Positions 1 through 64,000 of a stretch of 64,000 nucleotides of DNA are shown in pieces. The notes below the pieces were generated by a model. The model searched no databases and had not been told where the DNA came from. It saw only the letters and a program-made list of their open reading frames with translations. The DNA is from Bacteroidia bacterium. Lineage in GTDB: Bacteria; Bacteroidota; Bacteroidia; UKL13-3. The position numbers and the translations under genes are program-made. The stretch spans positions 1,239 through 65,238 of the forward strand of contig JAGVLJ010000017.1 in the NCBI GenBank assembly GCA_020049855.1. Direction: 5' to 3'. Positions within the stretch are counted from its first letter, which is position 1; each line of letters opens with the position of its first letter.

Positions 1-60
1 TCATACTTGGCTAATGTAAGGGGTTTATTTTAAATACCCGAATATTTGGTCGGAACAGTT

Positions 61-1767
61 TTACAATAGCCTTTTAAGTTCGGTAGTTACAAACTGCATT
101 AAACTTTCAATATAGTTTCGTGAGAAATCAAAGCGAATATCGGCTGTTTCATAAATTTCTTTCATGGGTTTAGTATATCCCAAACTTAATGCCTCTTTGT
201 AACTGTTAACTGCTTTTGCTCTATCTTGTTTAAAGTTTTTCCATATAGAAATAGCCCCAAGTTGTGCAATGCCATATTCTATATAATAAAAAGGAACCTC
301 AAATAAATGCAATTGTTTTTGCCAACTGTAGGCAAGATTTTCTTCCAGTCCGCTGTAATTAACCAGTCCTGTGCTAAACTCATTATGTATGTCAACCCAA
401 GCCTTTTTACGCTCTGTGGCAGTATGCGTAGGATGAGTATATATCCAATGTTGAAATTTATCAATAGTTGCTATCCAGGGAAGCACTTTTATAATGCCTT
501 CCAGGTGTTCCTGCATGGCACGGTTAAACTCTTCTTTGTTTTGGTAAAACGCATCTTGTCCTTCGTGCGATAGCAATTCCATGCTCATGCTGGCTAATTC
601 CGCTACCTCGCTGGGGCAATTTTTAAAAGCAGCAAGTTCCAGGTCTTTGCTAAGAAACGAATGTACCGCATGGCCTCCTTCGTGAACCATTGTTTCCACA
701 TCGCGTACACTGCTTGCGGCATTCATAAATATAAAAGGAACGTTGGTTTCTGACATGGGATAGTTGTATCCACCCGGAGCTTTTCCTTTGCGGCTTTCCA
801 GATCCAGACGGTTCATTTCATCCATGGTTTCAATGCACCATGCAAAGTACGGGTCTATTTTGTTAAAACATTTAATCGTCTTATCCAATAAATCTTTTCC
901 GCTGGTAAATGGTTCTAAGGGAGTTCGTCCTTTGGTATCAACATCCATATCCCATGGGCGCAATTCAGAATAGCCCAATTCTGTTTTTCTGCGTTCATTA
1001 ATTTCTTTGCATAGTGGCAACACCGCATCACGTACCGAATCATGAAATGCAAAACAATCTTCAGGTGTGTAATCAAATCTTCCTAATGCGGCAAACATAT
1101 AATCTCGGAAGTTGCTGAAGCCAGCGTTCACAGCTACCCGATGACGCAACTTTACCAAACGATCAAATAAATCATCTAGCTCTTTTGAATGATTCAGGCG
1201 TTTGTTCATGATTTTGCGATAAACTTCTTCCCGCTTTTTGCGGTCGGTATTTTTCAGGTAGTTTGATGCTTGCTGCAGGGTGAGTTCTTTGCCATCCACT
1301 TCTACCATCATACTGCCCACAATGGCTCCGTATTTCTGCGATTCGGTTTGTATTTCGGCAAAAATAGGAACGTTTTCTTCCCTGAAAATTTCCAGCTCTT
1401 TACGTATTCCTCTCAAGTAAACAAAATATTTATCTTTATCCAATTCGTTGGTAAAAGGGCAATCTATCAGCTTGCGATTCAGTTTATCATTAAATGGGGA
1501 AATTTTCGGTTCAATTTCGGTGACAAAAAACAAGTAGGCCTTTTCCAGATCTTTGTTGTTGGTATCACACGTCATTTTTACGTAACGCCATGCTAAATTT
1601 TCACTTACAAAAGCTTCCAGTTCACTGCGGTGTTTTAACCATAATTCCAGTTCGGCCTTGTTGGTGATGTTGCGTTCAAGCAATTGGGTAAAATAAGGCT
1701 CAAGGGTTGCCCATGAAGTAATTTTTAATTTATCCGGTAAAAACTTGTGGTGGGTTATAACTAGCAT
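61..1767 (-). CDS. pepF: M3-family oligoendopeptidase F
   Basis: 568 aa ORF with the zinc-metallopeptidase HEGGH motif (VHEGGHAVHSF) and overall M3B/PepF-like architecture. Confidence 0.85.
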   Translation of the reverse strand: MLVITHHKFLPDKLKITSWATLEPYFTQLLERNITNKAELELWLKHRSELEAFVSENLAWRYVKMTCDTNNKDLEKAYLFFVTEIEPKISPFNDKLNRKLIDCPFTNELDKDKYFVYLRGIRKELEIFREENVPIFAEIQTESQKYGAIVGSMMVEVDGKELTLQQASNYLKNTDRKKREEVYRKIMNKRLNHSKELDDLFDRLVKLRHRVAVNAGFSNFRDYMFAALGRFDYTPEDCFAFHDSVRDAVLPLCKEINERRKTELGYSELRPWDMDVDTKGRTPLEPFTSGKDLLDKTIKCFNKIDPYFAWCIETMDEMNRLDLESRKGKAPGGYNYPMSETNVPFIFMNAASSVRDVETMVHEGGHAVHSFLSKDLELAAFKNCPSEVAELASMSMELLSHEGQDAFYQNKEEFNRAMQEHLEGIIKVLPWIATIDKFQHWIYTHPTHTATERKKAWVDIHNEFSTGLVNYSGLEENLAYSWQKQLHLFEVPFYYIEYGIAQLGAISIWKNFKQDRAKAVNSYKEALSLGYTKPMKEIYETADIRFDFSRNYIESLMQFVTTELKRLL

Positions 1768-1830
1768 GATGGTGTTTGTTAAGCGAGCAAAAATAGAAAA
1801 CTAAATGGCTTTTGTTGGTAAACGAATAAA

Positions 1831-1866
1831 AATAAAAAAAGCCACCCGGAGGTGGCTTTTTTTGTT
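1831..1866 (-). terminator. Intrinsic terminator (A-run / GCCACC-cgga-GGTGGC hairpin / T-run), usable in both directions
   Basis: aaaaaaaGCCACCcggaGGTGGCttttttt directly downstream of the minus-strand ORF ending at 1880. Confidence 0.6.
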
Positions 1867-1879
1867 TTTGAAATAGTTT

Positions 1880-2434
1880 TTATACTGATTTAGGACGGTA
1901 AGTGGTTTTAGCACCACCGGCACTTTTTGAGTTGGCTTTGGCAGCCATATTTTTTGGAGCTACGGTTTTTACTGCCGGGTGCTCATTCTTTTTCAGTTCT
2001 TTATCTTCTGTTTTAGCTTCTTTGCCTTCTGACTCCGCCTTTTCTGCTTCTTCCATAATAGTTTTAAAGTTCATTTCATCTTTTAGGATGTTGAACCATA
2101 AAATGGCTTTACGAATATCTGAAGGATATACCCTTTCTGTGTCATAATCAGGCAATGCCTCTTTAAAAAATGCAGTTAACTCATTGTTTTCAGCTTTGGG
2201 GTCAATGGTTTTTCCCAGTGCTTGCATATTGGCAAATACCTGTATTAAACGCACTTCTCCGGTAAGAGTGTACATGGCAATATCATCCAGCACTGAAATT
2301 TTTTGAGTAAAGGATGTAGGCATGCGATTTTTCGCTGCATCTATCGATTCTACAATCAAACCTGTTGGTCTTCTGCCAATAACCTTGAATAATCCGCCTT
2401 TGCCCGAAATGGCAATAATATCTTTTAAGTCCAT
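1880..2434 (-). CDS. Conserved hypothetical protein (Bacteroidota DUF-type) with a K/E/A-rich C-terminal tail
   Basis: ORF 1880..2515; the likely start is the internal Met (MDLKDIIAISGKGGLFKV...); no catalytic motif recognised. Confidence 0.5.
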   Translation of the reverse strand: MDLKDIIAISGKGGLFKVIGRRPTGLIVESIDAAKNRMPTSFTQKISVLDDIAMYTLTGEVRLIQVFANMQALGKTIDPKAENNELTAFFKEALPDYDTERVYPSDIRKAILWFNILKDEMNFKTIMEEAEKAESEGKEAKTEDKELKKNEHPAVKTVAPKNMAAKANSKSAGGAKTTYRPKSV

Positions 2435-2563
2435 TTTATCTCTTCTTTTTAACCTTGAAGGTGCAAATAAAAACATTTTAGCTCTAAAATCCTTGCAATT
2501 AACTGCAAGAGGCAAATCGGGTAAAAAGTGTAAATTTGACCGCTATTTTCAGGCAATTAGCTT

Positions 2564-5500
2564 ATGGAGAGTGTAGAAAAATATATTCCGAAGAACAAAA
2601 TCAGGGTAGTAACGGCTGCCAGTCTGTTTGATGGCCACGATGCTGCCATAAATATTATGCGCAGAATCATTCAAGCCAGTGGGGCCGAAGTGATTCACCT
2701 GGGCCACGACCGCAGTGCAGAAGAGGTAGTTAACTGTGCCATTCAGGAAGATGCCAATGCTATTGCCATGACCAGTTATCAGGGTGGACACGTGGAGTAT
2801 TTTAAATTTATGTACGACCTGCTGCAGCAGAAGGGCTGCGGCCATATTAAAATTTTTGGAGGGGGTGGTGGAACCATTCTGCCCGAAGAGATTGACGAGT
2901 TGCAGACTTACGGCATCACTCGAATTTACCATCCGGATGACGGCCGAGCCATGGGCTTGCAGGGAATGATTAACGACATGTTGCAAAAATGTGATTTTAA
3001 AACAGGGGAAAACCTGAACGGGGAAGCCAAACACCTCAAAGAAAAAGACTGGAAATCCATTGCCCGGTTAATCTCGGCAGCAGAAAATGACCCCAAAGGA
3101 TTTCAACCATTCTTAGATGCCATAAAAAAAGATGTGAAACCGGTACCAGTATTGGGAATAACCGGAACCGGTGGTGCAGGAAAATCATCGCTGGTTGATG
3201 AACTGGTGCGCAGGTTTTTGCTCGACTTCAAAACTAAAAGCATCGCCATCATTTCGGTCGATCCGAGTAAACGCAAAACAGGTGGTGCTTTGTTAGGAGA
3301 CCGTATCCGCATGAATGCGATTAAAAATCCACGGGTGTATATGCGTTCACTGGCAACACGACAAAGTAATCTGGCATTATCTAAACATGTGCAGGAAGCT
3401 ATTGATATTGTAAAAGCCGCGGCTTTTGATTTAATTATTCTCGAAACATCAGGTATCGGGCAAAGTGATACTGAAATTATGGATCACAGTGATGTGGCTT
3501 TGTATGTGATGACACCCGAATACGGAGCAGCTACTCAACTGGAAAAAATTGACATGCTTGATTTTGCCGACATCATTGCCATCAACAAATTTGATAAGAA
3601 GGGGGCGCAAGATGCCCTGCGTGACGTGAAAAAACAATATCAGCGCAATCACCAGCAGTTTGATAAATCGCCCGACAGCATGCCCGTGTACGGCACCATT
3701 GCCTCCCAGTTTAACGACCCCGGCATGAACCGCCTGTACAAAGCGGTTATGGATAAAGTGGTGGAGAAAACCAAGGCGGATCTCAAATCTACCTACGAGA
3801 TTACCGATGAGATGAGCGAAAAAATTTACATTATTCCTCCCTCACGCACCCGCTACCTTTCCGAAATTTCGGAGAATAACCGCAACTACGATAAATGGGT
3901 AAAAAAGCAATCTGAAATTGCGGATAAGCTTTACGGATTGAAATCATCCATCGATACATTGAAATCGTCAGCCATTGATGACAAAGAACGGTTGATAAAA
4001 GCATTAGATGAAACATACCATCAGGTTGCACTTGATTTGGATCCCCGCAACCGGAATATTCTGGAGACATGGGAACAGAAAAAAGATTTGTACCGAAATG
4101 AGTACTATGTGTTCAAAGTGCGCGATAAGGAAATCAAAATTAAAACACATACCGAATCTCTTTCGCATACGCAGGTTCCCAAGGTAGCGGTTCCAAAATT
4201 CAAAAGCTGGGGCGATATTTTACAATGGGCTTTGCAGGAAAATTTCCCCGGTGACTTTCCATACACAGCAGGTATCTATCCGTTTAAACGCGAAGGAGAA
4301 GACCCTACCCGTATGTTTGCCGGAGAAGGCGGACCGGAGCGCACTAATAAACGTTTTCACTACGTATCGAAGGGTATGCCTGCCAAACGCCTCAGCACGG
4401 CTTTTGATTCGGTAACACTCTATGGAAACGACCCGGATCATCGCCCCGATATTTACGGAAAGATTGGTAATTCGGGTGTGAGTGTATGGAGCTTAGAAGC
4501 TGCGAAAAAATTGTATTCCGGTTTTAACCTCGCTGATCCAAAAACTTCCGTCTCCATGACCATCAATGGGCCGGCTGCCATTATCTGTGCCTTCTTTATG
4601 AATGCCGCTATTGATCAGCAATGTGAATTATATATTAAAGAGCATGGCCTCGTGGATGAGGTGAATGCGAAGATTGATACACTATTTAAAAAGCGGGGCA
4701 CCACACGCCCAACCTACAATGAAACACTTCCTGAAACCAATGACGGATTAGGCCTGATGTTGCTGGGTGTAACCGGTGACATGGTATTGCCGGCAGACGT
4801 GTACAACAAAATAAAAGTGGAGACTTTAAAAAACGTACGTGGTACCGTGCAGGCGGATATATTAAAAGAAGACCAGGCCCAGAACACCTGTATCTTCTCT
4901 ACTGAGTTTTCATTACGCGTAATGGGTGATGTGCAGCAATATTTTATTGATAATGCCGTGCGTAATTTTTATTCCGTATCCATCAGCGGTTACCATATTG
5001 CCGAGGCAGGTGCCAACCCGATTACGCAATTGGCCTTAACGCTTTCCAACGGGTTCACCTTTGTTGAATACTATTTGAGCCGCGGAATGAACATTGATGA
5101 TTTTGCACCCAACCTGTCTTTCTTCTTCAGCAATGGCATTGACCCGGAATATTCGGTAATAGGCCGTGTATCGAGACGCATATGGGCCAAGGCGATGAAA
5201 CTCAAATACGGGGCCAACGTACGCTCACAAATGCTCAAATACCATATTCAAACTTCCGGTCGCTCGCTGCACGCACAGGAAATTGATTTCAACGATATAC
5301 GCACCACGCTGCAGGCCTTGTATGCCATTTACGATAATTGCAATTCACTTCACACCAATGCCTATGATGAGGCCATTACCACACCTACTGAAGAAAGTGT
5401 GCGCAGGGCCATGGCCATTCAGTTAATCATTAACCGCGAGTTGGGATTAGCCAAAAATGAAAATCCGTTACAGGGTTCTTTCATCATTGAAGAATTAACG

Positions 5501-5938
5501 GATTTGGTGGAAGAAGCCGTCCTGAGCGAGTTTGATAAAATCACTGAGCGGGGAGGAGTGCTGGGCGCCATGGAAACCATGTACCAGCGCAACAAGATAC
5601 AGGAAGAAAGTATGTACTACGAAATGCAGAAACATACTGGAGAATTCCCGATTATTGGGGTAAACACTTTCTTAAGCAGCAAAGGCTCGCCTACGGTATT
5701 GCCTAAGGAAGTTATCCGCTCCACCACCGAAGAAAAGGAATACCAGATTACCATGCTGAATGAATTGAAAAAAGGCAATGAGGCAAAAGGCAAAGAAATG
5801 TTGCTACGTTTACAAAAAGCCGCCATACACAACGAAAACCTTTTTGCCGAGCTGATGGAAACCGTAAAGTATTGCTCTCTGGGGCAAATTACACATGCCC
5901 TGTTTGAAGTGGGCGGGCAGTATAGGAGGAATATGTAG
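2564..5938 (+). CDS. icmF: Fused isobutyryl-CoA mutase (B12-binding domain, MeaB-like GTPase and methylmalonyl-CoA-mutase-type catalytic domain)
   Basis: 1124 aa. N-terminal B12-binding DxHxxG signature (DGHDAAIN), P-loop [12 protein letters not shown] of the MeaB/ArgK G-protein, and a long C-terminal acyl-CoA mutase domain. Confidence 0.8.
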
Positions 5939-6094
5939 CTCTATGGTTATTAAAGGTCGGCCTCAAATTCAACTGGAGCGTACATATTGCGCGTTATCAT
6001 TTGTTTCATAAAAGTATTAGCGTGCTGCCACTTGCTACAACTGACGATATATTTCCAGTTTGGCGGCTAAGTATATTTTGAAATCTGCATTCAC

Positions 6095-6256
6095 ATCCCC
6101 CTACCCCGTTAGCTTCGCTGAACCCTTCGGGTTTTGCTTTCCCGCCACCAGCCGCACAAGGGGGACAGATCCATTTCAAAAAGATTTTCGGTAAAGTGAG
6201 GTTCCAGTCCCCCTTGCAGCGAGGGCCTGAAGCGTGAGGGAAGGGGGTAGGGGGAT
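6095..6256. other. GC-rich nested inverted-repeat element (candidate structured RNA or palindromic repeat unit)
   Basis: Perfect 13-bp inverted repeat ATCCCCCTACCCC (6095-6107) / GGGGTAGGGGGAT (6244-6256). It encloses a perfect 10-bp inverted repeat CAAGGGGGAC (6157-6166) / GTCCCCCTTG (6207-6216) and a small hairpin AACCC-ttcg-GGGTT (6121-6133). Confidence 0.5.
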
Positions 6257-6355
6257 GAACTACGGATACCTGTGGCTTCATTGTACTTTATCTTTCACTA
6301 ATTAGGAAATGCGGCCGGATTTACCTAACCTTTGCATAATTAAAATAATAATCTT

Positions 6356-6802
6356 ATGATGTACATATCTATTTGCGTTACGCTGCTCACCATGATTGCA
6401 GCCATGCACCTGTTAGCAAAAACCAATAAAGAAGCCCTGGGCTCCCTTTTTAAGTGGGTTTCTTATGCAGTACTTATTGTGGCTTCGCTGTTGTTGCTTT
6501 GTCAGGTAACACGCGGGATTGCCAAAATGTGCTGCCATAAGGAATGCAAGGAAAAAAGTCATTGTGAAATGGGGAAAATGGGTGGACACAGGGGAATGAT
6601 GATGATGGAAAAAGAATGTCGCATGCACGGAGAAGAAGGATGCTGTGAAATGGAAAAGATGCACAAAAAAATGGGCAAAGGAGATTGCAGTTACATGAAG
6701 TGTGAAGAGGAAACAGAAAAATGCGGAGGCAAAATGAAATCGGGGATGGATCATCGGGAGATGAAACCCGATAGTGCCGCTGGCCACCATATGGGCAAAT
6801 AA
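6356..6802 (+). CDS. Small membrane-anchored Cys/Met/His-rich protein (putative metal-binding)
   Basis: 148 aa with two N-terminal hydrophobic helices followed by CCHKEC, M-rich (GMMMMEKEC), CC, CxxxC-like and HH motifs. The opposite-strand ORFs look like antisense artefacts of purine-rich codons. Confidence 0.55.
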   Translation: MMYISICVTLLTMIAAMHLLAKTNKEALGSLFKWVSYAVLIVASLLLLCQVTRGIAKMCCHKECKEKSHCEMGKMGGHRGMMMMEKECRMHGEEGCCEMEKMHKKMGKGDCSYMKCEEETEKCGGKMKSGMDHREMKPDSAAGHHMGK

Positions 6803-6968
6803 TTGTACGGCCACGTATGATGTAAATCAATTTCTCCTAGTTTTTATTTAAAACGGATACTCAAATGCCATGCACTCTGGTGCACCGGCAGTTGATTGCA
6901 AACTGAGGAAGATCATCGGTTTGATTCTTCAGTGACAGCGTACCTTTGACCAGATATTTTATGAAACA

Positions 6969-7466
6969 ATGAAACATATTTTAATAGCAGTTTGCATTTT
7001 ACTTTTTGGATTTAAAAGTTATGCGCAATACCCGTTGGCTAAAGGGCAAAAACAATTGAATGCTGGATTTGGGTTTTCGTCTTGGGGGCTTCCGGTTTAT
7101 GTTGGATTGGATTTTGGCGTACATAAAGATATTTCGGTAGGCGGAGAGTTTTCATTTCGTTCCTTCAGCGATAATTTTAAAGGGACAAGTTACAGCCACA
7201 CCATCATAGCGTTGGCGGCTAACGGAAATTATCACTTTAGCAGCCTGCTTAACATTCCAAAGGAGTGGGATGCCTATGCAGGACTGAATCTGGGATTTTA
7301 CAGTTGGAGTTCACCAACCGGATATAATGGCGGAGGCGGTTCAGGCATTGGCATGGGCGCGCAATTCGGGGGGCGTTATTATTTTAACACTAAATTTGCC
7401 GTCAATCTCGAATTGGACGGAGGCACTACTTCAGGCGGTAAGATTGGACTCACCATGAAGTTCTAA
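6969..7466 (+). CDS. Small outer-membrane beta-barrel protein (OmpW / porin-like family)
   Basis: Signal peptide MKHILIAVCILLFGFKSYAQ, Gly/aromatic-rich alternating pattern, C-terminal ...GLTMKF ending in Phe. Confidence 0.7.
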   Translation: MKHILIAVCILLFGFKSYAQYPLAKGQKQLNAGFGFSSWGLPVYVGLDFGVHKDISVGGEFSFRSFSDNFKGTSYSHTIIALAANGNYHFSSLLNIPKEWDAYAGLNLGFYSWSSPTGYNGGGGSGIGMGAQFGGRYYFNTKFAVNLELDGGTTSGGKIGLTMKF

Positions 7467-7543
7467 TTGCCGATTTAAACCCAGTTCGATAAACGGGGTA
7501 CTTACATTTCCCCGAAATTTTTTTGCAACAAACATTGGATACT

Positions 7544-8713
7544 CTAATCTTTGTTTAACGACACTTGTTTATATTTATCTTTATTTAGAACGGTCAATTC
7601 TAATACAGAATTTTGATTAAGGAGAGAAATCATTAAATTACAAAAATCATTTTTATTGATGTTTTCTGTAGCTGTATTGTTTATTTTAACTATTCTTTGT
7701 CCAACTCTAATTCCTTTCTTATATGCAATGCTGTTTTTCCAAACGAATGCAACCAAAATCTCATTCTGGTCATTAAGTTCCAAATTCAATCCAAATCTAA
7801 TTAAATCTTTTTCACCCTTAAAATCGTAAAGTGTTAAAAAAATAATGCTATCGGAAAAGTTAAATATCACATTATAATTTCTGAATAATGCAGATCCCAA
7901 TAATGGTTTGTCTTGAGAGCAGTAGGTTGGAATGCTTGTGATGAACTTATTCCCTAGCAATAATGTATCAACTAAAATTAGTGTTTGGTTGCCATTAATA
8001 ATTCCATTTACAGTCATAAACTTTTTTCCTATCCCATATGTTTTACTAACTTTTTTAAACTTTAACGACTGTTTTATTTTCTTTTCATTAATCACTAAAA
8101 AACCATTAAATCCCGTGTCAATTAACACATAAAAATCAATGCCTCCATATGCCACTCTTGCTAAAGGTAAATTGCCGTAATACTGTAACGGAACCTTTAT
8201 TGACATCCCTTCTTCTTTAAAGGGCTCTCTTGACCAATAGAGTGTGCCTGATTGTGAATTCATATTCCAATTTAAAAGATTAATAATATTAGCACCGATT
8301 ATACCATCAATCTTCACACATGTTTGCTTATTAAACTGATAAAGGTCAAGCTGAGTGCATTTTACTTCTCCAAATGCAGTATGACCAATTGTAAAATTTT
8401 CCAGAAAAATATTCGCGCTGTCAGGAATGCCATTAATACTTATTTTACCTATTTTGCCTGAAGTAGGTGTTATCTCATTAGAAATGACAGTTAATCCTGA
8501 TCCTGTATCAAACAAAAAATTATAGGCTATATTGTTAACGTAAACTTGTATTATCGGCAAATCGTTGTTATACTCAATTTGTGTTGAATCTGTTGTATTG
8601 AGACTTAAAATGGATGACTGAATAGTTTGTGCAAATAGAAGTCTACTTGACAATAATAGTAGAAAAAACGGAATGGGATATTTTGCCCTTACATAGCACA
8701 TAGTAACTATCAA
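7544..8713 (-). CDS. Secreted retropepsin-like aspartyl protease with two D-T/S-G lobes and a C-terminal PDZ domain
   Basis: Signal peptide, two catalytic-type motifs (FDTGSGLTVIS and LIDTGFNGFLVI), and a C-terminal PDZ-like segment (GIRVGQRIVKINNT...). Confidence 0.7.
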   Translation of the reverse strand: MIVTMCYVRAKYPIPFFLLLLSSRLLFAQTIQSSILSLNTTDSTQIEYNNDLPIIQVYVNNIAYNFLFDTGSGLTVISNEITPTSGKIGKISINGIPDSANIFLENFTIGHTAFGEVKCTQLDLYQFNKQTCVKIDGIIGANIINLLNWNMNSQSGTLYWSREPFKEEGMSIKVPLQYYGNLPLARVAYGGIDFYVLIDTGFNGFLVINEKKIKQSLKFKKVSKTYGIGKKFMTVNGIINGNQTLILVDTLLLGNKFITSIPTYCSQDKPLLGSALFRNYNVIFNFSDSIIFLTLYDFKGEKDLIRFGLNLELNDQNEILVAFVWKNSIAYKKGIRVGQRIVKINNTATENINKNDFCNLMISLLNQNSVLELTVLNKDKYKQVSLNKD

Positions 8714-9797
8714 TAAAGAATCTGAATTTACTGTAACTGTTATATTTTATCTAACTCGTTGTGCAAAGTTTGTTGAACTGTTGTCGTTTTAGGTCGAGCC
8801 TTTTTTGCTTGAGTTACCTTTGACGTGATGTTCAATTTTCGTTGCTCAAAAGAAAGAAATAATAAGTGAAAAAGCAAATCGGAATGATTCTGAATTACCG
8901 GCATTGCTCCATTGGATACAGGAATAACGAAATGCAATAAAAAATGTCTTGTTGATATTGTTACTTAGTTAGTCTTGCTATGCCCCTAATGTTCCTGCTG
9001 TGGCGGAATTAGATCCACTAACTTGTTGTGAGAGCGCATTCGTTTAGTAAAGCAACCGCTGTATGCGAGACCCGTACGTACAGTAGTGTGAGAGATGCAC
9101 CCTATTTATAAAACTCGGTAGAGCTGTCTTCTCGATTAGGGAATTTCCGTATAAACGTGGTCAAAATGGAATGGTGAAACGCTGAACCATTAGGGAAAAT
9201 GAGTAAAATAGAGCATGAAACAAAATCAGAGATTTTGGCACATGCGGTTTTCACCTCTGCCAGATGTGGCATGGTGCAAGTGGAGGGTCTGCATACCAAA
9301 AGGCTCTATGCAGCCACGTCAGGGTAGTACTCCCGCCTGCTAGGCAGCGAAAGCTAAATTTTCCCCGACTTGCGGATTGGTATCCAACATATGGCTGTTA
9401 AGTTTTTCTTATCGGGTCATCGTGTACCTGATTCTAAAAAATCTGTGAAACTTACGTATAAAGAAAGTTGGTAGAATAAAGCGGTAAAACATACGGAAGT
9501 ATTTCACATTTTCTACCTCGCTGGCATCAATCGGATGAGTTAGAAATTCCTAATTGATAGAGGAGCGTTTTTTGAAAGCATACCGCATGTCAGGAAATCA
9601 GGTTGGCCTATCTGTATTTCTAATGGATCCCTTCAGCGGAAAACTTTTTTAAGTAGTTTTTTCATATGTCTTAGTTACGTGACATTCGTGTTAGTACGTC
9701 CGCAGACTTACCCCTATTAGCCCTGTAGCGTGGGCTAATAGGGTACTCAGTATTGTTGTACCAAAGAATAAATGATTTTAAGTACTTCCTCCACAGC

Positions 9798-10145
9798 TTA
9801 ACTTTTGAGTTGTGCTGCCCATTCCACTTCGTTAAATCCAACCAGATAGCTTTTCCCGGTTTCCAGTACCGGACGTTTAATCATTGATGGGTTAGCCATC
9901 ATTAGTTGAATGGCTTTGCTTTTGTTGCTGATGGATGCCTGTTGGGCAGCAGTAAGTTTTTTAAAGGTAGTGCCTTTGGTATTGATGAGTGTGGTAACCG
10001 GAAAATGTTTGAGTAAGTCGGTCAGTTTGGTTTTGGTAATGCCTTCTGTTTTGTAATTATGAAAGGAGTAGGCCACCTTGTTTTGCTCGAGCCAGGTGAA
10101 GGCTTTTTTCATGGTATCGCAGTTTTTAATGCCGTAAATAATCAT
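9798..10145 (-). CDS. ArsC/Spx-family (YffB-like) protein
   Basis: 115 aa, N-terminal MIIYGIKNCDTMKKA with the conserved Cys, typical ArsC/Spx fold signature. Confidence 0.8.
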   Translation of the reverse strand: MIIYGIKNCDTMKKAFTWLEQNKVAYSFHNYKTEGITKTKLTDLLKHFPVTTLINTKGTTFKKLTAAQQASISNKSKAIQLMMANPSMIKRPVLETGKSYLVGFNEVEWAAQLKS

Positions 10146-10184
10146 GGCTCAAAAATAAGCGGTTGTTGAATAAATTCACATAGG

Positions 10185-10940
10185 TTGTATACTTGCATTA
10201 TGAATAAGTACAGGTTGTTTCTGAGAAAAAGTTTCAGTTACTTTTTGATAGCAGTATTGATTATTGCGGGCTGTGCATTTTTCGTCCCCGAAAAAATTCC
10301 ATTAGTTTATAAAGTGCGGGCAGCAAGTATTAAAACCGCTCATCCGGGTTTAGTGATTATGTTGCACGGGTTGGGAAGCAATGAGGACGATATGTTTGGT
10401 TTAGCCACGCATTTACCAAAGGAGATGATAGTTGTTTCGGCTCGCGCACCTATTACATTGGCTAAAGATTCCTATGCTTGGTATAAGGTTGACCGAAGTA
10501 ATGGAAAGTTTATTTATGATGCATCCGAAGCCGAACGAGCCCGGGTGTTGATATCGCAATTTATTGATGCGGTAAGTAAAAAATTTAGGATAGATGCTAA
10601 ACGAATTTTTTTGTTAGGGTTTAGTCAGGGGGCAATTATGAGTTACAGCGTTGCTTTGTCCCAACCTGAAAAGGTAAAAGGGATAATGGCGTTAAGTGGT
10701 CGTTTAATGGCTGAGTCAAGAGTGAAAACCGGAAACCCAGATAAGCTTAAACAGCTTCAGGCGTTTATTGCACATGGCACTGATGATGAAATATTACCTG
10801 TAACTGATAGCAGAGAAGCTGCAGCTTTTTGCACAAGTGAAGGGGTGCAGGTGCTAATGAAAGAATACCCAATTAAACATCAAATTAGTGAGCAGGAATT
10901 GGCAGATTTGCTCCGTTGGCTAAATGCACAAAACATGTAA
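10185..10940 (+). CDS. Alpha/beta-hydrolase (phospholipase/carboxylesterase family)
   Basis: HGLGSNEDD motif and nucleophile elbow GFSQGA; the start may be the internal Met at 10200. Confidence 0.75.
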   Translation: MYTCIMNKYRLFLRKSFSYFLIAVLIIAGCAFFVPEKIPLVYKVRAASIKTAHPGLVIMLHGLGSNEDDMFGLATHLPKEMIVVSARAPITLAKDSYAWYKVDRSNGKFIYDASEAERARVLISQFIDAVSKKFRIDAKRIFLLGFSQGAIMSYSVALSQPEKVKGIMALSGRLMAESRVKTGNPDKLKQLQAFIAHGTDDEILPVTDSREAAAFCTSEGVQVLMKEYPIKHQISEQELADLLRWLNAQNM

Positions 10941-10952
10941 TGTTGTTTGGTT

Positions 10953-11426
10953 TTATATCCCGAATTGAGTGAAGTGGTAATTGATATGTGAATAAAAATG
11001 ATTCCCCCAGTCCTCCCGGCTCATTTTTCCAATTAAGGGATGTGTTTCTGCAAATGATTCAATATTTGCAAGCAACCTAAAGGCTGAAATAAAATTTTCT
11101 TTCTCTGTGGTGAAATTACCTGCCTTTACGGTTGTATTTAATTGAACGTCTATTTCCGGAAAAGTCATAGGTGGATTTCTTTCAATGCGCCTGAGCGAAG
11201 GTACTTTTGCGCTTAATAAAAAATGACGCAAGAAATTTCGGGTAAAGAAAGTACTTCGGTCACTCACTTTAATCTGTCCGGTTGAAATTTTAAATGCAAG
11301 CTGTACGTGTTTCAGCATTTGTGCTGTATTCATTTCGCCCCACAGGGGCAAGGTCGTTTCGGTAGGTTTTTCCAAACGACTCATAATTTCAGTTTGCACC
11401 TCGGGCGAAAAAACCGATTTTTTCAT
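10953..11426 (-). CDS. Hypothetical protein (DinB/YfiT-like helical bundle?)
   Basis: 157 aa ORF, no signal peptide, conserved His residues near the C-terminus; family assignment is tentative. Confidence 0.45.
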   Translation of the reverse strand: MKKSVFSPEVQTEIMSRLEKPTETTLPLWGEMNTAQMLKHVQLAFKISTGQIKVSDRSTFFTRNFLRHFLLSAKVPSLRRIERNPPMTFPEIDVQLNTTVKAGNFTTEKENFISAFRLLANIESFAETHPLIGKMSREDWGNHFYSHINYHFTQFGI

Positions 11427-12046
11427 TTTATTTTATAAAAAGGCAAAGTAGGGTAGAATATGGGAATAAAAAAATATTCTGTCTAAATTGGATTTCTGCA
11501 ACGGATTGGGTAGCGAAAATTGAACTTTTGCTTTTTTTCAGGCTTAATATATTGTTTAAGATGTTGAGTGTATTTTAGTTTCCAAATGCATTTTCCGGCA
11601 GGGCGTGAGCAGGTAGTTGTTTTTATAACTTTTTTAAGTTTAATATACCCACCTCTTTTAGTTTGTTCAATTGTACACTCAGGTTTTCGGCTGGCAGAAC
11701 TGTTTTTTTAGCAAGGTAAAATGCCCTCATTCACCTATTAGTACTGATTCGCTGGCCAGCCCTGAATGCGACTGCAAAAGGAATTGAGTTCTTTAAATTT
11801 TTGGTGTATTCAGCTTTTTTAAGATGTTTCGAAATAATATATCTGTTAAACACCAAAAGTGCTATCGAAAGCAGATGCAATTGATGTGCAGGGAAAAGTA
11901 GAGGCACCGGGCAGGTTAAGTCTAACAATGCTTTCATATCACCATGGATTTTTTTTAAAATTAAAATTAAGGAATAAGTAGGATCAAAAAATCAACTTTA
12001 TAAAACGAAGGAAGTATTTTAGTATTGTATTTCAAAAAATCGTAGT

Positions 12047-12784
12047 ATGAAGCAAATTGAACCTTGGATGGGGCGCACCCGTTTATTATTAGCTGATGAG
12101 CAATTAGAGAAACTGATTAATTCTAATGTATTAGTAGTTGGGTTGGGTGGGGTTGGAGGAATTGCTTCAGAAATGATTGCCCGCAGTGGGGTTGGGAAAA
12201 TGACCATTGTAGATGCCGATACCATTGATACTACAAACCGCAATCGCCAAATTCCGGCTCTGTTTAGCACTGAAGGGAAAGTGAAAGCTGATGTGCTGGC
12301 CGAGCGATTGCTTGATATAAATCCAGATTTGGAGTTAACCGTTTTGCCAGAATATTTTAAGGATAAACGCACCAACGAAGTATTGAATGCCGGAAAATTC
12401 AACTATGTACTTGATTGTATAGATACACTTTCGCCCAAAGTCTTTTTTATAAAAGCGTGTATTGAAAAAGGGATTCCAATTGTAAGTTCTATGGGTGCAG
12501 GTTCTAAGGTGGATCCTACCCGTGTACGAGTGGCCGACCTATCAGAAACGCACACGTGTAATTTGGCGAGGTATGTTCGTAAATACCTGCACAAACTCGG
12601 GATACATTCGGGTGTTAAAGCTGTTTTTTCCGATGAAGAAAGAATGGAAACTGCTCAGGTAGTAATTGCTGACGGGAAAAATAAAAAATCGGTGGTAGGA
12701 ACCATCAGCTATATGCCAGCGGTGTTTGGCTGCACCGTAGCTTCGGTGGCAATAAGGGATTTGTATACTAGAAAAACTATTTAA
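12047..12784 (+). CDS. tcdA: tRNA threonylcarbamoyladenosine dehydratase (ThiF/MoeB-family E1-like)
   Basis: Rossmann GxGxxG (VGLGGVGG), ThiF-family motifs, and length of about 245 aa typical of TcdA/CsdL. Confidence 0.85.
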   Translation: MKQIEPWMGRTRLLLADEQLEKLINSNVLVVGLGGVGGIASEMIARSGVGKMTIVDADTIDTTNRNRQIPALFSTEGKVKADVLAERLLDINPDLELTVLPEYFKDKRTNEVLNAGKFNYVLDCIDTLSPKVFFIKACIEKGIPIVSSMGAGSKVDPTRVRVADLSETHTCNLARYVRKYLHKLGIHSGVKAVFSDEERMETAQVVIADGKNKKSVVGTISYMPAVFGCTVASVAIRDLYTRKTI

Positions 12785-13301
12785 CTTTGGTAAGTATGGC
12801 TTCCTGATAAGCCATAATTTCGAAATCCTGAACTATAGGAATTTTGTCCTTACCTCCGGTAGTTCCTGCCGGGCTTGCGTTAGCACTAATTATTCGAAAA
12901 CGTATTTGCTCCCTTTCAAAACTGTAAATGGCAGTAAGTAGCTGCCCTTCTACTACAAACTGACTAATGAGAGTAGTGCCAAAAAGGTACTCATTTATTT
13001 TAATCCCATTTCCTTCATCCATCAAATAGTGGCCCGGATTAAGCGTATCTGAAATAAGGGTATAACTACGCACGTCATCTTTGCCTCCGTTGGAATACAC
13101 AATGGTAAAATAGTATTGATTTGGCTTCTTGGAATTTTCAAGTATCAGTTGCATACTTACATTGTTCACGCTTCCATTATTGGCTGCTACCTGCAGGGTT
13201 CCTTTCCACTGGCCAATCCAGGTTTTAGGAAAAAAGATGCTTTGTGCCTGTAACGAAAATGTACCCAAAGAGAATAAAAAAAGTAAAATTGTTCTGTTCA
13301 T
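12777..13301 (-). CDS. Hypothetical secreted protein
   Basis: Signal peptide MNRTILLFLFSLGTFSLQAQ; no recognisable motif. Confidence 0.5.
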   Translation of the reverse strand: MNRTILLFLFSLGTFSLQAQSIFFPKTWIGQWKGTLQVAANNGSVNNVSMQLILENSKKPNQYYFTIVYSNGGKDDVRSYTLISDTLNPGHYLMDEGNGIKINEYLFGTTLISQFVVEGQLLTAIYSFEREQIRFRIISANASPAGTTGGKDKIPIVQDFEIMAYQEAILTKVK

Positions 13302-13303
13302 AA

Positions 13304-14167
13304 TTAATGAATTTCAATATTATATGCTGCTTCAAATATATCATTGCTTTTTAATGATTGGATACCTTCTTTTTCTTCCAGTTTCCCATTATGTTGCACG
13401 TAGTCTGCAAGGCCATACCATGGTTCAATACAAATGAAACGGGCCTCCGGTTTTTTCCAAATGCCCAAATATGGAAATCCTTCAAACGAAACCGAAATTT
13501 TATGTGGATGCCTGAAAGATGAAAGAGTGACAGATGACGACCGAATGTTTTTAAGTACAATAGCATCTTTGGCAAATAGCACCTCACTAAGGGGTAAAAA
13601 TTTTCCAGTAATAACAGGCTCTTCTCTTAAATCAAAAAGTCCGTTAGTAAGCAGGTGTCTGTTTAAATATTCATCTTGGTTAAACATAATCGAGTAATCA
13701 GTTAAAGTTTCATTTTCAAATAACGGGCAGGTAAACCCCGGATGTGCACCAATGGAAAAGTACATGGTTTCATCACCCGTATTAATTACTTTATAGGTAC
13801 AGGAAAGGGTAGCTTTGATTAGGGTATATCCCAATTCAAGATGAAATGGGAATGGAAAATGTTGCAAGGTGTTTTGCGAAGCACTTAATTTCAGTGCTAC
13901 GGATTCAGTGCTTTGAAACATTACTGAAAATTGTTCATCTCTTGCAAAACCATGCTGACTACATAGATAGGATTTGTCCTGCCATTTAAATGAATTGTTT
14001 TTTAATTTTCCGACAAACGGAAAAAGCACCGGTGCATGTCGGTTCCAGCTGAAAGCATCTGCCTGCCACAAAAGTTCCTTCTGAATATCCTTGCGAAATA
14101 TACTGGTCAGTTCTGCGCCTTTTTCGCTGATGGTTATTTTTAAAAAATCATTCTCAAGTTTAGTCAT
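13304..14167 (-). CDS. Aldose 1-epimerase (galactose mutarotase-like) family protein
   Basis: 287 aa, YihR-like mutarotase fold signatures (HAPVLFPFVGKL..., HPGF); 4-nt overlap with the downstream EamA gene. Confidence 0.65.
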   Translation of the reverse strand: MTKLENDFLKITISEKGAELTSIFRKDIQKELLWQADAFSWNRHAPVLFPFVGKLKNNSFKWQDKSYLCSQHGFARDEQFSVMFQSTESVALKLSASQNTLQHFPFPFHLELGYTLIKATLSCTYKVINTGDETMYFSIGAHPGFTCPLFENETLTDYSIMFNQDEYLNRHLLTNGLFDLREEPVITGKFLPLSEVLFAKDAIVLKNIRSSSVTLSSFRHPHKISVSFEGFPYLGIWKKPEARFICIEPWYGLADYVQHNGKLEEKEGIQSLKSNDIFEAAYNIEIH

Positions 14168-15030
14168 GCAGTCTTTTTTTGTGTATTATATGAAAGAAAC
14201 AGATTCAACACCACTCCGACAATTATCAAGGTCATTCCAAATAAACTCCAATGATTAAATGTTTCATCAAATAGGAAATAGCCTGTTGCCAAAGCATAAA
14301 TTGTTCCCAGATACGTAAGGATGGAAACATCAGAAACACGCTCCAACTGATAAGATTTGGTCATAAAATATTGTCCGAATTGAGTGAATACTCCGGTTGC
14401 AACTAGTAATCCCCAATCGGTAACGGTGGGAGTGGTCCAGTGGGTAAGGGTATAGGGTGTCACAAAGGGAAGAGTAACAAGAGGGAAATAAAATACAATA
14501 ACTAGGGCGTGATCCGATTGATTTACTTTACGAATGCAACTATACGCCAACCCCGACATCAGGGCAGAGAACATACCAAGCATAAGCAACTCATTACTAA
14601 TGCGTGGGTCAAAACCCTTTACAAGTACTACCCCGGAAAATGATAAAATGGTGAATAGCCAGTTACGAAATGTTAGTCGGTCGTCTAAAAGAAAGTAAGC
14701 GAAAATAAGTGTAAAAACCGGAGAGAGGTATTGGATGGTTACTGCACTGGCCAATGGAATTTTTTGTACAGTGATGATGTAGCATAACAATCCTGCAAAA
14801 CCGGCCAGGCCTCGCAGAATAAGCCATTTTTTATCATTACCCCATGGGTTAAGTTTTTGTTTGCGGATAAAATAGAGGGTAATAAAAAAGGTAATTATAG
14901 AACGAATAAATACAACCTGATGAGCAGGAATATGATTTAGGTATTTAATGCAAAGATTCATGCCGGCATAGTAAACGGTTGCCTGCAGCATATACCTTAT
15001 TCCGGGTCGTAATTCCATTATGCGTTGCAA
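14164..15030 (-). CDS. EamA/DMT-family transporter (10 TM)
   Basis: 288 aa with repeated hydrophobic helices arranged in two EamA-like halves. Confidence 0.8.
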   Translation of the reverse strand: MQRIMELRPGIRYMLQATVYYAGMNLCIKYLNHIPAHQVVFIRSIITFFITLYFIRKQKLNPWGNDKKWLILRGLAGFAGLLCYIITVQKIPLASAVTIQYLSPVFTLIFAYFLLDDRLTFRNWLFTILSFSGVVLVKGFDPRISNELLMLGMFSALMSGLAYSCIRKVNQSDHALVIVFYFPLVTLPFVTPYTLTHWTTPTVTDWGLLVATGVFTQFGQYFMTKSYQLERVSDVSILTYLGTIYALATGYFLFDETFNHWSLFGMTLIIVGVVLNLFLSYNTQKKTA

Positions 15031-15110
15031 GATAAGCTGCCTTTAGGTAAATGAAAAAGCCTTCTAGCGGTTAAGAGAAGGCTTTTGAATGATTTTGTGA
15101 TTACCTAAAG

Positions 15111-15947
15111 CTACCTTAGGGTAATTGTTCTTGTTCTATTCTTATAGGTAATTTGGGCAATTTTGTCGCAGGGCTCTCCACCAATCGGATCAAAATCTAA
15201 TACCATGGAGTTGCCATTGGAGTTAGTAATAGTGGTTTTACCGCTTACAATTCGGGCGCATCCAATCTTCTTTTTTAATCCCTGAGTAATATTAACCGAG
15301 AAATTTTTACCTCTTCTGCTTACTCCATTGGCCGATCCGGTAATCAGGTACACATCATCCAATGGATTGAGTGTAGCATCTCCTTCTATTCGGTCAATTT
15401 CCCCCTGCGAACTCCAGGTTATAGTTCCTGTAGGTGTAATTGCGCTGGCTCCGGTAACTACGTACGAATATTTAAAATGTCCGGAGGCATTGCCCAAATT
15501 AGTAACTGTTCGGGTTCCGGTGTATTGAACATCGTTTACAAAATAATTCTCGAGCGTGATTACCAAAGTTGATCCTTGGGTGCGGTAAGCGCCTGTAAAT
15601 TCTGCCCTTATTTTACCTTTTCTGTAATTTCCGTCAGCACCTAAACAACCTGCTGAACTGTTTGAATCGGAAAATGTAATTTCAAGCACTTTTGGATTTG
15701 AGCTTATATCGGTGTAAACCGTGGCACAGGCAGGTAAAATAGAAATATTTACTTTGCCAAAACCGGGTTTGTCCTGCGCTTGATTATCTACATTGTCGTG
15801 AATATTCGAGAACTCTCCATCCAACAATGCCTGATCTTCGGCCGATTGAAAAATTTCTTCCAAGTCTTCTTTATCCCTGTTGCAGGATACGTTCACTAAA
15901 CTCCCCGAAAGGGTAAGCATAAGTGCAAAGAGTGTAATTTTTTTCAT
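15111..15947 (-). CDS. Hypothetical lipoprotein
   Basis: Lipobox-like signal (…LVNVSC), Ser/Thr/Gly/Asn-rich beta-type sequence. Confidence 0.55.
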   Translation of the reverse strand: MKKITLFALMLTLSGSLVNVSCNRDKEDLEEIFQSAEDQALLDGEFSNIHDNVDNQAQDKPGFGKVNISILPACATVYTDISSNPKVLEITFSDSNSSAGCLGADGNYRKGKIRAEFTGAYRTQGSTLVITLENYFVNDVQYTGTRTVTNLGNASGHFKYSYVVTGASAITPTGTITWSSQGEIDRIEGDATLNPLDDVYLITGSANGVSRRGKNFSVNITQGLKKKIGCARIVSGKTTITNSNGNSMVLDFDPIGGEPCDKIAQITYKNRTRTITLR

Positions 15948-15998
15948 ATAAGGATATTTTTTTGTAGTTAGAGTGGGTAAGGTAGAAAAAGTTTAACC

Positions 15999-17188
15999 CT
16001 ATTGACAAATTTCTGAAATACTTTCGTTAATTACACTACATGCCCATACAATTTGTTCACCAATAATGGTTAATGGAGGGGAAATACGTAGTTTATTGGT
16101 TGCAAAAAGAAACCAATCGGTAATAAGTCCTTTCTCAATACAGCGGTCAATAATTTTTTTGTTCGTTTCAAAAGAATCAAATTCCAAAGCCAGCATCAAT
16201 CCTCTGCCACTTATGCTACGAATGAACGGATGCGAAAGAAGTTCACGAAACATAGCTTCTTTGGCAGATACCTCCTTAATCAATTGCGAGGCAGTTAATT
16301 CGTTGAGCACTGCCAAGGCCGCAGCACAACTCACCGGGTGTCCTCCAAAAGTGGTAATATGCCCAAGGTACGGGTCATTTGTGAAAGCCTGCATCTGGTT
16401 TCGATCAGCAATTAGCGCACCTATTGGCATTCCCCCACCCATTCCTTTAGCCAGCATCAACATATCGGGAATCACCTCATATTGCTCAAAAGCAAACAGT
16501 GAACCCGAGCGACCAAAGCCTGTTTGAATTTCATCAAAAATGAGAAGTGTACCGGTTTCGTTTGTTCGGGCTCTTAATTTTTTTAGGTAATTTTTTTTGG
16601 CTGGCAAATAGCCTGCTTCTCCTTGTACGGGCTCAATAAATATACAGGCTGTTTTTTCAGTGATCAGCGTTAGATCTTCTTCATTATTAAAACGGATAAA
16701 GCGGATATCAGGCAACAACGGACGAAATGCATTTTTAAAGTACTCGTCACTATTTAAACTTAATGCACCCTGTGTGCTGCCATGATACGAATGGTAACAG
16801 GCAATAATTTCAGATTTACCACTAATTCTTTTGGCCAATTTCATGGCCGCTTCGGTTACTTCTGCTCCAGAATTTAAAAAATAGACTGAGTTTAATGATG
16901 GGGGCAGGTTGTGGCTCAGGGCTGAGGCGAGTTGTACCTGTGGACTCTGAACATATTCTCCATAAACCATCAGGTGCATATAGCGGTCAAGCTGATGCCG
17001 AATGGCAGCCAATACTGCCGGATGACGATGCCCGATATTACTTACGGAGATGCCTGAAATAAGGTCAAGGTATTTTTTGCCACTTACATCAAACAGGTAC
17101 ACACCTTCTGCTTTTTCAATCTCCAGCATTAATGGTGCATCTGAAGTTTGAGCCACATGTCGCAAAAAAAGTTGACGATTACTGATCA
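15999..17188 (-). CDS. Class-III pyridoxal-phosphate aminotransferase (acetylornithine/ornithine aminotransferase-like)
   Basis: PLP-AT class III motifs (…DEIQTGFGRSG…, MLAKGMGGGMPIGA). The ORF-track start at 17381 is probably an N-terminal over-extension; the start is taken at the internal Met MISNRQ. Confidence 0.8.
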
Positions 17189-17241
17189 TGTGTACAAAAC
17201 TAAGCAGCAATATGCGGTGAACACAAGCTTTTTCGCTTTTT

Positions 17242-18609
17242 TTGAATGCGAAAATGTTAATCCCCTTTTTTAACCGCATTTTTAAAAGTGAGCATATTGC
17301 TGAATTGCTGAGAGGAGGAGTATATGCCGTTGTTTTTAAAACGCTCTCTTTTTTTAGCGGGTTGCTGATAACTTCCATCATGGTAAGACATTACGGGATC
17401 CAATCGTATGGAGTTTATGTATTGTTTGTTGGGTTCTGGGGTATTGGTGCTTTTGCCGGCCGCTTTAGTTTAGATACCGCTGTTAATAAATACATCGCTA
17501 TTCATCATTCGGTTGGAAGATTTAGTTTAATTAAACCTATTCTTCAAAAAGCGATAAAGTTATCAATAGTGTTTTCGGTTTTGGCTGCGCTCTGCATTTT
17601 TGTTTTAGCAACCCCCATTGCCACGTATTTTTTTAAGGATGCTAGCCTTTCTATGTCAATAAGAATTTTCTGCTGGTTTATTATTCCTATTGCCACGGGA
17701 ATGATTTTACAAAGCGGATTACGTGCTTTGAAAAAAGTAAAATCATATACATTTTCTACATTTGCCTCCAGCAATTTGTTGATGCTTTTGCTTATATCGG
17801 GGAGTGTATTTTTTAGCAATCAATTTTTTACACCGGTATGGATTGCTGCATTTGCATCAGTACTTGTTTGGCTAATGGCTCAAGTTCTATGGATGAAAAA
17901 TTCAAAATATGTATCTGCTCAAAAACTTCCGGATGGTGACGCCACCAAATTGATTCAGTCAGCCTGGCCGGTATTTTTTTCTTCCATTTGGGTAGTGATT
18001 AGTCACTATGCCCCACTGTTGCTTCTGGGTTATTTTACCGATGTTATTCAGGTTGGGTTATTTGAGGGAGCTTTTCGTTTAAGCAAGTTGATTATAATTG
18101 GCCTGTTCTTAGTGAATACCGTTGCTGCTACAAAATTCACCGAATTATTGCACAAGGAAGATAAAGATGAGTTACACCGTTTGTTGCAACATAAAGCCAT
18201 AATTGTATCGGGAATCGCTGTAGTGGTTTTTGTTTTTTCTTTGCTTATTCCTGATTTTCTTTTGAGGTTACTGAATGACCAATTCGCCATCGGCCGATCG
18301 GCTTTCATTATTCTTGGGTTGGCACAGTTAGTAAACGCTTTGGTTGGCTCTGTAAATATTTTAATGATAATGGCAGGATATGAAAAACAATTGATGCGCC
18401 TAAATATGTTCGGTACTTTGTCTAGTGTTGTTTTATCATTTATTCTAATTCCATCTATGCAAATGGAAGGTGCTGCCATAGCTCGTAGTATTGGTATTGT
18501 ATTGGTAAATATTTCCTGCTGTATTTTTATTTACCGAAAAACAGGATTGCTCACTTTTTGGTGGCCATTTCTTAAAAAAAAGGGAACTAAAGTCCCCTTG
18601 CAAGTGTAA
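17242..18609 (+). CDS. Polysaccharide/oligosaccharide flippase (Wzx/MATE-like, multi-TM)
   Basis: 455 aa with about 12-14 hydrophobic helices, polysaccharide-biosynthesis-protein family architecture. Confidence 0.7.
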   Translation: MNAKMLIPFFNRIFKSEHIAELLRGGVYAVVFKTLSFFSGLLITSIMVRHYGIQSYGVYVLFVGFWGIGAFAGRFSLDTAVNKYIAIHHSVGRFSLIKPILQKAIKLSIVFSVLAALCIFVLATPIATYFFKDASLSMSIRIFCWFIIPIATGMILQSGLRALKKVKSYTFSTFASSNLLMLLLISGSVFFSNQFFTPVWIAAFASVLVWLMAQVLWMKNSKYVSAQKLPDGDATKLIQSAWPVFFSSIWVVISHYAPLLLLGYFTDVIQVGLFEGAFRLSKLIIIGLFLVNTVAATKFTELLHKEDKDELHRLLQHKAIIVSGIAVVVFVFSLLIPDFLLRLLNDQFAIGRSAFIILGLAQLVNALVGSVNILMIMAGYEKQLMRLNMFGTLSSVVLSFILIPSMQMEGAAIARSIGIVLVNISCCIFIYRKTGLLTFWWPFLKKKGTKVPLQV

Positions 18610-18638
18610 ACCTAATCCTCATTATAAAAATCATTTCC

Positions 18639-19115
18639 TTACCTTCTGGGAGGTGACCCACCAGCGGGTGAACCCATTCTTCGTTCCCTTATTCTTCGAA
18701 TCAATTCACGTTTAAAATCTTCTTCAGCTCTGTACAGGAGCAGAATCTTTTTAGATGAAATAATCTTTTTAAATTCAATCTGATATTTTTTAATCAACGC
18801 TACCTGAGCTTCTCTGAAAGTTATCACTTCACTGATTCGCTTTTCGGCCTCCTGTTCGCTTAAATCAGCCGGTAATTCTTCTTCTTCGCTAAGCCGGTAT
18901 TTTTTTCTCAATTCCTTCATCTCTGTTTCCATTTTGTTGTAAATAGGCCAAAATCCTTTTGCTTCTTCAGTGGTTAGTTGAAGTCTGTCGGTAATAAAGG
19001 CAATTTTCATGGCTTCTATTCGCTCTTTTACAACCCGCCCGTCTCCTTGGGCACACACACATACAGGTGTAGTTAAAAGGCTGCAAATCCAAACTAACAT
19101 CTTTGTTTTTTTCAT
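18639..19115 (-). CDS. Periplasmic Spy/CpxP-like (LTxxQ-type) protein
   Basis: Signal peptide, helical, charged; last gene of the ECF-sigma / anti-sigma operon. Confidence 0.6.
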   Translation of the reverse strand: MKKTKMLVWICSLLTTPVCVCAQGDGRVVKERIEAMKIAFITDRLQLTTEEAKGFWPIYNKMETEMKELRKKYRLSEEEELPADLSEQEAEKRISEVITFREAQVALIKKYQIEFKKIISSKKILLLYRAEEDFKRELIRRIRERRMGSPAGGSPPRR

Positions 19116-19672
19116 AACTCCTCCAGTATTAATTGTTCATCTGCATTGTCAAAAATATATTCTTCTATAAGCATATTGCTATCAGGGATACTGCTTACTG
19201 AGTTGTTTTTTCGGGGGGGGAGGGCGGTGTAAACTTCGGTGACTAAGTCAATGCTCACATCATTGTTTTCTAAATAGGTAAGAATTTCATCATCCGTTGC
19301 CGGTTCATGGGCAATTGCTTCGCTATTATGAATTGCCGCTTTTGAAAGAAGCAATACCAATCCAATGGCAAGCAGGGCTACTGCTGCTACAAAAATTCGG
19401 TTAATATGGATTAAGCGAATAATTTTACCGCGTGTTTTTAGGGAGGTGCTTTTTGAAACTATTTGCGAAGGGAAATGTTCAAAATAACCTTGTGGCACCT
19501 CAAATGCTGAATCTATTTTTTGGGATAATTGCGGTGTTTCACTACCCTTTACCCGTATCAAAATACTTTGAGGCAATTCCTCAAAATAGGAGTAGGGTAG
19601 AGTAAACGGGTTGTTTTTGGGAAGTCCGTTTACAAATTCTTCTTCAGGCAATCTGGGGTTTTGTATATCCAT
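19112..19672 (-). CDS. Putative anti-sigma factor (single TM)
   Basis: 186 aa with a central TM (IFVAAVALLAIGLVLLL), immediately downstream of the ECF sigma and overlapping the next gene by 4 nt. Confidence 0.5.
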   Translation of the reverse strand: MDIQNPRLPEEEFVNGLPKNNPFTLPYSYFEELPQSILIRVKGSETPQLSQKIDSAFEVPQGYFEHFPSQIVSKSTSLKTRGKIIRLIHINRIFVAAVALLAIGLVLLLSKAAIHNSEAIAHEPATDDEILTYLENNDVSIDLVTEVYTALPPRKNNSVSSIPDSNMLIEEYIFDNADEQLILEEL

Positions 19673-19695
19673 TTTTTGTTAGAACAATTTCTATT

Positions 19696-20259
19696 CTAAA
19701 GGTTTAATGTGTGGTTGAAATAGATTTCAATTTTTTTTACAGCATGGTGGTATGATGCCTTAAGGGCTCCTACCGAGGTGTCTGTTATTTCGGCAATTTG
19801 TTCGTAGGGCAATTCATCAAAATATCGCATATTAAAAACAGCCCGCTGTTTATCGGGAAGTTCCAGAATGGCTAATTGCAGTTTTTTCTGTATCTGATTT
19901 CCGTTAAAACCAATTTCATTGGTGATTTGATGGCTTAGGTAGTGCTCGGCATCTTCCATATTTATGTGTAGAGATGCTTTTTTCTTATTGATAAAAGCGA
20001 GTGCTTCATTGGTGGCAACCCTGAAAAGCCAGGTAAATAATTTCGATTCTTCTCTAAACCCGTCAAGTTTTTCCCATGCCCTTATAAAAGTATTTTGTGT
20101 TACATCATCGGCATCGTCATGATTAATAACCAACCTGCGTACATGCCAGTAAACCTTTTGCTGATATTTTTTAATAATAGCCTCAAACGCCTGTGTGCGG
20201 CTTTCTTCTCTGCGAAAGGCCTCTATCAATTCTTTATCGCTGGTTACGCTTCCTGTCAT
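19696..20259 (-). CDS. RNA polymerase ECF sigma factor (sigma-70 regions 2 and 4)
   Basis: 187 aa with sigma-70 r2 and r4 helix-turn-helix (…YEQIAEITDTSVGALKASYHHAVKKI…). Confidence 0.85.
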   Translation of the reverse strand: MTGSVTSDKELIEAFRREESRTQAFEAIIKKYQQKVYWHVRRLVINHDDADDVTQNTFIRAWEKLDGFREESKLFTWLFRVATNEALAFINKKKASLHINMEDAEHYLSHQITNEIGFNGNQIQKKLQLAILELPDKQRAVFNMRYFDELPYEQIAEITDTSVGALKASYHHAVKKIEIYFNHTLNL

Positions 20260-20315
20260 TTGGTTAAGGCTACCCGTGTATTTGATGGCTTTGTGTGAAA
20301 AAGGTTTAAACGGGT

Positions 20316-20642
20316 TTATTTTAATTTTTCATTTTCTTTGTGTCGTTTCGAATCGCGGTTATTTTTCTTATCAATATTCTTTTGCAGGGCATCGGTTAGG
20401 TTTATGCCTGTTTGGTTCGCAAGGCATATTAGCACCCATAGTACATCGGCCATTTCATCAGCCAAATCAATTTTTTTTTCACTTTCCTTAAACGATTGCT
20501 CCCCGTATTTTCTGGCCATAATACGAGCCACCTCGCCCACCTCTTCCATCAGTATAGCGGTATTGGTAAGCTCATTAAAATAACGAACTCCCGTGGTTTT
20601 TATCCAGCGATCAACCGTTTCCTGTGCTTCCTGTATAGTCAT
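20316..20642 (-). CDS. MazG-like nucleotide pyrophosphohydrolase
   Basis: EEVGEVARIMARKYG…EMADVLWVLICLA motifs of the MazG all-alpha NTP-PPase family; start taken at the internal Met MTIQEAQE. Confidence 0.75.
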   Translation of the reverse strand: MTIQEAQETVDRWIKTTGVRYFNELTNTAILMEEVGEVARIMARKYGEQSFKESEKKIDLADEMADVLWVLICLANQTGINLTDALQKNIDKKNNRDSKRHKENEKLK

Positions 20643-20688
20643 GTTATATATATATTTTTGCAATCTAAACACTCACAAGTTCACCCTC

Positions 20689-21141
20689 TCACTCTCTATT
20701 TTTCGAATCTATTACAATGGTAACAGGTCCGTCATTTATTAAGGTTACTTTCATATAGGCACCAAATTCTCCCGTTGCTATTTTTACTCCAAGTTCTTTT
20801 TCCAGTTGGGTAATGAGGTATTGGTATTGCGAAATAGCCTTTTCGTGCCGTGCTGCTTTCAGGTAAGAAGGGCGATTTCCTTTTTTGGTAGAGGCATGTA
20901 AAGTGAATTGACTTACCAGCAAAATCGCACCGCCTGCATCCTTAATATTTTTATTCATTACTCCATTTTCATCAGGGAAAATGCGAAGGTTACAGATTTT
21001 GCTACAAATCCATTCCGTATCTTCGTTCATGTCGGCATCTTCTATCCCAACCAATATCATCAACCCTCTTTCAATAGAAGAAAAAAGTTGTTCATTAATG
21101 GTTATTGATGCATTATTTACCCGTTGGATAACTATCCTCAT
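20689..21141 (-). CDS. dtd: D-aminoacyl-tRNA deacylase
   Basis: 150 aa, N-terminal MRIVIQRV and SQFTL motif, characteristic Dtd length. Confidence 0.9.
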   Translation of the reverse strand: MRIVIQRVNNASITINEQLFSSIERGLMILVGIEDADMNEDTEWICSKICNLRIFPDENGVMNKNIKDAGGAILLVSQFTLHASTKKGNRPSYLKAARHEKAISQYQYLITQLEKELGVKIATGEFGAYMKVTLINDGPVTIVIDSKNRE

Positions 21142-21150
21142 AAATTTATG

Positions 21151-22071
21151 TTAATGGTGAATGTCTTCGTTGCGAAGCATACTCAGGTAATTGCGGTAAC
21201 GCTCTTCATCGAGTTTTCCTTCTTCCAGGGCTTTCAATACGGCACAATCAGGTTCATTTACATGCTGGCAATTATTAAAGCGGCAATCACCCATCAGTAA
21301 TCGCATTTCGGGAAAATAATGGGAGAGTTCTTGCTCCGAAATATCAACTAATCCTAAATCTTTAATTCCCGGAGTGTCAATAATAAAACTGTCGGGCATT
21401 AATTTAAACATTTCGGCAAACGTGGTGGTGTGCATTCCTTTTTCTGAGTATGCCGAAACTTCGCCTGTCTTGCGTTCAGTTTCCGGCTCAAGGGCATTAA
21501 TTAGGGACGATTTACCAACGCCCGAATGACCCGCAAGTAAAGTAACATTACCATCCAGTATTTTTTTTAGATCGGCTATTCCATCCGTTTTTACAGCCGA
21601 GGTGCGAATTGTTTTATAGCCGAGCGATTGATACAGTTTTTCATATTCAGAAAGAATATGCTTTGCATCCTCGTTATATAAATCAATTTTATTAAATGCT
21701 ATGGTTACGGGAATATGATAAGCCTCGGCAGTAACAAGAAATCGGTCAATAAATCCGGTGCTTGTTCTGGGGTAAAACAACGTTACAATGAGTAAGGCCT
21801 GATCTATATTAGCGGCAAGTATCTGGGTTTGTTTAGCAAGGTTATTTGATTTGCGGATGATGTAATTTTTTCTTTCTTTCAGTTCGGTGATTATTCCAGT
21901 TTCTTTTTCAGATTCCTGTTCTATCACCACTTTATCACCAACGGAAATCGGATTGGTATGTTTAATTCCGTCAAGGCGAAATTTCCCTTTTAACCTACAT
22001 TCCATGAAACAACCGCTCTCCAAACGAACCGTGTACCAGCTTCCGGTTGATTTGGTTACAATGCCTTTCAT
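21151..22071 (-). CDS. rsgA: Ribosome small-subunit-dependent GTPase A
   Basis: OB-fold N-terminus, circularly permuted GTPase (NKIDL, GHSGVGKSSLINAL) and C-terminal Zn-finger cysteines (CRFNNCQHVNEPDC). Confidence 0.9.
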   Translation of the reverse strand: MKGIVTKSTGSWYTVRLESGCFMECRLKGKFRLDGIKHTNPISVGDKVVIEQESEKETGIITELKERKNYIIRKSNNLAKQTQILAANIDQALLIVTLFYPRTSTGFIDRFLVTAEAYHIPVTIAFNKIDLYNEDAKHILSEYEKLYQSLGYKTIRTSAVKTDGIADLKKILDGNVTLLAGHSGVGKSSLINALEPETERKTGEVSAYSEKGMHTTTFAEMFKLMPDSFIIDTPGIKDLGLVDISEQELSHYFPEMRLLMGDCRFNNCQHVNEPDCAVLKALEEGKLDEERYRNYLSMLRNEDIHH

Positions 22072-22436
22072 ATTCCGGAAATTTTGTATCCGATAAAAAC
22101 GAGAGCAACCCCTGTCACATTGGTAAGCAAAATATAGGAGACTGCAGTGAAATAAGATTTAGCCTGCAGTAGATGAAATGTTTCGAGTCCGAATGAAGAA
22201 AACGTGGTGAAGCCGCCCAATACACCGGTAATCAAAAAAAAATAAAATGACCGATCGGCTGCATTTTTATTGAGTAGAGCCCATACAAGCCCAATGGCAA
22301 AACAGCCGATTAGATTTACCACAAAGGTGTGCCACGGAAACTGGGACATTTCGCGCACGCCCACCCATTGGCCAATTACATACCTGAACACCGAACCAAC
22401 GGCACCGCCCACCCCAACCCAAATCAAAGGATTCAT
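22068..22436 (-). CDS. crcB: Fluoride ion channel CrcB/FluC
   Basis: 122 aa, four TM helices, GGxxGxxxRY motif; overlaps rsgA by 4 nt. Confidence 0.9.
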   Translation of the reverse strand: MNPLIWVGVGGAVGSVFRYVIGQWVGVREMSQFPWHTFVVNLIGCFAIGLVWALLNKNAADRSFYFFLITGVLGGFTTFSSFGLETFHLLQAKSYFTAVSYILLTNVTGVALVFIGYKISGI

Positions 22437-22535
22437 GGGGATAAAGATACGGGATTCGTTTAAAAGTGCAGAAATATGAACAGGAATTAGGTAAAAAAAT
22501 ACTAACTTTATAGGTGATTAGTTTTCTTTGCTTTT

Positions 22536-23459
22536 ATGAAAAAGATGGCCGTTTTGGATTTAGGTACAAATACCTTTCACCTGCATATTGCCAATGTGGG
22601 GGAGACTGGTTTTGAAACGGTATTCAAATTGCAAATTCCGGTAAAACTTGGAGAGGGAGGCATTAACCAGGGATATATTGGAGAGGGGGCATATAAGCGG
22701 GGTATTGCAGCCATCAAAGTTTTTGCAACCGAATTAAAAAATTATCAGGTAGATTTAATCAAAGCATTCGCAACCTCAGCTATTCGGGATGCGTCAAACG
22801 GATTAAAATTTTTGGAAGAAGTTAAACGCGATACTCAAATTGAAATTGATGCGATTACCGGAGAGCAGGAAGCTTTACTTATTTGTGATGGGGTGCGCTA
22901 TTCGTTGCCGTTTTCTTCAGAACCCATGTTAATTATGGATATTGGTGGCGGAAGTGTGGAGTTTATTATTGCTAATAAGCAGCATGTTTTCTGGAAGCAA
23001 AGTTTTCGTCTGGGTGCAGCGCGACTTATCGAAAAATATCATCGCAGCGACCCAATGGGAGAGGAGGAGTGTATTGGTTTGTATGAGTATCTCCGGTTAG
23101 AATTGGCTCCCCTTTGGGATGCATTAAACCAATTTCCGGTAACCGATTTGGTGGGTGCTGCAGGTTCATTTGAATCGGTAGTAGAGTTGGTAGGGGATTT
23201 ATTAAAAAAGCCGGTTAAACTATATTCCGCTAAAAGCCATTTAATTGAATTGAACGACTTTTTTCAGATTCATTCTATACTGATAAAGTCAACGGCCGAA
23301 GAACGGAGAAAAATGAAAGGTTTGGTTTCTTTTAGGGTTGAAATGATGGTGGTAGCAATCTGTATAATTGATGTGGTTTTAAAACAAACGGGAATTAACC
23401 AACTTATAGCATCGGAGTACTCGCTTAAGGAAGGTGTTTTTTTCTTTGAAAAAAATTAG
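22536..23459 (+). CDS. Ppx/GppA-family phosphatase (exopolyphosphatase-like)
   Basis: ASKHA-fold N-terminus (LDLGTNTFHL), 307 aa. Confidence 0.8.
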   Translation: MKKMAVLDLGTNTFHLHIANVGETGFETVFKLQIPVKLGEGGINQGYIGEGAYKRGIAAIKVFATELKNYQVDLIKAFATSAIRDASNGLKFLEEVKRDTQIEIDAITGEQEALLICDGVRYSLPFSSEPMLIMDIGGGSVEFIIANKQHVFWKQSFRLGAARLIEKYHRSDPMGEEECIGLYEYLRLELAPLWDALNQFPVTDLVGAAGSFESVVELVGDLLKKPVKLYSAKSHLIELNDFFQIHSILIKSTAEERRKMKGLVSFRVEMMVVAICIIDVVLKQTGINQLIASEYSLKEGVFFFEKN

Positions 23460-24022
23460 ACTCCGAGTTTTTTTAATTCCTCATTCACCCTGCTTACGGG
23501 CAACCCCATTACATTATAAAAGCAACCATTTATTTTTTGTACAGCTGTGTAGCCGAACCAATCCTGAATTCCGTAGCTGCCGGCCTTATCGAACGGGTGA
23601 TATTGATGAATATAATGCCATATTTCATCATCTGGGAGTTGTTTGCAGGTTACTTCGGTGCGTTCAAAAAAAGTATGAACTATTTCTGTTGTACGCAAAC
23701 AAACCCCGGTAAATACTTCATGCGTGGTGCCACAAATAGTTTTCAGCATTCGGAAAGCATCATCTTCGTCTTCGGGTTTATTTAATAAGCGGTCGTTTAC
23801 CCATACAATGGTATCGGCCGTAAGTAAAATATGATTGGTTAAATCACCGGGAAAGTGTAACGCCTTCTTTTTTGCCAGATACACGGCAATCTCGTAACTA
23901 TGCAGTTCGGCTGGAAAACTTTCATCAACTTCATAGGTGTGAATATCATAAGCAAGTTCAAGTCCTTTAATAAGTTCTTGCCTTCTGGGAGACTTGGATG
24001 CAAGGATTATTTTTTTATTCAT
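23456..24022 (-). CDS. maf: Maf-like nucleoside-triphosphate pyrophosphatase
   Basis: ILASKSPRRQELI N-terminal signature, about 190 aa. Confidence 0.9.
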   Translation of the reverse strand: MNKKIILASKSPRRQELIKGLELAYDIHTYEVDESFPAELHSYEIAVYLAKKKALHFPGDLTNHILLTADTIVWVNDRLLNKPEDEDDAFRMLKTICGTTHEVFTGVCLRTTEIVHTFFERTEVTCKQLPDDEIWHYIHQYHPFDKAGSYGIQDWFGYTAVQKINGCFYNVMGLPVSRVNEELKKLGV

Positions 24023-24031
24023 ACCTTTTAA

Positions 24032-25108
24032 TTAAAATAAAAGGTTAAACTTTTCACCAAGTATCTTTAAATCTTTTATCACGTTTTCGTTTAATGGAAT
24101 TCCGTTATTTAACCTTTGCTCGGTCAATATGAATTCCGGTTCACCGGGTATCAAAACCCTTTCTGAAATATCAACAGATGGAGCACTTTTAAAACGTTGA
24201 ATCCAGTTGTCCATATGCTTTTTGAAATCATCAGCCGGACGAAATGCATCGATACGCATGGCACCTACAAGATGCCCCAGCCCTTTGCCGGGCAAATCTG
24301 GAAGCGGGTCTAGAAAAGTGACAAATGGCGGAACCCATGGGCCATAGTTGGCACCTCCCAATATAGCACTCATAATATCCACTAAGGCGCCTAAACCGTA
24401 TCCTTTATGTCCGGCCGCATCATGCGAGCTACCCAGCGGTAACAAGGCTCCACCATTTTTTACGGCATTTGCATCGGTGCTATCATTTCCATCTTTATCC
24501 TGTACCCATCCTAATGGAATGGGCTTACCTTCACGTTGAGCAATTTCGAGCTTCCCATTTGCAGCCGAAGAGGTGGCCATATCAAGTACAAATGGTTTTT
24601 CATGAAGTGCCGGAATCGCAACACTAATCGGATTGGTACCCAGCAAACGCTCTTTACTGAAGGTGGGTGCTACTAATGGACTGGCGTTGGTCATGGCAAA
24701 GCCAATCATATCGTATTCCAAAGCCAACATGCTATGATAACCTGCAATACCAAAATGATTAGAATTCATTACACTTACCCAGCCGCTGCCACATTGTTTA
24801 GCTTTTTCAATTGCTATATTCATAGCAAACGGAGCAGAGATTAATCCTAAAGCTGCATCGGCATCTAAGGTTGCCGTAGAAGGCGTTTCATGAATAATTT
24901 TCATAATGGGGGTTGCGTTTACCCGTTGTTTTTCCCATAATCGCACATAGCCCGATAAGCGTGCCACACCATGCGAATCGATTCCACGGATATCGGCAGC
25001 CAGCAATACACTGGCACCTAGTTGGGCATGTTCTCTACTGTGCCCTATTTTTAAGAGAATGTTTTCAGTGAATGAATACAGGTGTTCTCTGCTAAAAAGA
25101 GATGACAT
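24032..25108 (-). CDS. Ldh_2-family (malate/L-lactate/ureidoglycolate dehydrogenase type 2) oxidoreductase
   Basis: 358 aa with family-typical DSHG and HKGYGL motifs. Confidence 0.75.
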   Translation of the reverse strand: MSSLFSREHLYSFTENILLKIGHSREHAQLGASVLLAADIRGIDSHGVARLSGYVRLWEKQRVNATPIMKIIHETPSTATLDADAALGLISAPFAMNIAIEKAKQCGSGWVSVMNSNHFGIAGYHSMLALEYDMIGFAMTNASPLVAPTFSKERLLGTNPISVAIPALHEKPFVLDMATSSAANGKLEIAQREGKPIPLGWVQDKDGNDSTDANAVKNGGALLPLGSSHDAAGHKGYGLGALVDIMSAILGGANYGPWVPPFVTFLDPLPDLPGKGLGHLVGAMRIDAFRPADDFKKHMDNWIQRFKSAPSVDISERVLIPGEPEFILTEQRLNNGIPLNENVIKDLKILGEKFNLLF

Positions 25109-25129
25109 ATATGAGGAGATTGATGAAAA

Positions 25130-26035
25130 TTATTTTGTGTCTATGATTAATGGAGAACTTCCTTTATTAGGAATAACAATCACTTTTGAGTTTGGTGATT
25201 TGGCCAGCTCTAGATTTGCTTTTATGCTTTCGTATTGAAGTTGCTTATCGCTCAATCCGCTGCTTATGATTTTTTGATAGTCGGCAATCCCTTGTGCTTC
25301 CACGCGCTTACGTTCGGCTTCCTGTTTTTCTTTTTGTAAAACAAATTGCATTTTTTGTGCCTCCTGTTCTGCATTTATTTTTGATTCAATACTTGTTTTT
25401 ACAGATTGGGGGAGGGTTATATTCCGAATGAGTAATTGTTCCAAAATGAGTCCACGATTTTTAAAGTCTTTTTCAATACTGTTAAATATGCGGGTTTGAA
25501 ATTCATCTCTTCTTTTTGAATATAACGAAACGGCATCATAATACACGGCATTATCACGAATTTTTGTACGCGTTAAGGGGCGCACAATTTTGTCTTGGTA
25601 GTCGAGCCCTGTTTGTTGAAGCAATCTGGGTGCTTCAGACGAAACAACACGGTAGAGAACTGTTAGGTCAATGGTTACTTCAAGTCCGTCAGATGTGAGT
25701 ACACGAATAGCATCATCACCTGATTTGCCTCCTTCATCATGGATACCACTCATGGTATAATTTTGTGTGCGTATATCTACTGATTTCACTTCCACCATCG
25801 GATTAATAAAATGCAAACCGCTTTCTAATGTTTCAGGTTTTACCTGTCCGAAAAGTGTTTGAACTCCTATTTCGCCCGGATCTATTTGTTTAAAACAAGC
25901 CGATAATAATCCGAAGGCTATTAAACCATAACCGGCCCATTTCACCTGCTTCATGATTTTGGCGAGGTTGTAAACTCGCGAGGCAATTACTCCTGCAAGC
26001 ACTACTACAATAATACCAAGTACTATTAGTCCCAT
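25130..26035 (-). CDS. SPFH/band-7 (prohibitin/HflC-like) membrane protein
   Basis: N-terminal TM, SPFH domain, C-terminal coiled-coil (EQEAQKMQFVLQKEKQEAERKRVEAQ). Confidence 0.8.
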   Translation of the reverse strand: MGLIVLGIIVVVLAGVIASRVYNLAKIMKQVKWAGYGLIAFGLLSACFKQIDPGEIGVQTLFGQVKPETLESGLHFINPMVEVKSVDIRTQNYTMSGIHDEGGKSGDDAIRVLTSDGLEVTIDLTVLYRVVSSEAPRLLQQTGLDYQDKIVRPLTRTKIRDNAVYYDAVSLYSKRRDEFQTRIFNSIEKDFKNRGLILEQLLIRNITLPQSVKTSIESKINAEQEAQKMQFVLQKEKQEAERKRVEAQGIADYQKIISSGLSDKQLQYESIKANLELAKSPNSKVIVIPNKGSSPLIIDTK

Positions 26036-26047
26036 AAGTATAAATAT

Positions 26048-26803
26048 TTAGTTAATTCCCAAAGCAAGTAATTCTGCCAGATGCATCACTTTTATCGGTA
26101 CATTATTTTTTTGTACATATGTATCCAGATGTAACAGGCAACTGTAATCAGTAGAGACAATATACTGTGCTTCTGTTGCAAGTGCTTTTTCAATTTTTTG
26201 TTCAGCTAATGAAACAGAAATGGATTCAAATTTATAAGAAAATATACCACCAAAACCACAGCAATTTTCGGTATCGATCATTTCAATTAATTCAAGACCC
26301 TTTATGTTATTAAGCAATACTCTTGGGGCATCTTTTATTTTTAGTTCTCGCAGGGCACTGCACGAATCGTGATACGTTACTCTCCCTTCAAAGCGGCATT
26401 CTAAATTCGGTTTCCGAAGTACATTCACCAGAAAGTCGCTTAACTCAAACATGTTTTTTTGCACTTTTCGACATTGGTTATGAAGTGATGTGTTTTGAAA
26501 AATTCCGTTGTAGTGATTTTTTACCATTCCGATGCACGAGGCGGCAGGGCATACAATCGGCTTTTCAATTGGTTTTGCAAATGGTTTGTCCGGATCTCCC
26601 AATGGAAATTCCTGAATAAATTTTTCAGCTACCTCGCGTGCCTCATTCCAGAAACCTGCTGTATAGGCGGGTTGCCCGCAACAGGTTTGCTCGGTGTTAT
26701 AAATTACATTACATCCGGCTTTTTCCAATACCTTAATCATATCGAAAGCAATAGATGGCTTTAGCTGATCAATAAAACAAGGAATAAACAATTCAACCTG
26801 CAT
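26048..26803 (-). CDS. Cys-rich (Fe-S) oxidoreductase, LutA/GlpC-like with CCG domains
   Basis: Two CCG-type motifs (TCCGQP and CCGFGG); start taken at the internal Met MQVELFIPCF. Confidence 0.7.
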   Translation of the reverse strand: MQVELFIPCFIDQLKPSIAFDMIKVLEKAGCNVIYNTEQTCCGQPAYTAGFWNEAREVAEKFIQEFPLGDPDKPFAKPIEKPIVCPAASCIGMVKNHYNGIFQNTSLHNQCRKVQKNMFELSDFLVNVLRKPNLECRFEGRVTYHDSCSALRELKIKDAPRVLLNNIKGLELIEMIDTENCCGFGGIFSYKFESISVSLAEQKIEKALATEAQYIVSTDYSCLLHLDTYVQKNNVPIKVMHLAELLALGIN

Positions 26804-28139
26804 GAATGCCTTTGAAGTTTTTAATTTGCAACATAGATAACAGTCCAAAGATAAAAAAAGCAGCCAAAGCTAAGGCAGAGTACCTCATACTATCTGTTAA
26901 TTCTTCAATAAAACCATAGGCAAATGTGCCAAGTACAATAGCAATTTTTTCCACTACATCATAAAAGCTAAAATAAGATGCATGATTGTAGGTATTGTCG
27001 GGTATCAATTTGGCATACGTAGAGCGGAACAAACTTTGTATGCCTCCCATTACAGTGCCTACTACTGCACCAAGAATGTAAAACTGAGCGGGGGTTTGAA
27101 TAAAATAAGCAAACACACATACAAAAATCCAAACAACAACTAAAATGCGTAGTGTACGAATATTTCCTATTTTTCCCGAAATAGCTGAAAAAAGTAAAGC
27201 CCCGGGAACACCAATAAGGTTGATGAGCAGAACTGCTCCAATCAGGTTTGTTGCAGGCAAATGAAGTTCTTTTGCACCAAATAAACTTGCTACATACATA
27301 ACTGTTTGAAGCCCCATACTTACAAAAAAGAAGGAACGCAAAAATTGGCGAAGTTTAAGATTCACTGCAATTTCACCCCACACTTTTTTTAATTGGTCAA
27401 CGCCATGATTAAGTGCCCCGCCTCTAATTCGTTTTTCTTCGCTAGGTAAATGAAAAAAGGTGATCTGTGCAAACCCCGCCCACCATATACCTACCGAAAT
27501 GAAGGCAATTTTAGTAGCCATTGATGGGGAGATAAAGGAAATAACCGGTTGGCCTCCTTTGAGTGGAGTCTCCGTGAGGAGAATCAAGGCAAGATTTGCA
27601 ATTAGCAGCAGAACACTTCCAAAATAGCCATAAGAATAACCGCGGGCACTTACTTTATCATAGCGATCCTCTGTAGTGATTTCCGGAAGAAAGGCATTAT
27701 AAAAAACAATGCTGCCGGCATATCCAATCATACCAAGAATAAAAAAGAGAAGGCCTACCCAAATTCTATCTGGATCAAAATAGTAAAGTGTAACACAACT
27801 GGAAGCTCCCATGTAGCAGAAGAATTGCATAAAGGCCTTTTTCTTGGCCTTAATATCCGCAATACCCGAGAGTAAAGGTTGTATAATAGCAACCAGCAAA
27901 AAGGCAACAGAAAGGGCATAGGAGTAGAGGGCGGTATTTACAAAGTCGCGACCCAAAAAATGGGTGTAATACTGCCCGTCTCTAACCATGCCATTGGCAA
28001 CCGCAGCCTTTTTGGTTACACTTTCAAAATAAATAGGAAATATAGCGGTGGTAATAGATAGTGGAAATACCGAATTTGCCCAGTCATACATGGCCCAGGC
28101 TCGTTCGAGTTTACGATTTGGAATGCGGATTTCCGTCAC
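26793..28139 (-). CDS. MFS transporter (UMF1-like)
   Basis: 448 aa with about 12 TM helices in the usual MFS 6+6 arrangement. Confidence 0.75.
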   Translation of the reverse strand: MTEIRIPNRKLERAWAMYDWANSVFPLSITTAIFPIYFESVTKKAAVANGMVRDGQYYTHFLGRDFVNTALYSYALSVAFLLVAIIQPLLSGIADIKAKKKAFMQFFCYMGASSCVTLYYFDPDRIWVGLLFFILGMIGYAGSIVFYNAFLPEITTEDRYDKVSARGYSYGYFGSVLLLIANLALILLTETPLKGGQPVISFISPSMATKIAFISVGIWWAGFAQITFFHLPSEEKRIRGGALNHGVDQLKKVWGEIAVNLKLRQFLRSFFFVSMGLQTVMYVASLFGAKELHLPATNLIGAVLLINLIGVPGALLFSAISGKIGNIRTLRILVVVWIFVCVFAYFIQTPAQFYILGAVVGTVMGGIQSLFRSTYAKLIPDNTYNHASYFSFYDVVEKIAIVLGTFAYGFIEELTDSMRYSALALAAFFIFGLLSMLQIKNFKGIHAG

Positions 28140-28159
28140 CTCCGCAAATTAGCAAAAAA

Positions 28160-29392
28160 TCAGGCTGCTTTTAATGCCTTGAATTTTATTTTCTCAAAGC
28201 AGGCTTTGGTGTACCCAAGATCAATGGTAATGGATTTGGCGTTGTTTTTACTGCTAGGCAAATCGTACATGTAATCCAGCATAATTGCCTCCATAATGGA
28301 GCGAAGGCCGCGTGCACCCAGTTTATACTCCTGAGCTTTCTCTACCACAAAATCAACTACCTCATCATCAATATTCAGTTTTACACCTTCCATTTCAAAA
28401 AGCTTTTCGTATTGTTTTATCAAAGCGTTTTTTGGTTCCAGAAGTATTTGTTTTAAGGCACTTTGATCTAAGGGATTCAGATGAGTGAGGATTGGTAAAC
28501 GCCCAATTATTTCAGGAATCAGGCCATAGCCCCGTACATCACTTGGAGATATAAACTGCAACATATTTTGGTCATCTCCGGGTTTGTCATCAGTGTTTTT
28601 AAAACCGATGGCCTGTGTTTGAATTCTGCGAGCAATTATTTTGTCAATGCCCTCAAAAGCTCCACCGCAAATGAACAAAATATTGTCAGTATTAATCTGA
28701 ATCATTTTTTGATCCGGATGCTTGCGTCCTCCCTGCGGGGGTACATTAGCAATTGTACCTTCCAAAATTTTTAACAGAGCCTGTTGCACACCTTCACCGC
28801 TTACGTCTCGGGTAATGCTTGGATTGTCACTTTTGCGGGAAATTTTATCTATTTCGTCAATGTACACAATACCTCTTTCGGCAGCGGCTACATCGTAATC
28901 GGCCGCCTGGAGCAAGCGGGAAAGGATGCTTTCTACATCTTCCCCAACATATCCGGCCTCGGTAAGTACCGTGGCATCGGCAATGCAAAAAGGAACCTGC
29001 AGCACTTTGGCCAGTGTTTTAGCCAGAAGTGTTTTTCCGGTACCGGTTTCCCCTACTAATAGAATATTGGACTTTTCAAGCTCCACATTTTCTGAAAGTA
29101 GTTTATGTTTTAAACGTTTAAAATGATTGTAAACGGCAACAGAAAGTACCCGTTTAGCCTCGTCCTGCCCGATGACGTATTCATCCAAATGCGCCTTTAT
29201 TTCGAATGGCTTTAACAGCTTAAAGGTAAGCTTGTTTTTCTTTTCTTTCTGATTACCCAATTCTTCATTAACAATGCGAAATGCCTGATTTACGCAACTA
29301 TCGCATATATATGCATTCAATCCGGCAATCAGAAACTCGGTCTCTGTTTTATTGCGTCCGCAAAAAGAACATTTATCGTCTTTACCTTTCAT
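28160..29392 (-). CDS. clpX: ATP-dependent Clp protease ATP-binding subunit ClpX
   Basis: N-terminal C4 zinc finger (CSFCGR…CDSC), Walker A GETGTGKT, about 410 aa. Confidence 0.95.
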
Positions 29393-29452
29393 AATTTGGA
29401 TTTAAATATGATAGGCATAGATCAATTATCTGCATCGTATTTGTATTCTAAG

Positions 29453-30133
29453 TTATTTTTTTGCGTGCTTGGTAAGTACTTCGTCAATCATTCCATAGGC
29501 CTTAGCTTCTTCGGCAATCATCCAGTAATCACGATCCGAATCTTTCCATACTTTATCAAACGGCTGACCACTGTGGTTCGCAATAATCTCGTAAAGTTCT
29601 TTTTTCAGTTTTTCAATTTCACGGTAGGTGATTTCGATATCTGAAGCTTGTCCCTGTGCCCCGCCCATAGGTTGATGAATCATTACGCGGGCATGTCTTA
29701 AAGCGGTTCGTTTTCCTTTGGCTCCGGCACACAGTAATACTGCTGCCATTGATGCCGCCATGCTGGTACAAATGGTGGCCACATCAGGGTTTACCCATTG
29801 CATGGTGTCATAAATTCCCAATCCTGCATACACCGAACCACCCGGACTGTTGATGTATAACTGTATATCTCTTTTCGCATCCATCGACTCTAAGAAGAGA
29901 AGCTGTGCCTGTATAATATTGGCGAAATAATCATCAACCTGCGTTCCAAGAAAGATAATTCTATCTGCCATTAAACGTGAAAAAACATCAATTTCCCTGA
30001 AGTTCATGGGGCGTTCTTCAATAACCGTTCTGGTCATATCTTTAACAGAACTTTTAATATATGACTCAACTTTTAAACTACTAATGCCAAGATGTTGGGT
30101 GGCATATTTTCTGAATTCAATTCCGTCATTCAT
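29453..30133 (-). CDS. clpP: ATP-dependent Clp protease proteolytic subunit
   Basis: Catalytic Ser/His/Asp context (GMAASMAA, HQP), 226 aa. Confidence 0.95.
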
Positions 30134-30267
30134 ACGAAGTAAATTTTTGATAAGATTTTACGAGTATAGTCAATTTCAATACCATTACAAAATACCCGCA
30201 TTTTGTCATAGATTTCAAAAACAGGTTAAATGAGAACGCTTAAATTTTTGGAACTGAGGGTTGTTAA

Positions 30268-31707
30268 TTAATGACTGTGGACGCCCTCGTGGCTGTGCTC
30301 ATGTTGGTGCTCATGATTGTGAACATGTTCATGTTGCTGGTGATGGAGGTTGCTGTGTTCCTTCATTTTCTTGAAAAAATCATCAATCAATAGTTCTTTT
30401 TCCTCAATTGTAACCATATTCTTAAGCGCATTGATAACTTTAGTTTCAATGGCCATATTCAGCATGCGTGAGCGGTAGTTTTGATCTTTTAGCTGTTCTT
30501 TGGCGTAAGTTTCAAGGTAATCACTAACCGGAATATTCATATTATAACCAAAAAACATGCGTTTTGTGTAATTTACCGAGGCGTTTAATAAGTCCGGGTC
30601 TTCTATTTTTAATCCCTGATCTGCAATTACTTTTTCCTGAAAAAGTGTTGAACGCAGGTATTTTGCTTCAGGTTCATATTTATTATCTACCGTATCAGGA
30701 GTAAACTTATCTGGATGCCGATCAATAAGCCAACGCTTTAAGAAGGAGTCGGGCAAGGAAATAGAATGTTTCGCCAACATGGCATCAAATAACTCATGCT
30801 CCAGGGCATGATCCGCCTCTGATGCATAAAATTGCTTTAATTCTTCTTTTACTTTAGCTCTGAATTCTCCTTCGGTTTTAACGGAATTTTCGCCATATAC
30901 TTTATCAAAAAATTCCTGATTCATTTCAGCAAGTTCCTGTCTTTTGATTTCTATTACAGTAAAACTAAAAAGTCTATGTAAATCAGTTACGGTCTCTTTA
31001 CTAATTTTTAAAACTGTTGAAATTTCAGTTGTATTGTTATCAAACACTTCAAAAATATCGGCTGTCACCAAAGCCCCTGATTTCTGTCCGAGAAATGTTT
31101 TTTGTGTAGCCTCGTGTTTTATAGCCGACAGAAGAATTGGAAACTCGGCCTGAACTCCGCCTTCCCAAAAAGTTCCCTCCTCATTTAATTCTTTTGCATC
31201 TACAGTTAGTATATCGTTTGCCTCAGCAATGTCCACGCTAACTTGATTTCCGTACCGTTGCCTTGAGCGTTCCACTTCCTTTGAAATAAGGTCTTCGTCA
31301 ATAGTCGGAACATGTTTTACAAAATAATCATTCTTGGAAATGTTGAGGTCAAATTTTGGGGACAGGCCAATATCAAAACGAAATTTAAAGTCTTCAGTCA
31401 CCGTCCAATCATAGTTCTCGTTGTCGGCACTTAACACCGGTTGACCCAAAATTTCAAGCGCGTTTTCTTTAAGGTAATTGTTTAATACTTCAGACGTAAA
31501 ATTGTTCACCTCGTCAACTAATACGGCTGAACCGTACATTTTTTGAATCATGCCCATAGGGGCCTTTCCAGGTCTAAAGCCGGGAATATTAGCTCGCTTC
31601 TGGTAATTTTTCAGAGCCTTTTCAACGCGCGGGGCATAATCAGTTTTTGTTACGTTTACGGTGAGTACCGCGTTCAGATCGTCTTTGTGGTCAATAGAGA
31701 TGTTCAC
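30268..31707 (-). CDS. tig: Trigger factor with a His-rich C-terminal extension
   Basis: 479 aa with the ribosome-binding motif region (GFRPGKAP), a PPIase-like middle and C-terminal arm, plus a tail HHQQHEHVHNHEHQHEHSHEGVHSH. Confidence 0.9.
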   Translation of the reverse strand: MNISIDHKDDLNAVLTVNVTKTDYAPRVEKALKNYQKRANIPGFRPGKAPMGMIQKMYGSAVLVDEVNNFTSEVLNNYLKENALEILGQPVLSADNENYDWTVTEDFKFRFDIGLSPKFDLNISKNDYFVKHVPTIDEDLISKEVERSRQRYGNQVSVDIAEANDILTVDAKELNEEGTFWEGGVQAEFPILLSAIKHEATQKTFLGQKSGALVTADIFEVFDNNTTEISTVLKISKETVTDLHRLFSFTVIEIKRQELAEMNQEFFDKVYGENSVKTEGEFRAKVKEELKQFYASEADHALEHELFDAMLAKHSISLPDSFLKRWLIDRHPDKFTPDTVDNKYEPEAKYLRSTLFQEKVIADQGLKIEDPDLLNASVNYTKRMFFGYNMNIPVSDYLETYAKEQLKDQNYRSRMLNMAIETKVINALKNMVTIEEKELLIDDFFKKMKEHSNLHHQQHEHVHNHEHQHEHSHEGVHSH

Positions 31708-31744
31708 TGAATGTGTTGTTTATAGTATTGAGAATAAGTTAAAA

Positions 31745-31827
31745 GTGCGCACGGAGGGACTCGAACCCCCACGCCTTTCGGCACCAGATCCTAAGTCTGG
31801 CACGGCTACCAATTACGCCACGTGCGC
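31745..31827 (-). tRNA. tRNA-Leu (anticodon TAG), type II with a long variable arm
   Basis: Reverse complement folds as a cloverleaf: 7-bp acceptor GCGCACG/CGTGCGC, anticodon loop CTTAGGA, long variable arm, T-arm GGGGGTTCGAGTCCCTC. Confidence 0.85.
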
Positions 31828-31891
31828 GAGAAAGAGCGGCAAAGGTACACCGATGTGGATGAATTCCAAATTCCCCGGCTTGCAAAAACAT

Positions 31892-31899
31892 TAAATTTG
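31892..31899 (+). promoter_or_regulatory. Bacteroidota-type -7 box TAAATTTG upstream of relA/spoT
   Basis: Exact TAnnTTTG match 19 nt upstream of the ATG at 31918; no good -33 TTTG, so weakly supported. Confidence 0.3.
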
Positions 31900-31917
31900 C
31901 ATCAAGAAGTAAAAAAA

Positions 31918-34140
31918 ATGCACCCAACCATTGATGTAGAGCAGGAAAACAAAGAGATAGTTAAACGCTACCGACACTTGCTGCGATCGTGCCGCAGGTT
32001 ATTGGAAAAAGGCGATAAGAAAAAAATAAGGGAAGCTTTTGAACTGGCAATGGATGCCCACAAGGGCATGCGAAGAAAATCTGGCGAACCTTATATCTTT
32101 CATCCGCTGGCAGTTGCTCAAATTGCTACCGAAGAAATAGGGCTTGGACCTACCTCCGTGGTTTGTGCGTTATTGCATGATGTGGTAGAAGACACACATT
32201 TCACCCTTGATGATATTAAACACCAGTTTGGGGATAAAGTAGTTCAGATTATTGACGGACTTACTAAAATATCCACTGTTTTTGATACAGAAACCAGTTC
32301 GATTCAGGCCGAAAATTTTAGAAAAATGCTACTCACCCTTTCGGATGATGTACGGGTGATTTTGATTAAACTGGCCGACCGGCTGCATAATATGCGCACT
32401 TTGGGTTCCATGTCGCGCAAAAATCAATTAAAAATAGCCTCCGAAACCAAATACATCTACGCCCCGCTGGCGCACAGGCTGGGGTTATATGCCATTAAAA
32501 CCGAACTTGAAGACCTTGCCCTTAAATATACGGAAGAAGATCAATTTAAATTTATTGCAGACAAACTCCAGGAAACTAAAACACAAAGAAATCGCTACAT
32601 AAAACAATTTACTGAACCTTTGATAGAAGAGCTCGACCAACAAGGCTTAAAGTACGAAGTAAAGGGACGGCCTAAGTCTATTTATTCTATCTACAATAAA
32701 ATGAAAAAGCAAAACATCCCTTTCGAGGAGGTGTATGATTTGTTTGCCATTCGGGTAATTATTGATACCCCGTTAGACAAAGAAAAATCTGATTGTTGGA
32801 AAGTTTATTCTATTGTTACCGATCATTACAGACCCAATCCCGATCGTTTAAGAGATTGGGTTTCTACTCCCAAATCAAATGGGTACGAATCATTGCACAC
32901 CACGGTAATGGGGCCGCAGGGGCGTTGGGTAGAAGTTCAAATTCGCACACAACGAATGGATGAAATTGCGGAGAAAGGGTTTGCCGCACATTGGAAATAT
33001 AAAGATAACGGAGCACCTACAACCAGTGATTTGGAGCGGTGGTTGGCACAGGTACGTGAAATTTTGGAAAACCCGGATTCGAACGCGGTTGATTTTCTTG
33101 ATGATTTTAAACTGAATCTTTTTGCTGAAGAGGTTTTTGTGTTTACACCCAAAGGAGAGTTACGGAAACTGCCTGCCAATGCTACAGCACTTGATTTTGC
33201 TTTTGATATACATACTTCGGTCGGATCAAAATGTATTGGAGCCAAGTTAAATAATAGATTGGTTCCCATTAATCATAAGTTATCAAATGGAGATCAGGTA
33301 GAAATAATTACTTCAAATAAGCAAAAGCCAAATGAAGACTGGCTTGCATTTGTAGTAACTGCAAAAGCCAAATCAAAAATTAAAGATTTTCTTAAAGAAG
33401 AAAAGAAAAAAATAGCGGAAGACGGAAGAGAAATTCTTGAGCGCAAGTTTCATCATCAAAAAGTGGAATTTAACTCTGAGAATATAAATCATGTATTGTC
33501 TTTTTTTAAACTTAAGGCTGCTATTGATTTATACTACCTGATTGCAACAGAAAAAATACGTAAGCAGGATATTGATGTAATTGCGATTCTGTCTCATGCA
33601 AATGAAAAAAAACAAGTAAGTACAGCGGTGAACGAGCCAACCGGAAACAGGAAAAAGGCTGGTATCAACGAATTGAAAGAAGACACCATTGTTATAGGAG
33701 AAGATTATGATTTTGATTATTCAACGGCTAAATGTTGTAATCCCATTCCGGGGGATGATATATTTGGATTTATCACTGTTGGAGAAGGAATCAAAATCCA
33801 TCGAACAAATTGTCCTAATGCGGTAGGGCTTATGTCTAATTATGGCTATCGCATTCTTAAGGCCAAATGGAAGAATTCACCAATAAAAAGTTCTAAGGCA
33901 TTTCTTGCCGGAGTACAAATACAGGGGATTGATAGTGTTGGGATTATCAGCACAATTACCGATATTATTTCAAAAGAACTGAAGGTGAACATGCAGTCTA
34001 TAACCGTTGAATCTCATGAAGGTAAATTTGATGGTAGGATAATGCTGTTTATTTATGATACTTCACATCTGGAAGAGTTAATTAATAAGCTTAAGGAGTC
34101 CAATCAGTTAATTCAGGTGAGTAGAATTGATGTGAATTAA
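31918..34140 (+). CDS. relA: Bifunctional (p)ppGpp synthetase/hydrolase RelA/SpoT (HD, synthetase, TGS, ACT)
   Basis: HD-domain motifs, RelA/SpoT synthetase, TGS and C-terminal ACT. The ORF-track start at 31822 overlaps the tRNA-Leu gene, so the start is moved to the in-frame Met MHPTIDVEQ. Confidence 0.9.
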   Translation: MHPTIDVEQENKEIVKRYRHLLRSCRRLLEKGDKKKIREAFELAMDAHKGMRRKSGEPYIFHPLAVAQIATEEIGLGPTSVVCALLHDVVEDTHFTLDDIKHQFGDKVVQIIDGLTKISTVFDTETSSIQAENFRKMLLTLSDDVRVILIKLADRLHNMRTLGSMSRKNQLKIASETKYIYAPLAHRLGLYAIKTELEDLALKYTEEDQFKFIADKLQETKTQRNRYIKQFTEPLIEELDQQGLKYEVKGRPKSIYSIYNKMKKQNIPFEEVYDLFAIRVIIDTPLDKEKSDCWKVYSIVTDHYRPNPDRLRDWVSTPKSNGYESLHTTVMGPQGRWVEVQIRTQRMDEIAEKGFAAHWKYKDNGAPTTSDLERWLAQVREILENPDSNAVDFLDDFKLNLFAEEVFVFTPKGELRKLPANATALDFAFDIHTSVGSKCIGAKLNNRLVPINHKLSNGDQVEIITSNKQKPNEDWLAFVVTAKAKSKIKDFLKEEKKKIAEDGREILERKFHHQKVEFNSENINHVLSFFKLKAAIDLYYLIATEKIRKQDIDVIAILSHANEKKQVSTAVNEPTGNRKKAGINELKEDTIVIGEDYDFDYSTAKCCNPIPGDDIFGFITVGEGIKIHRTNCPNAVGLMSNYGYRILKAKWKNSPIKSSKAFLAGVQIQGIDSVGIISTITDIISKELKVNMQSITVESHEGKFDGRIMLFIYDTSHLEELINKLKESNQLIQVSRIDVN

Positions 34141-34163
34141 TCCGCAATTCATAACTTGCGACC

Positions 34164-34679
34164 TTGTTTTGCCAAACAGTAATGCATAAAAACACCGAAA
34201 CAGATAAAACCAAAGAAACAGTAAAACGCCTTTTTACTGAGTATCTTGAACGAAATAAGCAACGTAAAACGCCAGAGCGTTTTGTAATACTTGATGAAAT
34301 TTACTCTAAAAAGGAGCACTTCGATGTTGAAACCCTTTATGTGCAAATGAAAAATCGAAATTACAGGGTAAGCAGAGCTACCGTTTATAATACATTGGAT
34401 TTGTTGCTCGATTGCGGATTGGTAATTAAGCATCAGTTTGGAAAAAATATTGCTCAGTTTGAAAGGGCATATGGGTATCGGCAGCATGATCATCTTATTT
34501 GTAATATTTGCGGAAAAGTAACAGAATTTTGCGACCCCCGCATTCAGCAAATTCAAACCATGATGGGAGATTTGCTTCACTTTAATGTTACCAATCATTC
34601 ACTCAACTTGTATGGTTCACCCAAGATTGATAAAGATGGTAAATGCATGAGTTGCCACAAACAGGTGAATATTGGATAA
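34164..34679 (+). CDS. fur: Fur-family transcriptional regulator
   Basis: Winged-helix N-terminus, HxH and CxxC…CxxC metal-site pattern (HDHLICNICGK … CMSC). Confidence 0.75.
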   Translation: MFCQTVMHKNTETDKTKETVKRLFTEYLERNKQRKTPERFVILDEIYSKKEHFDVETLYVQMKNRNYRVSRATVYNTLDLLLDCGLVIKHQFGKNIAQFERAYGYRQHDHLICNICGKVTEFCDPRIQQIQTMMGDLLHFNVTNHSLNLYGSPKIDKDGKCMSCHKQVNIG

Positions 34680-34691
34680 GAAAATCAAAAT

Positions 34692-35975
34692 ATGGTTGAC
34701 GTACTTTTAGGTTTACAATGGGGAGATGAAGGCAAAGGAAAAATAGCCGATTTTATTACGCCCCACTATGATATTGTTGCCCGTTTTCAGGGGGGGCCAA
34801 ATGCAGGTCATTCACTTGAAATTAACGGGATGAAACATGTGCTGAATACAATTCCGTCCGGAATTTTTCATCCCAATTGCATTAACCTTATTGGTAGTGG
34901 GGTGGTTATTGATCCGGTAAAACTCAAGGATGAGATTTCTAAATTGTACCCTTTAGGGGTTGACGTAAAAAAGAACCTGTTTCTTTCGAAAAGGGCACAC
35001 CTTATTTTGCCAACTCACCGTCTGCTTGACGCAGCATCCGAGCAATCAAAAGGGAAAAATAAAATTGGTTCTACCCTTAGAGGAATTAGCCCTTCATATC
35101 AGGATAAAACCGGACGCTCGGGTATAAGAGTGGGCGATATGAATCTTGCTACTTTTAAGTATAAATATGATGAAGTAAAACAACGCCATTTGTCTTTGCT
35201 CAGGTTCTATGGGTTTGACCTTACCGCTTCAAACTTGCAACAATTGGAAGATGATTGGTTTGCCGCTATTGATTATTTACGTGATTATGTTCAGGTTGAT
35301 AGTGAATATTACATTAATGAGGCAATGGTATCGGGAATGAAAATTTTGGCCGAAGGTGCTCAGGGAAGTATGCTTGATATTGATTTTGGAACTTATCCAT
35401 TTGTTACCTCGTCCAATACTATTACCGCTGGTGCTTGTACCGGTTTAGGGTTGGCTCCTCGCCACATCAATAGAGTGTACGGTATTTTTAAAGCCTATTG
35501 TACTAGAGTAGGTGGTGGCCCTTTCCCTTCAGAGCTTATTGATGAAACAGGGGAACTTATTCGAAAAAAGGGACATGAATTTGGAGCAACCACCGGCCGA
35601 CCCCGCAGAACAGGTTGGATTGACTTAGTTGCGTTGAAGTACGCAATTATGCTAAATGGGGTCACTCATGTATTTATAACAAAATCGGATGTATTATCCG
35701 GATTTACCGAGATAAAAGCTTGCGATAGATACTTGTCACACGGTGAGATTCTTTCAGGCGTTCCTTTTGAACTAAATGATGAAAGCCTAACTCCTTTATA
35801 TAAATCATTTAAAGGTTGGGACAAAGACCTAACAACTGCTAAACACGAATGTGATTTGCCTCTAAACTTTACTGAATATATTAGTTACCTTGAAAACGAA
35901 TTAGCAGTTCCAGTCAGTATTGTTTCTGTTGGCCCTGATAGGGATCAAACTATCATCAGAAAAGAGTTCCGATAG
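34692..35975 (+). CDS. purA: Adenylosuccinate synthetase
   Basis: N-terminal GLQWGDEGKGK P-loop and GTTGRG motif, 427 aa. Confidence 0.95.
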   Translation: MVDVLLGLQWGDEGKGKIADFITPHYDIVARFQGGPNAGHSLEINGMKHVLNTIPSGIFHPNCINLIGSGVVIDPVKLKDEISKLYPLGVDVKKNLFLSKRAHLILPTHRLLDAASEQSKGKNKIGSTLRGISPSYQDKTGRSGIRVGDMNLATFKYKYDEVKQRHLSLLRFYGFDLTASNLQQLEDDWFAAIDYLRDYVQVDSEYYINEAMVSGMKILAEGAQGSMLDIDFGTYPFVTSSNTITAGACTGLGLAPRHINRVYGIFKAYCTRVGGGPFPSELIDETGELIRKKGHEFGATTGRPRRTGWIDLVALKYAIMLNGVTHVFITKSDVLSGFTEIKACDRYLSHGEILSGVPFELNDESLTPLYKSFKGWDKDLTTAKHECDLPLNFTEYISYLENELAVPVSIVSVGPDRDQTIIRKEFR

Positions 35976-36015
35976 AATTTAACAGGATAAAATTGTTTTA
36001 ATTGGTGGGGGGATA

Positions 36016-36056
36016 TAAAAAAGAAAGCCCAGTTTATGGCTGGGCTTTCTTTTTTA
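36016..36056. terminator. Bidirectional intrinsic terminator between convergent purA and gldN
   Basis: aaaaaaGAAAGCCCAGtttatgGCTGGGCTTTCtttttt, a perfect 11-bp stem with flanking A- and T-runs. Confidence 0.7.
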
Positions 36057-36070
36057 TGAAACTTTATATC

Positions 36071-36964
36071 TTAATATTCCCAAAGGTCATGTTCAAAGAT
36101 AAAAAGTTCTTGTTTAATCCTATCTGCTTCAAGTAAAGCGGCAAGATTATCTTTTTCATATTCAGGCATGTTCTTTATGTAATAATCATACATATTTGAT
36201 TCCTTAATAATATAGCTTGAGAACAAGCGGTTTTCAAACCAATCATCGTAGGTTAATCGCATGGCATCATTAAAGCGATTGTAAAGTTGTTCATTAACCA
36301 AAATTTCCCTTAACTCGGAATACTTAATGGTGAAAAGTGGGTAAACCTCACCAGTGGCATCGCCATTTACTAAGAGGTCGGCAATCGGGGTAATAGCGAT
36401 AATTCGGGTAATAATTTTTCCATGGTTTTTGTCAAAAGCCCATTCTTCCATTACTCTGAATTTTTGAACGGTTGACCATCTTCTCGGCTCATCAATAGTT
36501 ACGGTTTTAGTGATAGCGGTGGTAGGATCAAAAGTTGGTAATAAAATATCTGGATTCTGTGCACTGTCAATTACTTCGCTTTGCGTTTGAATAGACGCTC
36601 TTTTTGAAGCTTCTTCGGGAGTTAAGGGCGTAATCATGGAGTCAGGGTCGGCATAAACATGAAGTTGACCGCTACGCGCATATTTCAACACTATATCGGC
36701 AAATGCATTCCTAGGCCAAGTCATTACCTTGTTATTCTTTTCGCGCAGGTCAATAATTCTCCAAACTCGCTTTCTGTATATCGCGTCAGCCTCTCTTAAA
36801 AAAGGCCATTGAACAACCATTCCATCAGGGAATCTGTTTTCGTTATAAAGAACGTTTTCCGAATATGGCTGTTGCTGCTGTGGTTCATTTTGGGCAACAG
36901 AAAACATCGGAACAGCGTTTAGAAATAATAGAAAGCCGGAGAATCTTTTAATAGTGCGTATCAT
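36071..36964 (-). CDS. gldN: Type IX secretion / gliding motility protein GldN (PorN)
   Basis: 297 aa with signal peptide, last gene of the K-L-M-N operon; GldN-family composition. Confidence 0.8.
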   Translation of the reverse strand: MIRTIKRFSGFLLFLNAVPMFSVAQNEPQQQQPYSENVLYNENRFPDGMVVQWPFLREADAIYRKRVWRIIDLREKNNKVMTWPRNAFADIVLKYARSGQLHVYADPDSMITPLTPEEASKRASIQTQSEVIDSAQNPDILLPTFDPTTAITKTVTIDEPRRWSTVQKFRVMEEWAFDKNHGKIITRIIAITPIADLLVNGDATGEVYPLFTIKYSELREILVNEQLYNRFNDAMRLTYDDWFENRLFSSYIIKESNMYDYYIKNMPEYEKDNLAALLEADRIKQELFIFEHDLWEY

Positions 36965-38550
36965 TACTTTATTTTTAAAAGAATCGAAGATTTGATGTTC
37001 ACTACACCAATTTTGGTACCAATAGCGTCCGCTTTGATATTGCTTATGATAAGCATGTCGCCTGCACGTGCACCACTTACCCCGTTAACAATATTACCAG
37101 GAAGGGTTTGCCCCTGAACTCCGTTAGCAATAATAGGATCGCCACCTTTGCGTGTTAAAATAGCATCGAATGAAAGCACTTTATAACGTATTCCTTCAAA
37201 GGCAAAGTCAGCCAAATCGCACACTACGTACGGCAAACCTTTTATTTCGCTTGGTGTGGCTGATGAGTTAATTATTTTACCAACCATTGGTGTTGGGCTA
37301 GGCACTTTCTTAACGCGGTATTTTTTAGATTCAACACGTTTAACAGTTCCGTCTTTACTTCTAACAGAAGCAATAATTTCTACTTCTTTTCCTCCGTCAA
37401 CCTGTAAATTCCAGTGTCCTTTTTGACCAGAAACAGGAATCATTCTTCCTCCAACGCAATTGGCAATAATCTGTTCAGGTGCACTGCCGGGAACAGAAAT
37501 AGCAATTGGATTATCAAGGCCAATATACACTACGTTCATTTTTTCAGCAGAAATGGTTGCCATTCCTTTGAATGCGGTGTATGCTAATTCGGCTGTTTTT
37601 TCCTCAACCGATCCATCCGGTTTACGAACATTAACAACTACCTTAAGTTTCTGCTCTCCTTCACTCGATGGGTTGGTTTTAAAAAGTCCTTTTCCATCCT
37701 TCACATCAATAGCACGTCCGTTAACAAACATTTCATTGTTTTTCTTTGAATCGTAAGCAGCAAGATAAATTTCAGCTTCAAATTCGCCACCAATTGGAAT
37801 AACGGTGCCTTTTGTTGGTACAGCTACAGCTATCGTTTGGTCAAATTTGATATCATCTTTGTTTATACCTTTAGCCAATAAGTCGAGCACTTGTGATTCA
37901 GTGTTTTTGCAGTCGTTCTTGATTTTTTCAATCATCGTTACAACCGCAGCCAATGGAGCATGTTCAAACATTTCCGATTCCCATGCTTGTTTTTGACCTC
38001 CGTGCGATGGAGGATCCGGGGTATATAAATCTGTTTTTACGTCCTTTTGCTCAGCCGGTGAAAGAAGTTTCAGCAATGCTTCACGTGTTGAATTTATTTT
38101 TTCTTTTAGCTTCTTACTTTCAGCACCACCATCTTTTTTAATAAAATGGAAAGCGTGTTTTTCGATATTATCTGGTTGAGCCAATTCTCTTTCAGCCTCT
38201 GGTAAGGCGTGATTGTCTTCATCGTCTTTCCTGCCTTCTGCTTGTTTAACAAGCATGGTTTTGATATTATCTAAGTAATCTGTTAGTTCTTTGGATACTT
38301 TACGAGCTTGCTGTGCCTTTTCGTAAAAAGGACGCGTTTTTTCAGCATTAATTGACATCTCTTTTTCCAAAGCTTTCATGGTCATGTTGTTTTTGTCGTC
38401 TATATTCTTACCCGACTTCATCATGCTCACTTCCACCATGTGGAATGCTTTTAGGATGTCTTTTGATACGTTCAATGCAAGCAAAGCTGTCAACACGAGG
38501 TACATCATGTTGATCATCTTCTGCCGCGGTGGTAATTTGCCACTTGCCAT
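36964..38550 (-). CDS. gldM: Type IX secretion / gliding motility protein GldM (PorM)
   Basis: 528 aa, single N-terminal TM then a long periplasmic domain; start codon overlaps the gldN stop. Confidence 0.85.
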   Translation of the reverse strand: MASGKLPPRQKMINMMYLVLTALLALNVSKDILKAFHMVEVSMMKSGKNIDDKNNMTMKALEKEMSINAEKTRPFYEKAQQARKVSKELTDYLDNIKTMLVKQAEGRKDDEDNHALPEAERELAQPDNIEKHAFHFIKKDGGAESKKLKEKINSTREALLKLLSPAEQKDVKTDLYTPDPPSHGGQKQAWESEMFEHAPLAAVVTMIEKIKNDCKNTESQVLDLLAKGINKDDIKFDQTIAVAVPTKGTVIPIGGEFEAEIYLAAYDSKKNNEMFVNGRAIDVKDGKGLFKTNPSSEGEQKLKVVVNVRKPDGSVEEKTAELAYTAFKGMATISAEKMNVVYIGLDNPIAISVPGSAPEQIIANCVGGRMIPVSGQKGHWNLQVDGGKEVEIIASVRSKDGTVKRVESKKYRVKKVPSPTPMVGKIINSSATPSEIKGLPYVVCDLADFAFEGIRYKVLSFDAILTRKGGDPIIANGVQGQTLPGNIVNGVSGARAGDMLIISNIKADAIGTKIGVVNIKSSILLKIK

Positions 38551-38591
38551 GTTCTGTTAACTCCTTTGTTTAAATTGTTAAACTTATTAAA

Positions 38592-39392
38592 TTAACCCTT
38601 TACAACCATAGCGCTTAGCATACCGCCATACACATTGTTGAGGCTTGTGAGGTTTTTAGATAATTTATCCATTTCCTGTTTGAAGGTAACAGCTTGTTGT
38701 TCTGTTTCAGAGAGGCTACTGATAACACCGGAAAGATTACCAACAAATGCATTGATAGTTTTGAGGTGATTATTTGATTCGGCAATCTCTAATTCATAAA
38801 TTGAATTTAACTGAGCCAGATTTTTAGAGATTTTCTCCATCTGATCACCATACTCACGAGAGTTAGAACTTGAAGCAGCCAATGTATTTAACGCATCAAC
38901 GGCACCAACGTAGGATGAATTGATGCCCTCAATTGATTTAGATGCTTTTTGAACATTAGAAACATATTCGTTCGTTGCCACAGAAGCATTAGAGAGGTCA
39001 GTAAGATTAGAAACATTTGAACTTAAGGTTTGTAAACCAGTCCCTAAACTACTGATTAATTCAGGGCTCACTTTGGCATCCTCGAGCATTTTGTCTAACT
39101 GCTGACTTACAGAGCCTTTGTTTTTAGCTTCCAGTTTACTAACATCATAATCCTCGGCTAATTCTGGATAAACACGAGACCAGTCAACTTCATCATGAAC
39201 CGGTTCAAATGCCGAAACTGTAAAAATCAAAGCTTCCGTAAGCAAACCCACTGTAAGCATGACGTCCGCTATTTTAAGGTGGAGAATCTTTGCCCACGCA
39301 CCCACAATTACCACAGCAGCTCCTAATCCATAAATTTTTGCCATCAATCTTTTGAAAGCCATTGATTCAAGAAATCCCTTTTTTTTGCTCAT
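38592..39392 (-). CDS. gldL: Type IX secretion / gliding motility protein GldL (PorL)
   Basis: 266 aa with two N-terminal TM helices and a conserved Glu in TM2 (…LTEALIF…), cytoplasmic C-terminus. Confidence 0.85.
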   Translation of the reverse strand: MSKKKGFLESMAFKRLMAKIYGLGAAVVIVGAWAKILHLKIADVMLTVGLLTEALIFTVSAFEPVHDEVDWSRVYPELAEDYDVSKLEAKNKGSVSQQLDKMLEDAKVSPELISSLGTGLQTLSSNVSNLTDLSNASVATNEYVSNVQKASKSIEGINSSYVGAVDALNTLAASSSNSREYGDQMEKISKNLAQLNSIYELEIAESNNHLKTINAFVGNLSGVISSLSETEQQAVTFKQEMDKLSKNLTSLNNVYGGMLSAMVVKG

Positions 39393-39466
39393 AATACTTA
39401 AGTGAATTTTTAGGTTATGTTAAACAATTATAAATTAATAGTAATGAATTAATTATTTAAAGATAA

Positions 39467-40783
39467 TTAATTTTTATCTTTAATAGAGCGACCCATAAAT
39501 GACATTACACAGCGGAAGCCGACAAATGACTTTGCTGAATCCTGATATTCGTAGGTACGGGTTGCTACGTTAATAAAGTGACCAATATCCTTCCACGACC
39601 CACCGCGAATTACTTTTCGTTTTAACGTCTCTGCGTCTCCGTTAGGGTTTTCCGCTTTGGTGGCCTGAGCTTCATATTCATAATCAGAGTTCATGTCGTC
39701 TGAGAAGAAGTTAGTTGAATTTTGGTACGCAGTGCGGGTCCATTCGGCAACATTGCCCGCCATGTCATAAAGCCCAAAGTCATTAGGGAAATATGTACCT
39801 ACATGAATTGGGTAAAAGCCTCCATCAGCAGGATAATCACCCCGACCCGGTTTGAAATTGGCGAGGAAACAACCTTTGCTATTGCGAATATAGGGACTAC
39901 CCCATGGGTACATATTTCCATCGCGTCCGCCACGAGCTGCGTATTCCCACTCATATTCGGTAGGCAAACGAAATGGTTCAACAATTGGCTCATCTATTTT
40001 ACCATAATAGGAGTTCATGTGCATTGTTCTCCAATTACAAAAAGCAGTAGCCTGACGCCAGTTAACTCCTACTACCGGATAGTTATCGTATTTTGGATGC
40101 CAAAAATACATTCTGGTCATTGGTTCATTAAATGAATAAGTAAAATCTCTAACCCAAACTAATGTATCAGGATAGATTTCAACACCACTGTCATCGTTTG
40201 CTTTTTCTCCTGCTTTACGAATAAAATCGGCACGATTTGCATCATAGCCTTTGCGTGGCGCTTTTGCCGCGGCAACCAAATCAACCCACTCATACCTGTA
40301 TTTTAGTTTACGCACATCAAGTTGTTTTACTTTATAGTGACGTTCACTTTCCGCATAAAACATGTCGTTTAAAGTTTCAATTGCGGCCGGGTCTTCCATG
40401 TCTAAGCGCTCATCATAATTAATATAGTGGTCTCCGTTCTCCTGCTCAATCCAGTAGGTTTCTCCCATAGTTTCACGGGCAATAGAGTCCACCACATGAT
40501 AAACAAACTGGCGATACTCGTTATTGGTAATTTCTGTATCGTCCATGTAAAACCCAACAATGGAGATTTGTTTATTTGGAGCCAGCTGAGAAGATAAAAT
40601 ATCTTGCTCATCCTGCCCGATATGGAAAGACCCTGTGGGCACATAGATGGTACCAAACGGTTGAGGATGGAACCAAACACTTCTTCCAGGTACACCAGTC
40701 AACTCACCACGATCATTGCTCAAACCGCAACTTACCAGCACGGTTACTGTGACCAGGATGAGGAATGAATTAACTATTTTCAT
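39467..40783 (-). CDS. gldK: Type IX secretion lipoprotein GldK (PorK), formylglycine-generating-enzyme-like fold
   Basis: Lipoprotein signal (…LVSCG), FGE-sulfatase-like motifs (RGGSW, GFRCV), 438 aa. Confidence 0.85.
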   Translation of the reverse strand: MKIVNSFLILVTVTVLVSCGLSNDRGELTGVPGRSVWFHPQPFGTIYVPTGSFHIGQDEQDILSSQLAPNKQISIVGFYMDDTEITNNEYRQFVYHVVDSIARETMGETYWIEQENGDHYINYDERLDMEDPAAIETLNDMFYAESERHYKVKQLDVRKLKYRYEWVDLVAAAKAPRKGYDANRADFIRKAGEKANDDSGVEIYPDTLVWVRDFTYSFNEPMTRMYFWHPKYDNYPVVGVNWRQATAFCNWRTMHMNSYYGKIDEPIVEPFRLPTEYEWEYAARGGRDGNMYPWGSPYIRNSKGCFLANFKPGRGDYPADGGFYPIHVGTYFPNDFGLYDMAGNVAEWTRTAYQNSTNFFSDDMNSDYEYEAQATKAENPNGDAETLKRKVIRGGSWKDIGHFINVATRTYEYQDSAKSFVGFRCVMSFMGRSIKDKN

Positions 40784-40819
40784 CTGCTTTGTTCTATGGT
40801 ACTTTTATGTTCAGTTTCG

Positions 40820-40850
40820 CAAATTTAGAGCTTGAAATCGAAATTCCAAA
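40820..40850 (-). promoter_or_regulatory. Candidate sigma-A promoter for gldK (TTTG-N19-TAAATTTG)
   Basis: On the minus strand: TTTGG, a 19-nt spacer, then TAAATTTG about 37 nt upstream of the gldK ATG. Confidence 0.4.
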
Positions 40851-40923
40851 TCCTTATCCATGTGGATAATATTTTTATTTCTGTGGATAAAACGGAAATT
40901 CACTAAATTTTATTGTTAATAAT

Positions 40924-41892
40924 TTACAAATATCTGGGCGTTAAGCGGATATTTGGAATTTTGGGTACTGGGGGCTTAAATTTAAAGCAATACGTAACAT
41001 AAATTTCGTGCGAACCTCCACTAAACTTACTCAACTGGCTTGTGGTAAAGTCATATGAATAACCTGCATGAAAGTTTTCGGTGAACTGATAGCCGATCAA
41101 GCCAATTAAGGCATCACCCGAGCGATATATTACGCCACCCCTTATTTTGTTGTTATATAATACAAAGGCATTTAAGTCAACCTGCATTTTTCCAGGAGCC
41201 TGCTTTATTAAAATATTAGGTTCAAGTGTAAGCGAAGAGGTGAGGTCTAAGGCAGCACCTGCCATCAAATAATAGTGAGTGGCTAACTTTGAGTCAACGG
41301 TATTACCATTAATGGTAGTATACGAAATGGTACTTTGCATTAGATGTGTAGCTGACAAGCCAGCATACACATTTTTTAGTCGACCAATGGAAGTGTTAGT
41401 GTAATAAACTCCTCCATTTATATCGGGGGCTGTCGCTGAAACTTTTGATATCGGGATTTTAGGGTCTCCCATTTGTTCCGGTTTTAGTTTAGTTCCATCA
41501 AGCGATTTCTGCATAAAACCTCCTGCCGCACCAACGGCCAAATTGCTTGTGCCTGCTGAATTTAGCTTAATTTTATATGCAAAAGAGAAGACCACATTTA
41601 AGGAATTTTCGTATCCCAATTTATCATTAATGAGTCCTAAGCCAACTCCAGCTCGTTGTTTTGCTATGGGGGAGTTGATATTTAATGTTTGAAATTCCGG
41701 TGCTCCAGCAAAACCAGACCATTGTTTTTTGTAAACCGAGGTAGCACAAACAGCATCTTTGCTTCCTGCATAGGCTGGGTTGTAAGCCATTTTGTTGAAC
41801 ATAAAGAAGGAGTAATACGGATCTTGCTGTGCATGTGATTTTGCTGCAAACAACAGAGCCACAAGGGCCAAGGCAAAGTATTTCCTGATCAT
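40924..41892 (-). CDS. porP: PorP/SprF-family type IX secretion outer-membrane protein
   Basis: Signal peptide and conserved N-terminal QQDPYYSFFMFNKMAYNPAYAG signature of the PorP/SprF family, beta-barrel C-terminus. Confidence 0.8.
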   Translation of the reverse strand: MIRKYFALALVALLFAAKSHAQQDPYYSFFMFNKMAYNPAYAGSKDAVCATSVYKKQWSGFAGAPEFQTLNINSPIAKQRAGVGLGLINDKLGYENSLNVVFSFAYKIKLNSAGTSNLAVGAAGGFMQKSLDGTKLKPEQMGDPKIPISKVSATAPDINGGVYYTNTSIGRLKNVYAGLSATHLMQSTISYTTINGNTVDSKLATHYYLMAGAALDLTSSLTLEPNILIKQAPGKMQVDLNAFVLYNNKIRGGVIYRSGDALIGLIGYQFTENFHAGYSYDFTTSQLSKFSGGSHEIYVTYCFKFKPPVPKIPNIRLTPRYL

Positions 41893-42003
41893 CTTAGCGT
41901 TTTTAACTGATTAAATGTGTAACGATAATTGCAAATATTAATTATTCTGCTTGGACAAGCAAGTTAGTATTAATAACATTAAAAAGCAAGGATGAAGAAA
42001 AAA

Positions 42004-42774
42004 TTAGCCTTTATTAACTTTTATGATGTATTGTTCAAGTGCCATTACCATTGATGGCGCAGCAGGAGTAGGGGCAGAAATATTAATTGTAAGTTTTGCA
42101 TCCTCAATAGCCTTACCTGTGGCAGATCCGAAGGCAGCAATGCGGGTGTTATCTTGAATAAAATCGGGAAAGTTGTCGAAAAGAGATTTTATATCCACTG
42201 GGCTGAAAAAAACCAGTATATCATATTTAACATCCGACAGGTCAGAAAGATCGGCAGAAAGGGTGTGGTAGCTGATCGCCTCTTTAAAGAAGAATTTCTT
42301 TTTAGCCATAAAAGATGGAATCACATTCTTACGTACGTTTGAGCAGGGAAAAAGAAACTTTTCAGACGGATGGTTTTTTATAACATCAAGTAAGTCTGTT
42401 TCGGTTCCTTTGCCGTGAAAAACTTTTCTTTTTCTAACCTGAATGTATTTTTGAAGGTAATTGGCAGTTCCTTCATTGATGCAGAAATACTTGGTATCTG
42501 GAGCCATCTCTATTTTCATATCTGCACATAATCTAAAAAAATTATCTACTGCATTACGTGAGTTAAGGATGATAGCGGTAAAATCGGTAAAGTTAATTTT
42601 TTGCGATTTGAACTCTTTTGCAGGAATAGGTTCTATGGTTATAAAAGGTCTAAAGTCAACTTTCAGGTTAAGCTTTTTTGCCAGTTCTAAATACGGAGAG
42701 CGTTCGCCCTCTGTTGGTTTTGGTTGGGAAATCAGTATGCTTTTTACCTTCACGCCTAAGTGCTTTTTATTCAA
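42004..42774 (-). CDS. hemD: Uroporphyrinogen-III synthase
   Basis: 256 aa HemD-fold pattern; conserved Bacteroidota neighbourhood with DUF4271. Confidence 0.75.
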   Translation of the reverse strand: MNKKHLGVKVKSILISQPKPTEGERSPYLELAKKLNLKVDFRPFITIEPIPAKEFKSQKINFTDFTAIILNSRNAVDNFFRLCADMKIEMAPDTKYFCINEGTANYLQKYIQVRKRKVFHGKGTETDLLDVIKNHPSEKFLFPCSNVRKNVIPSFMAKKKFFFKEAISYHTLSADLSDLSDVKYDILVFFSPVDIKSLFDNFPDFIQDNTRIAAFGSATGKAIEDAKLTINISAPTPAAPSMVMALEQYIIKVNKG

Positions 42775-43705
42775 ATATCAGGGTTACAATTATTATCCAA
42801 GGAGATATTTCGAAGACGCAAAGATAGAGAATTATATAAATCAATGGATACCTAAAATAAGTACCTGATAAAATGATTAATCTAGCAACCCGGTAAACCA
42901 CACTCAGCATAAATGTGGCGATGATAGTTTTGGTTAAGATTTCTTCCATAAGTGGCGAGTTAATATAAATTCGTGCAACGAAAACCGGAAGTATAATCAG
43001 TGCCACAAAATTATTTGTTGTAATTGTATTGGAAACCATGCTAATTCCAAATTTATTTAATTGGAGTAACCAGCCCCAAAAATAGTGTGCAATAAATTTT
43101 AAACCGTAAATACAAAAAATTAGCCCTACTATCGCAAGGTACATTAAAAGTGAATTATCAAGAAATGTGCGGTCTTGAGCATCAAGTACAACGTACACAA
43201 ACAGGGCACTTATTAGGAGAAAAATACTAAAGAGTTGCATGGTGATGTAGTTAAAGATTACCCCGCGCTCTTCCCAAAGTTTAGCAGTAATTTTTGTGCT
43301 GAAAACAGAATTAAGTGAGGCCTTAAAGTTTTTCTGATTAAATGTCCTAACCCATCCAATATATGCTAAAATGAACAGTAAGGTACAAAACAACCATTTA
43401 GGGCTTCTTTCTTTTCGGTATTTCACTTCCTTTATAGACGGAACCTCTCGCTGCGAATAATTATCTCCTACACTAATATGGTTATTTATGGAAGCATACC
43501 TTCTGAAATTTGCATTAATAAAGGAATCGTTTAAAAGGCTGTCAAGAATTGTTTCAGAGCCTGAATTGGCTACCAAGGCTGTATCGTTGAATGATGAATC
43601 CAACTGTAATACCAATGGGGTAGAATCGGTTTGAGCTATTGCCGCTGGAAAACCATTTAGAAGCAATACCGAAACTAAAATGAAATTAATTAAACCACCT
43701 TGCAT
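42767..43705 (-). CDS. DUF4271-like multi-TM membrane protein
   Basis: 312 aa with signal peptide and about 6 TM helices; typical partner of hemD in Bacteroidota. Confidence 0.6.
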   Translation of the reverse strand: MQGGLINFILVSVLLLNGFPAAIAQTDSTPLVLQLDSSFNDTALVANSGSETILDSLLNDSFINANFRRYASINNHISVGDNYSQREVPSIKEVKYRKERSPKWLFCTLLFILAYIGWVRTFNQKNFKASLNSVFSTKITAKLWEERGVIFNYITMQLFSIFLLISALFVYVVLDAQDRTFLDNSLLMYLAIVGLIFCIYGLKFIAHYFWGWLLQLNKFGISMVSNTITTNNFVALIILPVFVARIYINSPLMEEILTKTIIATFMLSVVYRVARLIILSGTYFRYPLIYIILYLCVFEISPWIIIVTLIFE

Positions 43706-43714
43706 GAATCAGGG

Positions 43715-45472
43715 TCAAAAATAATTAACTAATCCGAAATGTACCTTACCTTGTTTTAATTGTATAGGGTTATTAAATTGACGCCCCAACGCATAATAAA
43801 GGGAAAAGATACCTGCACCTGTTTCAAAGTTAATACCTGCTCCGAACCCAAGTGGAGTATCTGATAATTTTATTTGTCGCGTATTCCGCTCATACCAGGC
43901 GGCATTTGTAAATAAAATAAAGTTTGAGTTGATTCCAAGAATATATCGGTATTCCATAGTCAAAATGGCGTATGAGTTAGCAAAAATAGATTGTTCATCA
44001 AATCCCTTTAAGGTTTTAATACCACCAATTCTGAATAGCTCATTTGTGAAAATTTCTTTTGCCGATAAAGTAGCTGCGGATATTTGCGTTCTAACAGCAT
44101 TTGTCTTATTAAGAGGCCAGAATTTATCAATATTAATTGTTGCCTTTAGTTGCATACTTCTCAATTCCATGCTGTCATAAAGCGTGTATTTTTTTGACCG
44201 GGAATCGGTAAAGACTATTTCTTTTATGGTATTATTTTTTTTTATTTTCTTTATACCTGCCCCAAACGAAGCCTCAATTAATATTCCTTTTGTAGGATTT
44301 GCGGGGTAATTGAGAAAATTGAGTTTCATTGAAAGTCCATAGAGGTAGGTATACATATCCGCAAACTGTGGTAGTTGACGGTTATTCTTTACTGAATTTG
44401 TATCAACAGAAAGCAACGAGGTGTTTTGAATATTATAAAAAGTTTTAAAGTAATTGCTGCCTCCAAGCGCATATTGGAAACCTATGTCATTTTCTACCTG
44501 TAAATACAGTGAATCAAATTTTAACAACGCAAAATAATAATCAACTCCTACAGGGGAATTAGCTAAATAAGGATAAACTAACCGTACTTTAAGATCTTGC
44601 GAGTTGATAAGAAAACTTCGGTAGTGAAGCTCAAAGGTTTTACCAGTACCAAACAGGTTTTGCAAATTCAAATTTAACTCTCCGGTAAGCACAAGTTTAT
44701 TATTAATATTACTTCTTGGGGCAAATCCCACTACACCGTCCAACTGGCTTGCCTTTTTTTGATCAATAAATGTAATAATACGTGCTTTTGAACCCGTAAA
44801 ATATATTTGAATGGGTTTGGTTGTTTTTGCGAAGGACAATTGATTGATTCGTTTGTTAATTTGTTTGATTAGGTTTTCGTTGTAAAGGCTGCCACTTTTA
44901 ATACCTGTATAGTTGTACAAGTATTTACGCTTTAACGAAGAGTTACCTACAATTTCAATGCTATCAACAAAGATGAGCTGTTTTTTGTTTACCCTTAAAT
45001 TGGCTGTAATTGAATCATGATTTATTTTTACACTATCAAAACTTACCGTAGCAAATGGGTATCCGTTATTTTCGTAGTACCTTAGTATTTTTTCAATAAT
45101 CCGTTTTACTTCTTCCGGATTAAATGGTTTTTCTGCAAATAATCTTTCCCGGTAGCCAATTCTACTTAAAACCTCTTCCTCTCCATTATCAGGGTTTAGT
45201 TTAATCAATCGGTACTTTGAGCCTAAGGAAATGTAAACCACATGTAAACCGTTCGTGGCAACAACACTGTCAATTCCGGCTGTGAGAAAACCTTGAGCAA
45301 TGGCTTTGGTTATTTCAATTTTGCCCTGTGTGAAGCAACTAAGGCTGTCAGTGAAGCTGCTTATTTGTTTTGAATTAATTTGTAGCACCCACCTTTCGGC
45401 CGTTTGACCAAAAGTTTTTCCGGCAATCAGGAAGCATACACAAATGATATATTTAAAGTACTTTTGCAGCAC
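43715..45472 (-). CDS. BamA/TamA-family outer-membrane protein (POTRA plus Omp85 barrel)
   Basis: 585 aa with signal peptide, POTRA-like N-terminus, C-terminal beta-barrel ending ...FGLVNYF. Confidence 0.7.
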   Translation of the reverse strand: MLQKYFKYIICVCFLIAGKTFGQTAERWVLQINSKQISSFTDSLSCFTQGKIEITKAIAQGFLTAGIDSVVATNGLHVVYISLGSKYRLIKLNPDNGEEEVLSRIGYRERLFAEKPFNPEEVKRIIEKILRYYENNGYPFATVSFDSVKINHDSITANLRVNKKQLIFVDSIEIVGNSSLKRKYLYNYTGIKSGSLYNENLIKQINKRINQLSFAKTTKPIQIYFTGSKARIITFIDQKKASQLDGVVGFAPRSNINNKLVLTGELNLNLQNLFGTGKTFELHYRSFLINSQDLKVRLVYPYLANSPVGVDYYFALLKFDSLYLQVENDIGFQYALGGSNYFKTFYNIQNTSLLSVDTNSVKNNRQLPQFADMYTYLYGLSMKLNFLNYPANPTKGILIEASFGAGIKKIKKNNTIKEIVFTDSRSKKYTLYDSMELRSMQLKATINIDKFWPLNKTNAVRTQISAATLSAKEIFTNELFRIGGIKTLKGFDEQSIFANSYAILTMEYRYILGINSNFILFTNAAWYERNTRQIKLSDTPLGFGAGINFETGAGIFSLYYALGRQFNNPIQLKQGKVHFGLVNYF

Positions 45473-45507
45473 GCGGCAAATTACGCTAAAATTATTTTAC
45501 ATCTAAA

Positions 45508-46623
45508 ATGGCCGGTATCTACCTTCATATTCCCTTTTGTAAAAAAGCTTGTTATTACTGCGATTTCTATTTTACAACTTCCCTACGTTTAAAAGGAGAT
45601 TTTATTACGGCTATTCGAAAAGAAATTAATACCCGACAAAATTATCTGAGCAATGAGCAGGTAGATACTATCTATTTTGGAGGAGGAACTCCATCCCGAT
45701 TGGATTTCGATGATATTGAGCGGTTATTAGACACCATCCATGATTCATTTAACGTATCAACTTCGGTCGAAATTACGCTAGAAGCAAATCCTGATGATTT
45801 AACAAAGTTGAAAATTAGCGAATTTAAGCGAGCCGGGATTAATCGGCTCAGTATCGGAGTTCAATCATTTTACGATGAGATTTTAAAATGGATGAACAGG
45901 ACTCACACCGCGCAGGAAATTTTTACTTCTATAAGCGAGTCACAACAGGCAGGTATTTCTAATATAACCATTGATTTGATTTATGGTATTCCGGGATTGT
46001 CGGATGAGATGTGGCAAATGAGTATAGAAAGATTTTTAGGTCTATCTGTTTCCCACCTTTCGGCCTATTCATTAACAGTGGAACGGAAAACCCCTTTACA
46101 CAAGCTTATTGCTTCTGGAAAATATGTTGCTGTTAGCAATGATGCTTCTGCAAAACATTTTGAAATATTAATGCAATTGATGCAGCAAGCGGGATGGCAG
46201 CATTACGAAATTTCGAATTTTGCAAGGGAAGATGCTACTATTTCTAAGCACAATAGCGCTTACTGGAATGCTACCAATTACCTTGGATTAGGCCCTTCGG
46301 CTCATTCGTACAATAGTTATCAGCGCAGATGGAATAATACGCCTTTGCAAAGGTATATTGATAAAATAATGTCGAACGAAGTATATTATGAGGAGGAAAC
46401 CCTAAATAAAATCGATAAGTATAATGAACGGGTGTTAACAGGGCTTCGCACTATGTGGGGAATACATGAATCGGATCTTGGTGAATTAAGCAACTACTTT
46501 AGAGAGAATGTTGAAACCTATTTGAACCAAAATATGGTAGCTTACTCGGGTGGGAGGTATGTATTAACCCAAAGTGGAAAGTTGTATGCCGACCGTATTG
46601 CTTCGGACTTATTTTACGTTTAG
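45508..46623 (+). CDS. hemW: Radical-SAM haem chaperone HemW (HemN-like)
   Basis: CxxxCxxC radical-SAM motif (CKKACYYCDF) at the N-terminus, HemN C-terminal domain, 371 aa. Confidence 0.85.
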   Translation: MAGIYLHIPFCKKACYYCDFYFTTSLRLKGDFITAIRKEINTRQNYLSNEQVDTIYFGGGTPSRLDFDDIERLLDTIHDSFNVSTSVEITLEANPDDLTKLKISEFKRAGINRLSIGVQSFYDEILKWMNRTHTAQEIFTSISESQQAGISNITIDLIYGIPGLSDEMWQMSIERFLGLSVSHLSAYSLTVERKTPLHKLIASGKYVAVSNDASAKHFEILMQLMQQAGWQHYEISNFAREDATISKHNSAYWNATNYLGLGPSAHSYNSYQRRWNNTPLQRYIDKIMSNEVYYEEETLNKIDKYNERVLTGLRTMWGIHESDLGELSNYFRENVETYLNQNMVAYSGGRYVLTQSGKLYADRIASDLFYV

Positions 46624-46625
46624 GG

Positions 46626-49157
46626 TCACTGTGGTACATCTTCCTCCCAATTTATTTCCTCCTCTTGTTTCTTTTCTTCTTCTTTAAGTTTTTTATCCTC
46701 CTCGGTTTGAAATTCCTTTTTTAGAATATCTTTAATATTTTGCTGTTCAACGTGAATACTCTCTTTAATTTTTTTCTTCACGCCTAATTTGTCGTATGAA
46801 ATGACAAGATTTTCAAGGTAACCTTTCATTGTTAGGTAAATGTATATTCCTCCACCCTGAGTTTCTTCTTCTTCAAATTCTTTATTTATTTTGGTGTTTC
46901 GTTTTTTGCGAATTACATCAGAAAGTTTTGCACGTATGTGATAGTCGAGGTAATTATCAGGGAATGTATTTGTTCCTGAAATGGCCAAATTTAGCGCGTT
47001 GTTTTTTACTTCCATTTGAGGGATAATTATTTTTCCGTCAAGTATCTGGATTGTATTGGTGAGTTTGTCAAATGTGAGGTGTTTAAGCTCATTTACTTCT
47101 GCAAATTTGGATAGTTCCATCAAGGGGGCGTAGTCCATAATTTCACCATTCGTAATTGTTATATCTGCTTGCGCTACAATTTTTTTCAAATCGCAGTTAA
47201 AATCGGAATTCCAAACTGAACCAAACTGAATTTTTGTATCTAATTTACCACGCAGGTGCTTGTCGGTAAGCATATCCTGCCCAAAATTTTCGCATTGATA
47301 AAAAAGCTGGTTGATGTCGAGTTGTTGCATGCTGGCATCGCAACTGATTAATAATCTATCTTTAATTCGGTTATTAATTTCACCCGCAATATTAATTTGA
47401 CCCTTCATTGCTTTCAAACTAAGGTTTGCTGACCTAAGTATATTATTTTTCAGTGTCAAGTTACCAGTCACTTCACTTGCGTTAAATTTATAAAGTTTTA
47501 GTTTTTCAATACGAAGGTTTAGATTCAGTTCAATATTTTCAGGGAAAATGAATCCGCTTGAATCTATGCGTTCCTGATTTCGGCTTGTGAAAAAAACTTT
47601 TTCCAAGTCAATGTTGGTAGATGTAAGGTTGGCATCAATAAGTAGGTGTTGTTTATCCAAAAAGAGGTATGGAAGGAAATTCTTGATTGTTCCGTTCAGC
47701 AAAAAATTAGTCTCATCGGCCGTTGCTGCAAAATCATTAACAGAAAAATCATTTCCATGTAAACCAAACTGTCCATTTGTAATTCTGTAACTATGGGGGT
47801 TATCTTTTAATTTAAGTTCAATGCCGGAAAGTTTCATTTGTCCTTCCGATTTTGTTTTTAATGCCGTTTCTTTTTGTTTCAAATCACTAATTCTCCCCGC
47901 GAAATATAGGTCGGCAAAGGCAAATCCTTTTAGTGTTTCAATTTGTTCTATCTGAAGAAAATCGGTCATTTTTTGTAAATCAATATTGCCATGCAATTGA
48001 GCAATTAGCAGCGGGTCGTTAAGGTTTTCTATTTGCAAAACTGCATTTAATTCATTCGGGCCTAATTTGGCTTTCAGGTTTTCAATAATTAGTTTACTGG
48101 TTTGTGCATTTTTTGCCGACCCATTTGTAAATGTTCCTTTGCACGAAAGGTTCTGTAAGCCTTCACTAATTCCCGAGGTATAAACACTTGCTTTTGAGAT
48201 ACCGAAATTAATATTAATATGAGGATTTTCTTTAGCGGATAGCACTCCGTTAATTTGGGTGTTAAAGTAGAAATCGCCCTCACTCTTATAATCTACTACT
48301 GCTTTGCGATTTTCTTCAGGCAACAACAAAAGGAATGATTGAATGGTCATCTCTTTGCCGGTTATATCCATGTTAAACAAGGTGCCTTTATCTTTGGGCA
48401 GCAGTTTAATATTCCCTTCCACATTAAACGGCAACCCCGAGATGGTTAAATCCCCTTTGGCAAAACGAAAGTTGCTCTCTTTTACATTTACTTCCAGTGC
48501 TGAGTTCATTGACACCCTGCGTTTTTTGATATAATTGATTTTCCCGAATTGCAAGGTGTCGAAATAAAAGTCGCCTTTCCATTTCAGGTTAAATTTCTCT
48601 TCATAAAAGTCCCCGCCAAGGGTGGTTTCATTAATTAACGAACTTAACCATAGCCCTACTTCCAGATCTTCATAAACTACTTTCATGTTATGGATACGAA
48701 TATCTTTAAGGTGTACACTTATTGAGTCATTCGGATTGTTCTTCGGGGCTTCTTTTATAAAGGTATAATTATCCCTCCCTTTTTTATCAACGAATAAATT
48801 GGCATTACCATTTTTTATGACCACCTCATTGATAGTATATTTTTTATCAATAATGTCCCAAATATTAAAGGACAGATAAATTTCATTTGCTTTTAGTAAT
48901 TCTTTTTTTCTTCCGGGGTAGTTTTCGAAAATTACTACGTCTGAAAAGAGCAAACTTGCTTTAGGGAAATTAGCCAGAATTGAAAACTGAATATCTCCTG
49001 TTTTAACCTCTACTGCCAGTTGATTACTAATTTGGGAAACTAAGTACAGTTTAATATTTCCCCCAAACCAGTAAATGACACCATATAGAGTAGGTATAAC
49101 ACAGAGTAGTGTTATGGTTAAAACAAGAAGAAAACGCTTGAATTTTTGCATTGGCAA
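46626..49157 (-). CDS. AsmA-family protein (N-terminal TM, long beta-rich periplasmic domain) with a KE-rich C-terminal tail
   Basis: 843 aa, N-terminal TM, AsmA-like repetitive beta-rich body, and tail …KKEFQTEEDKKLKEEEKKQEEEINWEEDVPQ. Confidence 0.65.
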   Translation of the reverse strand: MPMQKFKRFLLVLTITLLCVIPTLYGVIYWFGGNIKLYLVSQISNQLAVEVKTGDIQFSILANFPKASLLFSDVVIFENYPGRKKELLKANEIYLSFNIWDIIDKKYTINEVVIKNGNANLFVDKKGRDNYTFIKEAPKNNPNDSISVHLKDIRIHNMKVVYEDLEVGLWLSSLINETTLGGDFYEEKFNLKWKGDFYFDTLQFGKINYIKKRRVSMNSALEVNVKESNFRFAKGDLTISGLPFNVEGNIKLLPKDKGTLFNMDITGKEMTIQSFLLLLPEENRKAVVDYKSEGDFYFNTQINGVLSAKENPHININFGISKASVYTSGISEGLQNLSCKGTFTNGSAKNAQTSKLIIENLKAKLGPNELNAVLQIENLNDPLLIAQLHGNIDLQKMTDFLQIEQIETLKGFAFADLYFAGRISDLKQKETALKTKSEGQMKLSGIELKLKDNPHSYRITNGQFGLHGNDFSVNDFAATADETNFLLNGTIKNFLPYLFLDKQHLLIDANLTSTNIDLEKVFFTSRNQERIDSSGFIFPENIELNLNLRIEKLKLYKFNASEVTGNLTLKNNILRSANLSLKAMKGQINIAGEINNRIKDRLLISCDASMQQLDINQLFYQCENFGQDMLTDKHLRGKLDTKIQFGSVWNSDFNCDLKKIVAQADITITNGEIMDYAPLMELSKFAEVNELKHLTFDKLTNTIQILDGKIIIPQMEVKNNALNLAISGTNTFPDNYLDYHIRAKLSDVIRKKRNTKINKEFEEEETQGGGIYIYLTMKGYLENLVISYDKLGVKKKIKESIHVEQQNIKDILKKEFQTEEDKKLKEEEKKQEEEINWEEDVPQ

Positions 49158-49346
49158 TTTTAACAGTTCTCAAAAATACATCAAATTTAGGGTAGGCTTT
49201 GCACTATAACGTGTTGATAACGAAAAACTGATGTATGATTTATCAGATTTTTTACTTCCGGTTTGCAAAGTTTGCGGTCAATCCTATATTTGCAGTCCCT
49301 TTTGGAAACAACAGTTTGCAAAAGTTTATTACGTATTTATTATATT

Positions 49347-49421
49347 GGAAGTTTAGCTCAGCTGGTTCAGAGCATCTGCCTTACAAGCAGAGGGTCGGGG
49401 GTTCGAATCCCTCAACTTCCA
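49347..49421 (+). tRNA. tRNA-Val (anticodon TAC)
   Basis: 75-nt cloverleaf: GGAAGTT acceptor, D-arm GCTCAGCTGGTTAGAGC, anticodon loop CTTACAA, T-arm GGGGGTTCGAATCCCTC; CCA not encoded. Confidence 0.85.
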
Positions 49422-49427
49422 CTCAGG

Positions 49428-49456
49428 TAAAGCTCTGCATATAGCAGGGCTTTTTG
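49428..49456 (+). terminator. Intrinsic terminator after tRNA-Val
   Basis: GCTCTGC-atata-GCAGGGC stem followed by TTTTT. Confidence 0.5.
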
Positions 49457-49458
49457 TT

Positions 49459-50106
49459 TTAGGGTTTTAGTCTGTCTTTGAAAACTTTTTCGAATTTGTC
49501 GAGTTTCGGTTTAATTACAAACCTGCAATAAGGTTGGGTTCCATTTTCATTATAGTAATTCTGGTGATAATCTTCCGCAGGAAAGAACGTAGAAAAAGGA
49601 ACGATTTCAGTTACAATTGGAGAATTAAAGGCATCTGATTCATCTAATTCTGTTTTGAGTTTTTGGGCAATTAGTTTTTGTTTCTCATTATGATAAAAAA
49701 TGGCCGAGCGGTATTGAGTTCCAATATCATTTCCTTGTTGGTTTAGTGTTGTGGGGTCATGAGCCAGCCAAAAAGCTTTTAAAATTTCTTCATAACTTAT
49801 AGTATCGGGGTTATAAATAATCTGGCATACTTCGGCATGGCCAGTGGTGCCGTTACATACTTCCTTGTAGGTGGGGTTTTTTGTATTCCCGCCCGTATAG
49901 CCTGAAATTACCTTTTGTACTCCGTTAAGCCTTTGGAAAATGGCTTCAATGCACCAAAAGCATCCTGCTCCAAGGGTTGCAGTATCAGTTTTGCAGGTTG
50001 TTGATTGCGCGGGTGGTGTCATTTTTTTGCTTTTAATATTGTTCGGTTGACCAAAGCAGCTAAGTAAATTGAGCAAGATGGCTATGGAATAAATTAGTTG
50101 TTTCAT
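49459..50106 (-). CDS. msrA: Peptide-methionine (S)-S-oxide reductase, secreted/lipoprotein form
   Basis: Signal peptide then the GCFWC active-site motif (ATLGAGCFWCIEA). Confidence 0.9.
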   Translation of the reverse strand: MKQLIYSIAILLNLLSCFGQPNNIKSKKMTPPAQSTTCKTDTATLGAGCFWCIEAIFQRLNGVQKVISGYTGGNTKNPTYKEVCNGTTGHAEVCQIIYNPDTISYEEILKAFWLAHDPTTLNQQGNDIGTQYRSAIFYHNEKQKLIAQKLKTELDESDAFNSPIVTEIVPFSTFFPAEDYHQNYYNENGTQPYCRFVIKPKLDKFEKVFKDRLKP

Positions 50107-50260
50107 GAATATTGTTACCTTTTTTAGTGACGAAGGCTCTTACAAAATTAATGAACATATTTTACCCCAAAAGATTTCAATCTTTCATCCGAAATTTGGC
50201 TTATTGACTTTTGCGTTTTATCTGGGATGTCAGGGTGTAACTTAAGGTATTACTAAGGTA

Positions 50261-50295
50261 AATAAAAAAGCCATCAACCTGAGGTGATGGCTTTT
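50261..50295 (-). terminator. Intrinsic terminator downstream of the bacilliredoxin gene
   Basis: On the minus strand, AGCCATCACC-tcagg-TTGATGGCT followed by TTTTTTATTT. Confidence 0.65.
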
Positions 50296-50310
50296 AAGAA
50301 AAACCAAGTT

Positions 50311-50727
50311 TCAGCAAAATTCTTCGTAGGCATCTTGCAGGTTTGCTGCAATCATTTCAGCCGGTCGTCCTTCAATTTGGTGACGCTCGATAAAATGAAC
50401 CAGTTCCCCATTTTTGAAAAGTGCTACGGAAGGTGAAGAAGGAGGAAAAGGAGCCGTAAATTCACGCGCTTTTGATACTGCTGCTAAATCCTGTCCTGCA
50501 AATACAGTAAATAATTTAGCCGGTTTTTTGCTGCCGGTTACTGACTTAATGACGCCAGGACGGGCACTTCCTGCCGCACAACCACATACTGAGTTAAAGA
50601 CAACAAGAGCTGTTCCGTCTTTCTCATTCATGGCCTTTTCAACTTCTTCCGGAGTTTTTAACTCGGTGAAACCTACATTGGTTAACTCTGCCCTCATGGG
50701 GGCTACAAGCATTTCTGGATATGGCAT
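50311..50727 (-). CDS. Bacilliredoxin (BrxA/BrxB, YphP/YqiW, DUF1094) thiol-disulfide oxidoreductase
   Basis: 138 aa with the CGC active-site motif (NSVCGCAAG), typical family length. Confidence 0.75.
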   Translation of the reverse strand: MPYPEMLVAPMRAELTNVGFTELKTPEEVEKAMNEKDGTALVVFNSVCGCAAGSARPGVIKSVTGSKKPAKLFTVFAGQDLAAVSKAREFTAPFPPSSPSVALFKNGELVHFIERHQIEGRPAEMIAANLQDAYEEFC

Positions 50728-50777
50728 ATTTTATTTATTTTTTTCTATTCAATACCTAGTGTTTTAAGGATGCACTC

Positions 50778-50798
50778 TTTTGCAATTATGATGCAAAA
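50778..50798. promoter_or_regulatory. Perfect 8-bp inverted repeat CTTTTGCA-N7-TGCAAAAG upstream of ahcY (candidate operator)
   Basis: Seen directly in the 180-bp ahcY leader; no SAH-riboswitch-like structure recognised. Confidence 0.3.
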
Positions 50799-50908
50799 GT
50801 AAAACAGAATTAAGGCTATTCTGTTTCACTAAGGCAATATTTTGTTATTGCAAAAAATAGAGCTAATTTTGCCACCCTTATTTTACGACTAATTATCTGA
50901 TTATTAAT

Positions 50909-52222
50909 ATGAGCGAATCAAAAACACAATTGCCCTACAAAGTGAAAGACATCTCTCTGGCAGAGTGGGGGCGTAAAGAAATTAAATTGGCCGAGGCGGA
51001 AATGCCCGGTTTAATGGCTATTCGTAAAGAATATGGTTCCAAGCAACCCTTGAAAGGTGCCCGTATTGCCGGATGCTTACACATGACTATTCAGACCGCT
51101 GTGTTGATTGAAACCCTGAAACATCTTGGAGCCGAAGTTAGCTGGAGTTCATGTAATATTTTCTCAACTCAGGATCATGCTGCCGCTGCTATTGCCGCTG
51201 CTGGAATTCCTGTTTATGCTTGGAAAGGCCAGAACGAAGAAGAATTTGACTGGTGTATTGAACAAACCCTGCATGCATTTGAAGGAGGAAAAGCTCTTAA
51301 CATGATTTTGGATGACGGGGGAGATTTAACCAATATGGTATTTGACCGCTATCCTGAATTGACTAAAGATATTAAAGGTCTTTCAGAAGAAACCACTACC
51401 GGAGTTCACCGTTTATACGAGCGCATGAAAAAAGGTACTTTGGTTATGCCTGCTATTAACGTTAACGATTCAGTTACTAAATCTAAATTTGACAATAAAT
51501 ACGGTTGTAAAGAATCATTGGTTGATGCTATACGTAGAGCTACTGATATTATGATGGCTGGAAAAGTGGCTGTGGTGGCCGGATATGGTGACGTAGGAAA
51601 AGGCTCTGCTGAATCTTTGCGAGGTGCTGGAGCGCGTGTATTGGTAACCGAGATTGATCCGATTTGTGCCTTACAAGCTGCTATGGATGGATTTGAAGTT
51701 GTTACAATGGAAGATGCTTGTAAACGAGCTAATATTTTTGTTACTGCAACAGGTAACGTGCGTATTATTACCGACCGTCACTTTAAAGCCATGCGCGATA
51801 AATCTATCGTGTGTAATATTGGCCACTTTGATAACGAAATTGATATGGCCTGGTTAAATAAAAGCTACGGTTCTACCAAATATACTATTAAACCACAGGT
51901 TGACGTGTACAACCTTGACGGAAATGAAATCATCGTTTTGGCTGAGGGCCGTTTAGTAAACTTAGGTTGTGCAATGGGTCACCCTTCTTTTGTTATGAGT
52001 AATTCGTTCTCTAACCAAACCTTGGCTCAAATAGAACTGTGGACCAACAGCAGCAATTACGAAAACAAAGTGTATGTGTTACCAAAGCATCTGGATGAAA
52101 AAGTAGCTGCTTTGCACTTAGATCATATCGGAGCTAAATTGACCAAACTCGATGCCGATCAGGCTAAGTATATCGGTGTTAGAACCGAAGGTCCGTTTAA
52201 GGCGGATCATTACCGTTATTAA
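50909..52222 (+). CDS. ahcY: Adenosylhomocysteinase
   Basis: 437 aa with the NAD-binding GYGDVGKG motif and the SahH N-terminal substrate domain. Confidence 0.95.
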
Positions 52223-52244
52223 AATAGGAGCTTAAACAAAAGCG

Positions 52245-52284
52245 ATAAAAAAGAGCCGGTCAGAAATGATCCGGTTCTTTTTTT
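52245..52284 (+). terminator. Intrinsic terminator after ahcY
   Basis: aaaaaaGAGCCGGtcagaaatgatCCGGTTCttttttt. Confidence 0.6.
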
Positions 52285-52375
52285 GTATGGCATAAGGGTA
52301 ATTACTATTTCAGTTGTCTATATAAATATAATAGAAGAAATAAGTTGTACAATATATTTTTGCACCTGTTATCGG

Positions 52376-52951
52376 ATGCAAGCCACAGAAAGCCAAAATA
52401 TTTTTAACATACGCGAAGGTGATATCCGCTTGTTTGAACAGGTATTTCAGATGTATTGTAAGGAATTAGTGCGTTATGCAAATACAATATTAAAAAATGC
52501 AGATGAGGCTGAAGATATTGTTCAGCAGCTATTTGTTAATCTATGGCAAAAAAGGGAAAGCCTTCAGGTAAATACTTCCATGCGCAGCTATTTGTACCGG
52601 GCGGTACACAACTGTTGTTTAAATCGCATTAAACAATTATCGGTTAAGCAGACTTATACTACTTATATGGGTTATGCGGGAGAGCAGCATTCTGCACCAG
52701 CCTCGGCCGCCATTCAGCAAAAAGAAGTGGAAAAAGCGATAGGGGTGGCCATAGAGAAATTACCGGAACAATGCCGAAAAATTTTCAAATTAAGCCGGCA
52801 ACATGGAATGAGGTACCAGCAGATTGCAGATGAGTTGAACCTTTCAGTAAAAACGGTAGAGAATCAAATGGGAAAGGCATTAAAACATATGCGTGAGCAG
52901 TTAAAAGACTATTTACCCGGAGTAATCTTGTTTTTTTTATACCACAACTAA
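52376..52951 (+). CDS. ECF RNA-polymerase sigma factor (FecI-like)
   Basis: Sigma-70 region 2 (…FEQVFQMYCKELVRYA…) and region 4 HTH (…YQQIADELNLSVKTVENQM…); start taken at the internal Met MQATESQ rather than the ORF-track start at 52283. Confidence 0.85.
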   Translation: MQATESQNIFNIREGDIRLFEQVFQMYCKELVRYANTILKNADEAEDIVQQLFVNLWQKRESLQVNTSMRSYLYRAVHNCCLNRIKQLSVKQTYTTYMGYAGEQHSAPASAAIQQKEVEKAIGVAIEKLPEQCRKIFKLSRQHGMRYQQIADELNLSVKTVENQMGKALKHMREQLKDYLPGVILFFLYHN

Positions 52952-52953
52952 AA

Positions 52954-53946
52954 GTGACAGAGGATAAAACATATATTGATGAGTTAATTGCCAAATACCT
53001 GACTGGGGAAGCACTCCCAGACGAAGCCATTGAGCTGGAAGACTGGCGAAGTGCAAATGCAATTAACCACGATTATGTAAGCAAGGTAGAACAGGCTTAC
53101 CGAATCACCCATATGCTTCCCAAAGCAAAAGAAGTTGACCCCTATGAATTATTTGAGAAAGTGAAGACACAAATTACAGTGCCGCCTAAACAAAATGCCC
53201 TTGTGACTCACTTGAGAGATTATGCTACTTTGTGGCGAGTGTTGGCAGCAGTGTTTGTTCTTGGCCTTGGGGTAATTTTTGCCCTATATTTTATACTGGA
53301 TGCCAAAAAGGGGTTGAGTGTGTACGAATCGGGTAACGGGGTACTGAAACAAAAACTTGCAGACGGAACACAGCTGGAATTAATGGCTAATACCAAACTG
53401 GAATTAGTAGATAGCAAAAAGCGAAGGTTTCGTTTAAGCGGAGAGGCAACCTTTTATGTGGTTCACAATGCGTCTGATCCGTTTGTAATTGAGGCGGGCG
53501 GCATTCAAATTAAAGATATAGGCACCCTGTTTACCGTGAAGGCAATTGAAGGAAACGATTCAGTACACGTAAAAGTAGCTGAAGGTATAGTGCAGGTTTA
53601 TTCAGCATCCGATACTATAGAGTTACACCAGCACCAGATTGGGGTATTTATTCGCTCCACTCAGCGGTTAATTAATTTTTCGAAACGAAAGACTAATGAA
53701 AAAAAAATAGAGCGTGTATTTCATTTTAGCAACAGCGCACTTAAAGAGGCTGTGGAAATTATAAATGCAGCATACCCTGAAAAAATCACTTTAGCGGACA
53801 GGAGGCTGGAAAAATGCCTGATTACAGTTGATTTTAACGGGCAACCTATTGAAGAAATAATATCCATACTTGCAGAAACGTTAGGGCTGTCTTACGATAA
53901 AATACCCTCCGGATATCGCCTCAAAGGAACTGCATGTTTACCATGA
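52954..53946 (+). CDS. FecR-family anti-sigma factor / sensor (N-terminal anti-sigma domain, TM, FecR domain)
   Basis: 330 aa with a central TM (VLAAVFVLGLGVIFALYFIL) and a FecR-like periplasmic beta domain; starts 3 nt after the sigma gene stop. Confidence 0.8.
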   Translation: MTEDKTYIDELIAKYLTGEALPDEAIELEDWRSANAINHDYVSKVEQAYRITHMLPKAKEVDPYELFEKVKTQITVPPKQNALVTHLRDYATLWRVLAAVFVLGLGVIFALYFILDAKKGLSVYESGNGVLKQKLADGTQLELMANTKLELVDSKKRRFRLSGEATFYVVHNASDPFVIEAGGIQIKDIGTLFTVKAIEGNDSVHVKVAEGIVQVYSASDTIELHQHQIGVFIRSTQRLINFSKRKTNEKKIERVFHFSNSALKEAVEIINAAYPEKITLADRRLEKCLITVDFNGQPIEEIISILAETLGLSYDKIPSGYRLKGTACLP

Positions 53947-55784
53947 AATATTTTTTAATTTATTTTATGTCGGTTATTCTTTCTGTATCGCTCTGTTTTG
54001 CTTCAAATGTTCCTGCTTTAGAGCGCGAAGTAACTGTACGGGTGCAAAATGAACAGGTAAAAGAAGTACTTACATTGATGGCACAGCAGGCAGGCATTCA
54101 GTTTTCATACAATCCGGCTAAAATAACAGTAACAAATAGAGTATCGCTGTCTCTGCTAAAAAAACCGGTAAGGCTGGTGTTGAATATGCTGTTCAAAAAT
54201 ACGGTTCAGTATAAACAAAAGGGGAATTACATCATACTAATAGCCGCACCTTTACCTGAGGCAAATGTATTGGTAAAAAAAATTACCGTAAGTGGATACA
54301 TACACGATATAAGAGGGTATAAACTGATTGGAGCAAGTGTGCTCGATAAAAAAAATCAACTATCGGCAGTAACTAATGTGTATGGATTTTTCAGTTTGCA
54401 AATTCCTTACAATACTTTACCCATTGAAATGAGGGTGTTAAAGGAAAATTATCTCGACACTTCCGTTATTATTCAAACTTTAGAGAATACGATTGATATT
54501 ATTTTGCGAACGAAACCGGAGAAAATAATGCCCGTCATCCGGCAGGAAGCAGAGGTGAAAAAGATGAAAGAAAAACCGATGACGGCTGATAGTTTGACTT
54601 TGGAGCAAACCGATATTTCTCCAAACGTCAGCGTTAAGAAAAATTTTCTGGAGCAATTAGTGTCGCCACGCATAAAGGCCAGCCTGCACAATATTTCGGA
54701 TACCTTATTTACCCGTGTGCAATTTACATTTGTCCCTTACCTGAGCACTAACCAACTGCTATCGGGTAATACGATAAATGATTTTTCCTTTAATTTACTT
54801 GGAGGATATTCACAAGGAATTAATAAAGCCGAGTTTGGAGCCGTAATAAATATTGATCGTGGAGATGTTAAATATTTTCAGGCAGCAGGGTTAATGAATC
54901 TGGTAGGTGGTAATGTAAAAGGAGGACAGTTTGCAGGATTGCTTAATGTCAACAGGCAAACATTGTCAGGTGTGCACGTTGCTGGATTAATGAATATGAA
55001 CTTTGGAAAAGTTAAAGGGGTGCAGGTTGCGGGATTGATCAATATAGCCGACACAATAAGAGGTGTTCAGGTTGGCGGATTGGGGAATGTGTGTCGTTAT
55101 TTCAAGGGCGTTCAGCTATCGGGTTTGATTAATACCTGCGTAAAAGTTGATGGAGTGCAGGCGACATCGCTGGTAAATACTGCCGTGTCGGTAAATGGGT
55201 GGCAATGCGCTTCGTTAGTTAATGTGGCTGGCTATGTAAAGGGCCGACAGGTATCTTTTATCAATATAGCTGATTCCATTAATGGCACACCCCTCGGGTT
55301 TTTTAGTTATGTGGCTCAAGGATACCACAAATTAGAGTTATCGGGGGATGAGGTACTCTACAGTCAGTTTGCATTTCGTACCGGGGTTTTAAAGTTTCAT
55401 AATGTTTTATCGCTTGGGGTAAATCCTTATTTTTATGGAGCAACCTTTATAGGTGTAGGATATGGGTTTGGAAGTTATACTTCGCTTACTAAAAAATGGA
55501 ATTTTGGAGGAGATGTTTTTTCCCAATCTATTGTAAAAAATGCGAACTTTAGAAATGCACCTCTACTCACTTCGTTTTTTATCGGTTTTGAACGTAAAGT
55601 AACTCAACAATTTTCTATCACATTTGGTCCGGCTTTGAGGGCTTTACTCAGTTATTCGATTGCCAACGAGTATCTTGTAATAAGAGAACAACTTGCCCCT
55701 TATACTTTTGTCAACCATAGTTTCAACAATGGAACAAATTTGCAGATTTGGGTTGGTGGAAAAGTAGCTTTCCGCTTTTTATAA
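53934..55784 (+). CDS. Secreted STN-domain and CarboxypepD_reg-like protein with an array of 15-residue repeats and a beta-rich C-terminal domain (no TonB-dependent barrel)
   Basis: Signal peptide; STN-type segment (…VLTLMAQQAGIQFSYNP…); transthyretin-like segment (ITVSGYIHDIRGYKLIGASVLD…); then about 10 repeats of the form AGL[MLI]N-x9-G-x-Q-x. Confidence 0.6.
   Translation: MFTMKYFLIYFMSVILSVSLCFASNVPALEREVTVRVQNEQVKEVLTLMAQQAGIQFSYNPAKITVTNRVSLSLLKKPVRLVLNMLFKNTVQYKQKGNYIILIAAPLPEANVLVKKITVSGYIHDIRGYKLIGASVLDKKNQLSAVTNVYGFFSLQIPYNTLPIEMRVLKENYLDTSVIIQTLENTIDIILRTKPEKIMPVIRQEAEVKKMKEKPMTADSLTLEQTDISPNVSVKKNFLEQLVSPRIKASLHNISDTLFTRVQFTFVPYLSTNQLLSGNTINDFSFNLLGGYSQGINKAEFGAVINIDRGDVKYFQAAGLMNLVGGNVKGGQFAGLLNVNRQTLSGVHVAGLMNMNFGKVKGVQVAGLINIADTIRGVQVGGLGNVCRYFKGVQLSGLINTCVKVDGVQATSLVNTAVSVNGWQCASLVNVAGYVKGRQVSFINIADSINGTPLGFFSYVAQGYHKLELSGDEVLYSQFAFRTGVLKFHNVLSLGVNPYFYGATFIGVGYGFGSYTSLTKKWNFGGDVFSQSIVKNANFRNAPLLTSFFIGFERKVTQQFSITFGPALRALLSYSIANEYLVIREQLAPYTFVNHSFNNGTNLQIWVGGKVAFRFL
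54770..55340 (+). repeat. Degenerate 45-bp (15-codon) tandem repeat array inside CDS 53934-55784
   Basis: Protein-level periodicity …AGLMNLVGGNVKGGQF / AGLLNVNRQTLSGVHV / AGLMNMNFGKVKGVQV / AGLINIADTIRGVQV / GGLGNVCRYFKGVQL / SGLINTCVKVDGVQA…. Confidence 0.7.
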
Positions 55785-55838
55785 TTTTTTTGAGGGGGAT
55801 AGGGGTAGTTTTTCTCAAGCTTGTCGTAGGTGTAAATA

Positions 55839-56867
55839 TTGAGCAACATGAAAGTAATTATACCCGTTCATCTGGCCGCTGCAGCAGTTTTTATGCTTCT
55901 TTTTTTTTCTTCTTTTGCGCAGAATGCAACTACGTACAAAGGCACTATTTATACGTTTATAGTTAATAAAGTACCTGATCATTTTCCGGCTCCATTGGTT
56001 GGGTTTGTAAATATGGCACAAGGAAGCCAGACTGGAGCACAGATTGGATTTTTAAATCAGAATCAAAAAAACATTAATGGAACTCAGATTGGATTTGTAA
56101 ACAATGTCGGTGGTTATTTCAACGGATCACAAATCGGATTTGTAAATCTCAGCCGGAAATATGTAAGCGGTGTGCAAACGGGTTTTGTAAATCTGTGCAA
56201 CGATAGCTTCACAGGAGCACAGATTGGCTTTGTTAACGTGGTAAAAGATTCTATGGTTGGCACCCAAATTGGATTTGTTAATGCAGCGACTAAAGGGTTA
56301 AAGGGTATTCAGTTCGGTTTTGTGAATATCTCGAAAAATGGTATTGCGGGGTCGCAGATTGGATTTGTAAACATTGCCGATTCAATGCGACAGGGCATTC
56401 CGTTGGGATTTGTTTCCATAGTGCGAAAAGGAGGTTTCAGTGCGTTTGAAATCGGCACGTCCACTTTATTTCTTTCCACTCTATCCTATAAAATTGGTAT
56501 TCCTACACTATATACTTCGGTTATACTCTCGTTCAATCCGTCATATACTAATCAGTTTGCCTATGGTATCGGATTAGGGTCTATGATCAGGTTGAACAAA
56601 ACATTTGGATTTAACCCCGAGGCAACCATTCAAAATTCTATGGAGCAGCACACGCAAATGTTTTCCACTCTCGCTTCGTGTTTCAGCATCCGTATAACTC
56701 CAAAGACTTTGTTGGTGGCAGGGCCATCCGTTAGCTGGATACATAAAGATTCCCGTTCTGGCGAAACTTTATACAAACCGACCTATTCACTTTATCATTA
56801 TAGCTATAACTACCGCAACGATTTAACCGTAGGAACTCAGGTATCCCTTCGGTTTAAACTCAATTAA
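55839..56867 (+). CDS. Secreted paralogous repeat protein (15-residue [IT]GF[VL]N-x9-G-x-Q repeats plus a beta-rich C-terminal domain)
   Basis: Signal peptide MKVIIPVHLAAAAVFMLLFFSSFAQ; 8-9 tandem repeats (QIGFVNNVGGYFNGS / QIGFVNLSRKYVSGV / QTGFVNLCNDSFTGA / …); C-terminal about 170 aa of alternating hydrophobic pattern. Confidence 0.6.
   Translation: MSNMKVIIPVHLAAAAVFMLLFFSSFAQNATTYKGTIYTFIVNKVPDHFPAPLVGFVNMAQGSQTGAQIGFLNQNQKNINGTQIGFVNNVGGYFNGSQIGFVNLSRKYVSGVQTGFVNLCNDSFTGAQIGFVNVVKDSMVGTQIGFVNAATKGLKGIQFGFVNISKNGIAGSQIGFVNIADSMRQGIPLGFVSIVRKGGFSAFEIGTSTLFLSTLSYKIGIPTLYTSVILSFNPSYTNQFAYGIGLGSMIRLNKTFGFNPEATIQNSMEQHTQMFSTLASCFSIRITPKTLLVAGPSVSWIHKDSRSGETLYKPTYSLYHYSYNYRNDLTVGTQVSLRFKLN
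55990..56425 (+). repeat. Degenerate 45-bp tandem repeat array (recurring cagattggatttgtaaac core) inside CDS 55839-56867
   Basis: DNA-level recurrences of CAGATTGGATTTGTAAAC-like 18-mers at about 45-bp spacing. Confidence 0.7.
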
Positions 56868-56938
56868 TCAGTTTATTTCCATTCGCTGAAACTTTTTTTC
56901 ATCATTCAATTAAAACTAAATTCCATGATCCGTATAGT

Positions 56939-59293
56939 ATGAAAAAACAATTTATTCTTCTTGTGTTAGGCGTTAGTGTATTGACATGTGCATCGGCTCA
57001 ACAGTTTACCCAAACCGTTCGCGGCAGTGTCATTGATAAAATTTCTCAAAGACCTATTCCCGGAGCCATTGTTACAATTGAAAATTCAAATCCGCTTAAT
57101 GGAACAACTACTGATATAAATGGGAAATTCGCGTTGAGGAATGTTTCCGTTGGACGACAAAGTATTAAAGTTACTTACATTGGGTACAAAGATTATATTC
57201 TTCCCAACATTGTAGTAAACTCGGGGAAAGAGGTTGTGCTAACCATTCAGCTTGAAGAATCAATTGTGGTTAAACGCGAAGTAGTAGTAAGGGCAACCCA
57301 ACAAAAAAATAAACCTATTAACGAGCTTGCTTTAGTAAGTGCTCGGACTTTTTCAATCGAGGAAACGCAAAAATTTGCAGCTGCGGTAAATGATCCAGCA
57401 CGTATGGCAACTTCGTTTGCCGGGGTGGTTCAGGTGGAGGATGGGAACAATGGAATTTCTATTAGGGGGAATTCGCCCAATGGAATGATATGGCGTCTGG
57501 AAGGTGTAGATATACCCAACCCGAATCATTTTTCCAATGTGGGCACTTCCGGAGGAGGTATTTCTATCCTTAGCGTTCAGTTGCTAAGCAACTCTGACTT
57601 TATTACGGGAGCGTTTTCCTCCGATTATGGGAATGCTCTTTCTGGTGTATTTGATTTAAAACTTCGAAAAGGAAACAACGAAAAGCGGGAGTTTACTTTA
57701 CAGGCAGGATTTCTTGGCTTGGATTTCGCTGCCGAAGGGCCGTTAAAAAAAGATTATGAAGGTTCTTACCTCATTAATTACCGCTACTCTACACTTTCAA
57801 TTTTAAATAAACTTGGAATTAATGTCGGAGAGGGAGTTACCAATTTTCAAGACTTATCGTTTAATCTTTTTTTCCCCAGTAAACAGTACGGCTCATTTGG
57901 TTTTTTTGGTTTTGGCGGATTGAGTAATCAAAACTCAGAGGCAGTAAAAGATTCAACTGTGTGGCTTGATGAAATTTATAAACAATATACCTCGGTATAT
58001 GTTGCCAATACAGGAGCCGCAGTTCTTAATCATACCCTGCAAATTCGCAAAAGGTCTTTTATTAAAACTTCTTTGGTAGCATCTGGGAATCTTAATAAAG
58101 ATGTTGCCGATAAGTTAAATAAGAATTATGAACTAAGGCGTAATACTTATTCAGAAGCAGGGCAAAGTAAAGTTGCACTAAACTCTATTTTTTCGACTAA
58201 AATAAATGCACACAGCAGTTTTAAACTAGGGTTAATTTATAGTTTGCTTCACTACGACCTAATCAAGAAGAAAACATTGATTGATTCAGTTAATACACTT
58301 AAAACATGGATTAATACAAACGGGCGTACTGCTACTTTACAGTTTTTTGGAAATTGGAGCTACAAAATTTATCAGCGGTGGACCACCAATGTAGGGTTGC
58401 ATTACCTTCAGCTAATGCTAAACAACTCTCAGTCGCTTGAGCCACGCGTATCAGTAAAATACGATGCAAGTTCCAAGAGTGCTTTTGCAGCGGGTTATGG
58501 TTTACAAAGTCAAATTCAACCTCTCGGAGCCTACTTCACAACAGACGCTCTCACCAATCAACCTATAAACAAAAACCTTCTTTTGAGTAAAGCTCATCAT
58601 CTCGTTTTGTCTTATGATTACAGCATCTCTGTGCATACTCATATTAAAACCGAGGGGTATTATCAGGACTTGTTTCACATACCCATAAGTCGTGATAGCG
58701 GCAGTACAATGTCACTGCTTAATGTAAGGGATGGATTTACAACAGAAAAATTGACTTCTGATGGTAAGGGGAGAAATTACGGTGTGGAAATTACCGTAGA
58801 AAGATTCCTGCACAAATATTTTTATTACCTTCTTTCAATTTCACTATTTGATTCAAAATACCGAGCTGCTGATGGGAATTGGTACAATACCCGTTTCAAC
58901 ACTAATTTTGCAAGTAGTTTTACCGGGGGGAAAGAGTGGAAACTTTCCGAGAAACATAAAAATAAAGTGATTGGCCTAAATATAAAGGTTATTTATACTG
59001 GTGGTACCCGAACTACCCCAGTTGATTTGCCTGGATCAATTGCCTCGGGTAATGAGGTAAATCAAACATGGAACGCATTTACAAAGCAAAATCCTTCCTA
59101 TTTTAGGTTGGATACGAAAATAAGTATTAAGCGCAATTTTGCACACTCAACAAGTTCATTGGCACTGGACATTCAAAATACCACCAATCACAAAAATGTA
59201 GGAGGGCAATATTTTGACGTTAATAGTGGGAAAATTAAATTCTGGTATCAGTCTCCTTTAATTCCGGTGCTTAGTTATCGGCTTGAGTTTTAA
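56939..59293 (+). CDS. TonB-dependent receptor (CarboxypepD_reg-like N-terminus, plug, 22-strand barrel), with no STN domain
   Basis: Signal peptide then CarboxypepD_reg-like segment (VRGSVIDKISQRPIPGAIVTIENSN…NGKFAL); plug; long barrel ending …LSYRLEF (C-terminal Phe). Confidence 0.8.
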   Translation: MKKQFILLVLGVSVLTCASAQQFTQTVRGSVIDKISQRPIPGAIVTIENSNPLNGTTTDINGKFALRNVSVGRQSIKVTYIGYKDYILPNIVVNSGKEVVLTIQLEESIVVKREVVVRATQQKNKPINELALVSARTFSIEETQKFAAAVNDPARMATSFAGVVQVEDGNNGISIRGNSPNGMIWRLEGVDIPNPNHFSNVGTSGGGISILSVQLLSNSDFITGAFSSDYGNALSGVFDLKLRKGNNEKREFTLQAGFLGLDFAAEGPLKKDYEGSYLINYRYSTLSILNKLGINVGEGVTNFQDLSFNLFFPSKQYGSFGFFGFGGLSNQNSEAVKDSTVWLDEIYKQYTSVYVANTGAAVLNHTLQIRKRSFIKTSLVASGNLNKDVADKLNKNYELRRNTYSEAGQSKVALNSIFSTKINAHSSFKLGLIYSLLHYDLIKKKTLIDSVNTLKTWINTNGRTATLQFFGNWSYKIYQRWTTNVGLHYLQLMLNNSQSLEPRVSVKYDASSKSAFAAGYGLQSQIQPLGAYFTTDALTNQPINKNLLLSKAHHLVLSYDYSISVHTHIKTEGYYQDLFHIPISRDSGSTMSLLNVRDGFTTEKLTSDGKGRNYGVEITVERFLHKYFYYLLSISLFDSKYRAADGNWYNTRFNTNFASSFTGGKEWKLSEKHKNKVIGLNIKVIYTGGTRTTPVDLPGSIASGNEVNQTWNAFTKQNPSYFRLDTKISIKRNFAHSTSSLALDIQNTTNHKNVGGQYFDVNSGKIKFWYQSPLIPVLSYRLEF

Positions 59294-59344
59294 TTTAAGT
59301 AGGGATGCGAAGAGGTAATTGACAAGATGGGTTAAAGTACGTTT

Positions 59345-59566
59345 TTATGCCACCGTTATGATTTTAACCGGACAGGCCGCTGCTGCTTTGCGGTTGATGT
59401 CTTTTTCATCTTCGTGTACTTTTACGCTCCAGAATTTATTTTTTTCTTTTGCACCAATCAAAACACTTTTCCCATCTTTTTTTGACATTACCCATCGTTG
59501 CGGAGCAAACTCCACACAATAGTTGCATCCAATGCATTTGTCGCGTTGCTGAATGATTGTTATCAT
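59345..59566 (-). CDS. Small 4Fe-4S ferredoxin
   Basis: 73 aa with a CIGCNYC cluster motif plus a distal Cys-Pro (AAACPV); overlaps the upstream U32 gene by 4 nt. Confidence 0.7.
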   Translation of the reverse strand: MITIIQQRDKCIGCNYCVEFAPQRWVMSKKDGKSVLIGAKEKNKFWSVKVHEDEKDINRKAAAACPVKIITVA

Positions 59567-60804
59567 GCCTGCACACTTGCCAATTTGTACAGCTTATCAC
59601 TTTTGCGAACGGGGGTATCTAATTTAAATGCACATTTGTCACCCTTGCTCACTTCTTCCACCGGGCCTTGGTCGGTGTGCAGTTCATTCACAGTTGTTTC
59701 AATAACACCTGTTGTAGGGCCGGTGATTAAAATACTGTCGCCTGTTTTAAGTGTATGCGATTCAACAATAAATTCGGCCACACCTATTTTACTAAAATAG
59801 TTATTGCCTTTCCCTATGTAAATTTTTTTCAGTTTCGCTTTCGAACCTGAGGTATCGGTCCATTCTCCTAATTTCTGGCCTAGGTAATAACCGCTCCAAA
59901 AACCCCGGTTGTATACTTCCTCCATACGCTCTTTCCATTTTTGTGCTTTTTCAACTGTATAATTACCTTCCATATATGCGTCAACAGCTTCGCGGTAACA
60001 TTGCGTAACAGTTTTAACATATTCGGGTCCTTTGCCCCGGCCTTCAATTTTTAAAACCGACACACCTGCATCCATCACTTCGTTTAAAAAATCGATGGTG
60101 CATAAATCTTTGGCCGACATAATATACTCATTGTCTATTTCCATTTCGTGGCCTTCTTCATTATCAATAACGGTGTATGTTCTTCGGCAGTTTTGCGTGC
60201 AGGCTCCGCGGTTGGCCGATGAATTTTGCATGTGTAAACTCAGGTAGCACTTGCCCGATACCGCCATACATAGGGCACCATGTACAAAAATTTCAATTTC
60301 AATCAATCGGCCCGAAGGGCCTTTTATCTGTTCCTGTTTTATCGTGTCGGTTATTTTTTTTACCTGTGTTAAGCTTAGTTCGCGGGCAAGCACAATAGTA
60401 TCGGCAAACAGTGAGTAGAATTTTACCGTTTCAATATTAGTTACATTAAGCTGGGTTGAAATATGCACCTCCATACCCACACTTCGCGCATAGGAAATTA
60501 CCGACTGGTCAGAGGCAATTACAGCCGTAATACCCGCTTCTTTGGCACCATTCACTAGGGTTTTAACCAATGTAAGGTCGTGGTCGTAAATGATGGTGTT
60601 TAGGGTAAGGTACGAACGAATTCCGTGCGATGCGCAGGTGCTTGCCACTTCTTTCAGGTCATCGGCTGTAAAATTCATAGTGGCACGGGCACGCATGTTC
60701 AGTTGCTCCACGCCAAAATACACGGAGTCGGCCCCTCCTTGAATGGCTGCCATCAGCGAGTCGAACCCACCTGAGGGAGCCATTATTTCTACTTTGCGAT
60801 TCAT
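59563..60804 (-). CDS. U32-family peptidase-like protein (RlhA/TrhP/UbiU-type Fe-S enzyme family)
   Basis: U32 signature E-x-F-x-H-G-A-x-C-x4-G-x-C (EIFVHGALCMAVSGKCYLS); start taken at the internal Met MNRKVEIMAPSGG. Confidence 0.85.
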   Translation of the reverse strand: MNRKVEIMAPSGGFDSLMAAIQGGADSVYFGVEQLNMRARATMNFTADDLKEVASTCASHGIRSYLTLNTIIYDHDLTLVKTLVNGAKEAGITAVIASDQSVISYARSVGMEVHISTQLNVTNIETVKFYSLFADTIVLARELSLTQVKKITDTIKQEQIKGPSGRLIEIEIFVHGALCMAVSGKCYLSLHMQNSSANRGACTQNCRRTYTVIDNEEGHEMEIDNEYIMSAKDLCTIDFLNEVMDAGVSVLKIEGRGKGPEYVKTVTQCYREAVDAYMEGNYTVEKAQKWKERMEEVYNRGFWSGYYLGQKLGEWTDTSGSKAKLKKIYIGKGNNYFSKIGVAEFIVESHTLKTGDSILITGPTTGVIETTVNELHTDQGPVEEVSKGDKCAFKLDTPVRKSDKLYKLASVQA

Positions 60805-60849
60805 TGCGGCAAAGGTACATTTTTCAGTTGATTGTTGTAATTTCGGGCA

Positions 60850-61581
60850 GTGATAAATTCCAATGCACATATGCCAATACAGGCTGACGGGGTTCCGGTG
60901 CTGATACGGCAGCCGCTAATGTGCTGTTTTTCTCCGGCTGCTTGCAGCAAATGGGCCGTGGTTCAAATTACCCAACCGCAGCAGTGCATCGTTGCTGAGG
61001 CCATTTACCTTATTAACAAAACATCACTGCCCGGAGATTTCGCTCCGTTGGCCGACAAATATCAATTGGCCGCATGGGTAGATGCCACCTTGCCGCTGGC
61101 TGAATTAATTCAATACATGCTTGTATGGAAAATGCAGCTTCCTTCGTTGTGGCTGCTGGCCGCTTTGCCACCTGGTAGTGAACCGTTGCAGCCATTTTTA
61201 TATCTGGGTTTTGATGGTTTTATTCTTGACTCGGCAGCAGATGAGCGCTTGTCTTCATTGGCAGGTATGCTCAGGCCGACTACACAGGTGCTTAGCTCCG
61301 AGGTAAAAGAAAAACTCGAAACCCTGCGACTGCAGGTAGATGATACCGACCATCAACTTATTGCTTTATTGGCTCAGCGCACCCGCCTTATTAAGCAATT
61401 GGCTGAGTTAAAAAAGCAGGCACAGCTGGATATTTTACAGCCGGCCCGATGGTCGCGCGTGTTAAAGGATGCCGTACTTACCGCAAAGGCAAATGAGGTG
61501 AGTTTATCCGTGCTGCTCTCGGTCCTGGATGCCATTCATTTGGATGCGGTGGAGCAGCAGTTAAAGCATTATGAGAAGTAG
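60850..61581 (+). CDS. Two-domain protein: N-terminal domain of unknown function (GC-rich, about 140 aa) fused to a C-terminal AroQ-class chorismate mutase domain
   Basis: C-terminal 100 aa (…LRLQVDDTDHQLIALLAQRTRLIKQLAELKK…PARWSRVLKDAVLTAKANEV…) resembles the CM_2 three-helix fold with conserved Arg/Lys/Glu. Alternative starts exist at 60871 or at the Met preceding LRPTTQV. Confidence 0.55.
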   Translation: MINSNAHMPIQADGVPVLIRQPLMCCFSPAACSKWAVVQITQPQQCIVAEAIYLINKTSLPGDFAPLADKYQLAAWVDATLPLAELIQYMLVWKMQLPSLWLLAALPPGSEPLQPFLYLGFDGFILDSAADERLSSLAGMLRPTTQVLSSEVKEKLETLRLQVDDTDHQLIALLAQRTRLIKQLAELKKQAQLDILQPARWSRVLKDAVLTAKANEVSLSVLLSVLDAIHLDAVEQQLKHYEK

Positions 61582-61585
61582 TTGG

Positions 61586-62152
61586 TCAATCTTCAATCAC
61601 AATGCCGTAGTGTTGCAGTAATCCGCTAAGGCCTTGTGTGGAGAACCGGGCTTTTTTAATTTTGTTTTTATCGGGGTAAATGGAGTAGTTAAATGCTGTA
61701 CGCAAATCGGCTTTTTCCAGCGTGGTTTGATCAAATGTGGCCAACTGTAAATCGCAGTTGTTAAAAACAGCCTGTGTAAAATCGGCAGCGGTAAAATCGG
61801 CTTCGTGCAGTTGACAATTGGTAAACAGGGTTCCTTTCAGTTTCAGGTTGTAAAAAGATACCATGCTCATCAGGCAATTTTCAAATTGAAGTGAAAGTAA
61901 AAATGGATTACACTGTGCAAAGGATAAACCCAGCAGCTTACAGTTTAAAAAATGGTTGCTTTGAAAAGCGGTATGGTTAAGCTTAGCCAAACTGAGGTTG
62001 CTGTGATGCCAGGTGCAATCAATAAATTTTATACCTGATAAATCAGCCTGGCTTAGTTCGCAGTGTTCAAAGCGGCATTTTTCATACTCACCCGCCAGTG
62101 CGGGAGTGCCTGTAATGGTTTGCTCAAAGGTATATTTGCTCATATTTTGCAA
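61586..62152 (-). CDS. Pentapeptide-repeat protein
   Basis: 188 aa of tandem A(D/N)LxX-type pentapeptide repeats (…ADLSGIKFIDCTWHHSNLSLAKLNHTAFQSNHFLNCKLLGLSFAQCN…). Confidence 0.8.
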   Translation of the reverse strand: MQNMSKYTFEQTITGTPALAGEYEKCRFEHCELSQADLSGIKFIDCTWHHSNLSLAKLNHTAFQSNHFLNCKLLGLSFAQCNPFLLSLQFENCLMSMVSFYNLKLKGTLFTNCQLHEADFTAADFTQAVFNNCDLQLATFDQTTLEKADLRTAFNYSIYPDKNKIKKARFSTQGLSGLLQHYGIVIED

Positions 62153-62253
62153 GGCAAGATAGAATTTTTGTGCTTCTTTCGCTCAGGCAATGTTTGACAA
62201 ATTTCGAACGACTAGGTTTAATGCACGCATAAAGTTATACAGACTGAAAAGAG

Positions 62254-63264
62254 CTATTTCAGAAGCAGTAATGAAAGAAATAGAACACTTATCAAAACTA
62301 GTTTGACAATAAAGCTTTTGAGGGTTACAAATTTGTATTCTTCTCTTTCTTTTATGAACGGATTAAGAATATTTATGATCTGAATTGTAAGAAGATAGGC
62401 CGGGATTTTTTTATACCAACTAAAGCCAAAGTAGTGGTCATAGATTTCTAAGTTTATACTTTCCGTACGGAAAGTAAATAAAGGAATTAATAAAATTCCT
62501 GCTAAGCCAAATATGATTTCAAGTGAGTTTGGAAGTTTAGACTTTAAAATACTCTTAGTCTCTTCATATATATACGTTAAATTAATATTCTTCATTGCAG
62601 AACAATCAACCACGAGAAGTGCTCCATGTATTTCTACAGGAACTCTTTTCCCATCTATAGAGCTATATCTTTCGACATTTTTAACGAACACCTTACTTAA
62701 GGTGCTACAATCATTATCGTTCAATTCATAGTCAACTACAATTCCTGAATATAGAAGTGTGGTACTGTTAGAATCAATTAGGATGTCAGCTTTAGTAAAA
62801 AGATGTTTTTTATCTCTTTCTTTGATATTTTTGAGTTTTTTAAAACCAGTTTGTTGTCCGTTAAAAATGTAGAACCAAGAATTTTTAAAACGTAACATTT
62901 TGAATTTGGTATCAATCCTAGTAATTCTAATTATTCTACCTAACAAAAGACCAAGTATAATACTTAGTAAATATTGAAATCCAACAAATGGATCCACCTT
63001 TTTAAAAATTACTTCATTTAGTGGGATGTCGTTTGATTTTTTTAACCTAAAGGCGGGGTTATTTATGTCTTTAAATTTATCAATGATTGCACTAAGATCT
63101 ATTTCAGTGAATAGATAACAGTAAGAGAGAAAAGATAAGATTACAATTATTAATCCGGGAATTACCGATACCGCAAGTAAACTTACTAAATTATGACCAG
63201 AGTTGAATTCGTTTAAGAATTCTCCATAAAAATATAATCTTCTAAACAACAATCCTGGAAACAA
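62254..63264 (-). CDS. Hypothetical multi-pass membrane protein in an AT-rich island
   Basis: 336 aa with hydrophobic helices at both ends and a K/N/I-rich soluble middle; no recognisable motif; local GC clearly below its flanks. Confidence 0.5.
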   Translation of the reverse strand: MFPGLLFRRLYFYGEFLNEFNSGHNLVSLLAVSVIPGLIIVILSFLSYCYLFTEIDLSAIIDKFKDINNPAFRLKKSNDIPLNEVIFKKVDPFVGFQYLLSIILGLLLGRIIRITRIDTKFKMLRFKNSWFYIFNGQQTGFKKLKNIKERDKKHLFTKADILIDSNSTTLLYSGIVVDYELNDNDCSTLSKVFVKNVERYSSIDGKRVPVEIHGALLVVDCSAMKNINLTYIYEETKSILKSKLPNSLEIIFGLAGILLIPLFTFRTESINLEIYDHYFGFSWYKKIPAYLLTIQIINILNPFIKEREEYKFVTLKSFIVKLVLISVLFLSLLLLK

Positions 63265-63687
63265 AATCAGGATTTAAACGACTAAGAATCCTAAAGAAAT
63301 TTCCACGTTACAGTCTATACAAATATGTCCTGATGCTGATTGTTACTTTCTGATAATTGAATTTTTTCGTTAATATCTTGCATCTTCTTGTCATCAGAGA
63401 GGAATTTCTTTCCCTGTTTGGAAACTATTTTGCTATTATCATCCTCAAAGATTGATTTTATTGTTAGAATAGCCAATACTCCAATCAGAATTCCAACCCA
63501 AGTTTCGGTAGAATCATTTTTTTTGACTTCATCTTTGATTTATAACAAATTTTGTCTCAATATTATTTTTGCTCTGTGGTTTTTCTAAAATTGAACACCA
63601 TCTAATCTTTTACAAGATACGGAAGTTTAGTAATATTATCCAAATGTTACGGATGCAGATTACGAACATTATTATGTGCACAATAGA

Positions 63688-63715
63688 TTTGGGGAACTAT
63701 AATCTTTTATATTTG
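63688..63715 (+). promoter_or_regulatory. Candidate promoter (TTTG-N16-TATATTTG) upstream of the helicase gene
   Basis: -7 box TATATTTG 17 nt before the ATG at 63732; -33 TTTG with a 16-nt spacer. Confidence 0.3.
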
Positions 63716-63731
63716 GGTCTTTTAGTGTAGA

Positions 63732-64000
63732 ATGTCACTAACTTCTATCGTTTTCCCGATATTCGCTGCCATGGAGCAGCATCCACCGGCCATTCTCCCC
63801 GATTTTTCAAACGCCTATTTGCGCAGGGCTTTTGAGGCCATTGAGCAAACGCGCGAGTGCCTGTTTATTACGGGCAAAGCGGGTACGGGTAAGTCAACTT
63901 TGTTGCGGCATGTCGTGGCCAACACCATTAAGCGTTGTGTGGTGCTGGCTCCTACAGGTATTGCGGCCATCAATGCAGGGGGGCAAACCGTGCATTCGTT
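63732..64000 (+). CDS. PIF1/RecD-like superfamily-1 helicase, N-terminal fragment (runs off the window)
   Basis: Walker A in helicase context (LFITGKAGTGKSTLLRHV…VVLAPTGIAAINAGGQTVHS); the ORF is open to the window end. Confidence 0.55.
   Translation, partial: MSLTSIVFPIFAAMEQHPPAILPDFSNAYLRRAFEAIEQTRECLFITGKAGTGKSTLLRHVVANTIKRCVVLAPTGIAAINAGGQTVHS

Follow-up and report, generated by a model that had tools for sequence, protein, structure and literature searches.

The locus and its repeat element

The window, that is, the whole 64-kb stretch of Bacteroidia DNA analysed here, contains a compact palindromic element in the intergenic region between two genes. Upstream, an icmF-type fused mutase gene (with B12-binding, MeaB and MM_CoA_mutase domains) ends at 5938 on the same strand, and the element begins 156 nt past its stop codon. 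Downstream, the Cys/Met/His-rich 148-aa ORF pointed out in an earlier sequence-only reading does start at 6356, which places the element 99 nt upstream of that gene. The features of the locus are as follows.

6006-6281, minus strand: 91-aa ORF across the element, a repeat artefact in which HPPTPF is the translated terminal block
6094-6258, no strand assigned: whole element, a solo inverted doublet (left unit, central loop, right unit), placed by the HMM match and by alignments with copies in other genomes
6094-6110, no strand assigned: left terminal block, i.e. the outer arm, CATCCCCCTACCCCGTT, with the mirror block C5-TA-C4 inside; the family consensus is TCATCCCCCTACCCCCTTC
6108-6134, no strand assigned: module of a second unit type, GTTAGCTTCGCTGAACCCTTCGGGTTT, including a mini-hairpin at 6120-6134
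6155-6166, no strand assigned: inner-left conserved block CACAAGGGGGAC, the G-stem of the left unit, invariant in the nine-copy alignment
6167-6206, no strand assigned: central AT-rich loop separating the two units, 40-93 nt among copies and with a 1.1-kb cargo in L127
6207-6216, no strand assigned: inner-right conserved block GTCCCCCTTG, the C-stem of the right unit
6217-6239, no strand assigned: variable spacer (loop 1) of the right unit, 23-25 nt, and 3-6 nt in short units beside DUF559 genes
6240-6258, no strand assigned: right terminal block GAAGGGGGTAGGGGGATGA (G-stem 1, TA, G-stem 2), with the mirror repeat AGGGGG-TA-GGGGGA
6320-6339, plus strand: promoter-like block TTTACCTAACCTTTGCATAA, context outside the element, conserved upstream of homologues of the 148-aa gene in loci without the element

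Most of the architecture described earlier stands. The 13-nt perfect outer inverted repeat (6095-6107 / 6244-6256) is present and lengthens to 17 nt if one mismatch is allowed (6094-6110 / 6241-6257), and the 10-nt perfect inner repeat CAAGGGGGAC / GTCCCCCTTG was found at 6157-6166 / 6207-6216. The small hairpin at 6121-6133 also exists, but its loop has 3 nt rather than the 4 first given (AACCC-TTC-GGGTT). The description of a GC-rich island is borne out by a GC content of 0.52-0.55 inside the element vs 0.35-0.41 in the flanks. The suggested G-quadruplexes fared less well: the window holds no canonical four-run G3+ motif, and the only two-tetrad candidate lies at 6238-6254.

Each basic unit, as read from the sequence, consists of a G/C-run hairpin with another run behind it, C5-TT-loop-AA-G5-(T/C)A-G5-ATGA, and the window holds an inverted, REPIN-like doublet of it. 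The blocks of the right unit are CCCCCTT (6209-6215), AAGGGGG (6241-6247), TA and GGGGGAT (6250-6256); the left unit is the complement of this plan, with C4 replacing C5. The terminal block is invariant in nine aligned copies, the central dinucleotide excepted, and elsewhere GAAGGGGGTAGGGGGATGA occurs 7-50 nt upstream of DUF559 start codons. The window copy is partly degenerate, and its left arm has taken up a unit of a second type. The module GTTAGCTTCGCTGAACCCTTCGGGTTT is missing in the closest copy (L149) and recurs in L127, L129 and L209, so the window element is a mosaic.

A family HMM (nhmmer) matches the window at 6094-6258 only, with 97 bits on the plus strand and 62 bits on the minus strand. 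No further units of this type are found elsewhere across the 64 kb, and the 13-mer has no second copy there (0.46 near matches expected). The 91-aa ORF on the minus strand was rightly suspected of being an artefact: every frame is interrupted across the family copies, and the matching frame has two stops in the closest copy. Because no frame is open throughout the family, the coding hypothesis is rejected.

RNA regulator, transcript hairpin or DNA-level repeat

The element folds strongly, at -80.7 kcal/mol on the plus strand (shuffles about -58; z -5.1) and -79.6 kcal/mol on the minus strand (shuffles about -60; z -4.7), with 0 of 200 shuffles as good in either case. A strong fold and a probable metal-binding gene 99 nt downstream are what speak for the element being a structured RNA, a riboswitch-like or metal-responsive leader controlling the Cys/Met-rich 148-aa gene, as had been proposed. 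The other evidence runs against such a leader. Rfam 15 gave no match to the element at the gathering threshold, nor to the locus at E<=10 (noise only). No family copy shows a G.U-pair strand bias, and both strands fold equally, which argues for a palindrome at the DNA level. In the nine-copy alignment the conserved stems are invariant, and two-sided changes were seen at only five mid-element pairs. The element is absent from the homologous loci of the 148-aa gene (L132/L133 and L135), and family copies adjoin unrelated genes too. Moreover, since the promoter-like block at 6320-6339 lies downstream of the element, the latter is probably outside the transcript of the 148-aa gene. The proposal of a metal-responsive cis-regulator was thus not upheld, and we give it almost no credence.

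An effect on the upstream gene is a separate matter. The repeat could act as a 3' hairpin in the icmF transcript, blocking exonucleases or transcription in a REP/ERIC-like manner, and exaptation of this kind is compatible with a repeat origin. The hairpin is very stable and lies within the same-strand region that follows the icmF stop codon by 156 nt, and family copies are found 4-130 nt from gene ends. However, there is no U-tract (no T-run) 3' of either arm, the element goes uncalled in a terminator scan, and relatives with IcmF 92-95% identical manage without it. A role of this kind is improbable on balance.

As a side observation, the Rfam scan of the whole window at the gathering threshold returned two tRNAs, both located elsewhere in the window.

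A dispersed family of repeats

The alternative offered in the sequence-only reading, a REP/MITE-like dispersed repeat, is the one that held up: the family is multi-copy in other genomes, at unrelated intergenic sites. A search with the outer-arm pattern gave at least 119 matching stretches, most of which belong to other G/C-run repeat families (e.g. AACCCCCCCTACCCCCCCTTGTCAGGGGGG in unclassified MAGs) and are excluded from the homologue count, since they have the core architecture in common but a different internal sequence. True homologues have all four conserved blocks in common. Four diverged doublets lie beside unrelated genes on a single Sphingobacteriales contig (CAWJNV010000001.1), more copies come from eight metagenome contigs and from L068, and single units and tandem half-units were also found in other loci. 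The family pattern had no match in viral contigs, and the element had no DNA match in plasmids.

Among close relatives, the element is present or absent at the icmF locus itself. L149 (IcmF 95% identical) carries a copy there that is 82% identical and has the same left flank, while the locus is without the element in L148 (IcmF 95%) and L150 (IcmF 92%). A clean empty site was not found: L148 keeps the block after icmF (window 5965-6060) and diverges before the insertion point, so that the exact boundary or a target-site duplication is unreadable there. Neither does a direct target-site duplication flank any of six aligned copies. Transposition in the strict sense is therefore not demonstrated. 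Conservation of the element at the icmF locus across orders was considered and rejected, as the 1132-aa gene beside copy L107 is icmF-like by length yet unrelated.

Association with DUF559 nuclease genes

In many phyla, units of like architecture directly flank small stand-alone DUF559 genes (YcjD-type, Vsr-like PD-(D/E)XK), where likeness across lineages was assigned by reading the sequences and by simple patterns rather than by a formal model. The flanked gene encodes about 120 aa and matches DUF559 (PF04480) at E-values of 1e-29 to 3e-30. Starting from the motif, a DUF559 gene is adjacent in L124, L126, L128 and L129, which count as three independent loci, L126 and L128 being one locus from related strains. 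DUF559 also occurs in nine further outer-arm-pattern loci from other phyla, drawn from the at least 119 matches; in seven the gene is directly adjacent, and in L078 and L091 it is 0.2-3 kb from a motif. Starting from the protein, a unit lies within 7-80 nt in 4/4 Bacteroidota homologues, and 8/8 plasmid or chromid homologues, from five phyla, have lineage-specific units of like architecture. The taxa with this adjacency are Bacteroidota, Alpha-, Beta- and Gammaproteobacteria, Cyanobacteria, Deinococcota, Nitrospinota and Cloacimonadota.

The repeat beside each DUF559 gene is that genome's own repeat family. Counts of units beside the gene vs elsewhere in its 40 kb were 4/0 in Sinorhizobium, 2/0 in Deinococcus, 3/2 in Pseudanabaena and 2/7 in Picosynechococcus. 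As a negative control, the motif was absent from 44 distant viral Vsr-like relatives; within the viral Vsr-like set, only the closest full-length relative (L151) has it, as three tandem units. Solo copies far from DUF559 genes keep the 19-nt terminal block across phyla (L086, Chloroflexota).

Where the units lie with respect to the gene, and which way they point, varies: they are on both sides, on one side or 167 nt off (E. coli). The gene can lie between two doublets whose ATGA/TCAT ends point towards it. Tandem units stand upstream of some DUF559 genes (L140-147, L151 and L124), and the number of 33-nt units upstream of one such gene ranges from 2 to at least 8 between samples. First loops can be short in units beside DUF559 genes (TTTGA in L136, T in L137, CATTG in L140). 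L128 and L209 have DUF559 genes that are 96% identical and keep their flanking doublets in different neighbourhoods, and in Deinococcus unit, gene and unit together form an insert of about 520 bp inside the paa operon. These two cases indicate that the module moves.

Residues D56, D69, G70, H73 and D82 (alignment numbering) of the DUF559 protein are invariant across five phyla, and the protein is related by sequence to 3HRL and to the homing endonuclease I-Bth0305I (3R3P). The nuclease is probably active. A check for membership of a defence system (PADLOC) gave weak matches only, to a methyl-directed restriction enzyme and a homing endonuclease. The 64-kb window itself contains no DUF559 gene.

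Relation to known repeat systems

The closest published description is that of the intrastrand triplex motif repeats of E. coli, TMECO, also known as BoxC (Holder et al. 2015, NAR 43:10126, PMC4666352); according to that paper, intrastrand triplex motifs had been described earlier by Hoyne et al. 2000. ITxF and TMECO are defined by a pyrimidine stem, a complementary purine stem and a second purine stem in mirror symmetry, with loops of 1-6 nt in ITxF and of 3-6 nt and 3 nt in TMECO, whose consensus is CCCTCNCCC N3-6 GGGNGAGGG N3 GGGNGAGGG (PMC4666352). Such repeats are abundant in hundreds of genomes and tied to genome instability, and their origin, spread and function were left open (PMC4666352).

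The window element shares this three-block plan, i.e. a C-rich stem, a loop, a G-rich stem, a loop of 2-3 nt and a mirrored G-rich stem. Both kinds of repeat are intergenic and multi-copy, occur singly or as inverted doublets at strain-variable loci and have no known transposase. They differ in sequence, with C5/G5 runs and a TA centre in the window vs CCCTCNCCC / GGGNGAGGG with TTA or CCG in TMECO, and in host, Bacteroidota here vs a proteobacterial published TMECO set. The loops differ as well: the second has 2 nt (TA) in the window, and the first spans 25 nt (right unit) or about 50 nt (left unit). With a first loop of 25-50 nt instead of 3-6 nt, the window copy falls outside the published search rule. 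The likeness is one of sequence architecture, and a triplex is only putative here.

The published account reports no associated gene (PMC4666352). TMECO no. 9 adjoins ycjD much as the Bacteroidota units adjoin their DUF559 genes. This copy, one of 23 in E. coli, is 167 nt from ycjD (chance about 0.002), which has one fixed locus in E. coli genomes. The TMECO pattern matches beside E. coli ycjD; the window sequence does not match it. In a 40-genome sample, TMECO-like matches numbered 4.1 in ycjD-positive vs 1.9 in ycjD-negative genomes (p=5e-6, uncorrected for phylogeny), and some ycjD-negative E. coli (O157) still have three. No report of an association between DUF559/ycjD and repeats came to light in the literature searched, which covered few subscription journals, and an earlier report may exist elsewhere. 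What is new here, then, is the direct flanking of ~120-aa DUF559 genes by triplex-motif/BoxC-like units, the repeat architecture itself being already published.

REP and REPIN sequences reportedly go with RAYT (TnpA-REP) transposases, a pairing said to have been described in Nunvar 2010, Bertels and Rainey 2011 and Ton-Hoang 2012. In both systems the unit is a short imperfect palindrome whose usual dispersed form is the inverted doublet, and clusters and mosaics occur. Dispersed palindromic units are what the family consists of (doublets, four of them on a single contig, along with lone and tandem units in other loci). Further shared traits are one small gene flanked by inverted repeats, usually at one fixed locus, and a lineage-specific repeat sequence that matches the gene-adjacent copy. 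Unlike in REP/REPIN-RAYT systems (PMC5581495, PMC8266576), the flanked gene encodes a Vsr-like PD-(D/E)XK DUF559 protein and not an HUH Y1 transposase, there is an extra G (or C) run beyond the hairpin, and the terminal block is conserved across phyla. No RAYT came up among the genes called in the loci examined.

Other families resemble ours in part. Correia elements (Neisseria), ERIC (enterobacteria) and other MITE-like repeats are likewise 100-170 bp long, intergenic and strain-variable, with terminal inverted repeats and long hairpins of RNA or DNA; the present family differs by its lack of target-site duplications, its separable units (alone or in tandem) and its DUF559 association. In type III toxin-antitoxin systems, tandem direct RNA repeats lie immediately upstream of a nuclease toxin and are not dispersed to other sites. 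Tandem units do precede some DUF559 genes, but units are also found downstream, inverted and dispersed, and the window has a lone inverted doublet and, in all its 64 kb, no such nuclease gene.

The Vsr very-short-patch repair endonuclease targets CT(A/T)GG. The centre of the repeat unit, (C/T)TAGG, resembles this target, and the halves of a doublet often differ C/T at exactly that base. The associated protein has its fold family and active-site motif in common with Vsr and with VsrA, a DUF559 protein of Caulobacter (PMC12907096), although no repeat linkage is reported for either.

Origin and spread of the repeats

How such units spread can be pictured in several ways. A classical MITE, derived by deletion from an insertion sequence and mobilised by the parent's transposase via the terminal inverted repeats, would fit the terminal inverted repeats of 17-19 nt, the length of about 165 bp, the intergenic position and the multiple copies. 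Yet six copies are without a direct target-site duplication, no transposase gene with these ends is present in the about 200 loci examined, and single units and tandem half-units exist. In addition, the associated gene is outside the doublet, between two of them, and the ends that face it make the arrangement the wrong way round for a deletion derivative. We consider a classical MITE very improbable.

Alternatively, no dedicated enzyme may be involved. Units could spread by replication slippage, template switching and recombination at non-B DNA, and the adjacent DUF559 gene could be a selfish homing-type nuclease inserting at repeats, or the units could be its operator or terminator. In line with this, TM loci are more rearranged among E. 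coli strains (PMC4666352), the count of 33-nt units beside one DUF559 gene varies, a homing endonuclease is among the closest solved relatives of DUF559, and the Deinococcus gene lies inside a doublet within an operon. On the other hand, spread without an enzyme leaves unexplained why distant solo copies keep the 19-nt terminal block across phyla and why the gene-adjacent repeat matches the genome's own repeat family, and ycjD is fixed at one E. coli locus. We regard this as unlikely.

Our preferred reading, in which we are fairly confident, sees in window 6094-6258 one isolated copy of a dispersed repeat, neither a gene nor a regulator of the neighbouring gene, and proposes a REP/RAYT-like partnership between repeat and nuclease behind the family. 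The link to DUF559 consists of adjacency and co-occurrence, from which we infer the mechanism. By analogy with the RAYT transposase for REP/REPIN, the DUF559 nuclease would be the cognate enzyme of the repeats. Its recognition site would be the (C/T)TAGG-like centre of the unit, perhaps read as a T:G mismatch or within an extruded hairpin, where it would make a nick; as the break is repaired, units would be copied, homogenised, expanded or lost. On this view the window copy would have arisen passively, through a nuclease encoded beyond the 64 kb, and in place it may at most form a hairpin 3' of icmF and mark a site prone to rearrangement.

In its widest form, this explanation makes YcjD-type DUF559 proteins the missing cognate enzymes of BoxC/TMECO-type repeats across bacteria, with Vsr-like recognition of (C/T)TAGG driving copying, homogenisation and instability and the window element as a non-autonomous product. 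Plausible as that may be, we put it forward tentatively.

Implications

The outcome is deflationary as far as the window goes: it holds repeat DNA here and no riboswitch, and the 91-aa ORF is not for annotation. The family has practical value for annotation all the same, as it accounts for many spurious 'HPPTPF...' ORFs and for C-terminal extensions of DUF559 genes, and the repeats flag intergenic sites prone to rearrangement. DUF559/YcjD proteins are very widespread, and their consistent physical link with repeats in no fewer than eight phyla or classes opens both the role of the protein and the question of the repeats to tests in E. coli with ordinary tools. If the reading of YcjD-type DUF559 proteins as cognate enzymes is true, they and their repeats would be a second, independently evolved partnership of a repeat with a domesticated nuclease, alongside REP/RAYT.

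A solo doublet of a dispersed repeat family

The palindromic element at 6094-6258 is a solo doublet, i.e. two inverted units, of a dispersed repeat family. Its main features and neighbours are as follows (window coordinates).

2564-5938, icmF-type fused mutase gene, ending 156 nt before the element
6094-6110 / 6241-6257, outer inverted repeat of 17 nt with one mismatch
6108-6134, second unit type in the left arm, with hairpin AACCC/GGGTT
6157-6166 / 6207-6216, perfect inner inverted repeat of 10 nt
6248-6249, central dinucleotide site (others at L149:7428, L126:430 and in L200)
6356-6802, Cys/Met/His-rich ORF of 148 aa, beginning 99 nt past the element

The sequence-only reading had captured much of this structure. 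Its 13-nt perfect inverted repeat is present inside the longer outer repeat, its inner repeat is confirmed, and its small hairpin (6121-6133) exists, with a loop of 3 nt, not 4. The element is also GC-rich relative to its surroundings, as described (52-55% GC inside, 35-41% in the spacer). The plus strand has a folding energy of -80.7 kcal/mol and the minus strand one of -79.6, compared with about -58 and -60 for shuffles (z about -5). The source is an uncultured Bacteroidia bacterium of 39% GC; sequence identical to the window is present in three public assemblies, and no second copy or similar sequence occurs elsewhere within the 64 kb.

The pattern CCCCCTACCCC N121-151 GGGGTAGGGGG, scanned across 185,579 species genomes, matches at least 119 stretches, most of them other G/C-run repeats. 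All four conserved blocks (TCATCCCCCTACCCCCTTC, CACAAGGGGGAC, GTCCCCCTTG, GAAGGGGGTAGGGGGATGA) occur in six of the matches listed. Four of these copies lie on a single 2.7-Mb Sphingobacteriales MAG contig (0.27, 0.95, 1.10 and 2.44 Mb), in intergenic spacers with unrelated neighbouring genes, and a right-half pattern is found on eight further metagenome contigs. Between the conserved blocks the sequence differs from copy to copy, yet is largely self-complementary. Among comparison loci fetched from other genomes, metagenomes, plasmids and viruses (L-numbers), L149, with an IcmF 95% identical, has a copy 82% identical to the window's and about 20 nt of left flank in common; no copy is present at the icmF locus of L148 (IcmF 95%) or L150 (92%). 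Multiple copies beside unrelated genes, present or absent among close relatives, bear out the dispersed repeat that had been offered as the alternative. The second unit type is missing from L149, the closest copy, and recurs in L127, L129 and L209, which makes the window element a mosaic.

A classical MITE is unlikely because no target-site duplication is visible around the copies, no transposase with these ends occurs in the loci examined and the geometry around the associated gene is wrong; the exact empty site is not reconstructable from relatives. A Chloroflexota doublet (L086:1429-1580, Anaerolineae MAG) has the terminal block TCATCCCCCTACCCCCTTC ... GGGGGGTAGGGGGATGG of the Bacteroidota family, which suggests either that it was transferred horizontally or that the block is a recognition sequence under strong constraint.

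The spacer 3' of icmF is a variable hot spot (window 5939-6093; L132:3149-5000; L148:6376-7400; L149:6376-7416; L150:6385-6550). It holds an AbiLi/AbiLii defence pair in L132 (PADLOC E 2e-47 and 2e-12), a 295-aa ORF in L149 and other ORFs in L148 and L150. A non-coding block of about 100 nt, TCAACTGGAGCGTACATATTGCGCGTTATCATTTGTTT ... GTGCTGCC..TGCTACAACTGACGATATA (window 5965-6060), is kept in L148:7270-7380, where a 0.9-kb stretch of other DNA lies between it and icmF.

RNA, coding and G-quadruplex readings

The element had been read as a structured RNA, possibly a metal-responsive cis-regulator of the 148-aa gene. Rfam 15 returns no match to it. Both strands of every family copy fold equally well and have similar numbers of G.U pairs, a pattern to be expected from a palindrome in DNA but not from an RNA of one strand. 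Only two homologues of the 148-aa protein turn up among 5.8 billion proteins, and their loci (L132/L133, L135) are without the element. What these loci do keep, just 5' of the start codon, is a promoter-like block, TTTACCTAA(C/A)CTTTGCATAA (window 6320-6339); its position downstream of the element probably leaves the element outside the gene's transcript. On this evidence a regulatory RNA of the 148-aa gene is very unlikely. A secondary role as the 3' hairpin of the icmF mRNA is improbable, as the element has no U-tract and some close relatives do without it.

The proposed G-quadruplex finds no canonical motif, the only candidate being a two-tetrad one at 6238-6254. The 91-aa minus-strand ORF was rightly suspected to be an artefact: no frame is open throughout the family, and this one meets two stops in the L149 copy.

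The 148-aa protein itself combines a membrane segment at its N-terminus with a tail rich in Cys, Met and His. Its homologue in L132 has MbnP and CCP_MauG (MbnH-like) genes nearby, suggesting a part in copper handling.

Anatomy of the units

The family unit reads C5-TT, loop, AA-G5, central (T/C)A, G5, ATGA, and its complement is also found. Short units have loops of 3-6 nt, long ones of 22-50 nt. The central dinucleotide is variable (TA, CA, TT, GA); the flanking G5/C5 runs are nearly invariant. A single G-run can pair with either of two C-runs, so the DNA may fold either into local hairpins or into the long palindrome.

Units stand alone, in tandem, as inverted doublets (the window form) or as doublets with central cargo. 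L124 has three 71-nt and four 91-nt tandem repeats. At an alaS / DUF559 / ABC-F locus (L140-L147, about 1700-1990), 33-nt units GTCCCCCTTCATTGAAGGGGGTAGATTTTTTTT lie upstream of a gene for DUF559, a family of small stand-alone Vsr-like nucleases; they number 2 to at least 8 across eight metagenome samples of one 31% GC organism and are a natural variable-number tandem repeat. The central loop of the L127 doublet (395-1496) holds 1.1 kb of cargo; within it lies a 120-aa ORF that matches no Pfam family. L123, the same dinB-like / dnaE2-like locus, has half-units only.

DUF559 genes beside the repeats

The family and its analogues adjoin DUF559 genes far above chance. In L124, L126/L128 and L129, units sit directly on either side of a gene of about 120 aa, whose product is a DUF559 protein (PF04480, Vsr-like PD-(D/E)XK nuclease; E 1e-29 to 3e-30). 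With tblastn, DUF559 genes were found in nine loci among the listed pattern matches (Nitrospinota, Cloacimonadota, Alphaproteobacteria, Cytophagales). Seven share one order (G-run motif, 25-90 bp, DUF559 gene, 15-70 bp, C-run motif), and in L078 and L091 the gene is 0.2-3 kb away from the motif. On the Cloacimonadales chromosome OY759316.1 (L022:4968-7531, L033:2348-4093) at least seven DUF559 genes alternate with doublets in a tandem array that repeats about every 590-770 bp.

Because starting from the motif would bias the sample, we also sampled by DUF559 protein. Bacteroidota homologues chosen in this way have a unit 7-80 nt from the gene in 4/4 cases. Diverse plasmid and chromid homologues (Azospirillum, Sphingomonas, Sinorhizobium, Photobacterium, Neisseria, Pseudanabaena, Picosynechococcus, Deinococcus) are flanked by lineage-specific three-block units in 8/8, the same architecture across phyla being called from sequences read by eye and simple patterns. 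For four of these genes, the surrounding 40 kb hold 4/0, 2/0, 3/2 and 2/7 units (adjacent/elsewhere). As a negative control, none of 44 distantly related Vsr-like genes from viral contigs has such a motif; in the one close full-length relative (L151), three tandem units lie 30 nt 5' of the start codon.

The gene-plus-repeat module changes place: the DUF559 gene of L128 has a 96% identical counterpart in L209, likewise with its doublets, in a different neighbourhood. On a Deinococcus psychrotolerans plasmid (L208:19886-20406) a unit-gene-unit stretch of about 520 bp lies between paaD and paaZ of the phenylacetate operon; its core does not recur in the remaining 39 kb, and the stretch looks like a discrete insertion.

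The DUF559 active-site pattern E-x-D-G-x-x-H...D is kept across five phyla, and the closest structures by sequence are PDB 3HRL and the homing endonuclease I-Bth0305I (3R3P). Annotated DUF559 proteins often have the C-terminus HPPTPF/HPPAPP (P0052, P0040, P0057), which is translated repeat unit, so the annotation runs past the gene end and into the repeat. This peptide is also part of the spurious 91-aa window ORF (6006-6281, minus strand).

A possible role for the nuclease

By analogy with RAYT, the cognate enzyme of REP/REPIN, we infer that the DUF559 nuclease may be the cognate enzyme of these repeats. Vsr has the target CT(A/T)GG, which resembles the (C/T)TAGG unit centre in Proteobacteria and Cyanobacteria; in Bacteroidota the centre is GTAGG. 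Doublet halves often differ C/T at the central base (L149, L126/L128, Sinorhizobium, Photobacterium), so a folded doublet would show a T:G mismatch to a Vsr-like enzyme. A nick at the mismatch, followed by repair, could then copy, homogenise, expand or delete units. VsrA, a Caulobacter DUF559 protein, damages DNA in vivo if its presumed target motif lacks methylation (PMC12907096), which makes activity of the family on chromosomal DNA plausible. A serious alternative is that the repeats spread enzyme-free, by slippage at non-B DNA, and that DUF559 merely homes to the units or is regulated by them; repeat dynamics would then be independent of the nuclease.

Triplex motif repeats and ycjD in E. 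coli

The three-block design of the window family is that of the 'intrastrand triplex motif' of Holder et al. 2015 (PMC4666352). Copies of their E. coli repeat TMECO, CCCTCNCCC N3-6 GGGNGAGGG N3 GGGNGAGGG, number 23 in E. coli K-12 and 3,610 in 262 proteobacterial genomes. The repeat lies between genes in every case, at times in inverted pairs (E. coli doublets always join one TTA type and one CCG type), and is tied to rearrangement between strains; it is not linked to mobile elements, nor has a function been assigned to it (PMC4666352). DUF559 is nowhere named in that paper; its Supplementary Table S2 places TMECO no. 9 at 167 nt from ycjD, the E. coli DUF559 member.

We find this exact TMECO at NC_000913.3 1351205-1351239 (L204:5206-5240), 167 nt 3' of ycjD; the chance of a copy that near is about 0.002 (23 copies, 4.64 Mb). 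The TMECO-ycjD stretch is present in 3,377 of 5,426 complete E. coli genomes, and ycjD is missing from about 38%, Nissle 1917 among them. In an evenly spaced sample of 40 E. coli genomes, TMECO-like megablast matches average 4.1 in ycjD-positive versus 1.9 in ycjD-negative genomes (p = 5e-6, kinship ignored). Some ycjD-negative O157 strains still have three.

Our literature search, which left most subscription journals outside, returned no paper tying DUF559 or ycjD to such repeats. The window element itself is an ordinary repeat copy, for which the interpretation first favoured was wrong; repeats of its class are known but unexplained. The consistent partnership of DUF559 with these repeats seems to be new and lends itself to direct testing.

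Follow-up and report, generated by a model that had tools for sequence, protein, structure and literature searches.

A Bacteroidota protein family with a conserved two-helix membrane hairpin and a Cys/Met/His-rich tail, a candidate tethered soft-metal buffer of the periplasm

The 64-kb stretch of Bacteroidia DNA analysed here (hereafter the window) contains a complete plus-strand ORF, present in both the ORF listing and the sequence exactly where a preliminary description had placed it (Table 1). The same description had reported two hydrophobic helices ahead of a tail with dense Cys, Met and His clusters; the hydropathy profile contains both segments, and all the quoted tail motifs could be located: CCHKEC (residues 59–64), HCEMGKMGGH (69–78), GMMMMEKECRMHGEEGCCEMEKMH (80–103), CSYMKCEEETEKCGG (111–125) and HH (144–145).

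Table 1. Features of the gene and of the DNA directly upstream, with positions in the window.
Feature	Position	Strand	Basis or detail
Conserved upstream block, TAGGAAAT...ATTTACCTAACCTTTGCATAA	6303..6355	+	upstream alignment of six relatives
Complete ORF	6356..6802	+	148 aa plus stop, ATG start; two-TM protein with Cys/Met/His-rich tail
TM helix 1 (~residues 3–20)	6362..6415	+	hydropathy; AlphaFold helix 2–25, pLDDT ~80
Basic loop KTNKEALGSLFKW (residues 22–34)	6419..6457	+	conserved columns, charge count
TM helix 2 (~residues 35–52)	6458..6511	+	hydropathy; AlphaFold helix 30–63, pLDDT 84–88
Tail (residues 53–148)	6512..6799	+	composition, pLDDT, conservation, motif statistics
D139-S140, degenerate trace of the 'KD[ST]' motif found near the C-terminus in the family	6770..6775	+	alignment

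Both strands carry long ORFs here and the DNA at the gene is strongly skewed (GC skew 0.3–0.4, AT skew 0.19–0.30), as would be expected if the frame were purine-rich non-coding DNA open by chance, or if a His/Phe-rich minus-strand ORF (6413–6814) were the true gene. However, differences from a 91%-identical homolog (L008) were distributed 6/7/30 over the three codon positions, with five synonymous and no non-synonymous changes in the TM region. Because these substitutions are dominated by the third position, the plus frame is, on this comparative evidence, a real coding sequence under purifying selection. The preliminary description had named conservation of the minus frame, or homologs without the Cys and Met positions, as grounds for doubt. 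Neither was found: the minus ORF is not kept open in L007 and is frame-shifted in L009 and L010, and the homologs retain the Cys and Met positions. As judged from these alignments, the minus ORF is an artefact that mirrors codons rich in ATG, AAA and GAA (read in reverse as CAT = His and TTT/TTC = Phe), and with 232 full-length relatives in existence the artefact explanation is already effectively refuted by sequence comparison and carries next to no weight.

We then examined the DNA around the gene. As had been noted, the flanks examined contain no adjacent efflux pump, P-type ATPase or regulator. The neighbours listed earlier (an OMP-like gene, a protease and a large palindrome at 6094–6257) are present, but they were inserted in particular lineages and have no connection with the family. 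The label 'porin-like' for the OMP-like gene rested on a sub-threshold OMP_b-brl match (E = 0.003; 18.2 bits vs a cut-off of 28.7). This gene and the protease gene sit in a low-GC, lineage-specific insertion that L007 and every divergent locus lack. A RiPP or bacteriocin precursor cut by the neighbouring protease was rejected on these grounds, and the palindrome was rejected as a family regulatory element since it is confined to the window and the 91%-identical relative. Among ~28 related loci, no neighbour gene was conserved across divergent family members, and a metal-resistance operon was found neither in the window nor in any of these loci. Recurrent neighbours of ~1,050 aa and ~350 aa were considered as a possible RND efflux pump and rejected, as Pfam identified generic histidine-kinase, response-regulator and cyclase proteins; the group had arisen from single-linkage clustering on shared generic domains. 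Adjacency to IcmF was likewise dismissed as a functional linkage, being limited to the close clade with variable insertions between, and is read as residual synteny. Metal-related genes do lie next to some siblings that share the membrane anchor (a CDF exporter beside P0153 and VIT1 beside P0178), and MbnP/MbnH lie ~0.8 kb from P0002. These adjacencies would favour a metal role, although three metal-transporter adjacencies in ~28 loci could be due to chance.

Directly upstream of the ATG, the conserved block contains a near-match, TAACCTTTG (6326–6334), to TAnnTTTG, the -7 promoter box of Bacteroidota, 21 nt before the start codon. From its conservation we take the block to be the gene's own putative promoter and short leader. 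A search of 5850–7000 for a riboswitch or leader RNA found no Rfam match even at E≤1. Scans for sigma-70 promoters and terminators gave weak consensus matches only and were set aside, the sigma-70 promoter type not being applicable to Bacteroidota.

The window protein is not an orphan. While a word-indexed search with the single sequence found three clusters only, an exhaustive profile search recovered at least 232 cluster representatives at 50% identity (E≤1e-3; 59 at E≤1e-10), of ~100–180 aa, matching end to end and sharing the layout of the window protein. In a loci search with a 10-sequence alignment, all 18 genome loci came from Bacteroidota MAGs (18/18), and every public copy is annotated 'hypothetical protein'. 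Pfam and NCBIfam scans of the window protein (E≤1) returned only sub-threshold TM look-alikes (TMEM52, DUF2768, SieB and MIGRI), so that the earlier remark that it matches no nameable family holds for both collections; the literature we searched, including that on DUF4890/DUF4834 and on membrane-anchored bacterial metallothioneins, held no description of the family. By sequence comparison, the members constitute a new Bacteroidota family with an N-terminal two-TM hairpin, a loop with the motif LLAK[TS][KN]K[ED]xLGxxFK, which is invariant in two family alignments (A3 and A4), and then a variable module that is probably periplasmic.

The hairpin was modelled by AlphaFold as helices 2–25 and 30–63 (pLDDT 72–88). 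Across the family, conservation is highest in its loop (LLAKT[NK]K[ED]xLGxFFKW), with columns L19, L20, A21, K22, K25 and L28 invariant or near-invariant across orders. On average, family members carry 0.1 K+R in the N-flank vs 3.3 in the 13-residue loop, and because of the positive-inside rule this distribution would place the loop in the cytoplasm. TM helix 1, preceded by only two uncharged residues, would accordingly run from N-out to C-in, and TM helix 2 would export the tail as a signal-anchor that stays uncleaved. We rejected a lipoprotein and a cleavable signal peptide: there is no basic n-region, Cys7 lies too near the N-terminus and is not conserved, and no consistent AxA site follows TM helix 2. 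Compared with L009, 13/57 codons of the anchor differed non-synonymously vs 43/87 of the tail, and this stronger conservation of the hairpin suggests that the anchor does more than tether.

Orientation is further informed by sibling proteins with the same anchor, which bears interchangeable modules: a Cys/Met/His tail, a His-rich linker with a Spy/CpxP-like domain, or both. The helical domain of these siblings has two LTxxQ motifs. Sibling P0117 matches PF07813 at 25.7 bits (cut-off 24.3), and JGI labels some siblings 'Spy/CpxP family protein refolding chaperone'. A profile of the LTxxQ domain found periplasmic Spy as its best PDB match (E = 0.003, with per-domain E-values of ~2), followed by CpxP, with both LTxxQ motifs aligned. 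In P0159, P0166, P0170 and P0178, a Cys/Met-rich segment and the LTxxQ domain both follow TM helix 2 without an intervening TM helix. A Pfam scan of P0159, P0170 and P0178 gave no LTXXQ match, and a Foldseek search of the full-length P0159 model against the PDB returned nothing below E = 0.5; the model itself has a confident helical C-domain and a disordered Cys/Met segment. Alignment to clear LTXXQ siblings and the Spy/CpxP profile matches weakly support the LTxxQ assignment of these composite members. Since the same anchor carries LTxxQ domains, some of them in one chain with a Cys/Met segment, the tail is probably periplasmic, in agreement with the charge distribution.

The last 92 residues (57–148) contain 16 Met, 10 Cys and 8 His (37% C+M+H). 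Across all six frames of the window, stop-free 40-aa stretches with ≥33% C+M+H and ≥4 Cys occur only in this ORF, and the richness of the tail therefore appears to be beyond chance. Besides a membrane-proximal RGIAKMCCH, the tail carries HxxM at residues 69, 78, 103 and 133 (four in all), MxxH at 58 and 75 (two), MMMM at 81–84, CC at 59–60 and 96–97, and single Cys at 64, 70, 88, 111, 116 and 123. Close to the C-terminus, D139 is nearly invariant in a 61-sequence alignment; xD[ST] lies in the last 30 residues of 73/112 family tails, and KD[ST] runs on as VIVKK in many members. Pooled family tails are composed of 12.9% G, 11.7% K, 11.4% M, 10.5% E, 9.2% C and 6.6% H, and the per-tail medians are 8 Cys, 10 Met and 6 His. 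Codon slippage in a low-complexity region could in part account for homopolymeric runs (MMM, HH, DDD, CC and the like). AlphaFold assigned no secondary structure to residues 67–148 (pLDDT 31–39), and the tail is predicted to be intrinsically disordered.

Conservation within the tail falls on the candidate ligands. Tail Cys were conserved at 8/10 positions vs 18/81 for other residues (Fisher p = 5e-4), and C+M+H positions together at 17/34 vs 9/57 (p = 7e-4). When a broader clade of 7 sequences was compared, the only invariant tail positions were C, M or H (6/34 vs 0/57; p = 0.002). These alignments support the Cys/Met/His content as a selected, family-wide feature rather than noise. Motif statistics, computed on the related sequences with heuristically parsed tail boundaries, showed enrichment of HxxM (150 observed vs 68 expected; z = +10.7) and MxxH (128 vs 68; z = +7.9), both of which persisted under a 15-residue block shuffle (z = +9.2 and +6.9), as well as of CC pairs (z = +7.4). 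Depleted were CxC (14 observed vs ~97 expected; z = -9.5), CxxC (25 vs ~95; z = -7.7) and MxxM (z = -6.8), and the window protein has neither CxC nor CxxC. The preliminary description had likened the clusters to those of Cu(I)/Ag(I)-binding periplasmic proteins and of metallothionein-like buffers; the HxxM/MxxH enrichment bears out the first part, while the scarcity of CxC and CxxC speaks against the second. Because CxC, CxxC and MxxM are all depleted, the chemistry would differ from that of known metallothioneins or Met-motif proteins. A fixed disulfide-bonded fold is disfavoured since even Cys counts per tail are not favoured over odd ones (56 vs 58), and heme c attachment (CxxCH) and Fe-S binding were rejected in view of the family-wide depletion of CxxC and its absence from the window protein.

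The reading to which we give about an even chance is that the protein is an inner-membrane-tethered, disordered periplasmic sponge or chaperone for soft metals; what we infer here is that the tail faces the periplasm and binds metal, which metal this is, and what the protein does in the cell. The two-helix hairpin, with its N-terminus out and its KTNKE loop in the cytoplasm, would tether the ~95-residue tail at the periplasmic face of the membrane. This disordered, highly charged tail, rich in Cys, Met, His and Gly, would bind several soft metal ions, with Cu(I) the most likely candidate and Ag(I), Zn(II), Cd(II) and Hg(II) possible. Ligands would be supplied by i,i+3 His/Met pairs (HxxM/MxxH) and by thiolates from CC pairs and single Cys spaced ~6–7 residues apart, and the tail would probably fold or compact on metal binding. 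The protein may thus act as a membrane-proximal periplasmic metal buffer or chaperone in envelope metal-stress defence; in function it would be related to SilE/PcoE and to the Gly/Met/His/Cys tail of ZraP.

Several features are shared with SilE/PcoE, which are small, Met/His-rich and periplasmic (here probable) and have no folded apo structure (here predicted). The HxxM/MxxH unit that recurs in the family of the window protein has been defined by experiment as the unit of SilE that binds Ag(I) (PMC5008109, PMC11904771). Apo-SilE/PcoE and metallothioneins are disordered and fold on metal binding (PMC5008109, PMC7558416), and SilE/PcoE have been proposed as first-line metal buffers (PMC7558416). 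Nevertheless, Pfam and NCBIfam scans at E≤1 detected no sequence homology to them. SilE/PcoE are enterobacterial proteins secreted with a cleaved signal peptide and encoded in sil/pco/cus loci, whereas the window protein sits on an uncleaved two-TM hairpin, has 10 Cys including CC pairs, and belongs to a family that is restricted to Bacteroidota (18 loci) and lies outside sil, pco, cus or any conserved operon. The resemblance to ZraP, Spy and CpxP runs through the siblings. In Salmonella ZraP (3LAY), an LTxxQ core is joined to a Gly/Met/His/Cys tail, and the four composite members similarly combine a metal-ligand-rich segment with an LTxxQ domain. ZraP and Spy are Zn binders that reduce the level of free metal in the periplasm (PMC9175090). 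The window protein, in contrast, has no LTxxQ motif and no PF07813 match, its tail of ~95 residues compares with ~30 in ZraP, it is membrane-anchored, and no ZraSR-like two-component system lies alongside.

Metallothioneins (SmtA/BmtA, MymT) are likewise small and Cys-rich, with many potential thiolate ligands, and unstructured without metal (predicted here). The window protein differs in that CxC/CxxC are nearly absent, the tail is only ~11% Cys with 17% Met and 9% His, Pfam and NCBIfam indicate no homology, and the protein is membrane-anchored and probably periplasmic. Tat-exported Csp1, a periplasmic protein, sets the precedent of storing Cu(I) on Cys outside the cytoplasm and is built as a pre-folded four-helix bundle with a Cys-lined core (PMC7558416). 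The tail of the window protein has no predicted helices, and the protein shows no homology or family match to Csp1 and no Tat signal. MerT, MerF and MerC are small proteins that span the membrane at least twice and whose vicinal Cys-Cys pairs, one of them in TM1, matter for function. The window protein resembles them as a small membrane protein from a family enriched in CC pairs, but it has no matching Pfam/NCBIfam family and no mer operon, its CC pairs come after TM helix 2, and TM helix 1 has the single, non-conserved Cys7. Finally, CupA of Streptococcus provides a precedent for a Cu(I)-binding Cys/Met domain tethered to the cytoplasmic membrane (PMC7558416); its folded cupredoxin-like beta-barrel, single TM helix, cytoplasmic orientation and cop operon do not apply to the window protein. 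In the best reading, the window protein would work like SilE/PcoE or the ZraP tail, yet it is a member of none of these families.

An alternative that we regard as possible though unlikely is that the protein is a sensor or accessory module instead of a bulk sponge. The hairpin and its KTKKE-LG-FFKW loop would dock on a membrane or cytoplasmic partner, for instance a sensor kinase or transporter, and the tail would inform this partner of metal or redox status, much as ZraP, CpxP or MgrB modulate their kinases; such a role is compatible with metal binding. The far better conservation of the anchor than of the tail, the loop columns invariant across orders, and the pairing of one anchor with interchangeable periplasmic modules all fit this view, and at several loci two-component genes occur close by. 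Titles cited in PMC6737893, together with PMC9175090, describe CpxP and ZraP as accessory regulators of two-component systems. Yet no specific partner gene is conserved beside the family, the nearby two-component proteins have unrelated architectures and are grouped by shared generic domains only, and conservation of the loop could merely reflect the needs of insertion or topology. A broader version, which we offer as a rather improbable conjecture, is that the hairpin and loop form the common signalling or docking module of an undescribed, Bacteroidota-specific envelope stress system. Interchangeable periplasmic heads would detect soft metals or misfolded proteins at the membrane surface and pass the signal to the other side, as a tethered, single-polypeptide counterpart of CpxP-CpxA and ZraP-ZraS logic, while CC pairs 6–7 residues apart and the avoidance of CxxC would keep periplasmic Cys reduced and available for metal.

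We consider it improbable that the topology is the opposite one, with the N-terminus and tail in the cytoplasm, where the anchored, metallothionein-like protein would buffer Cu(I), Zn or Cd with its thiols. In the oxidising periplasm free thiols are unusual, which counts against a periplasmic Cys tail, and export of ~95 residues of which ~40% are charged would be demanding. Moreover, K+R average 2.7 over the first 15 residues of the tail, a charge similar to that of the loop, and Cys-rich metal buffers are typically cytoplasmic (metallothioneins, Csp3; PMC7558416). Against this stand the near-uncharged N-flank with its basic loop, the composite relatives, which join the Cys/Met segment to a Spy/CpxP-like domain whose characterised members are periplasmic, the HxxM Met/His motifs typical of periplasmic binders (PMC5008109), and the depletion of CxC/CxxC, the hallmark of cytoplasmic metallothioneins.

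Still harder to credit is a periplasmic redox role in place of metal binding as the main function, in which Met and Cys would be sacrificially oxidised by HOCl, ROS or polysulfide, or in which the tail would form intermolecular disulfide cross-links. The abundance of Met (16/92) alongside Cys would suit such a sink, as would the predicted disorder and solvent exposure of the tail, and CC pairs with avoidance of CxxC disfavour intramolecular disulfides and would leave thiols reactive; a gene for an ArsC/Spx-family thiol protein also lies nearby in the close clade. This explanation nonetheless leaves the His-Met i,i+3 enrichment and the selective conservation of His unaccounted for. The Cys-free siblings, with His-rich linkers in place of the tail, point to metal ligands and not to redox chemistry, and no msr or dsb gene is linked.

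Envelope metal handling is poorly charted in Bacteroidota compared with Proteobacteria, and to our knowledge the classical periplasmic buffers (SilE/PcoE, CusF and ZraP) were all defined in enterobacteria. The previously unannotated family described here combines SilE-type His/Met motifs, vicinal Cys pairs and a conserved hairpin common to tethered Spy/CpxP/ZraP-like proteins. Its Cys grammar (CC and C-x5-6-C, with almost no CxC/CxxC) could shed light on how thiol ligands stay functional outside the cytoplasm, and a compact tethered tail with putative metal binding may serve in surface-display bioremediation. If the tail binds metal, the window protein would be the first periplasmic metal sponge that is tethered to the membrane and contains cysteines, and it would give testable access to the question of how Bacteroidia of freshwater, sediment and soil cope with Cu, Ag, Zn, Cd or Hg.

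The open reading frame at 6356-6802 begins with ATG and encodes 148 aa, as given both by the ORF listing and by the raw sequence. As the preliminary description held, two hydrophobic segments (~residues 3-20 and 35-52) precede a tail, and every motif named there was found in the protein. The tail, 92 residues from residue 57, contains 16 Met, 10 Cys, 8 His, 16 Lys, 14 Glu and 13 Gly (37% Cys, Met and His together). A scan of the 64-kb window in all six frames gave no second stop-free 40-aa stretch with ≥33% C+M+H and ≥4 Cys, and the window holds no paralog of the gene. Differences from a 91%-identical homolog (L008) fell 6/7/30 at codon positions 1/2/3 of the plus frame, with 5 synonymous and 0 non-synonymous changes in the TM region, a pattern that leaves a negligible chance of the ORF being an artefact. 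The same codon-position differences favor the plus frame over the minus-strand His/Phe ORF that had been raised as the alternative gene, which is broken or frame-changed in homologs more distant than L008. Judging from its codons, this ORF is the mirror of an ATG/AAA/GAA-rich frame (CAT = His, TTT/TTC = Phe).

The window protein belongs to a new, unannotated Bacteroidota family. The remark that it fits no nameable family was borne out: Pfam and NCBIfam scans returned no meaningful match, every copy in public records is a 'hypothetical protein', and full-text literature searches turned up no account of it. A word-indexed protein search recovered only an identical protein and two relatives at ~60% identity; an exhaustive HMMER profile search recovered 232 cluster representatives at E≤1e-3 (59 at E≤1e-10), 100-180 aa in length and aligned from residue 1 to the C-terminus. 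The relatives all derive from MAGs or metagenomes, and in a species-representative genome collection 18/18 loci were in Bacteroidota MAGs (Bacteroidales, Flavobacteriales, Marinifilum, Prolixibacteraceae, Vicingaceae). The best-conserved part of the protein is the loop motif LLAK[TS][KN]K[ED]xLGxFFKW in the N-terminal hairpin. Tail sequences diverge, whereas their composition holds steady (G 12.9%, K 11.7%, M 11.4%, E 10.5%, C 9.2%, H 6.6%); the median counts per tail are 8 for Cys, 10 for Met and 6 for His.

We compared motif counts in 112-114 Cys-type tails with composition-preserving shuffles, using 50%-identity cluster representatives that are still phylogenetically related and a TM2/tail boundary set by a heuristic parse. 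Enriched motifs were HxxM (150 observed, 68 expected; z = +10.7), MxxH (128 observed, 68 expected; z = +7.9), CC (z = +7.4), MM and MMM (z = +7.3 and +10), HH (z = +4.9), DDD (z = +13) and GM (z = +7.4), and depleted motifs were CxC (14 observed, 97 expected; z = -9.5), CxxC (z = -7.7) and MxxM (z = -6.8). The picture was unchanged in a 15-residue block shuffle, which keeps local composition. By these statistics the family tail is not random low complexity; codon slippage may be a partial source of the homo-residue runs, and cannot account for the CxC/CxxC/MxxM depletion or the HxxM/MxxH enrichment. The proposed likeness to Cu(I)/Ag(I) binders or metallothioneins thus survives in part: the HxxM/MxxH enrichment agrees with it, whereas the CxC/CxxC pattern of metallothioneins is depleted in the family. 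Cys-Cys spacings peak at 1 and 6-7, with 2-3 almost missing. Cys number per tail is even in 56 and odd in 58, so that a disulfide-bonded fixed fold appears unlikely.

Family tails run from a membrane-adjoining Arg-rich stretch, often with CC, through a Met/His/Gly block and a Cys/Lys/Glu/Gly block to a Cys-poor Lys/Glu/Asp end with 'KD[ST]', often KKD[ST]VIVKK. The window tail fits this order (CC at 59-60 and 96-97; HxxM at 69, 78, 103 and 133; MxxH at 58 and 75; MMMM at 81-84), with a degenerate C-terminal motif (...KPDSAAGHHMGK). Many members (e.g. P0156, P0160-P0169, P0035, P0100, P0145) end in a conserved amphipathic motif, KKD[ST][VI][VI][IV]KK(K); motifs of this type are Cys-free and beta-strand-like, and some members repeat them as ...EKKVIIK. 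Tests of positional conservation are indicative only, given uncertain alignment within low-complexity tails: in the three closest sequences Cys is kept at 8/10 tail positions vs 18/81 other residues (Fisher p = 5e-4) and C+M+H at 17/34 vs 9/57 others (p = 7e-4), and in a 7-sequence clade the invariant tail positions are all Cys, Met or His (6/34 vs 0/57; p = 0.002). AlphaFold, run with a 22-sequence alignment, predicted helices at residues 2-25 and 30-63 of the window protein (pLDDT 72-88) and a disordered remainder (residues 67-148 without secondary structure, pLDDT 31-39).

The N-terminal flank is ~2 residues long with a mean K+R of 0.1, and the 13-residue loop between the helices has a mean K+R of 3.3. 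Basic segments face the cytoplasm under the positive-inside rule, so TM1 would run N-out to C-in, and TM2, with the basic loop before it, looks like an uncleaved signal-anchor. This charge argument alone is not decisive because the first 15 tail residues carry 2.7 K+R. The second, independent argument comes from siblings that bear the same anchor with two other tail types. In one (P0112, P0117, P0153-155, P0164, P0176, P0097), a His-rich linker leads to a two-LTxxQ domain: P0117 scored 25.7 bits against PF07813 (LTXXQ; gathering cut-off 24.3), precomputed matches are to PF16231/PF07813, and some JGI names read 'Spy/CpxP family protein refolding chaperone'. In the other, composite type (P0159, P0166, P0170, P0178), a Cys/Met-rich segment and an LTxxQ domain both follow TM2 in one chain without another TM helix. 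The LTxxQ domains of both types are 30-61% identical, with L, Q, K, I, E, K, L, P, Q invariant. A profile of this domain matched Spy, a periplasmic chaperone, best (3oeo, 3o39, 5wnw; E ~0.003, with weak per-domain E-values of ~2) and CpxP next, with both LTxxQ motifs aligned (LNLTDAQKQQIREIM and NILTPEQKKQFN); Pfam gave no LTxxQ call on three composite proteins, and a Foldseek fold search for a Spy-like domain was uninformative. Together, the charge distribution and the anchor shared with LTxxQ-bearing siblings indicate that the tail of the window protein is likely periplasmic, a grade short of proof because of the weak scores, the lacking Pfam call and the uninformative fold search.

Features around the window gene
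Feature	Position	Strand	Details
Fused B12-binding / MeaB G-protein / methylmalonyl-CoA-mutase gene, IcmF-type	2564-5938	+	1,124 aa
Nested palindrome	6094-6257		arms CATCCCCCTACCCCGTT / AAGGGGGTAGGGGGATG, 17 nt, 94% complementary, 130 nt apart
Inner perfect pair of palindrome	6157-6166 / 6207-6216		10 nt
Conserved upstream block	6303-6355		near-match to Bacteroidota -7 box, 21 nt before ATG
Window gene	6356-6802	+	148 aa
His/Phe ORF	6413-6814	-	
Probable insertion	6803-9797		~3 kb
Asp-protease/PDZ gene	7544-8713	-	27-33% GC vs 42-47% in flanks
Gene-free gap	8714-9797		
RF00029 match	9054-9136	+	24.7 bits (gathering score 40), E = 0.023, model 1-77 in full

The window gene starts 417 nt downstream of the IcmF-like gene; next after it come a gene for a 165-aa OMP-like protein and the protease gene. 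Adjacency to IcmF is found in the closest clade only, with differing inserts in between: an AAA_15/AAA_21 ATPase + DUF3226 pair in loci L001/L009 (6211-7858), small ORFs in L010 and L011, and the palindrome in the window; the spot 3' of the IcmF-like gene may be an integration hotspot. The ATPase + DUF3226 pair resembles a defence-system cassette. The palindrome, whose right arm also occurs in L008 and is missing from L009, L010, L007 and L011, has no Rfam match and looks like a lineage-specific inserted repeat of MITE/REP-like type. The nearest neighbors listed in the preliminary description are present, yet they appear to be part of a lineage-specific insertion, because an ArsC-family gene lies directly 3' of the Cys/Met gene in L007 and 3 kb further off in the window, and because the protease gene is low in GC. 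The block (OMP-like gene, protease, gene-free stretch) was probably acquired horizontally. In its gap, a sub-threshold match to RF00029, the model for the catalytic domain of group II introns, has no tRNA around it and may mark what is left of such an intron, either degenerate or ORF-less.

Across divergent loci no neighbor of the family gene recurs (those seen include two-component proteins, GH3, M16 peptidase, TrkH, SSF, BON-domain, Mrp/NifU and T9SS-tail proteins), so the window gene looks monocistronic; Rfam has no family matching its leader. A candidate recurrent cluster of 'pump-sized' neighbors was rejected, its members being generic signalling domains. Metal-related neighbors are sporadic. 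A CDF (Cation_efflux/ZT_dimer) exporter divergently adjoins the Spy-type P0153 (JGI 3300050821), with a MarR regulator near, and a VIT1-family Fe/Mn transporter fragment divergently adjoins the composite P0178 (L033), each a single case. MbnP/MbnH is a copper-associated periplasmic system, and an MbnP + MbnH-like (CCP_MauG di-haem peroxidase) pair lies on the opposite strand ~0.8 kb downstream of P0002, a 59% homolog of the window protein (L001 9225-10989; also L002, L003); the pair is missing from the corresponding place in the window.

The reading we rank first, at roughly even confidence, is that the window protein is an inner-membrane-tethered, disordered periplasmic binder of soft metals. 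HxxM/MxxH have been established by experiment as the Ag(I) binding units of SilE, a periplasmic 'molecular sponge' whose disordered chain folds once six to eight Ag(I) are bound (PMC5008109, PMC11904771); PcoE does likewise with Cu(I), and its proposed role is to buffer copper until efflux has been induced (PMC7558416). Two periplasmic members of the CpxP family, ZraP and Spy, bind Zn and reduce the level of free metal in the periplasm (PMC9175090). ZraP as deposited (3LAY) has a Gly/Met/His/Cys tail GAGMGYGGCGGYGGGYHRGGGHMGMGNW beside its LTxxQ core, the same combination as in the composite siblings. By analogy with SilE, the window tail would bind soft metals through HxxM/MxxH, thiolates from the CC pairs and from lone Cys spaced at 6-7 residues would raise its affinity for Cu(I), Ag(I), Hg(II) or Cd(II), and, we infer, CxC/CxxC avoidance would limit intramolecular disulfides in an oxidising compartment. 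The gene, its family, the conservation, the motif statistics, the predicted disorder and the common anchor are results of this analysis, and orientation, metal binding, the metal concerned and the role in the cell are inferred. The protein would thus work like SilE/PcoE and the ZraP tail, yet it is a member of neither group, having no sequence homology to them (Pfam/NCBIfam scans), signal peptide, LTxxQ domain or resistance operon. It also differs from the Csp fold, with no helices in the modeled tail, and from the Mer type, in which CC pairs lie within TM1.

The main rival, possible if somewhat unlikely, is a sensor or accessory factor like ZraP, CpxP or MgrB, with the hairpin and loop as its docking site for a partner; the unusual conservation of hairpin and loop speaks for it, and it is compatible with metal binding. 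More doubtful is that the hairpin is the shared transducer of a still undescribed envelope-stress system in Bacteroidota whose periplasmic heads are exchangeable. A cytoplasmic, metallothionein-like orientation of the tail, against which both topology arguments run, is improbable, and a redox or oxidant sink slightly more so.

Under the soft-metal reading, a Met/His/Cys-rich binder is unsurprising as a general idea, and the functional kind, a periplasmic metal sponge or metal-dependent envelope-stress protein, is already known. The family is new, distinguished by its membrane tether, its cysteines and their peculiar grammar, and specialists in metal homeostasis would find it worth testing, along with its modular anchor and thiol pattern.

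Follow-up and report, generated by a model that had tools for sequence, protein, structure and literature searches.

Organization of the locus

The window analysed here is the whole 64,000-nucleotide stretch of Bacteroidia bacterium DNA. The locus of interest lies downstream of ahcY and comprises five open reading frames on the forward strand, in the order sigma factor, FecR, 616-residue protein, 342-residue paralog and 784-residue transporter; all five were located exactly as the preliminary description had reported them. The genes and their regulatory elements are as follows:

52249..52285, +, hairpin (GAGCCGG...CCGGTTC) followed by TTTTTTT, likely terminator of the upstream ahcY gene
52290..52326, +, ECF-type promoter motif P1, AAGGGTAA-N10-AGTTGTCTAT, upstream of the sigma gene (PWM score 30.9)
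52354..52361, +, TATTTTTG, possible basal promoter
52376..52951, +, ECF sigma factor of the Bacteroidetes subfamily, 191 aa
52954..53946, +, FecR-type anti-sigma factor, 330 aa
53934..55784, +, STN-NTE-solenoid-barrel protein, 616 aa (alternative start ATG 53943, 613 aa)
55755..55790, +, terminator-like hairpin (8-bp stem with 3 GC pairs) and T-run TTTTTATAATT at the end of the 616-aa gene
55797..55833, +, ECF-type promoter motif P2, ATAGGGGTAG-N10-GCTTGTCGTA, before the paralog and transporter genes (PWM score 17.9)
55839..56867, +, LA_2272-family paralog, 342 aa (likely start ATG 55848)
56939..59293, +, TonB-dependent transporter, 784 aa

Judging from its sequence, the hairpin after ahcY likely shields the locus from transcription arriving from that gene. 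The possible basal promoter fits TAnnTTTG, which we take to be the consensus of the Bacteroidota housekeeping -7 element, and TAnnTTTG(C)-like elements occur near the sigma start in most of the loci inspected. A longer sigma reading frame beginning at TTG 52283 was rejected as the gene, since the promoter falls inside it. Co-transcription of the sigma, FecR and 616-aa genes, as had been proposed, is supported by a 2-nt gap, a 4-nt overlap and a single promoter upstream. Gene callers place the start of the 616-aa protein at ATG 53943 (613 aa in P0001), which yields an ATGA overlap with the FecR stop codon. The hairpin at the end of this gene matches the consensus only weakly. Because promoter motif P2 ends at 55833, ATG 55848 is the most likely start of the paralog, which then has 339 residues, as in P0121.

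Modular composition of the encoded proteins

The sigma factor scores 178.4 bits against TIGR02985 (cut-off 126.4) and also matches Sigma70_r2, r4_2 and Sigma70_ECF. Its neighbor carries FecR (PF04773, 48 bits, aa 126-213) and FecR_C (PF16344, 28.7 bits, aa 256-315) domains and a single hydrophobic segment (aa 96-115), from which we predict a cytoplasmic N-terminus, one membrane segment and periplasmic FecR and FecR_C domains.

The 616-aa protein is the unusual component of the locus. A signal peptide is followed by an STN domain, a SusC-type N-terminal extension (NTE), a disordered linker, a beta-solenoid and an 8-stranded OmpA-like barrel, with the following boundaries:

54027..54245, +, STN signalling domain, aa 32-104
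54279..54506, +, NTE, a CarboxypepD_reg-like Ig-fold domain, aa 116-191
54507..54641, +, disordered, length-variable linker with a D-S-L sequon, aa 192-236
54642..55313, +, beta-solenoid: conserved cap (aa 237-300), then about eleven 15-residue coils (to aa 460)
55329..55781, +, C-terminal 8-stranded OmpA-like beta-barrel, aa 466-616

The protein's own Pfam scores fall below the respective cut-offs, both for STN (PF07660, 27.8 bits at aa 55-104; cut-off 28.4) and for CarbopepD_reg_2 (24.7 bits at aa 119-195; cut-off 32.2). The two domains claimed in the preliminary description are nevertheless borne out by the family, in which Pfam detects STN in 47 of 67 members (best E 2e-13) and CarbopepD_reg_2 in 66, and the modelled STN domain superimposes on the periplasmic signalling domain of PupA (2a02) with a TM score of 0.70. 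The STN-NTE portion is homologous, at about 30% identity, to that of ordinary STN-NTE-Plug-barrel transducers, which likewise come after sigma-FecR pairs. Pfam finds neither Plug nor TonB_dep_Rec in the 616-aa protein, and no plug or barrel profile in any of the 67 family members. Its interpretation as an ordinary SusC-like transducer, with plug and 22-strand barrel, was therefore rejected.

The 15-residue periodicity noted earlier was confirmed: at lag 15 the 616-aa protein has an identity of 0.25, compared with 0.083 +/- 0.021 in shuffled sequences (z 7.9), and the 342-aa protein one of 0.46 (z 16). The coil consensus of the former is xNxxxxxxxGxQxAGL. The AlphaFold model (pLDDT 87) displays, together with STN and NTE, the beta-solenoid and small outer-membrane-type barrel that had been surmised; the solenoid is modelled with high confidence and is structurally similar to curli CsgA and adhesin passengers. 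The cap is the best-conserved portion of the solenoid protein. The barrel is predicted to serve as an outer-membrane anchor.

The linker is poorly ordered (pLDDT below 50 at aa 201-235), and the stretch between the final strand of the NTE and the initial one of the solenoid cap ranges from 50 to 95 residues across homologs, about 12 ordered residues included. The motif D[ST][AILVMT] occurs 3.1 times per 100 residues in the linker versus 0.47 elsewhere, and the linker is thus probably O-glycosylated. No recognisable TonB box was found in the 616-aa protein, the linker motif being a better match to the O-glycosylation sequon; usual TonB-dependent signalling is therefore left without an obvious handle. 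The protein also lacks a large surface loop. At 50% identity and E <= 1e-30, its family comprises 1185 clusters.

The 342-aa protein begins with a signal peptide and ends in a barrel, with about nine 15-residue coils (aa 53-197) between them, and matches NF047436 in five stretches (101.7 bits; cut-off 25). Its BLASTP alignment with residues 349-615 of the longer protein (E 9e-17, 27% identity across 301 aa) confirms it as a paralog of the solenoid-plus-barrel part.

The 784-aa protein contains CarboxypepD_reg (62 bits) and a weak Plug match (18 bits); Pfam detects no STN in it. Its NTE (aa 26-106) is followed by a TonB-box-like REVVVRA (aa 113-119), then by plug and barrel. Among the 120 closest homologs listed, which are 56-100% identical and in many cases match PF07715 or PF00593, none carries PF07660, in agreement with the earlier view of a receptor that starts with CarboxypepD_reg and is devoid of STN. 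The best 50 Foldseek matches are all TonB-dependent transporters (E from 6e-13), obtained with a low-confidence model (pLDDT 57.7). The transporter is unusually conserved, with 44-64% identity across orders.

Conserved linkage and a common promoter

A sigma-FecR pair precedes every full-length homolog of the 616-aa protein that was examined with enough upstream DNA. Conversely, we selected loci by the transporter alone and counted those with at least 5 kb of upstream sequence (n=38). The STN-solenoid gene lies beside the transporter in 36 of them, and the full sigma-FecR-STN-solenoid trio is present in 34. The linkage is thus conserved in both directions, from the STN protein and from the transporter. 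In about one quarter of the STN-centred loci (e.g., L001, L003, L014 and L021) no transporter adjoins the trio, so the STN protein is not strictly dependent on an adjacent transporter. The 342-aa paralog is optional, since 23 of 55 loci have neither a paralog nor another accessory gene; in other clusters a DUF2807 lipoprotein gene is an alternative accessory. No conserved inner-membrane transporter or enzyme was found downstream across the loci.

The sigma, transporter and optional solenoid accessory genes have in common the motif TAGGGGTAA-N10-AGTTGTC. The sigma gene is preceded by it in 48 of 54 loci, and a site equivalent to P2 precedes the paralog in L004, L005 and L007-L011. A PWM trained on the sigma-upstream sites and scanned over 1.33 Mb of loci gave 144 matches: 53 before sigma, 49 before the transporter start (0-108 nt away, nearly all within 60), 8 before the paralog and about 20 before the DUF2807 lipoprotein gene of the same clusters. 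Shuffled DNA yielded no site scoring 16 or above. One transporter locus with no trio nearby (L042) retains the motif. Together with the two-way linkage, this ECF-type promoter before both the sigma operon and the transporter supports the proposal that the genes form one functional unit.

Relationship to known systems and proposed function

The locus resembles the SusC-type transducer systems of Bacteroidota in its TIGR02985 sigma factor and FecR plus FecR_C anti-sigma factor, in the order sigma, anti-sigma, STN-bearing outer-membrane protein, in the STN-then-NTE N-terminus, and in the sigma-type promoter before the transporter gene. In those transducers, STN-NTE is followed by a TonB box, a plug and a 22-stranded barrel, whereas here it is followed by linker, solenoid and 8-stranded barrel; the transporter is a separate STN-less gene, and a SusD-like gene is absent. 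The proteobacterial systems FecA-FecR-FecI and FoxA-FoxR-FoxI likewise combine an STN domain at the outer membrane with a FecR-type regulator in the inner membrane and an ECF sigma factor that activates the transporter gene, but their STN is part of the transporter and signalling requires its TonB box. In FoxA-FoxR type signalling the regulator is protected by STN binding (PMC11637429).

The closest described precedent is Pseudomonas VreA, in which STN resides on a non-transporter protein whose gene lies beside those for an ECF sigma factor and a FecR-like regulator; a periplasmic contact between this protein and the regulator has been proposed (PMC2729926). VreA of the P. aeruginosa PUMA3 system (VreA-VreI-VreR) is a mostly soluble, periplasmic 23-kDa protein whose second domain resembles TolA/TonB C-termini; unlike the 616-aa protein, it has no NTE, solenoid or barrel. 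PUMA3 also differs in gene order and phylum, and its regulon consists of secretion and virulence genes rather than a transporter. Also close are two protein families, VC2662 and LA_2272 (NCBIfam NF047436/NF047435), the latter including the 342-aa protein, to which the 616-aa protein is paralogous over its solenoid-barrel half. Bacteroidota and spirochaetes also have LA_2272-type proteins that stand alone; as named, the LA_2272 family has no STN/NTE and no sigma/anti-sigma link. Our literature search found no functional or structural paper on it, the names being sequence-based only. The same search returned no paper on, or functional description of, the present architecture, as the preliminary description had supposed. 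Its claim of novelty must be tempered, as the NCBI names ('STN and carboxypeptidase regulatory-like domain-containing protein' and 'LA_2272 family surface repeat-containing protein') already record the domains, and VreA is a precedent (PMC2729926).

The best explanation, to which we give slightly better than an even chance, is that the STN-NTE signalling module of a SusC-type transducer has moved onto a separate protein, within an ECF sigma / FecR cell-surface-signalling regulon in which the transporter would still act through it. The 8-stranded barrel would hold the 616-aa protein in the outer membrane, and a rigid solenoid of about 5 nm would reach into the periplasm, as predicted from the general topology rules of even-stranded barrels. 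STN and NTE would be presented on the flexible, probably O-glycosylated tether, where STN may bind the periplasmic C-terminal (STN-like) domain of FecR and keep FecR intact and sigma silent, as in Pseudomonas FoxA/FoxR. The substrate-loaded transporter might then alter this contact, such that FecR is degraded and the released sigma, acting at the TAGGGGTAA-N10-AGTTGTC promoters, transcribes its own three-gene operon and that of the solenoid accessory and transporter.

It is possible, if rather unlikely, that the anchored solenoid protein is instead an autonomous sensor of some state of the periplasm or outer membrane (for instance membrane damage, faulty assembly, the spacing of the envelope or a ligand in the periplasm) that informs FecR, the transporter and accessories being only sigma outputs. 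The trios without an adjacent transporter would fit, as would a regulon that adds outer-membrane-anchored beta-solenoid proteins (the LA_2272 paralog or DUF2807 lipoproteins), not uptake or catabolic genes, and that has no conserved downstream inner-membrane transporter or enzyme. Beta-helices of the DUF2807/DUF4097 type go with envelope-stress systems in other phyla. Such a sensor accounts poorly for a transporter that has its own promoter copy and is tied to the trio in 36 of the 38 loci selected independently. Nor does it explain why the transporter is conserved across orders in the way that cognate receptors are in known cell-surface signalling; the conservation peak of the solenoid protein is moreover the cap, not a ligand-like pocket. 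Less probable still is a non-sensing brake, whereby the STN protein constitutively stabilises FecR and the inducing signal enters elsewhere, e.g., directly at the periplasmic domain of FecR. The protein would exert negative feedback, since its gene shares the sigma-dependent, autoregulated operon with sigma and FecR, and it has neither TonB box nor large surface loop; in Pseudomonas, signalling is inhibited when signalling domains are overproduced, and STN protects the anti-sigma factor (PMC11637429). A simple brake would need neither a solenoid, cap and membrane barrel conserved over more than 1000 sequence clusters nor tight linkage to one transporter family.

We consider it very improbable that the solenoids of the 616-aa and 342-aa proteins are displayed outside the cell as an adhesin-like or curli-like structure, with some other role for STN, as the NCBIfam name 'surface repeat', the Leptospira homologs among predicted surface proteins and the resemblance to CsgA and adhesin passengers might suggest. 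An 8-stranded barrel provides no pore for a passenger. STN/NTE and solenoid share one side of the first barrel strand, and the linker sequons are of the periplasmic O-glycosylation type. In all characterised proteins, STN and NTE are periplasmic (PMC7782687, PMC11637429).

The gene cluster is widespread in Bacteroidota, and its division of labor between two proteins allows signalling and transport to be examined separately.

Modular composition of the sigma-FecR locus

The five genes that the preliminary description had delineated were recovered at the following coordinates, all of them on the forward strand:

52376-52951 (+), Bacteroidetes-type ECF sigma factor (TIGR02985, 178.4 bits against a cut-off of 126.4; also Sigma70_r2, r4_2 and Sigma70_ECF)
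52954-53946 (+), FecR-type anti-sigma factor (PF04773, 48 bits; PF16344, FecR_C, 28.7 bits; both above their cut-offs)
53934-55784 (+), 616-aa protein combining STN, NTE, solenoid and barrel; a possible alternative start, ATG 53943, overlaps the FecR stop as ATGA
55839-56867 (+), 342-aa paralog of the LA_2272 family; most likely start, ATG 55848
56939-59293 (+), 784-aa TonB-dependent transporter

The first two products have the composition expected of a cell-surface signalling system, namely a FecI-like, Bacteroidetes-type ECF sigma factor and a single-pass FecR (one hydrophobic segment, aa 96-115) whose periplasmic FecR domain is followed by an STN-like domain at the C-terminus. The signalling domain that contacts FecR in the usual units (STN) is not, at this locus, an N-terminal extension of the transporter. 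It is found in the 616-aa protein (aa 55-104, 27.8 bits against a Pfam cut-off of 28.4), followed by a CarboxypepD_reg-like Ig-fold domain, the NTE (CarbopepD_reg_2, aa 119-195, 24.7 bits against 32.2). These borderline scores are secured by detection at the level of the family, since among 67 homologs CarbopepD_reg_2 was identified in 66 and STN in 47 (best E 2e-13). Neither Plug nor TonB_dep_Rec was detected by Pfam in any of the 67 family members, nor in the protein of the window itself. Like the SusC/RagA-type transducers, the protein thus begins with STN and then NTE, but it has no Plug and no 22-stranded barrel, and its TIGR04056 match is limited to aa 117-161 (19.7 bits against a cut-off of 368).

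The AlphaFold model of the 616-aa protein, built from a 67-sequence alignment, has a mean pLDDT of 87 (93-98 in the repeats) and comprises, from the N-terminus:

signal peptide
aa 32-104, alpha/beta STN domain
aa 116-191, Ig-like domain
aa 201-235, disordered stretch
conserved cap, between the disordered stretch and the coils
about 11 coils with the 15-residue unit xNxxxxxxxGxQxAGL and two short strands per unit
eight long C-terminal strands

Foldseek matched this model to the periplasmic signalling domain of PupA (TM 0.70) and to the OmpA transmembrane domain. The anticipated replacement of plug and barrel by a repeat array and a small beta-rich domain, in a protein that retains STN-like and CarboxypepD_reg-like segments, is therefore borne out by family-level Pfam searches, model and Foldseek, with a solenoid and an eight-stranded barrel as the two replacing elements. 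The 15-residue periodicity is real in both repeat proteins, with z values of 7.9 (616-aa protein) and 16.1 (342-aa protein). At the DNA level no tandem repeat was found in the repeat regions of either gene, which speaks against a recent expansion at that level.

The barrel strands show alternating faces, one hydrophobic/aromatic and one polar/glycine, and the C-terminus reads ...AFRFL; from this we infer that the C-terminal barrel anchors the protein in the outer membrane. Even-stranded barrels have both termini in the periplasm; by this topology the solenoid, linker, NTE and STN would all be periplasmic.

The linker between the flanking strands varies from 50 to 95 aa and is not conserved in sequence. 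Its composition was compared over the linker of the window (54507-54641) and those of 114 homologs. D[ST] dipeptides number 256, as opposed to 69 +/- 7 expected, and D[ST]-hydrophobic motifs 68, as opposed to 7.4 +/- 2.8; 79% of the D[ST] sites are followed by A/I/L/V/M/T, and the +4 hydrophobic position is weakly enriched (42% versus 31%). The O-glycosylation sequon of the Bacteroidota is D-(S/T)-(A/I/L/V/M/T) (PMC8550257), which occurs at 3.1 sites per 100 aa of linker versus 0.47 in the rest of the protein (about 6.6-fold). The protein of the window carries D219-S-L in the linker and D256-T-L just past it. A TonB box (DTLVVTA-like) in the linker finds no support here, since the residue preferences match the sequon. 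Judged from these sequences, the linker may be a glycosylated, glycan-protected periplasmic tether.

Over the STN-NTE region, identity to the N-terminal part of ordinary transducers encoded after sigma-FecR pairs in other fetched loci (L025-L033) is about 30%; three of these transducers show the order STN, NTE, Plug, barrel. Given this homology, the 616-aa protein looks like a transducer N-terminus grafted onto an LA_2272-type solenoid-barrel module. An ordinary transducer with an overlooked plug and barrel is ruled out by the Pfam results for the 67 members and by the model, and a degenerate SusC remnant by the retention of full length in hundreds of clusters. As to domain order, STN lies ahead of the NTE domain in the ordinary transducers L026:8007-10625, L029:7956-10568 and L033:7971-11369; for SusC proteins the NTE is stated to precede STN (PMC7782687).

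The 342-aa protein proved to be a paralog, as proposed: BLASTP matched it to the part of the 616-aa protein from residue 349 to 615, with 27% identity and E 9e-17. The NCBIfam LA_2272 model NF047436 matches it in five stretches (101.7 bits against a cut-off of 25) and gave no match to the 616-aa protein at E up to 1.

The 784-aa transporter carries an N-terminal CarboxypepD_reg and a weak Plug match (18.2 bits against 23.9). Consistent with the earlier reading, STN (PF07660) is absent from it and from the 120 closest homologs listed. These are full-length relatives at 56-100% identity, many with Plug and TonB_dep_Rec (PF07715 and PF00593 are present in those at 56-63% identity) and several named TonB-dependent receptor. 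Mean column identity is 71% in a 17-sequence alignment. The AlphaFold model is of poor confidence (pLDDT 57.7) and is therefore read for fold class only; its best 50 Foldseek matches are TonB-dependent transporters (E from 6e-13, about 600 columns), so that family Pfam matches and Foldseek both point to a plug and 22-stranded barrel. Following the NTE, a TonB-box-like REVVVRA occupies aa 113-119 (family consensus xEVEVxA), which resembles, as a likeness of pattern only, DEVVVTG of BT1763 (PMC7782687).

Promoter motif and probable transcription units

The motif nnATAGGGGTAA-N10-AGTTGTC(A/T)T, which has the layout of an ECF promoter, occurs within 160 nt upstream of the sigma gene in 48 of 54 loci; its short form before the sigma and transporter genes is TAGGGGTAA-N10-AGTTGTC. 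In the 1.33 Mb of fetched loci the derived matrix reached 18 bits or more at 144 sites; five shuffles of this DNA, from which alone the significance is drawn, gave no such match. The matches precede sigma genes (53), transporter genes (49, at 0-108 nt before the start and nearly all at less than 60) and paralogs (8), and most of the remainder lie ahead of DUF2807 lipoprotein genes of the same clusters. The motif is still present at a transporter locus that has no sigma-FecR-STN trio nearby (L042). Two sites are found in the locus of the window:

52290-52326, motif site P1, just past the likely ahcY terminator hairpin; a TAnnTTTG-like element stands between P1 and ATG 52376
55797-55833, motif site P2, between the 616-aa gene and the paralog

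Since the 71-nt gap before the transporter contains no promoter site, the transporter is probably co-transcribed with the paralog. Together with a weak terminator-like hairpin at the end of the 616-aa gene, this arrangement makes the locus read as a pair of sigma-dependent units, one comprising sigma, FecR and the STN protein and the other the paralog and the transporter. Position and conservation suggest that the motif would be used by the cognate sigma factor. At L032, a locus of the ordinary STN-transducer type, matches to the GGGTAA...TTGTC matrix were observed at 6810 and 12481; the motif may therefore be common to related sigma factors and not private to the split system. No Rfam match was found in 52000-59700.

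A third promoter-like site in the window, 29781-29817 (+), scores 16.5 bits; it is located within clpP, in antisense orientation, and is attributed to chance. Beside clpP-clpX is a trigger-factor-like gene (30268-31707, minus strand) with a histidine-rich tail, HHQQHEHVHNHEHQHEHSHEGVHSH. Beyond the transporter, G+C is raised to 0.46-0.49 at 60000-61600 (about 0.38 around), and the match of a 243-aa ORF at 60850-61581 to chorismate mutase type II is confined to the final 80 residues, with no family for the first 150. Further on, a 336-aa hydrophobic ORF (62254-63264, minus strand) in a very AT-rich stretch (G+C 0.30-0.33) has no Pfam match.

Conservation of the cluster and its accessory genes

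Gene-order conservation was assessed from both sides, and the linkage was seen from each. The loci share descent, and the counts that follow are hence not of independent events. From the STN side (six contigs and 27 genome loci, the genomes scanned with a profile of 13 sequences), sigma and FecR are directly upstream of every full-length homolog with enough flank, and in 14 of about 20 such loci the conserved transporter comes next, with nothing, an LA_2272 paralog or a DUF2807 gene in between. From the transporter side, sampled as the best 80 metagenome matches to the transporter profile alone, 38 loci had at least 5 kb upstream; 34 of these carry the full trio, two the STN-solenoid gene and two neither. 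The STN-solenoid family reaches E 1e-30 in 1185 clusters at 50% identity, with members from Cytophagales, Flavobacteriales (Fluviicola), Sphingobacteriales, Bacteroidales and unclassified Bacteroidia, and the closest relatives of the protein of the window (75-76% identity) belong to uncultured Bacteroidia MAGs. Culturable carriers include Fluviicola taffensis and Chryseosolibacter indicus. The identity of the conserved transporter across orders is 44-64%.

Among the 55 loci with both STN-solenoid and transporter genes, an LA_2272 paralog occurs in 13, a DUF2807 lipoprotein (about 240 aa, E 1e-28 to 1e-43) in about 20 and neither in 23. The 342-aa paralog of the window is thus an optional, lineage-specific accessory, and a different membrane-anchored beta-helix protein often stands in for it. 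Downstream of the transporter, no recurring gene other than those for DUF2807 lipoproteins was found. In the following fetched loci the DUF2807 gene is located either in the interval from the STN-solenoid gene to the transporter or immediately past the transporter:

L002, L034, L037, L038, L040, L042-L046, L054, L058
L060, L062, L068-L070, L082, L093, L098, L108

Where such a "head GIN" beta-helix lipoprotein occupies the place of the paralog, the promoter motif stands ahead of it, and most of these lipoproteins have basic residues after the lipid-modified Cys. Other occupants of the accessory position are a 252-aa secreted TPR-like protein (L052:7069-7827) and, in L068 (about 10430-10920), a PepSY_like lipoprotein preceded by the promoter motif. 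Extra STN-less copies with the solenoid cap (DT[LI][FY]..VQ.S..P...TN), repeats and barrel were observed in L017:10263-11671, L044, L051:10458-, L086 and L106, each behind its own copy of the motif.

Comparison with known systems and possible mode of action

In cell-surface signalling systems STN resides on the transporter polypeptide, whereas here it is carried by the 616-aa protein and the transporter has none; the locus resembles such systems in its working parts, but misses one of their defining features. That cell-surface signalling can operate with STN placed on its own polypeptide is exemplified by VreA of the Pseudomonas aeruginosa PUMA3 system, in which STN is likewise found on a non-transporter together with an ECF sigma factor and a FecR-like regulator (PMC2729926). 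VreA, however, is a soluble periplasmic protein with a TolA/TonB-like C-terminal domain, and the two proteins share neither second domain, localisation nor regulon. Because its C-terminal part is a solenoid and barrel, the 616-aa protein is an analogue of VreA, alike in principle, and not a member of its family. The view that the architecture is undescribed holds in part: in the literature covered, on LA_2272, on proteins named for an STN domain, on DUF2807 in connection with TonB and on cell-surface signalling in the Bacteroidetes, no account of function, architecture or gene cluster was found, but both the 616-aa and the 342-aa families already bear domain-based names in the NCBI annotation.

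The best-supported reading is a cell-surface signalling system in which signalling domain and transporter have come to lie on separate polypeptides. In such a system the tethered STN of the 616-aa protein would cap FecR, and this capping would be released when the envelope changes or when the adjacent transporter does, for instance on substrate loading or on engagement of TonB, whereupon the freed sigma factor would raise expression of its own operon and that of the transporter. The transporter could reach STN through a lateral barrel-barrel contact, through the conserved solenoid cap, or through competition of the two NTE domains for a partner such as TonB. In FoxA the signalling domain is itself cleaved (PMC11637429). 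We put forward only tentatively, as a rather doubtful extension, that the solenoid is a rigid periplasmic strut which fixes the depth of STN-NTE below the outer membrane and through which the cell reads the state of the STN-less transporter, TonB engagement or envelope geometry, the LA_2272 and DUF2807 accessories being further parts of this periplasmic assembly. If true, this would be an undescribed two-protein coupling of transport to transcription, widespread in the Bacteroidota.

Rival readings dispense with the relay from transporter to STN. The 616-aa protein could be an autonomous envelope sensor, the transporter, with its sigma-type promoter sites, being merely an output; or it could sense nothing and act as a feedback brake, in keeping with its place in the same apparent unit as sigma and FecR. 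Display of the solenoid on the cell surface is implied by the name of the LA_2272 family, but the topology argument favours a periplasmic solenoid in the 616-aa protein, and we consider this reading unlikely.

The classical cell-surface signalling receptor is a single polypeptide that takes up the substrate and also transmits the signal, which makes these functions difficult to dissect. In the present cluster the two have been parted in evolution: a transporter devoid of STN and an STN carrier that does not transport are kept together, apparently under one sigma factor, in much of the environmental Bacteroidota (more than 1000 sequence clusters). Should the relay prove real, it would provide a test of how transporter occupancy is passed on within the periplasm in TonB-dependent systems, of what the enigmatic NTE domain (PMC7782687) does, and of STN domains as mainly protectors of anti-sigma factors. 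For two uncharacterised solenoid families, the LA_2272 repeats and the DUF2807 lipoproteins, the cluster offers an initial functional setting. The promoter motif can be used for regulon prediction in any genome of the phylum, and the conserved transporter is a target whose substrate is worth identifying.
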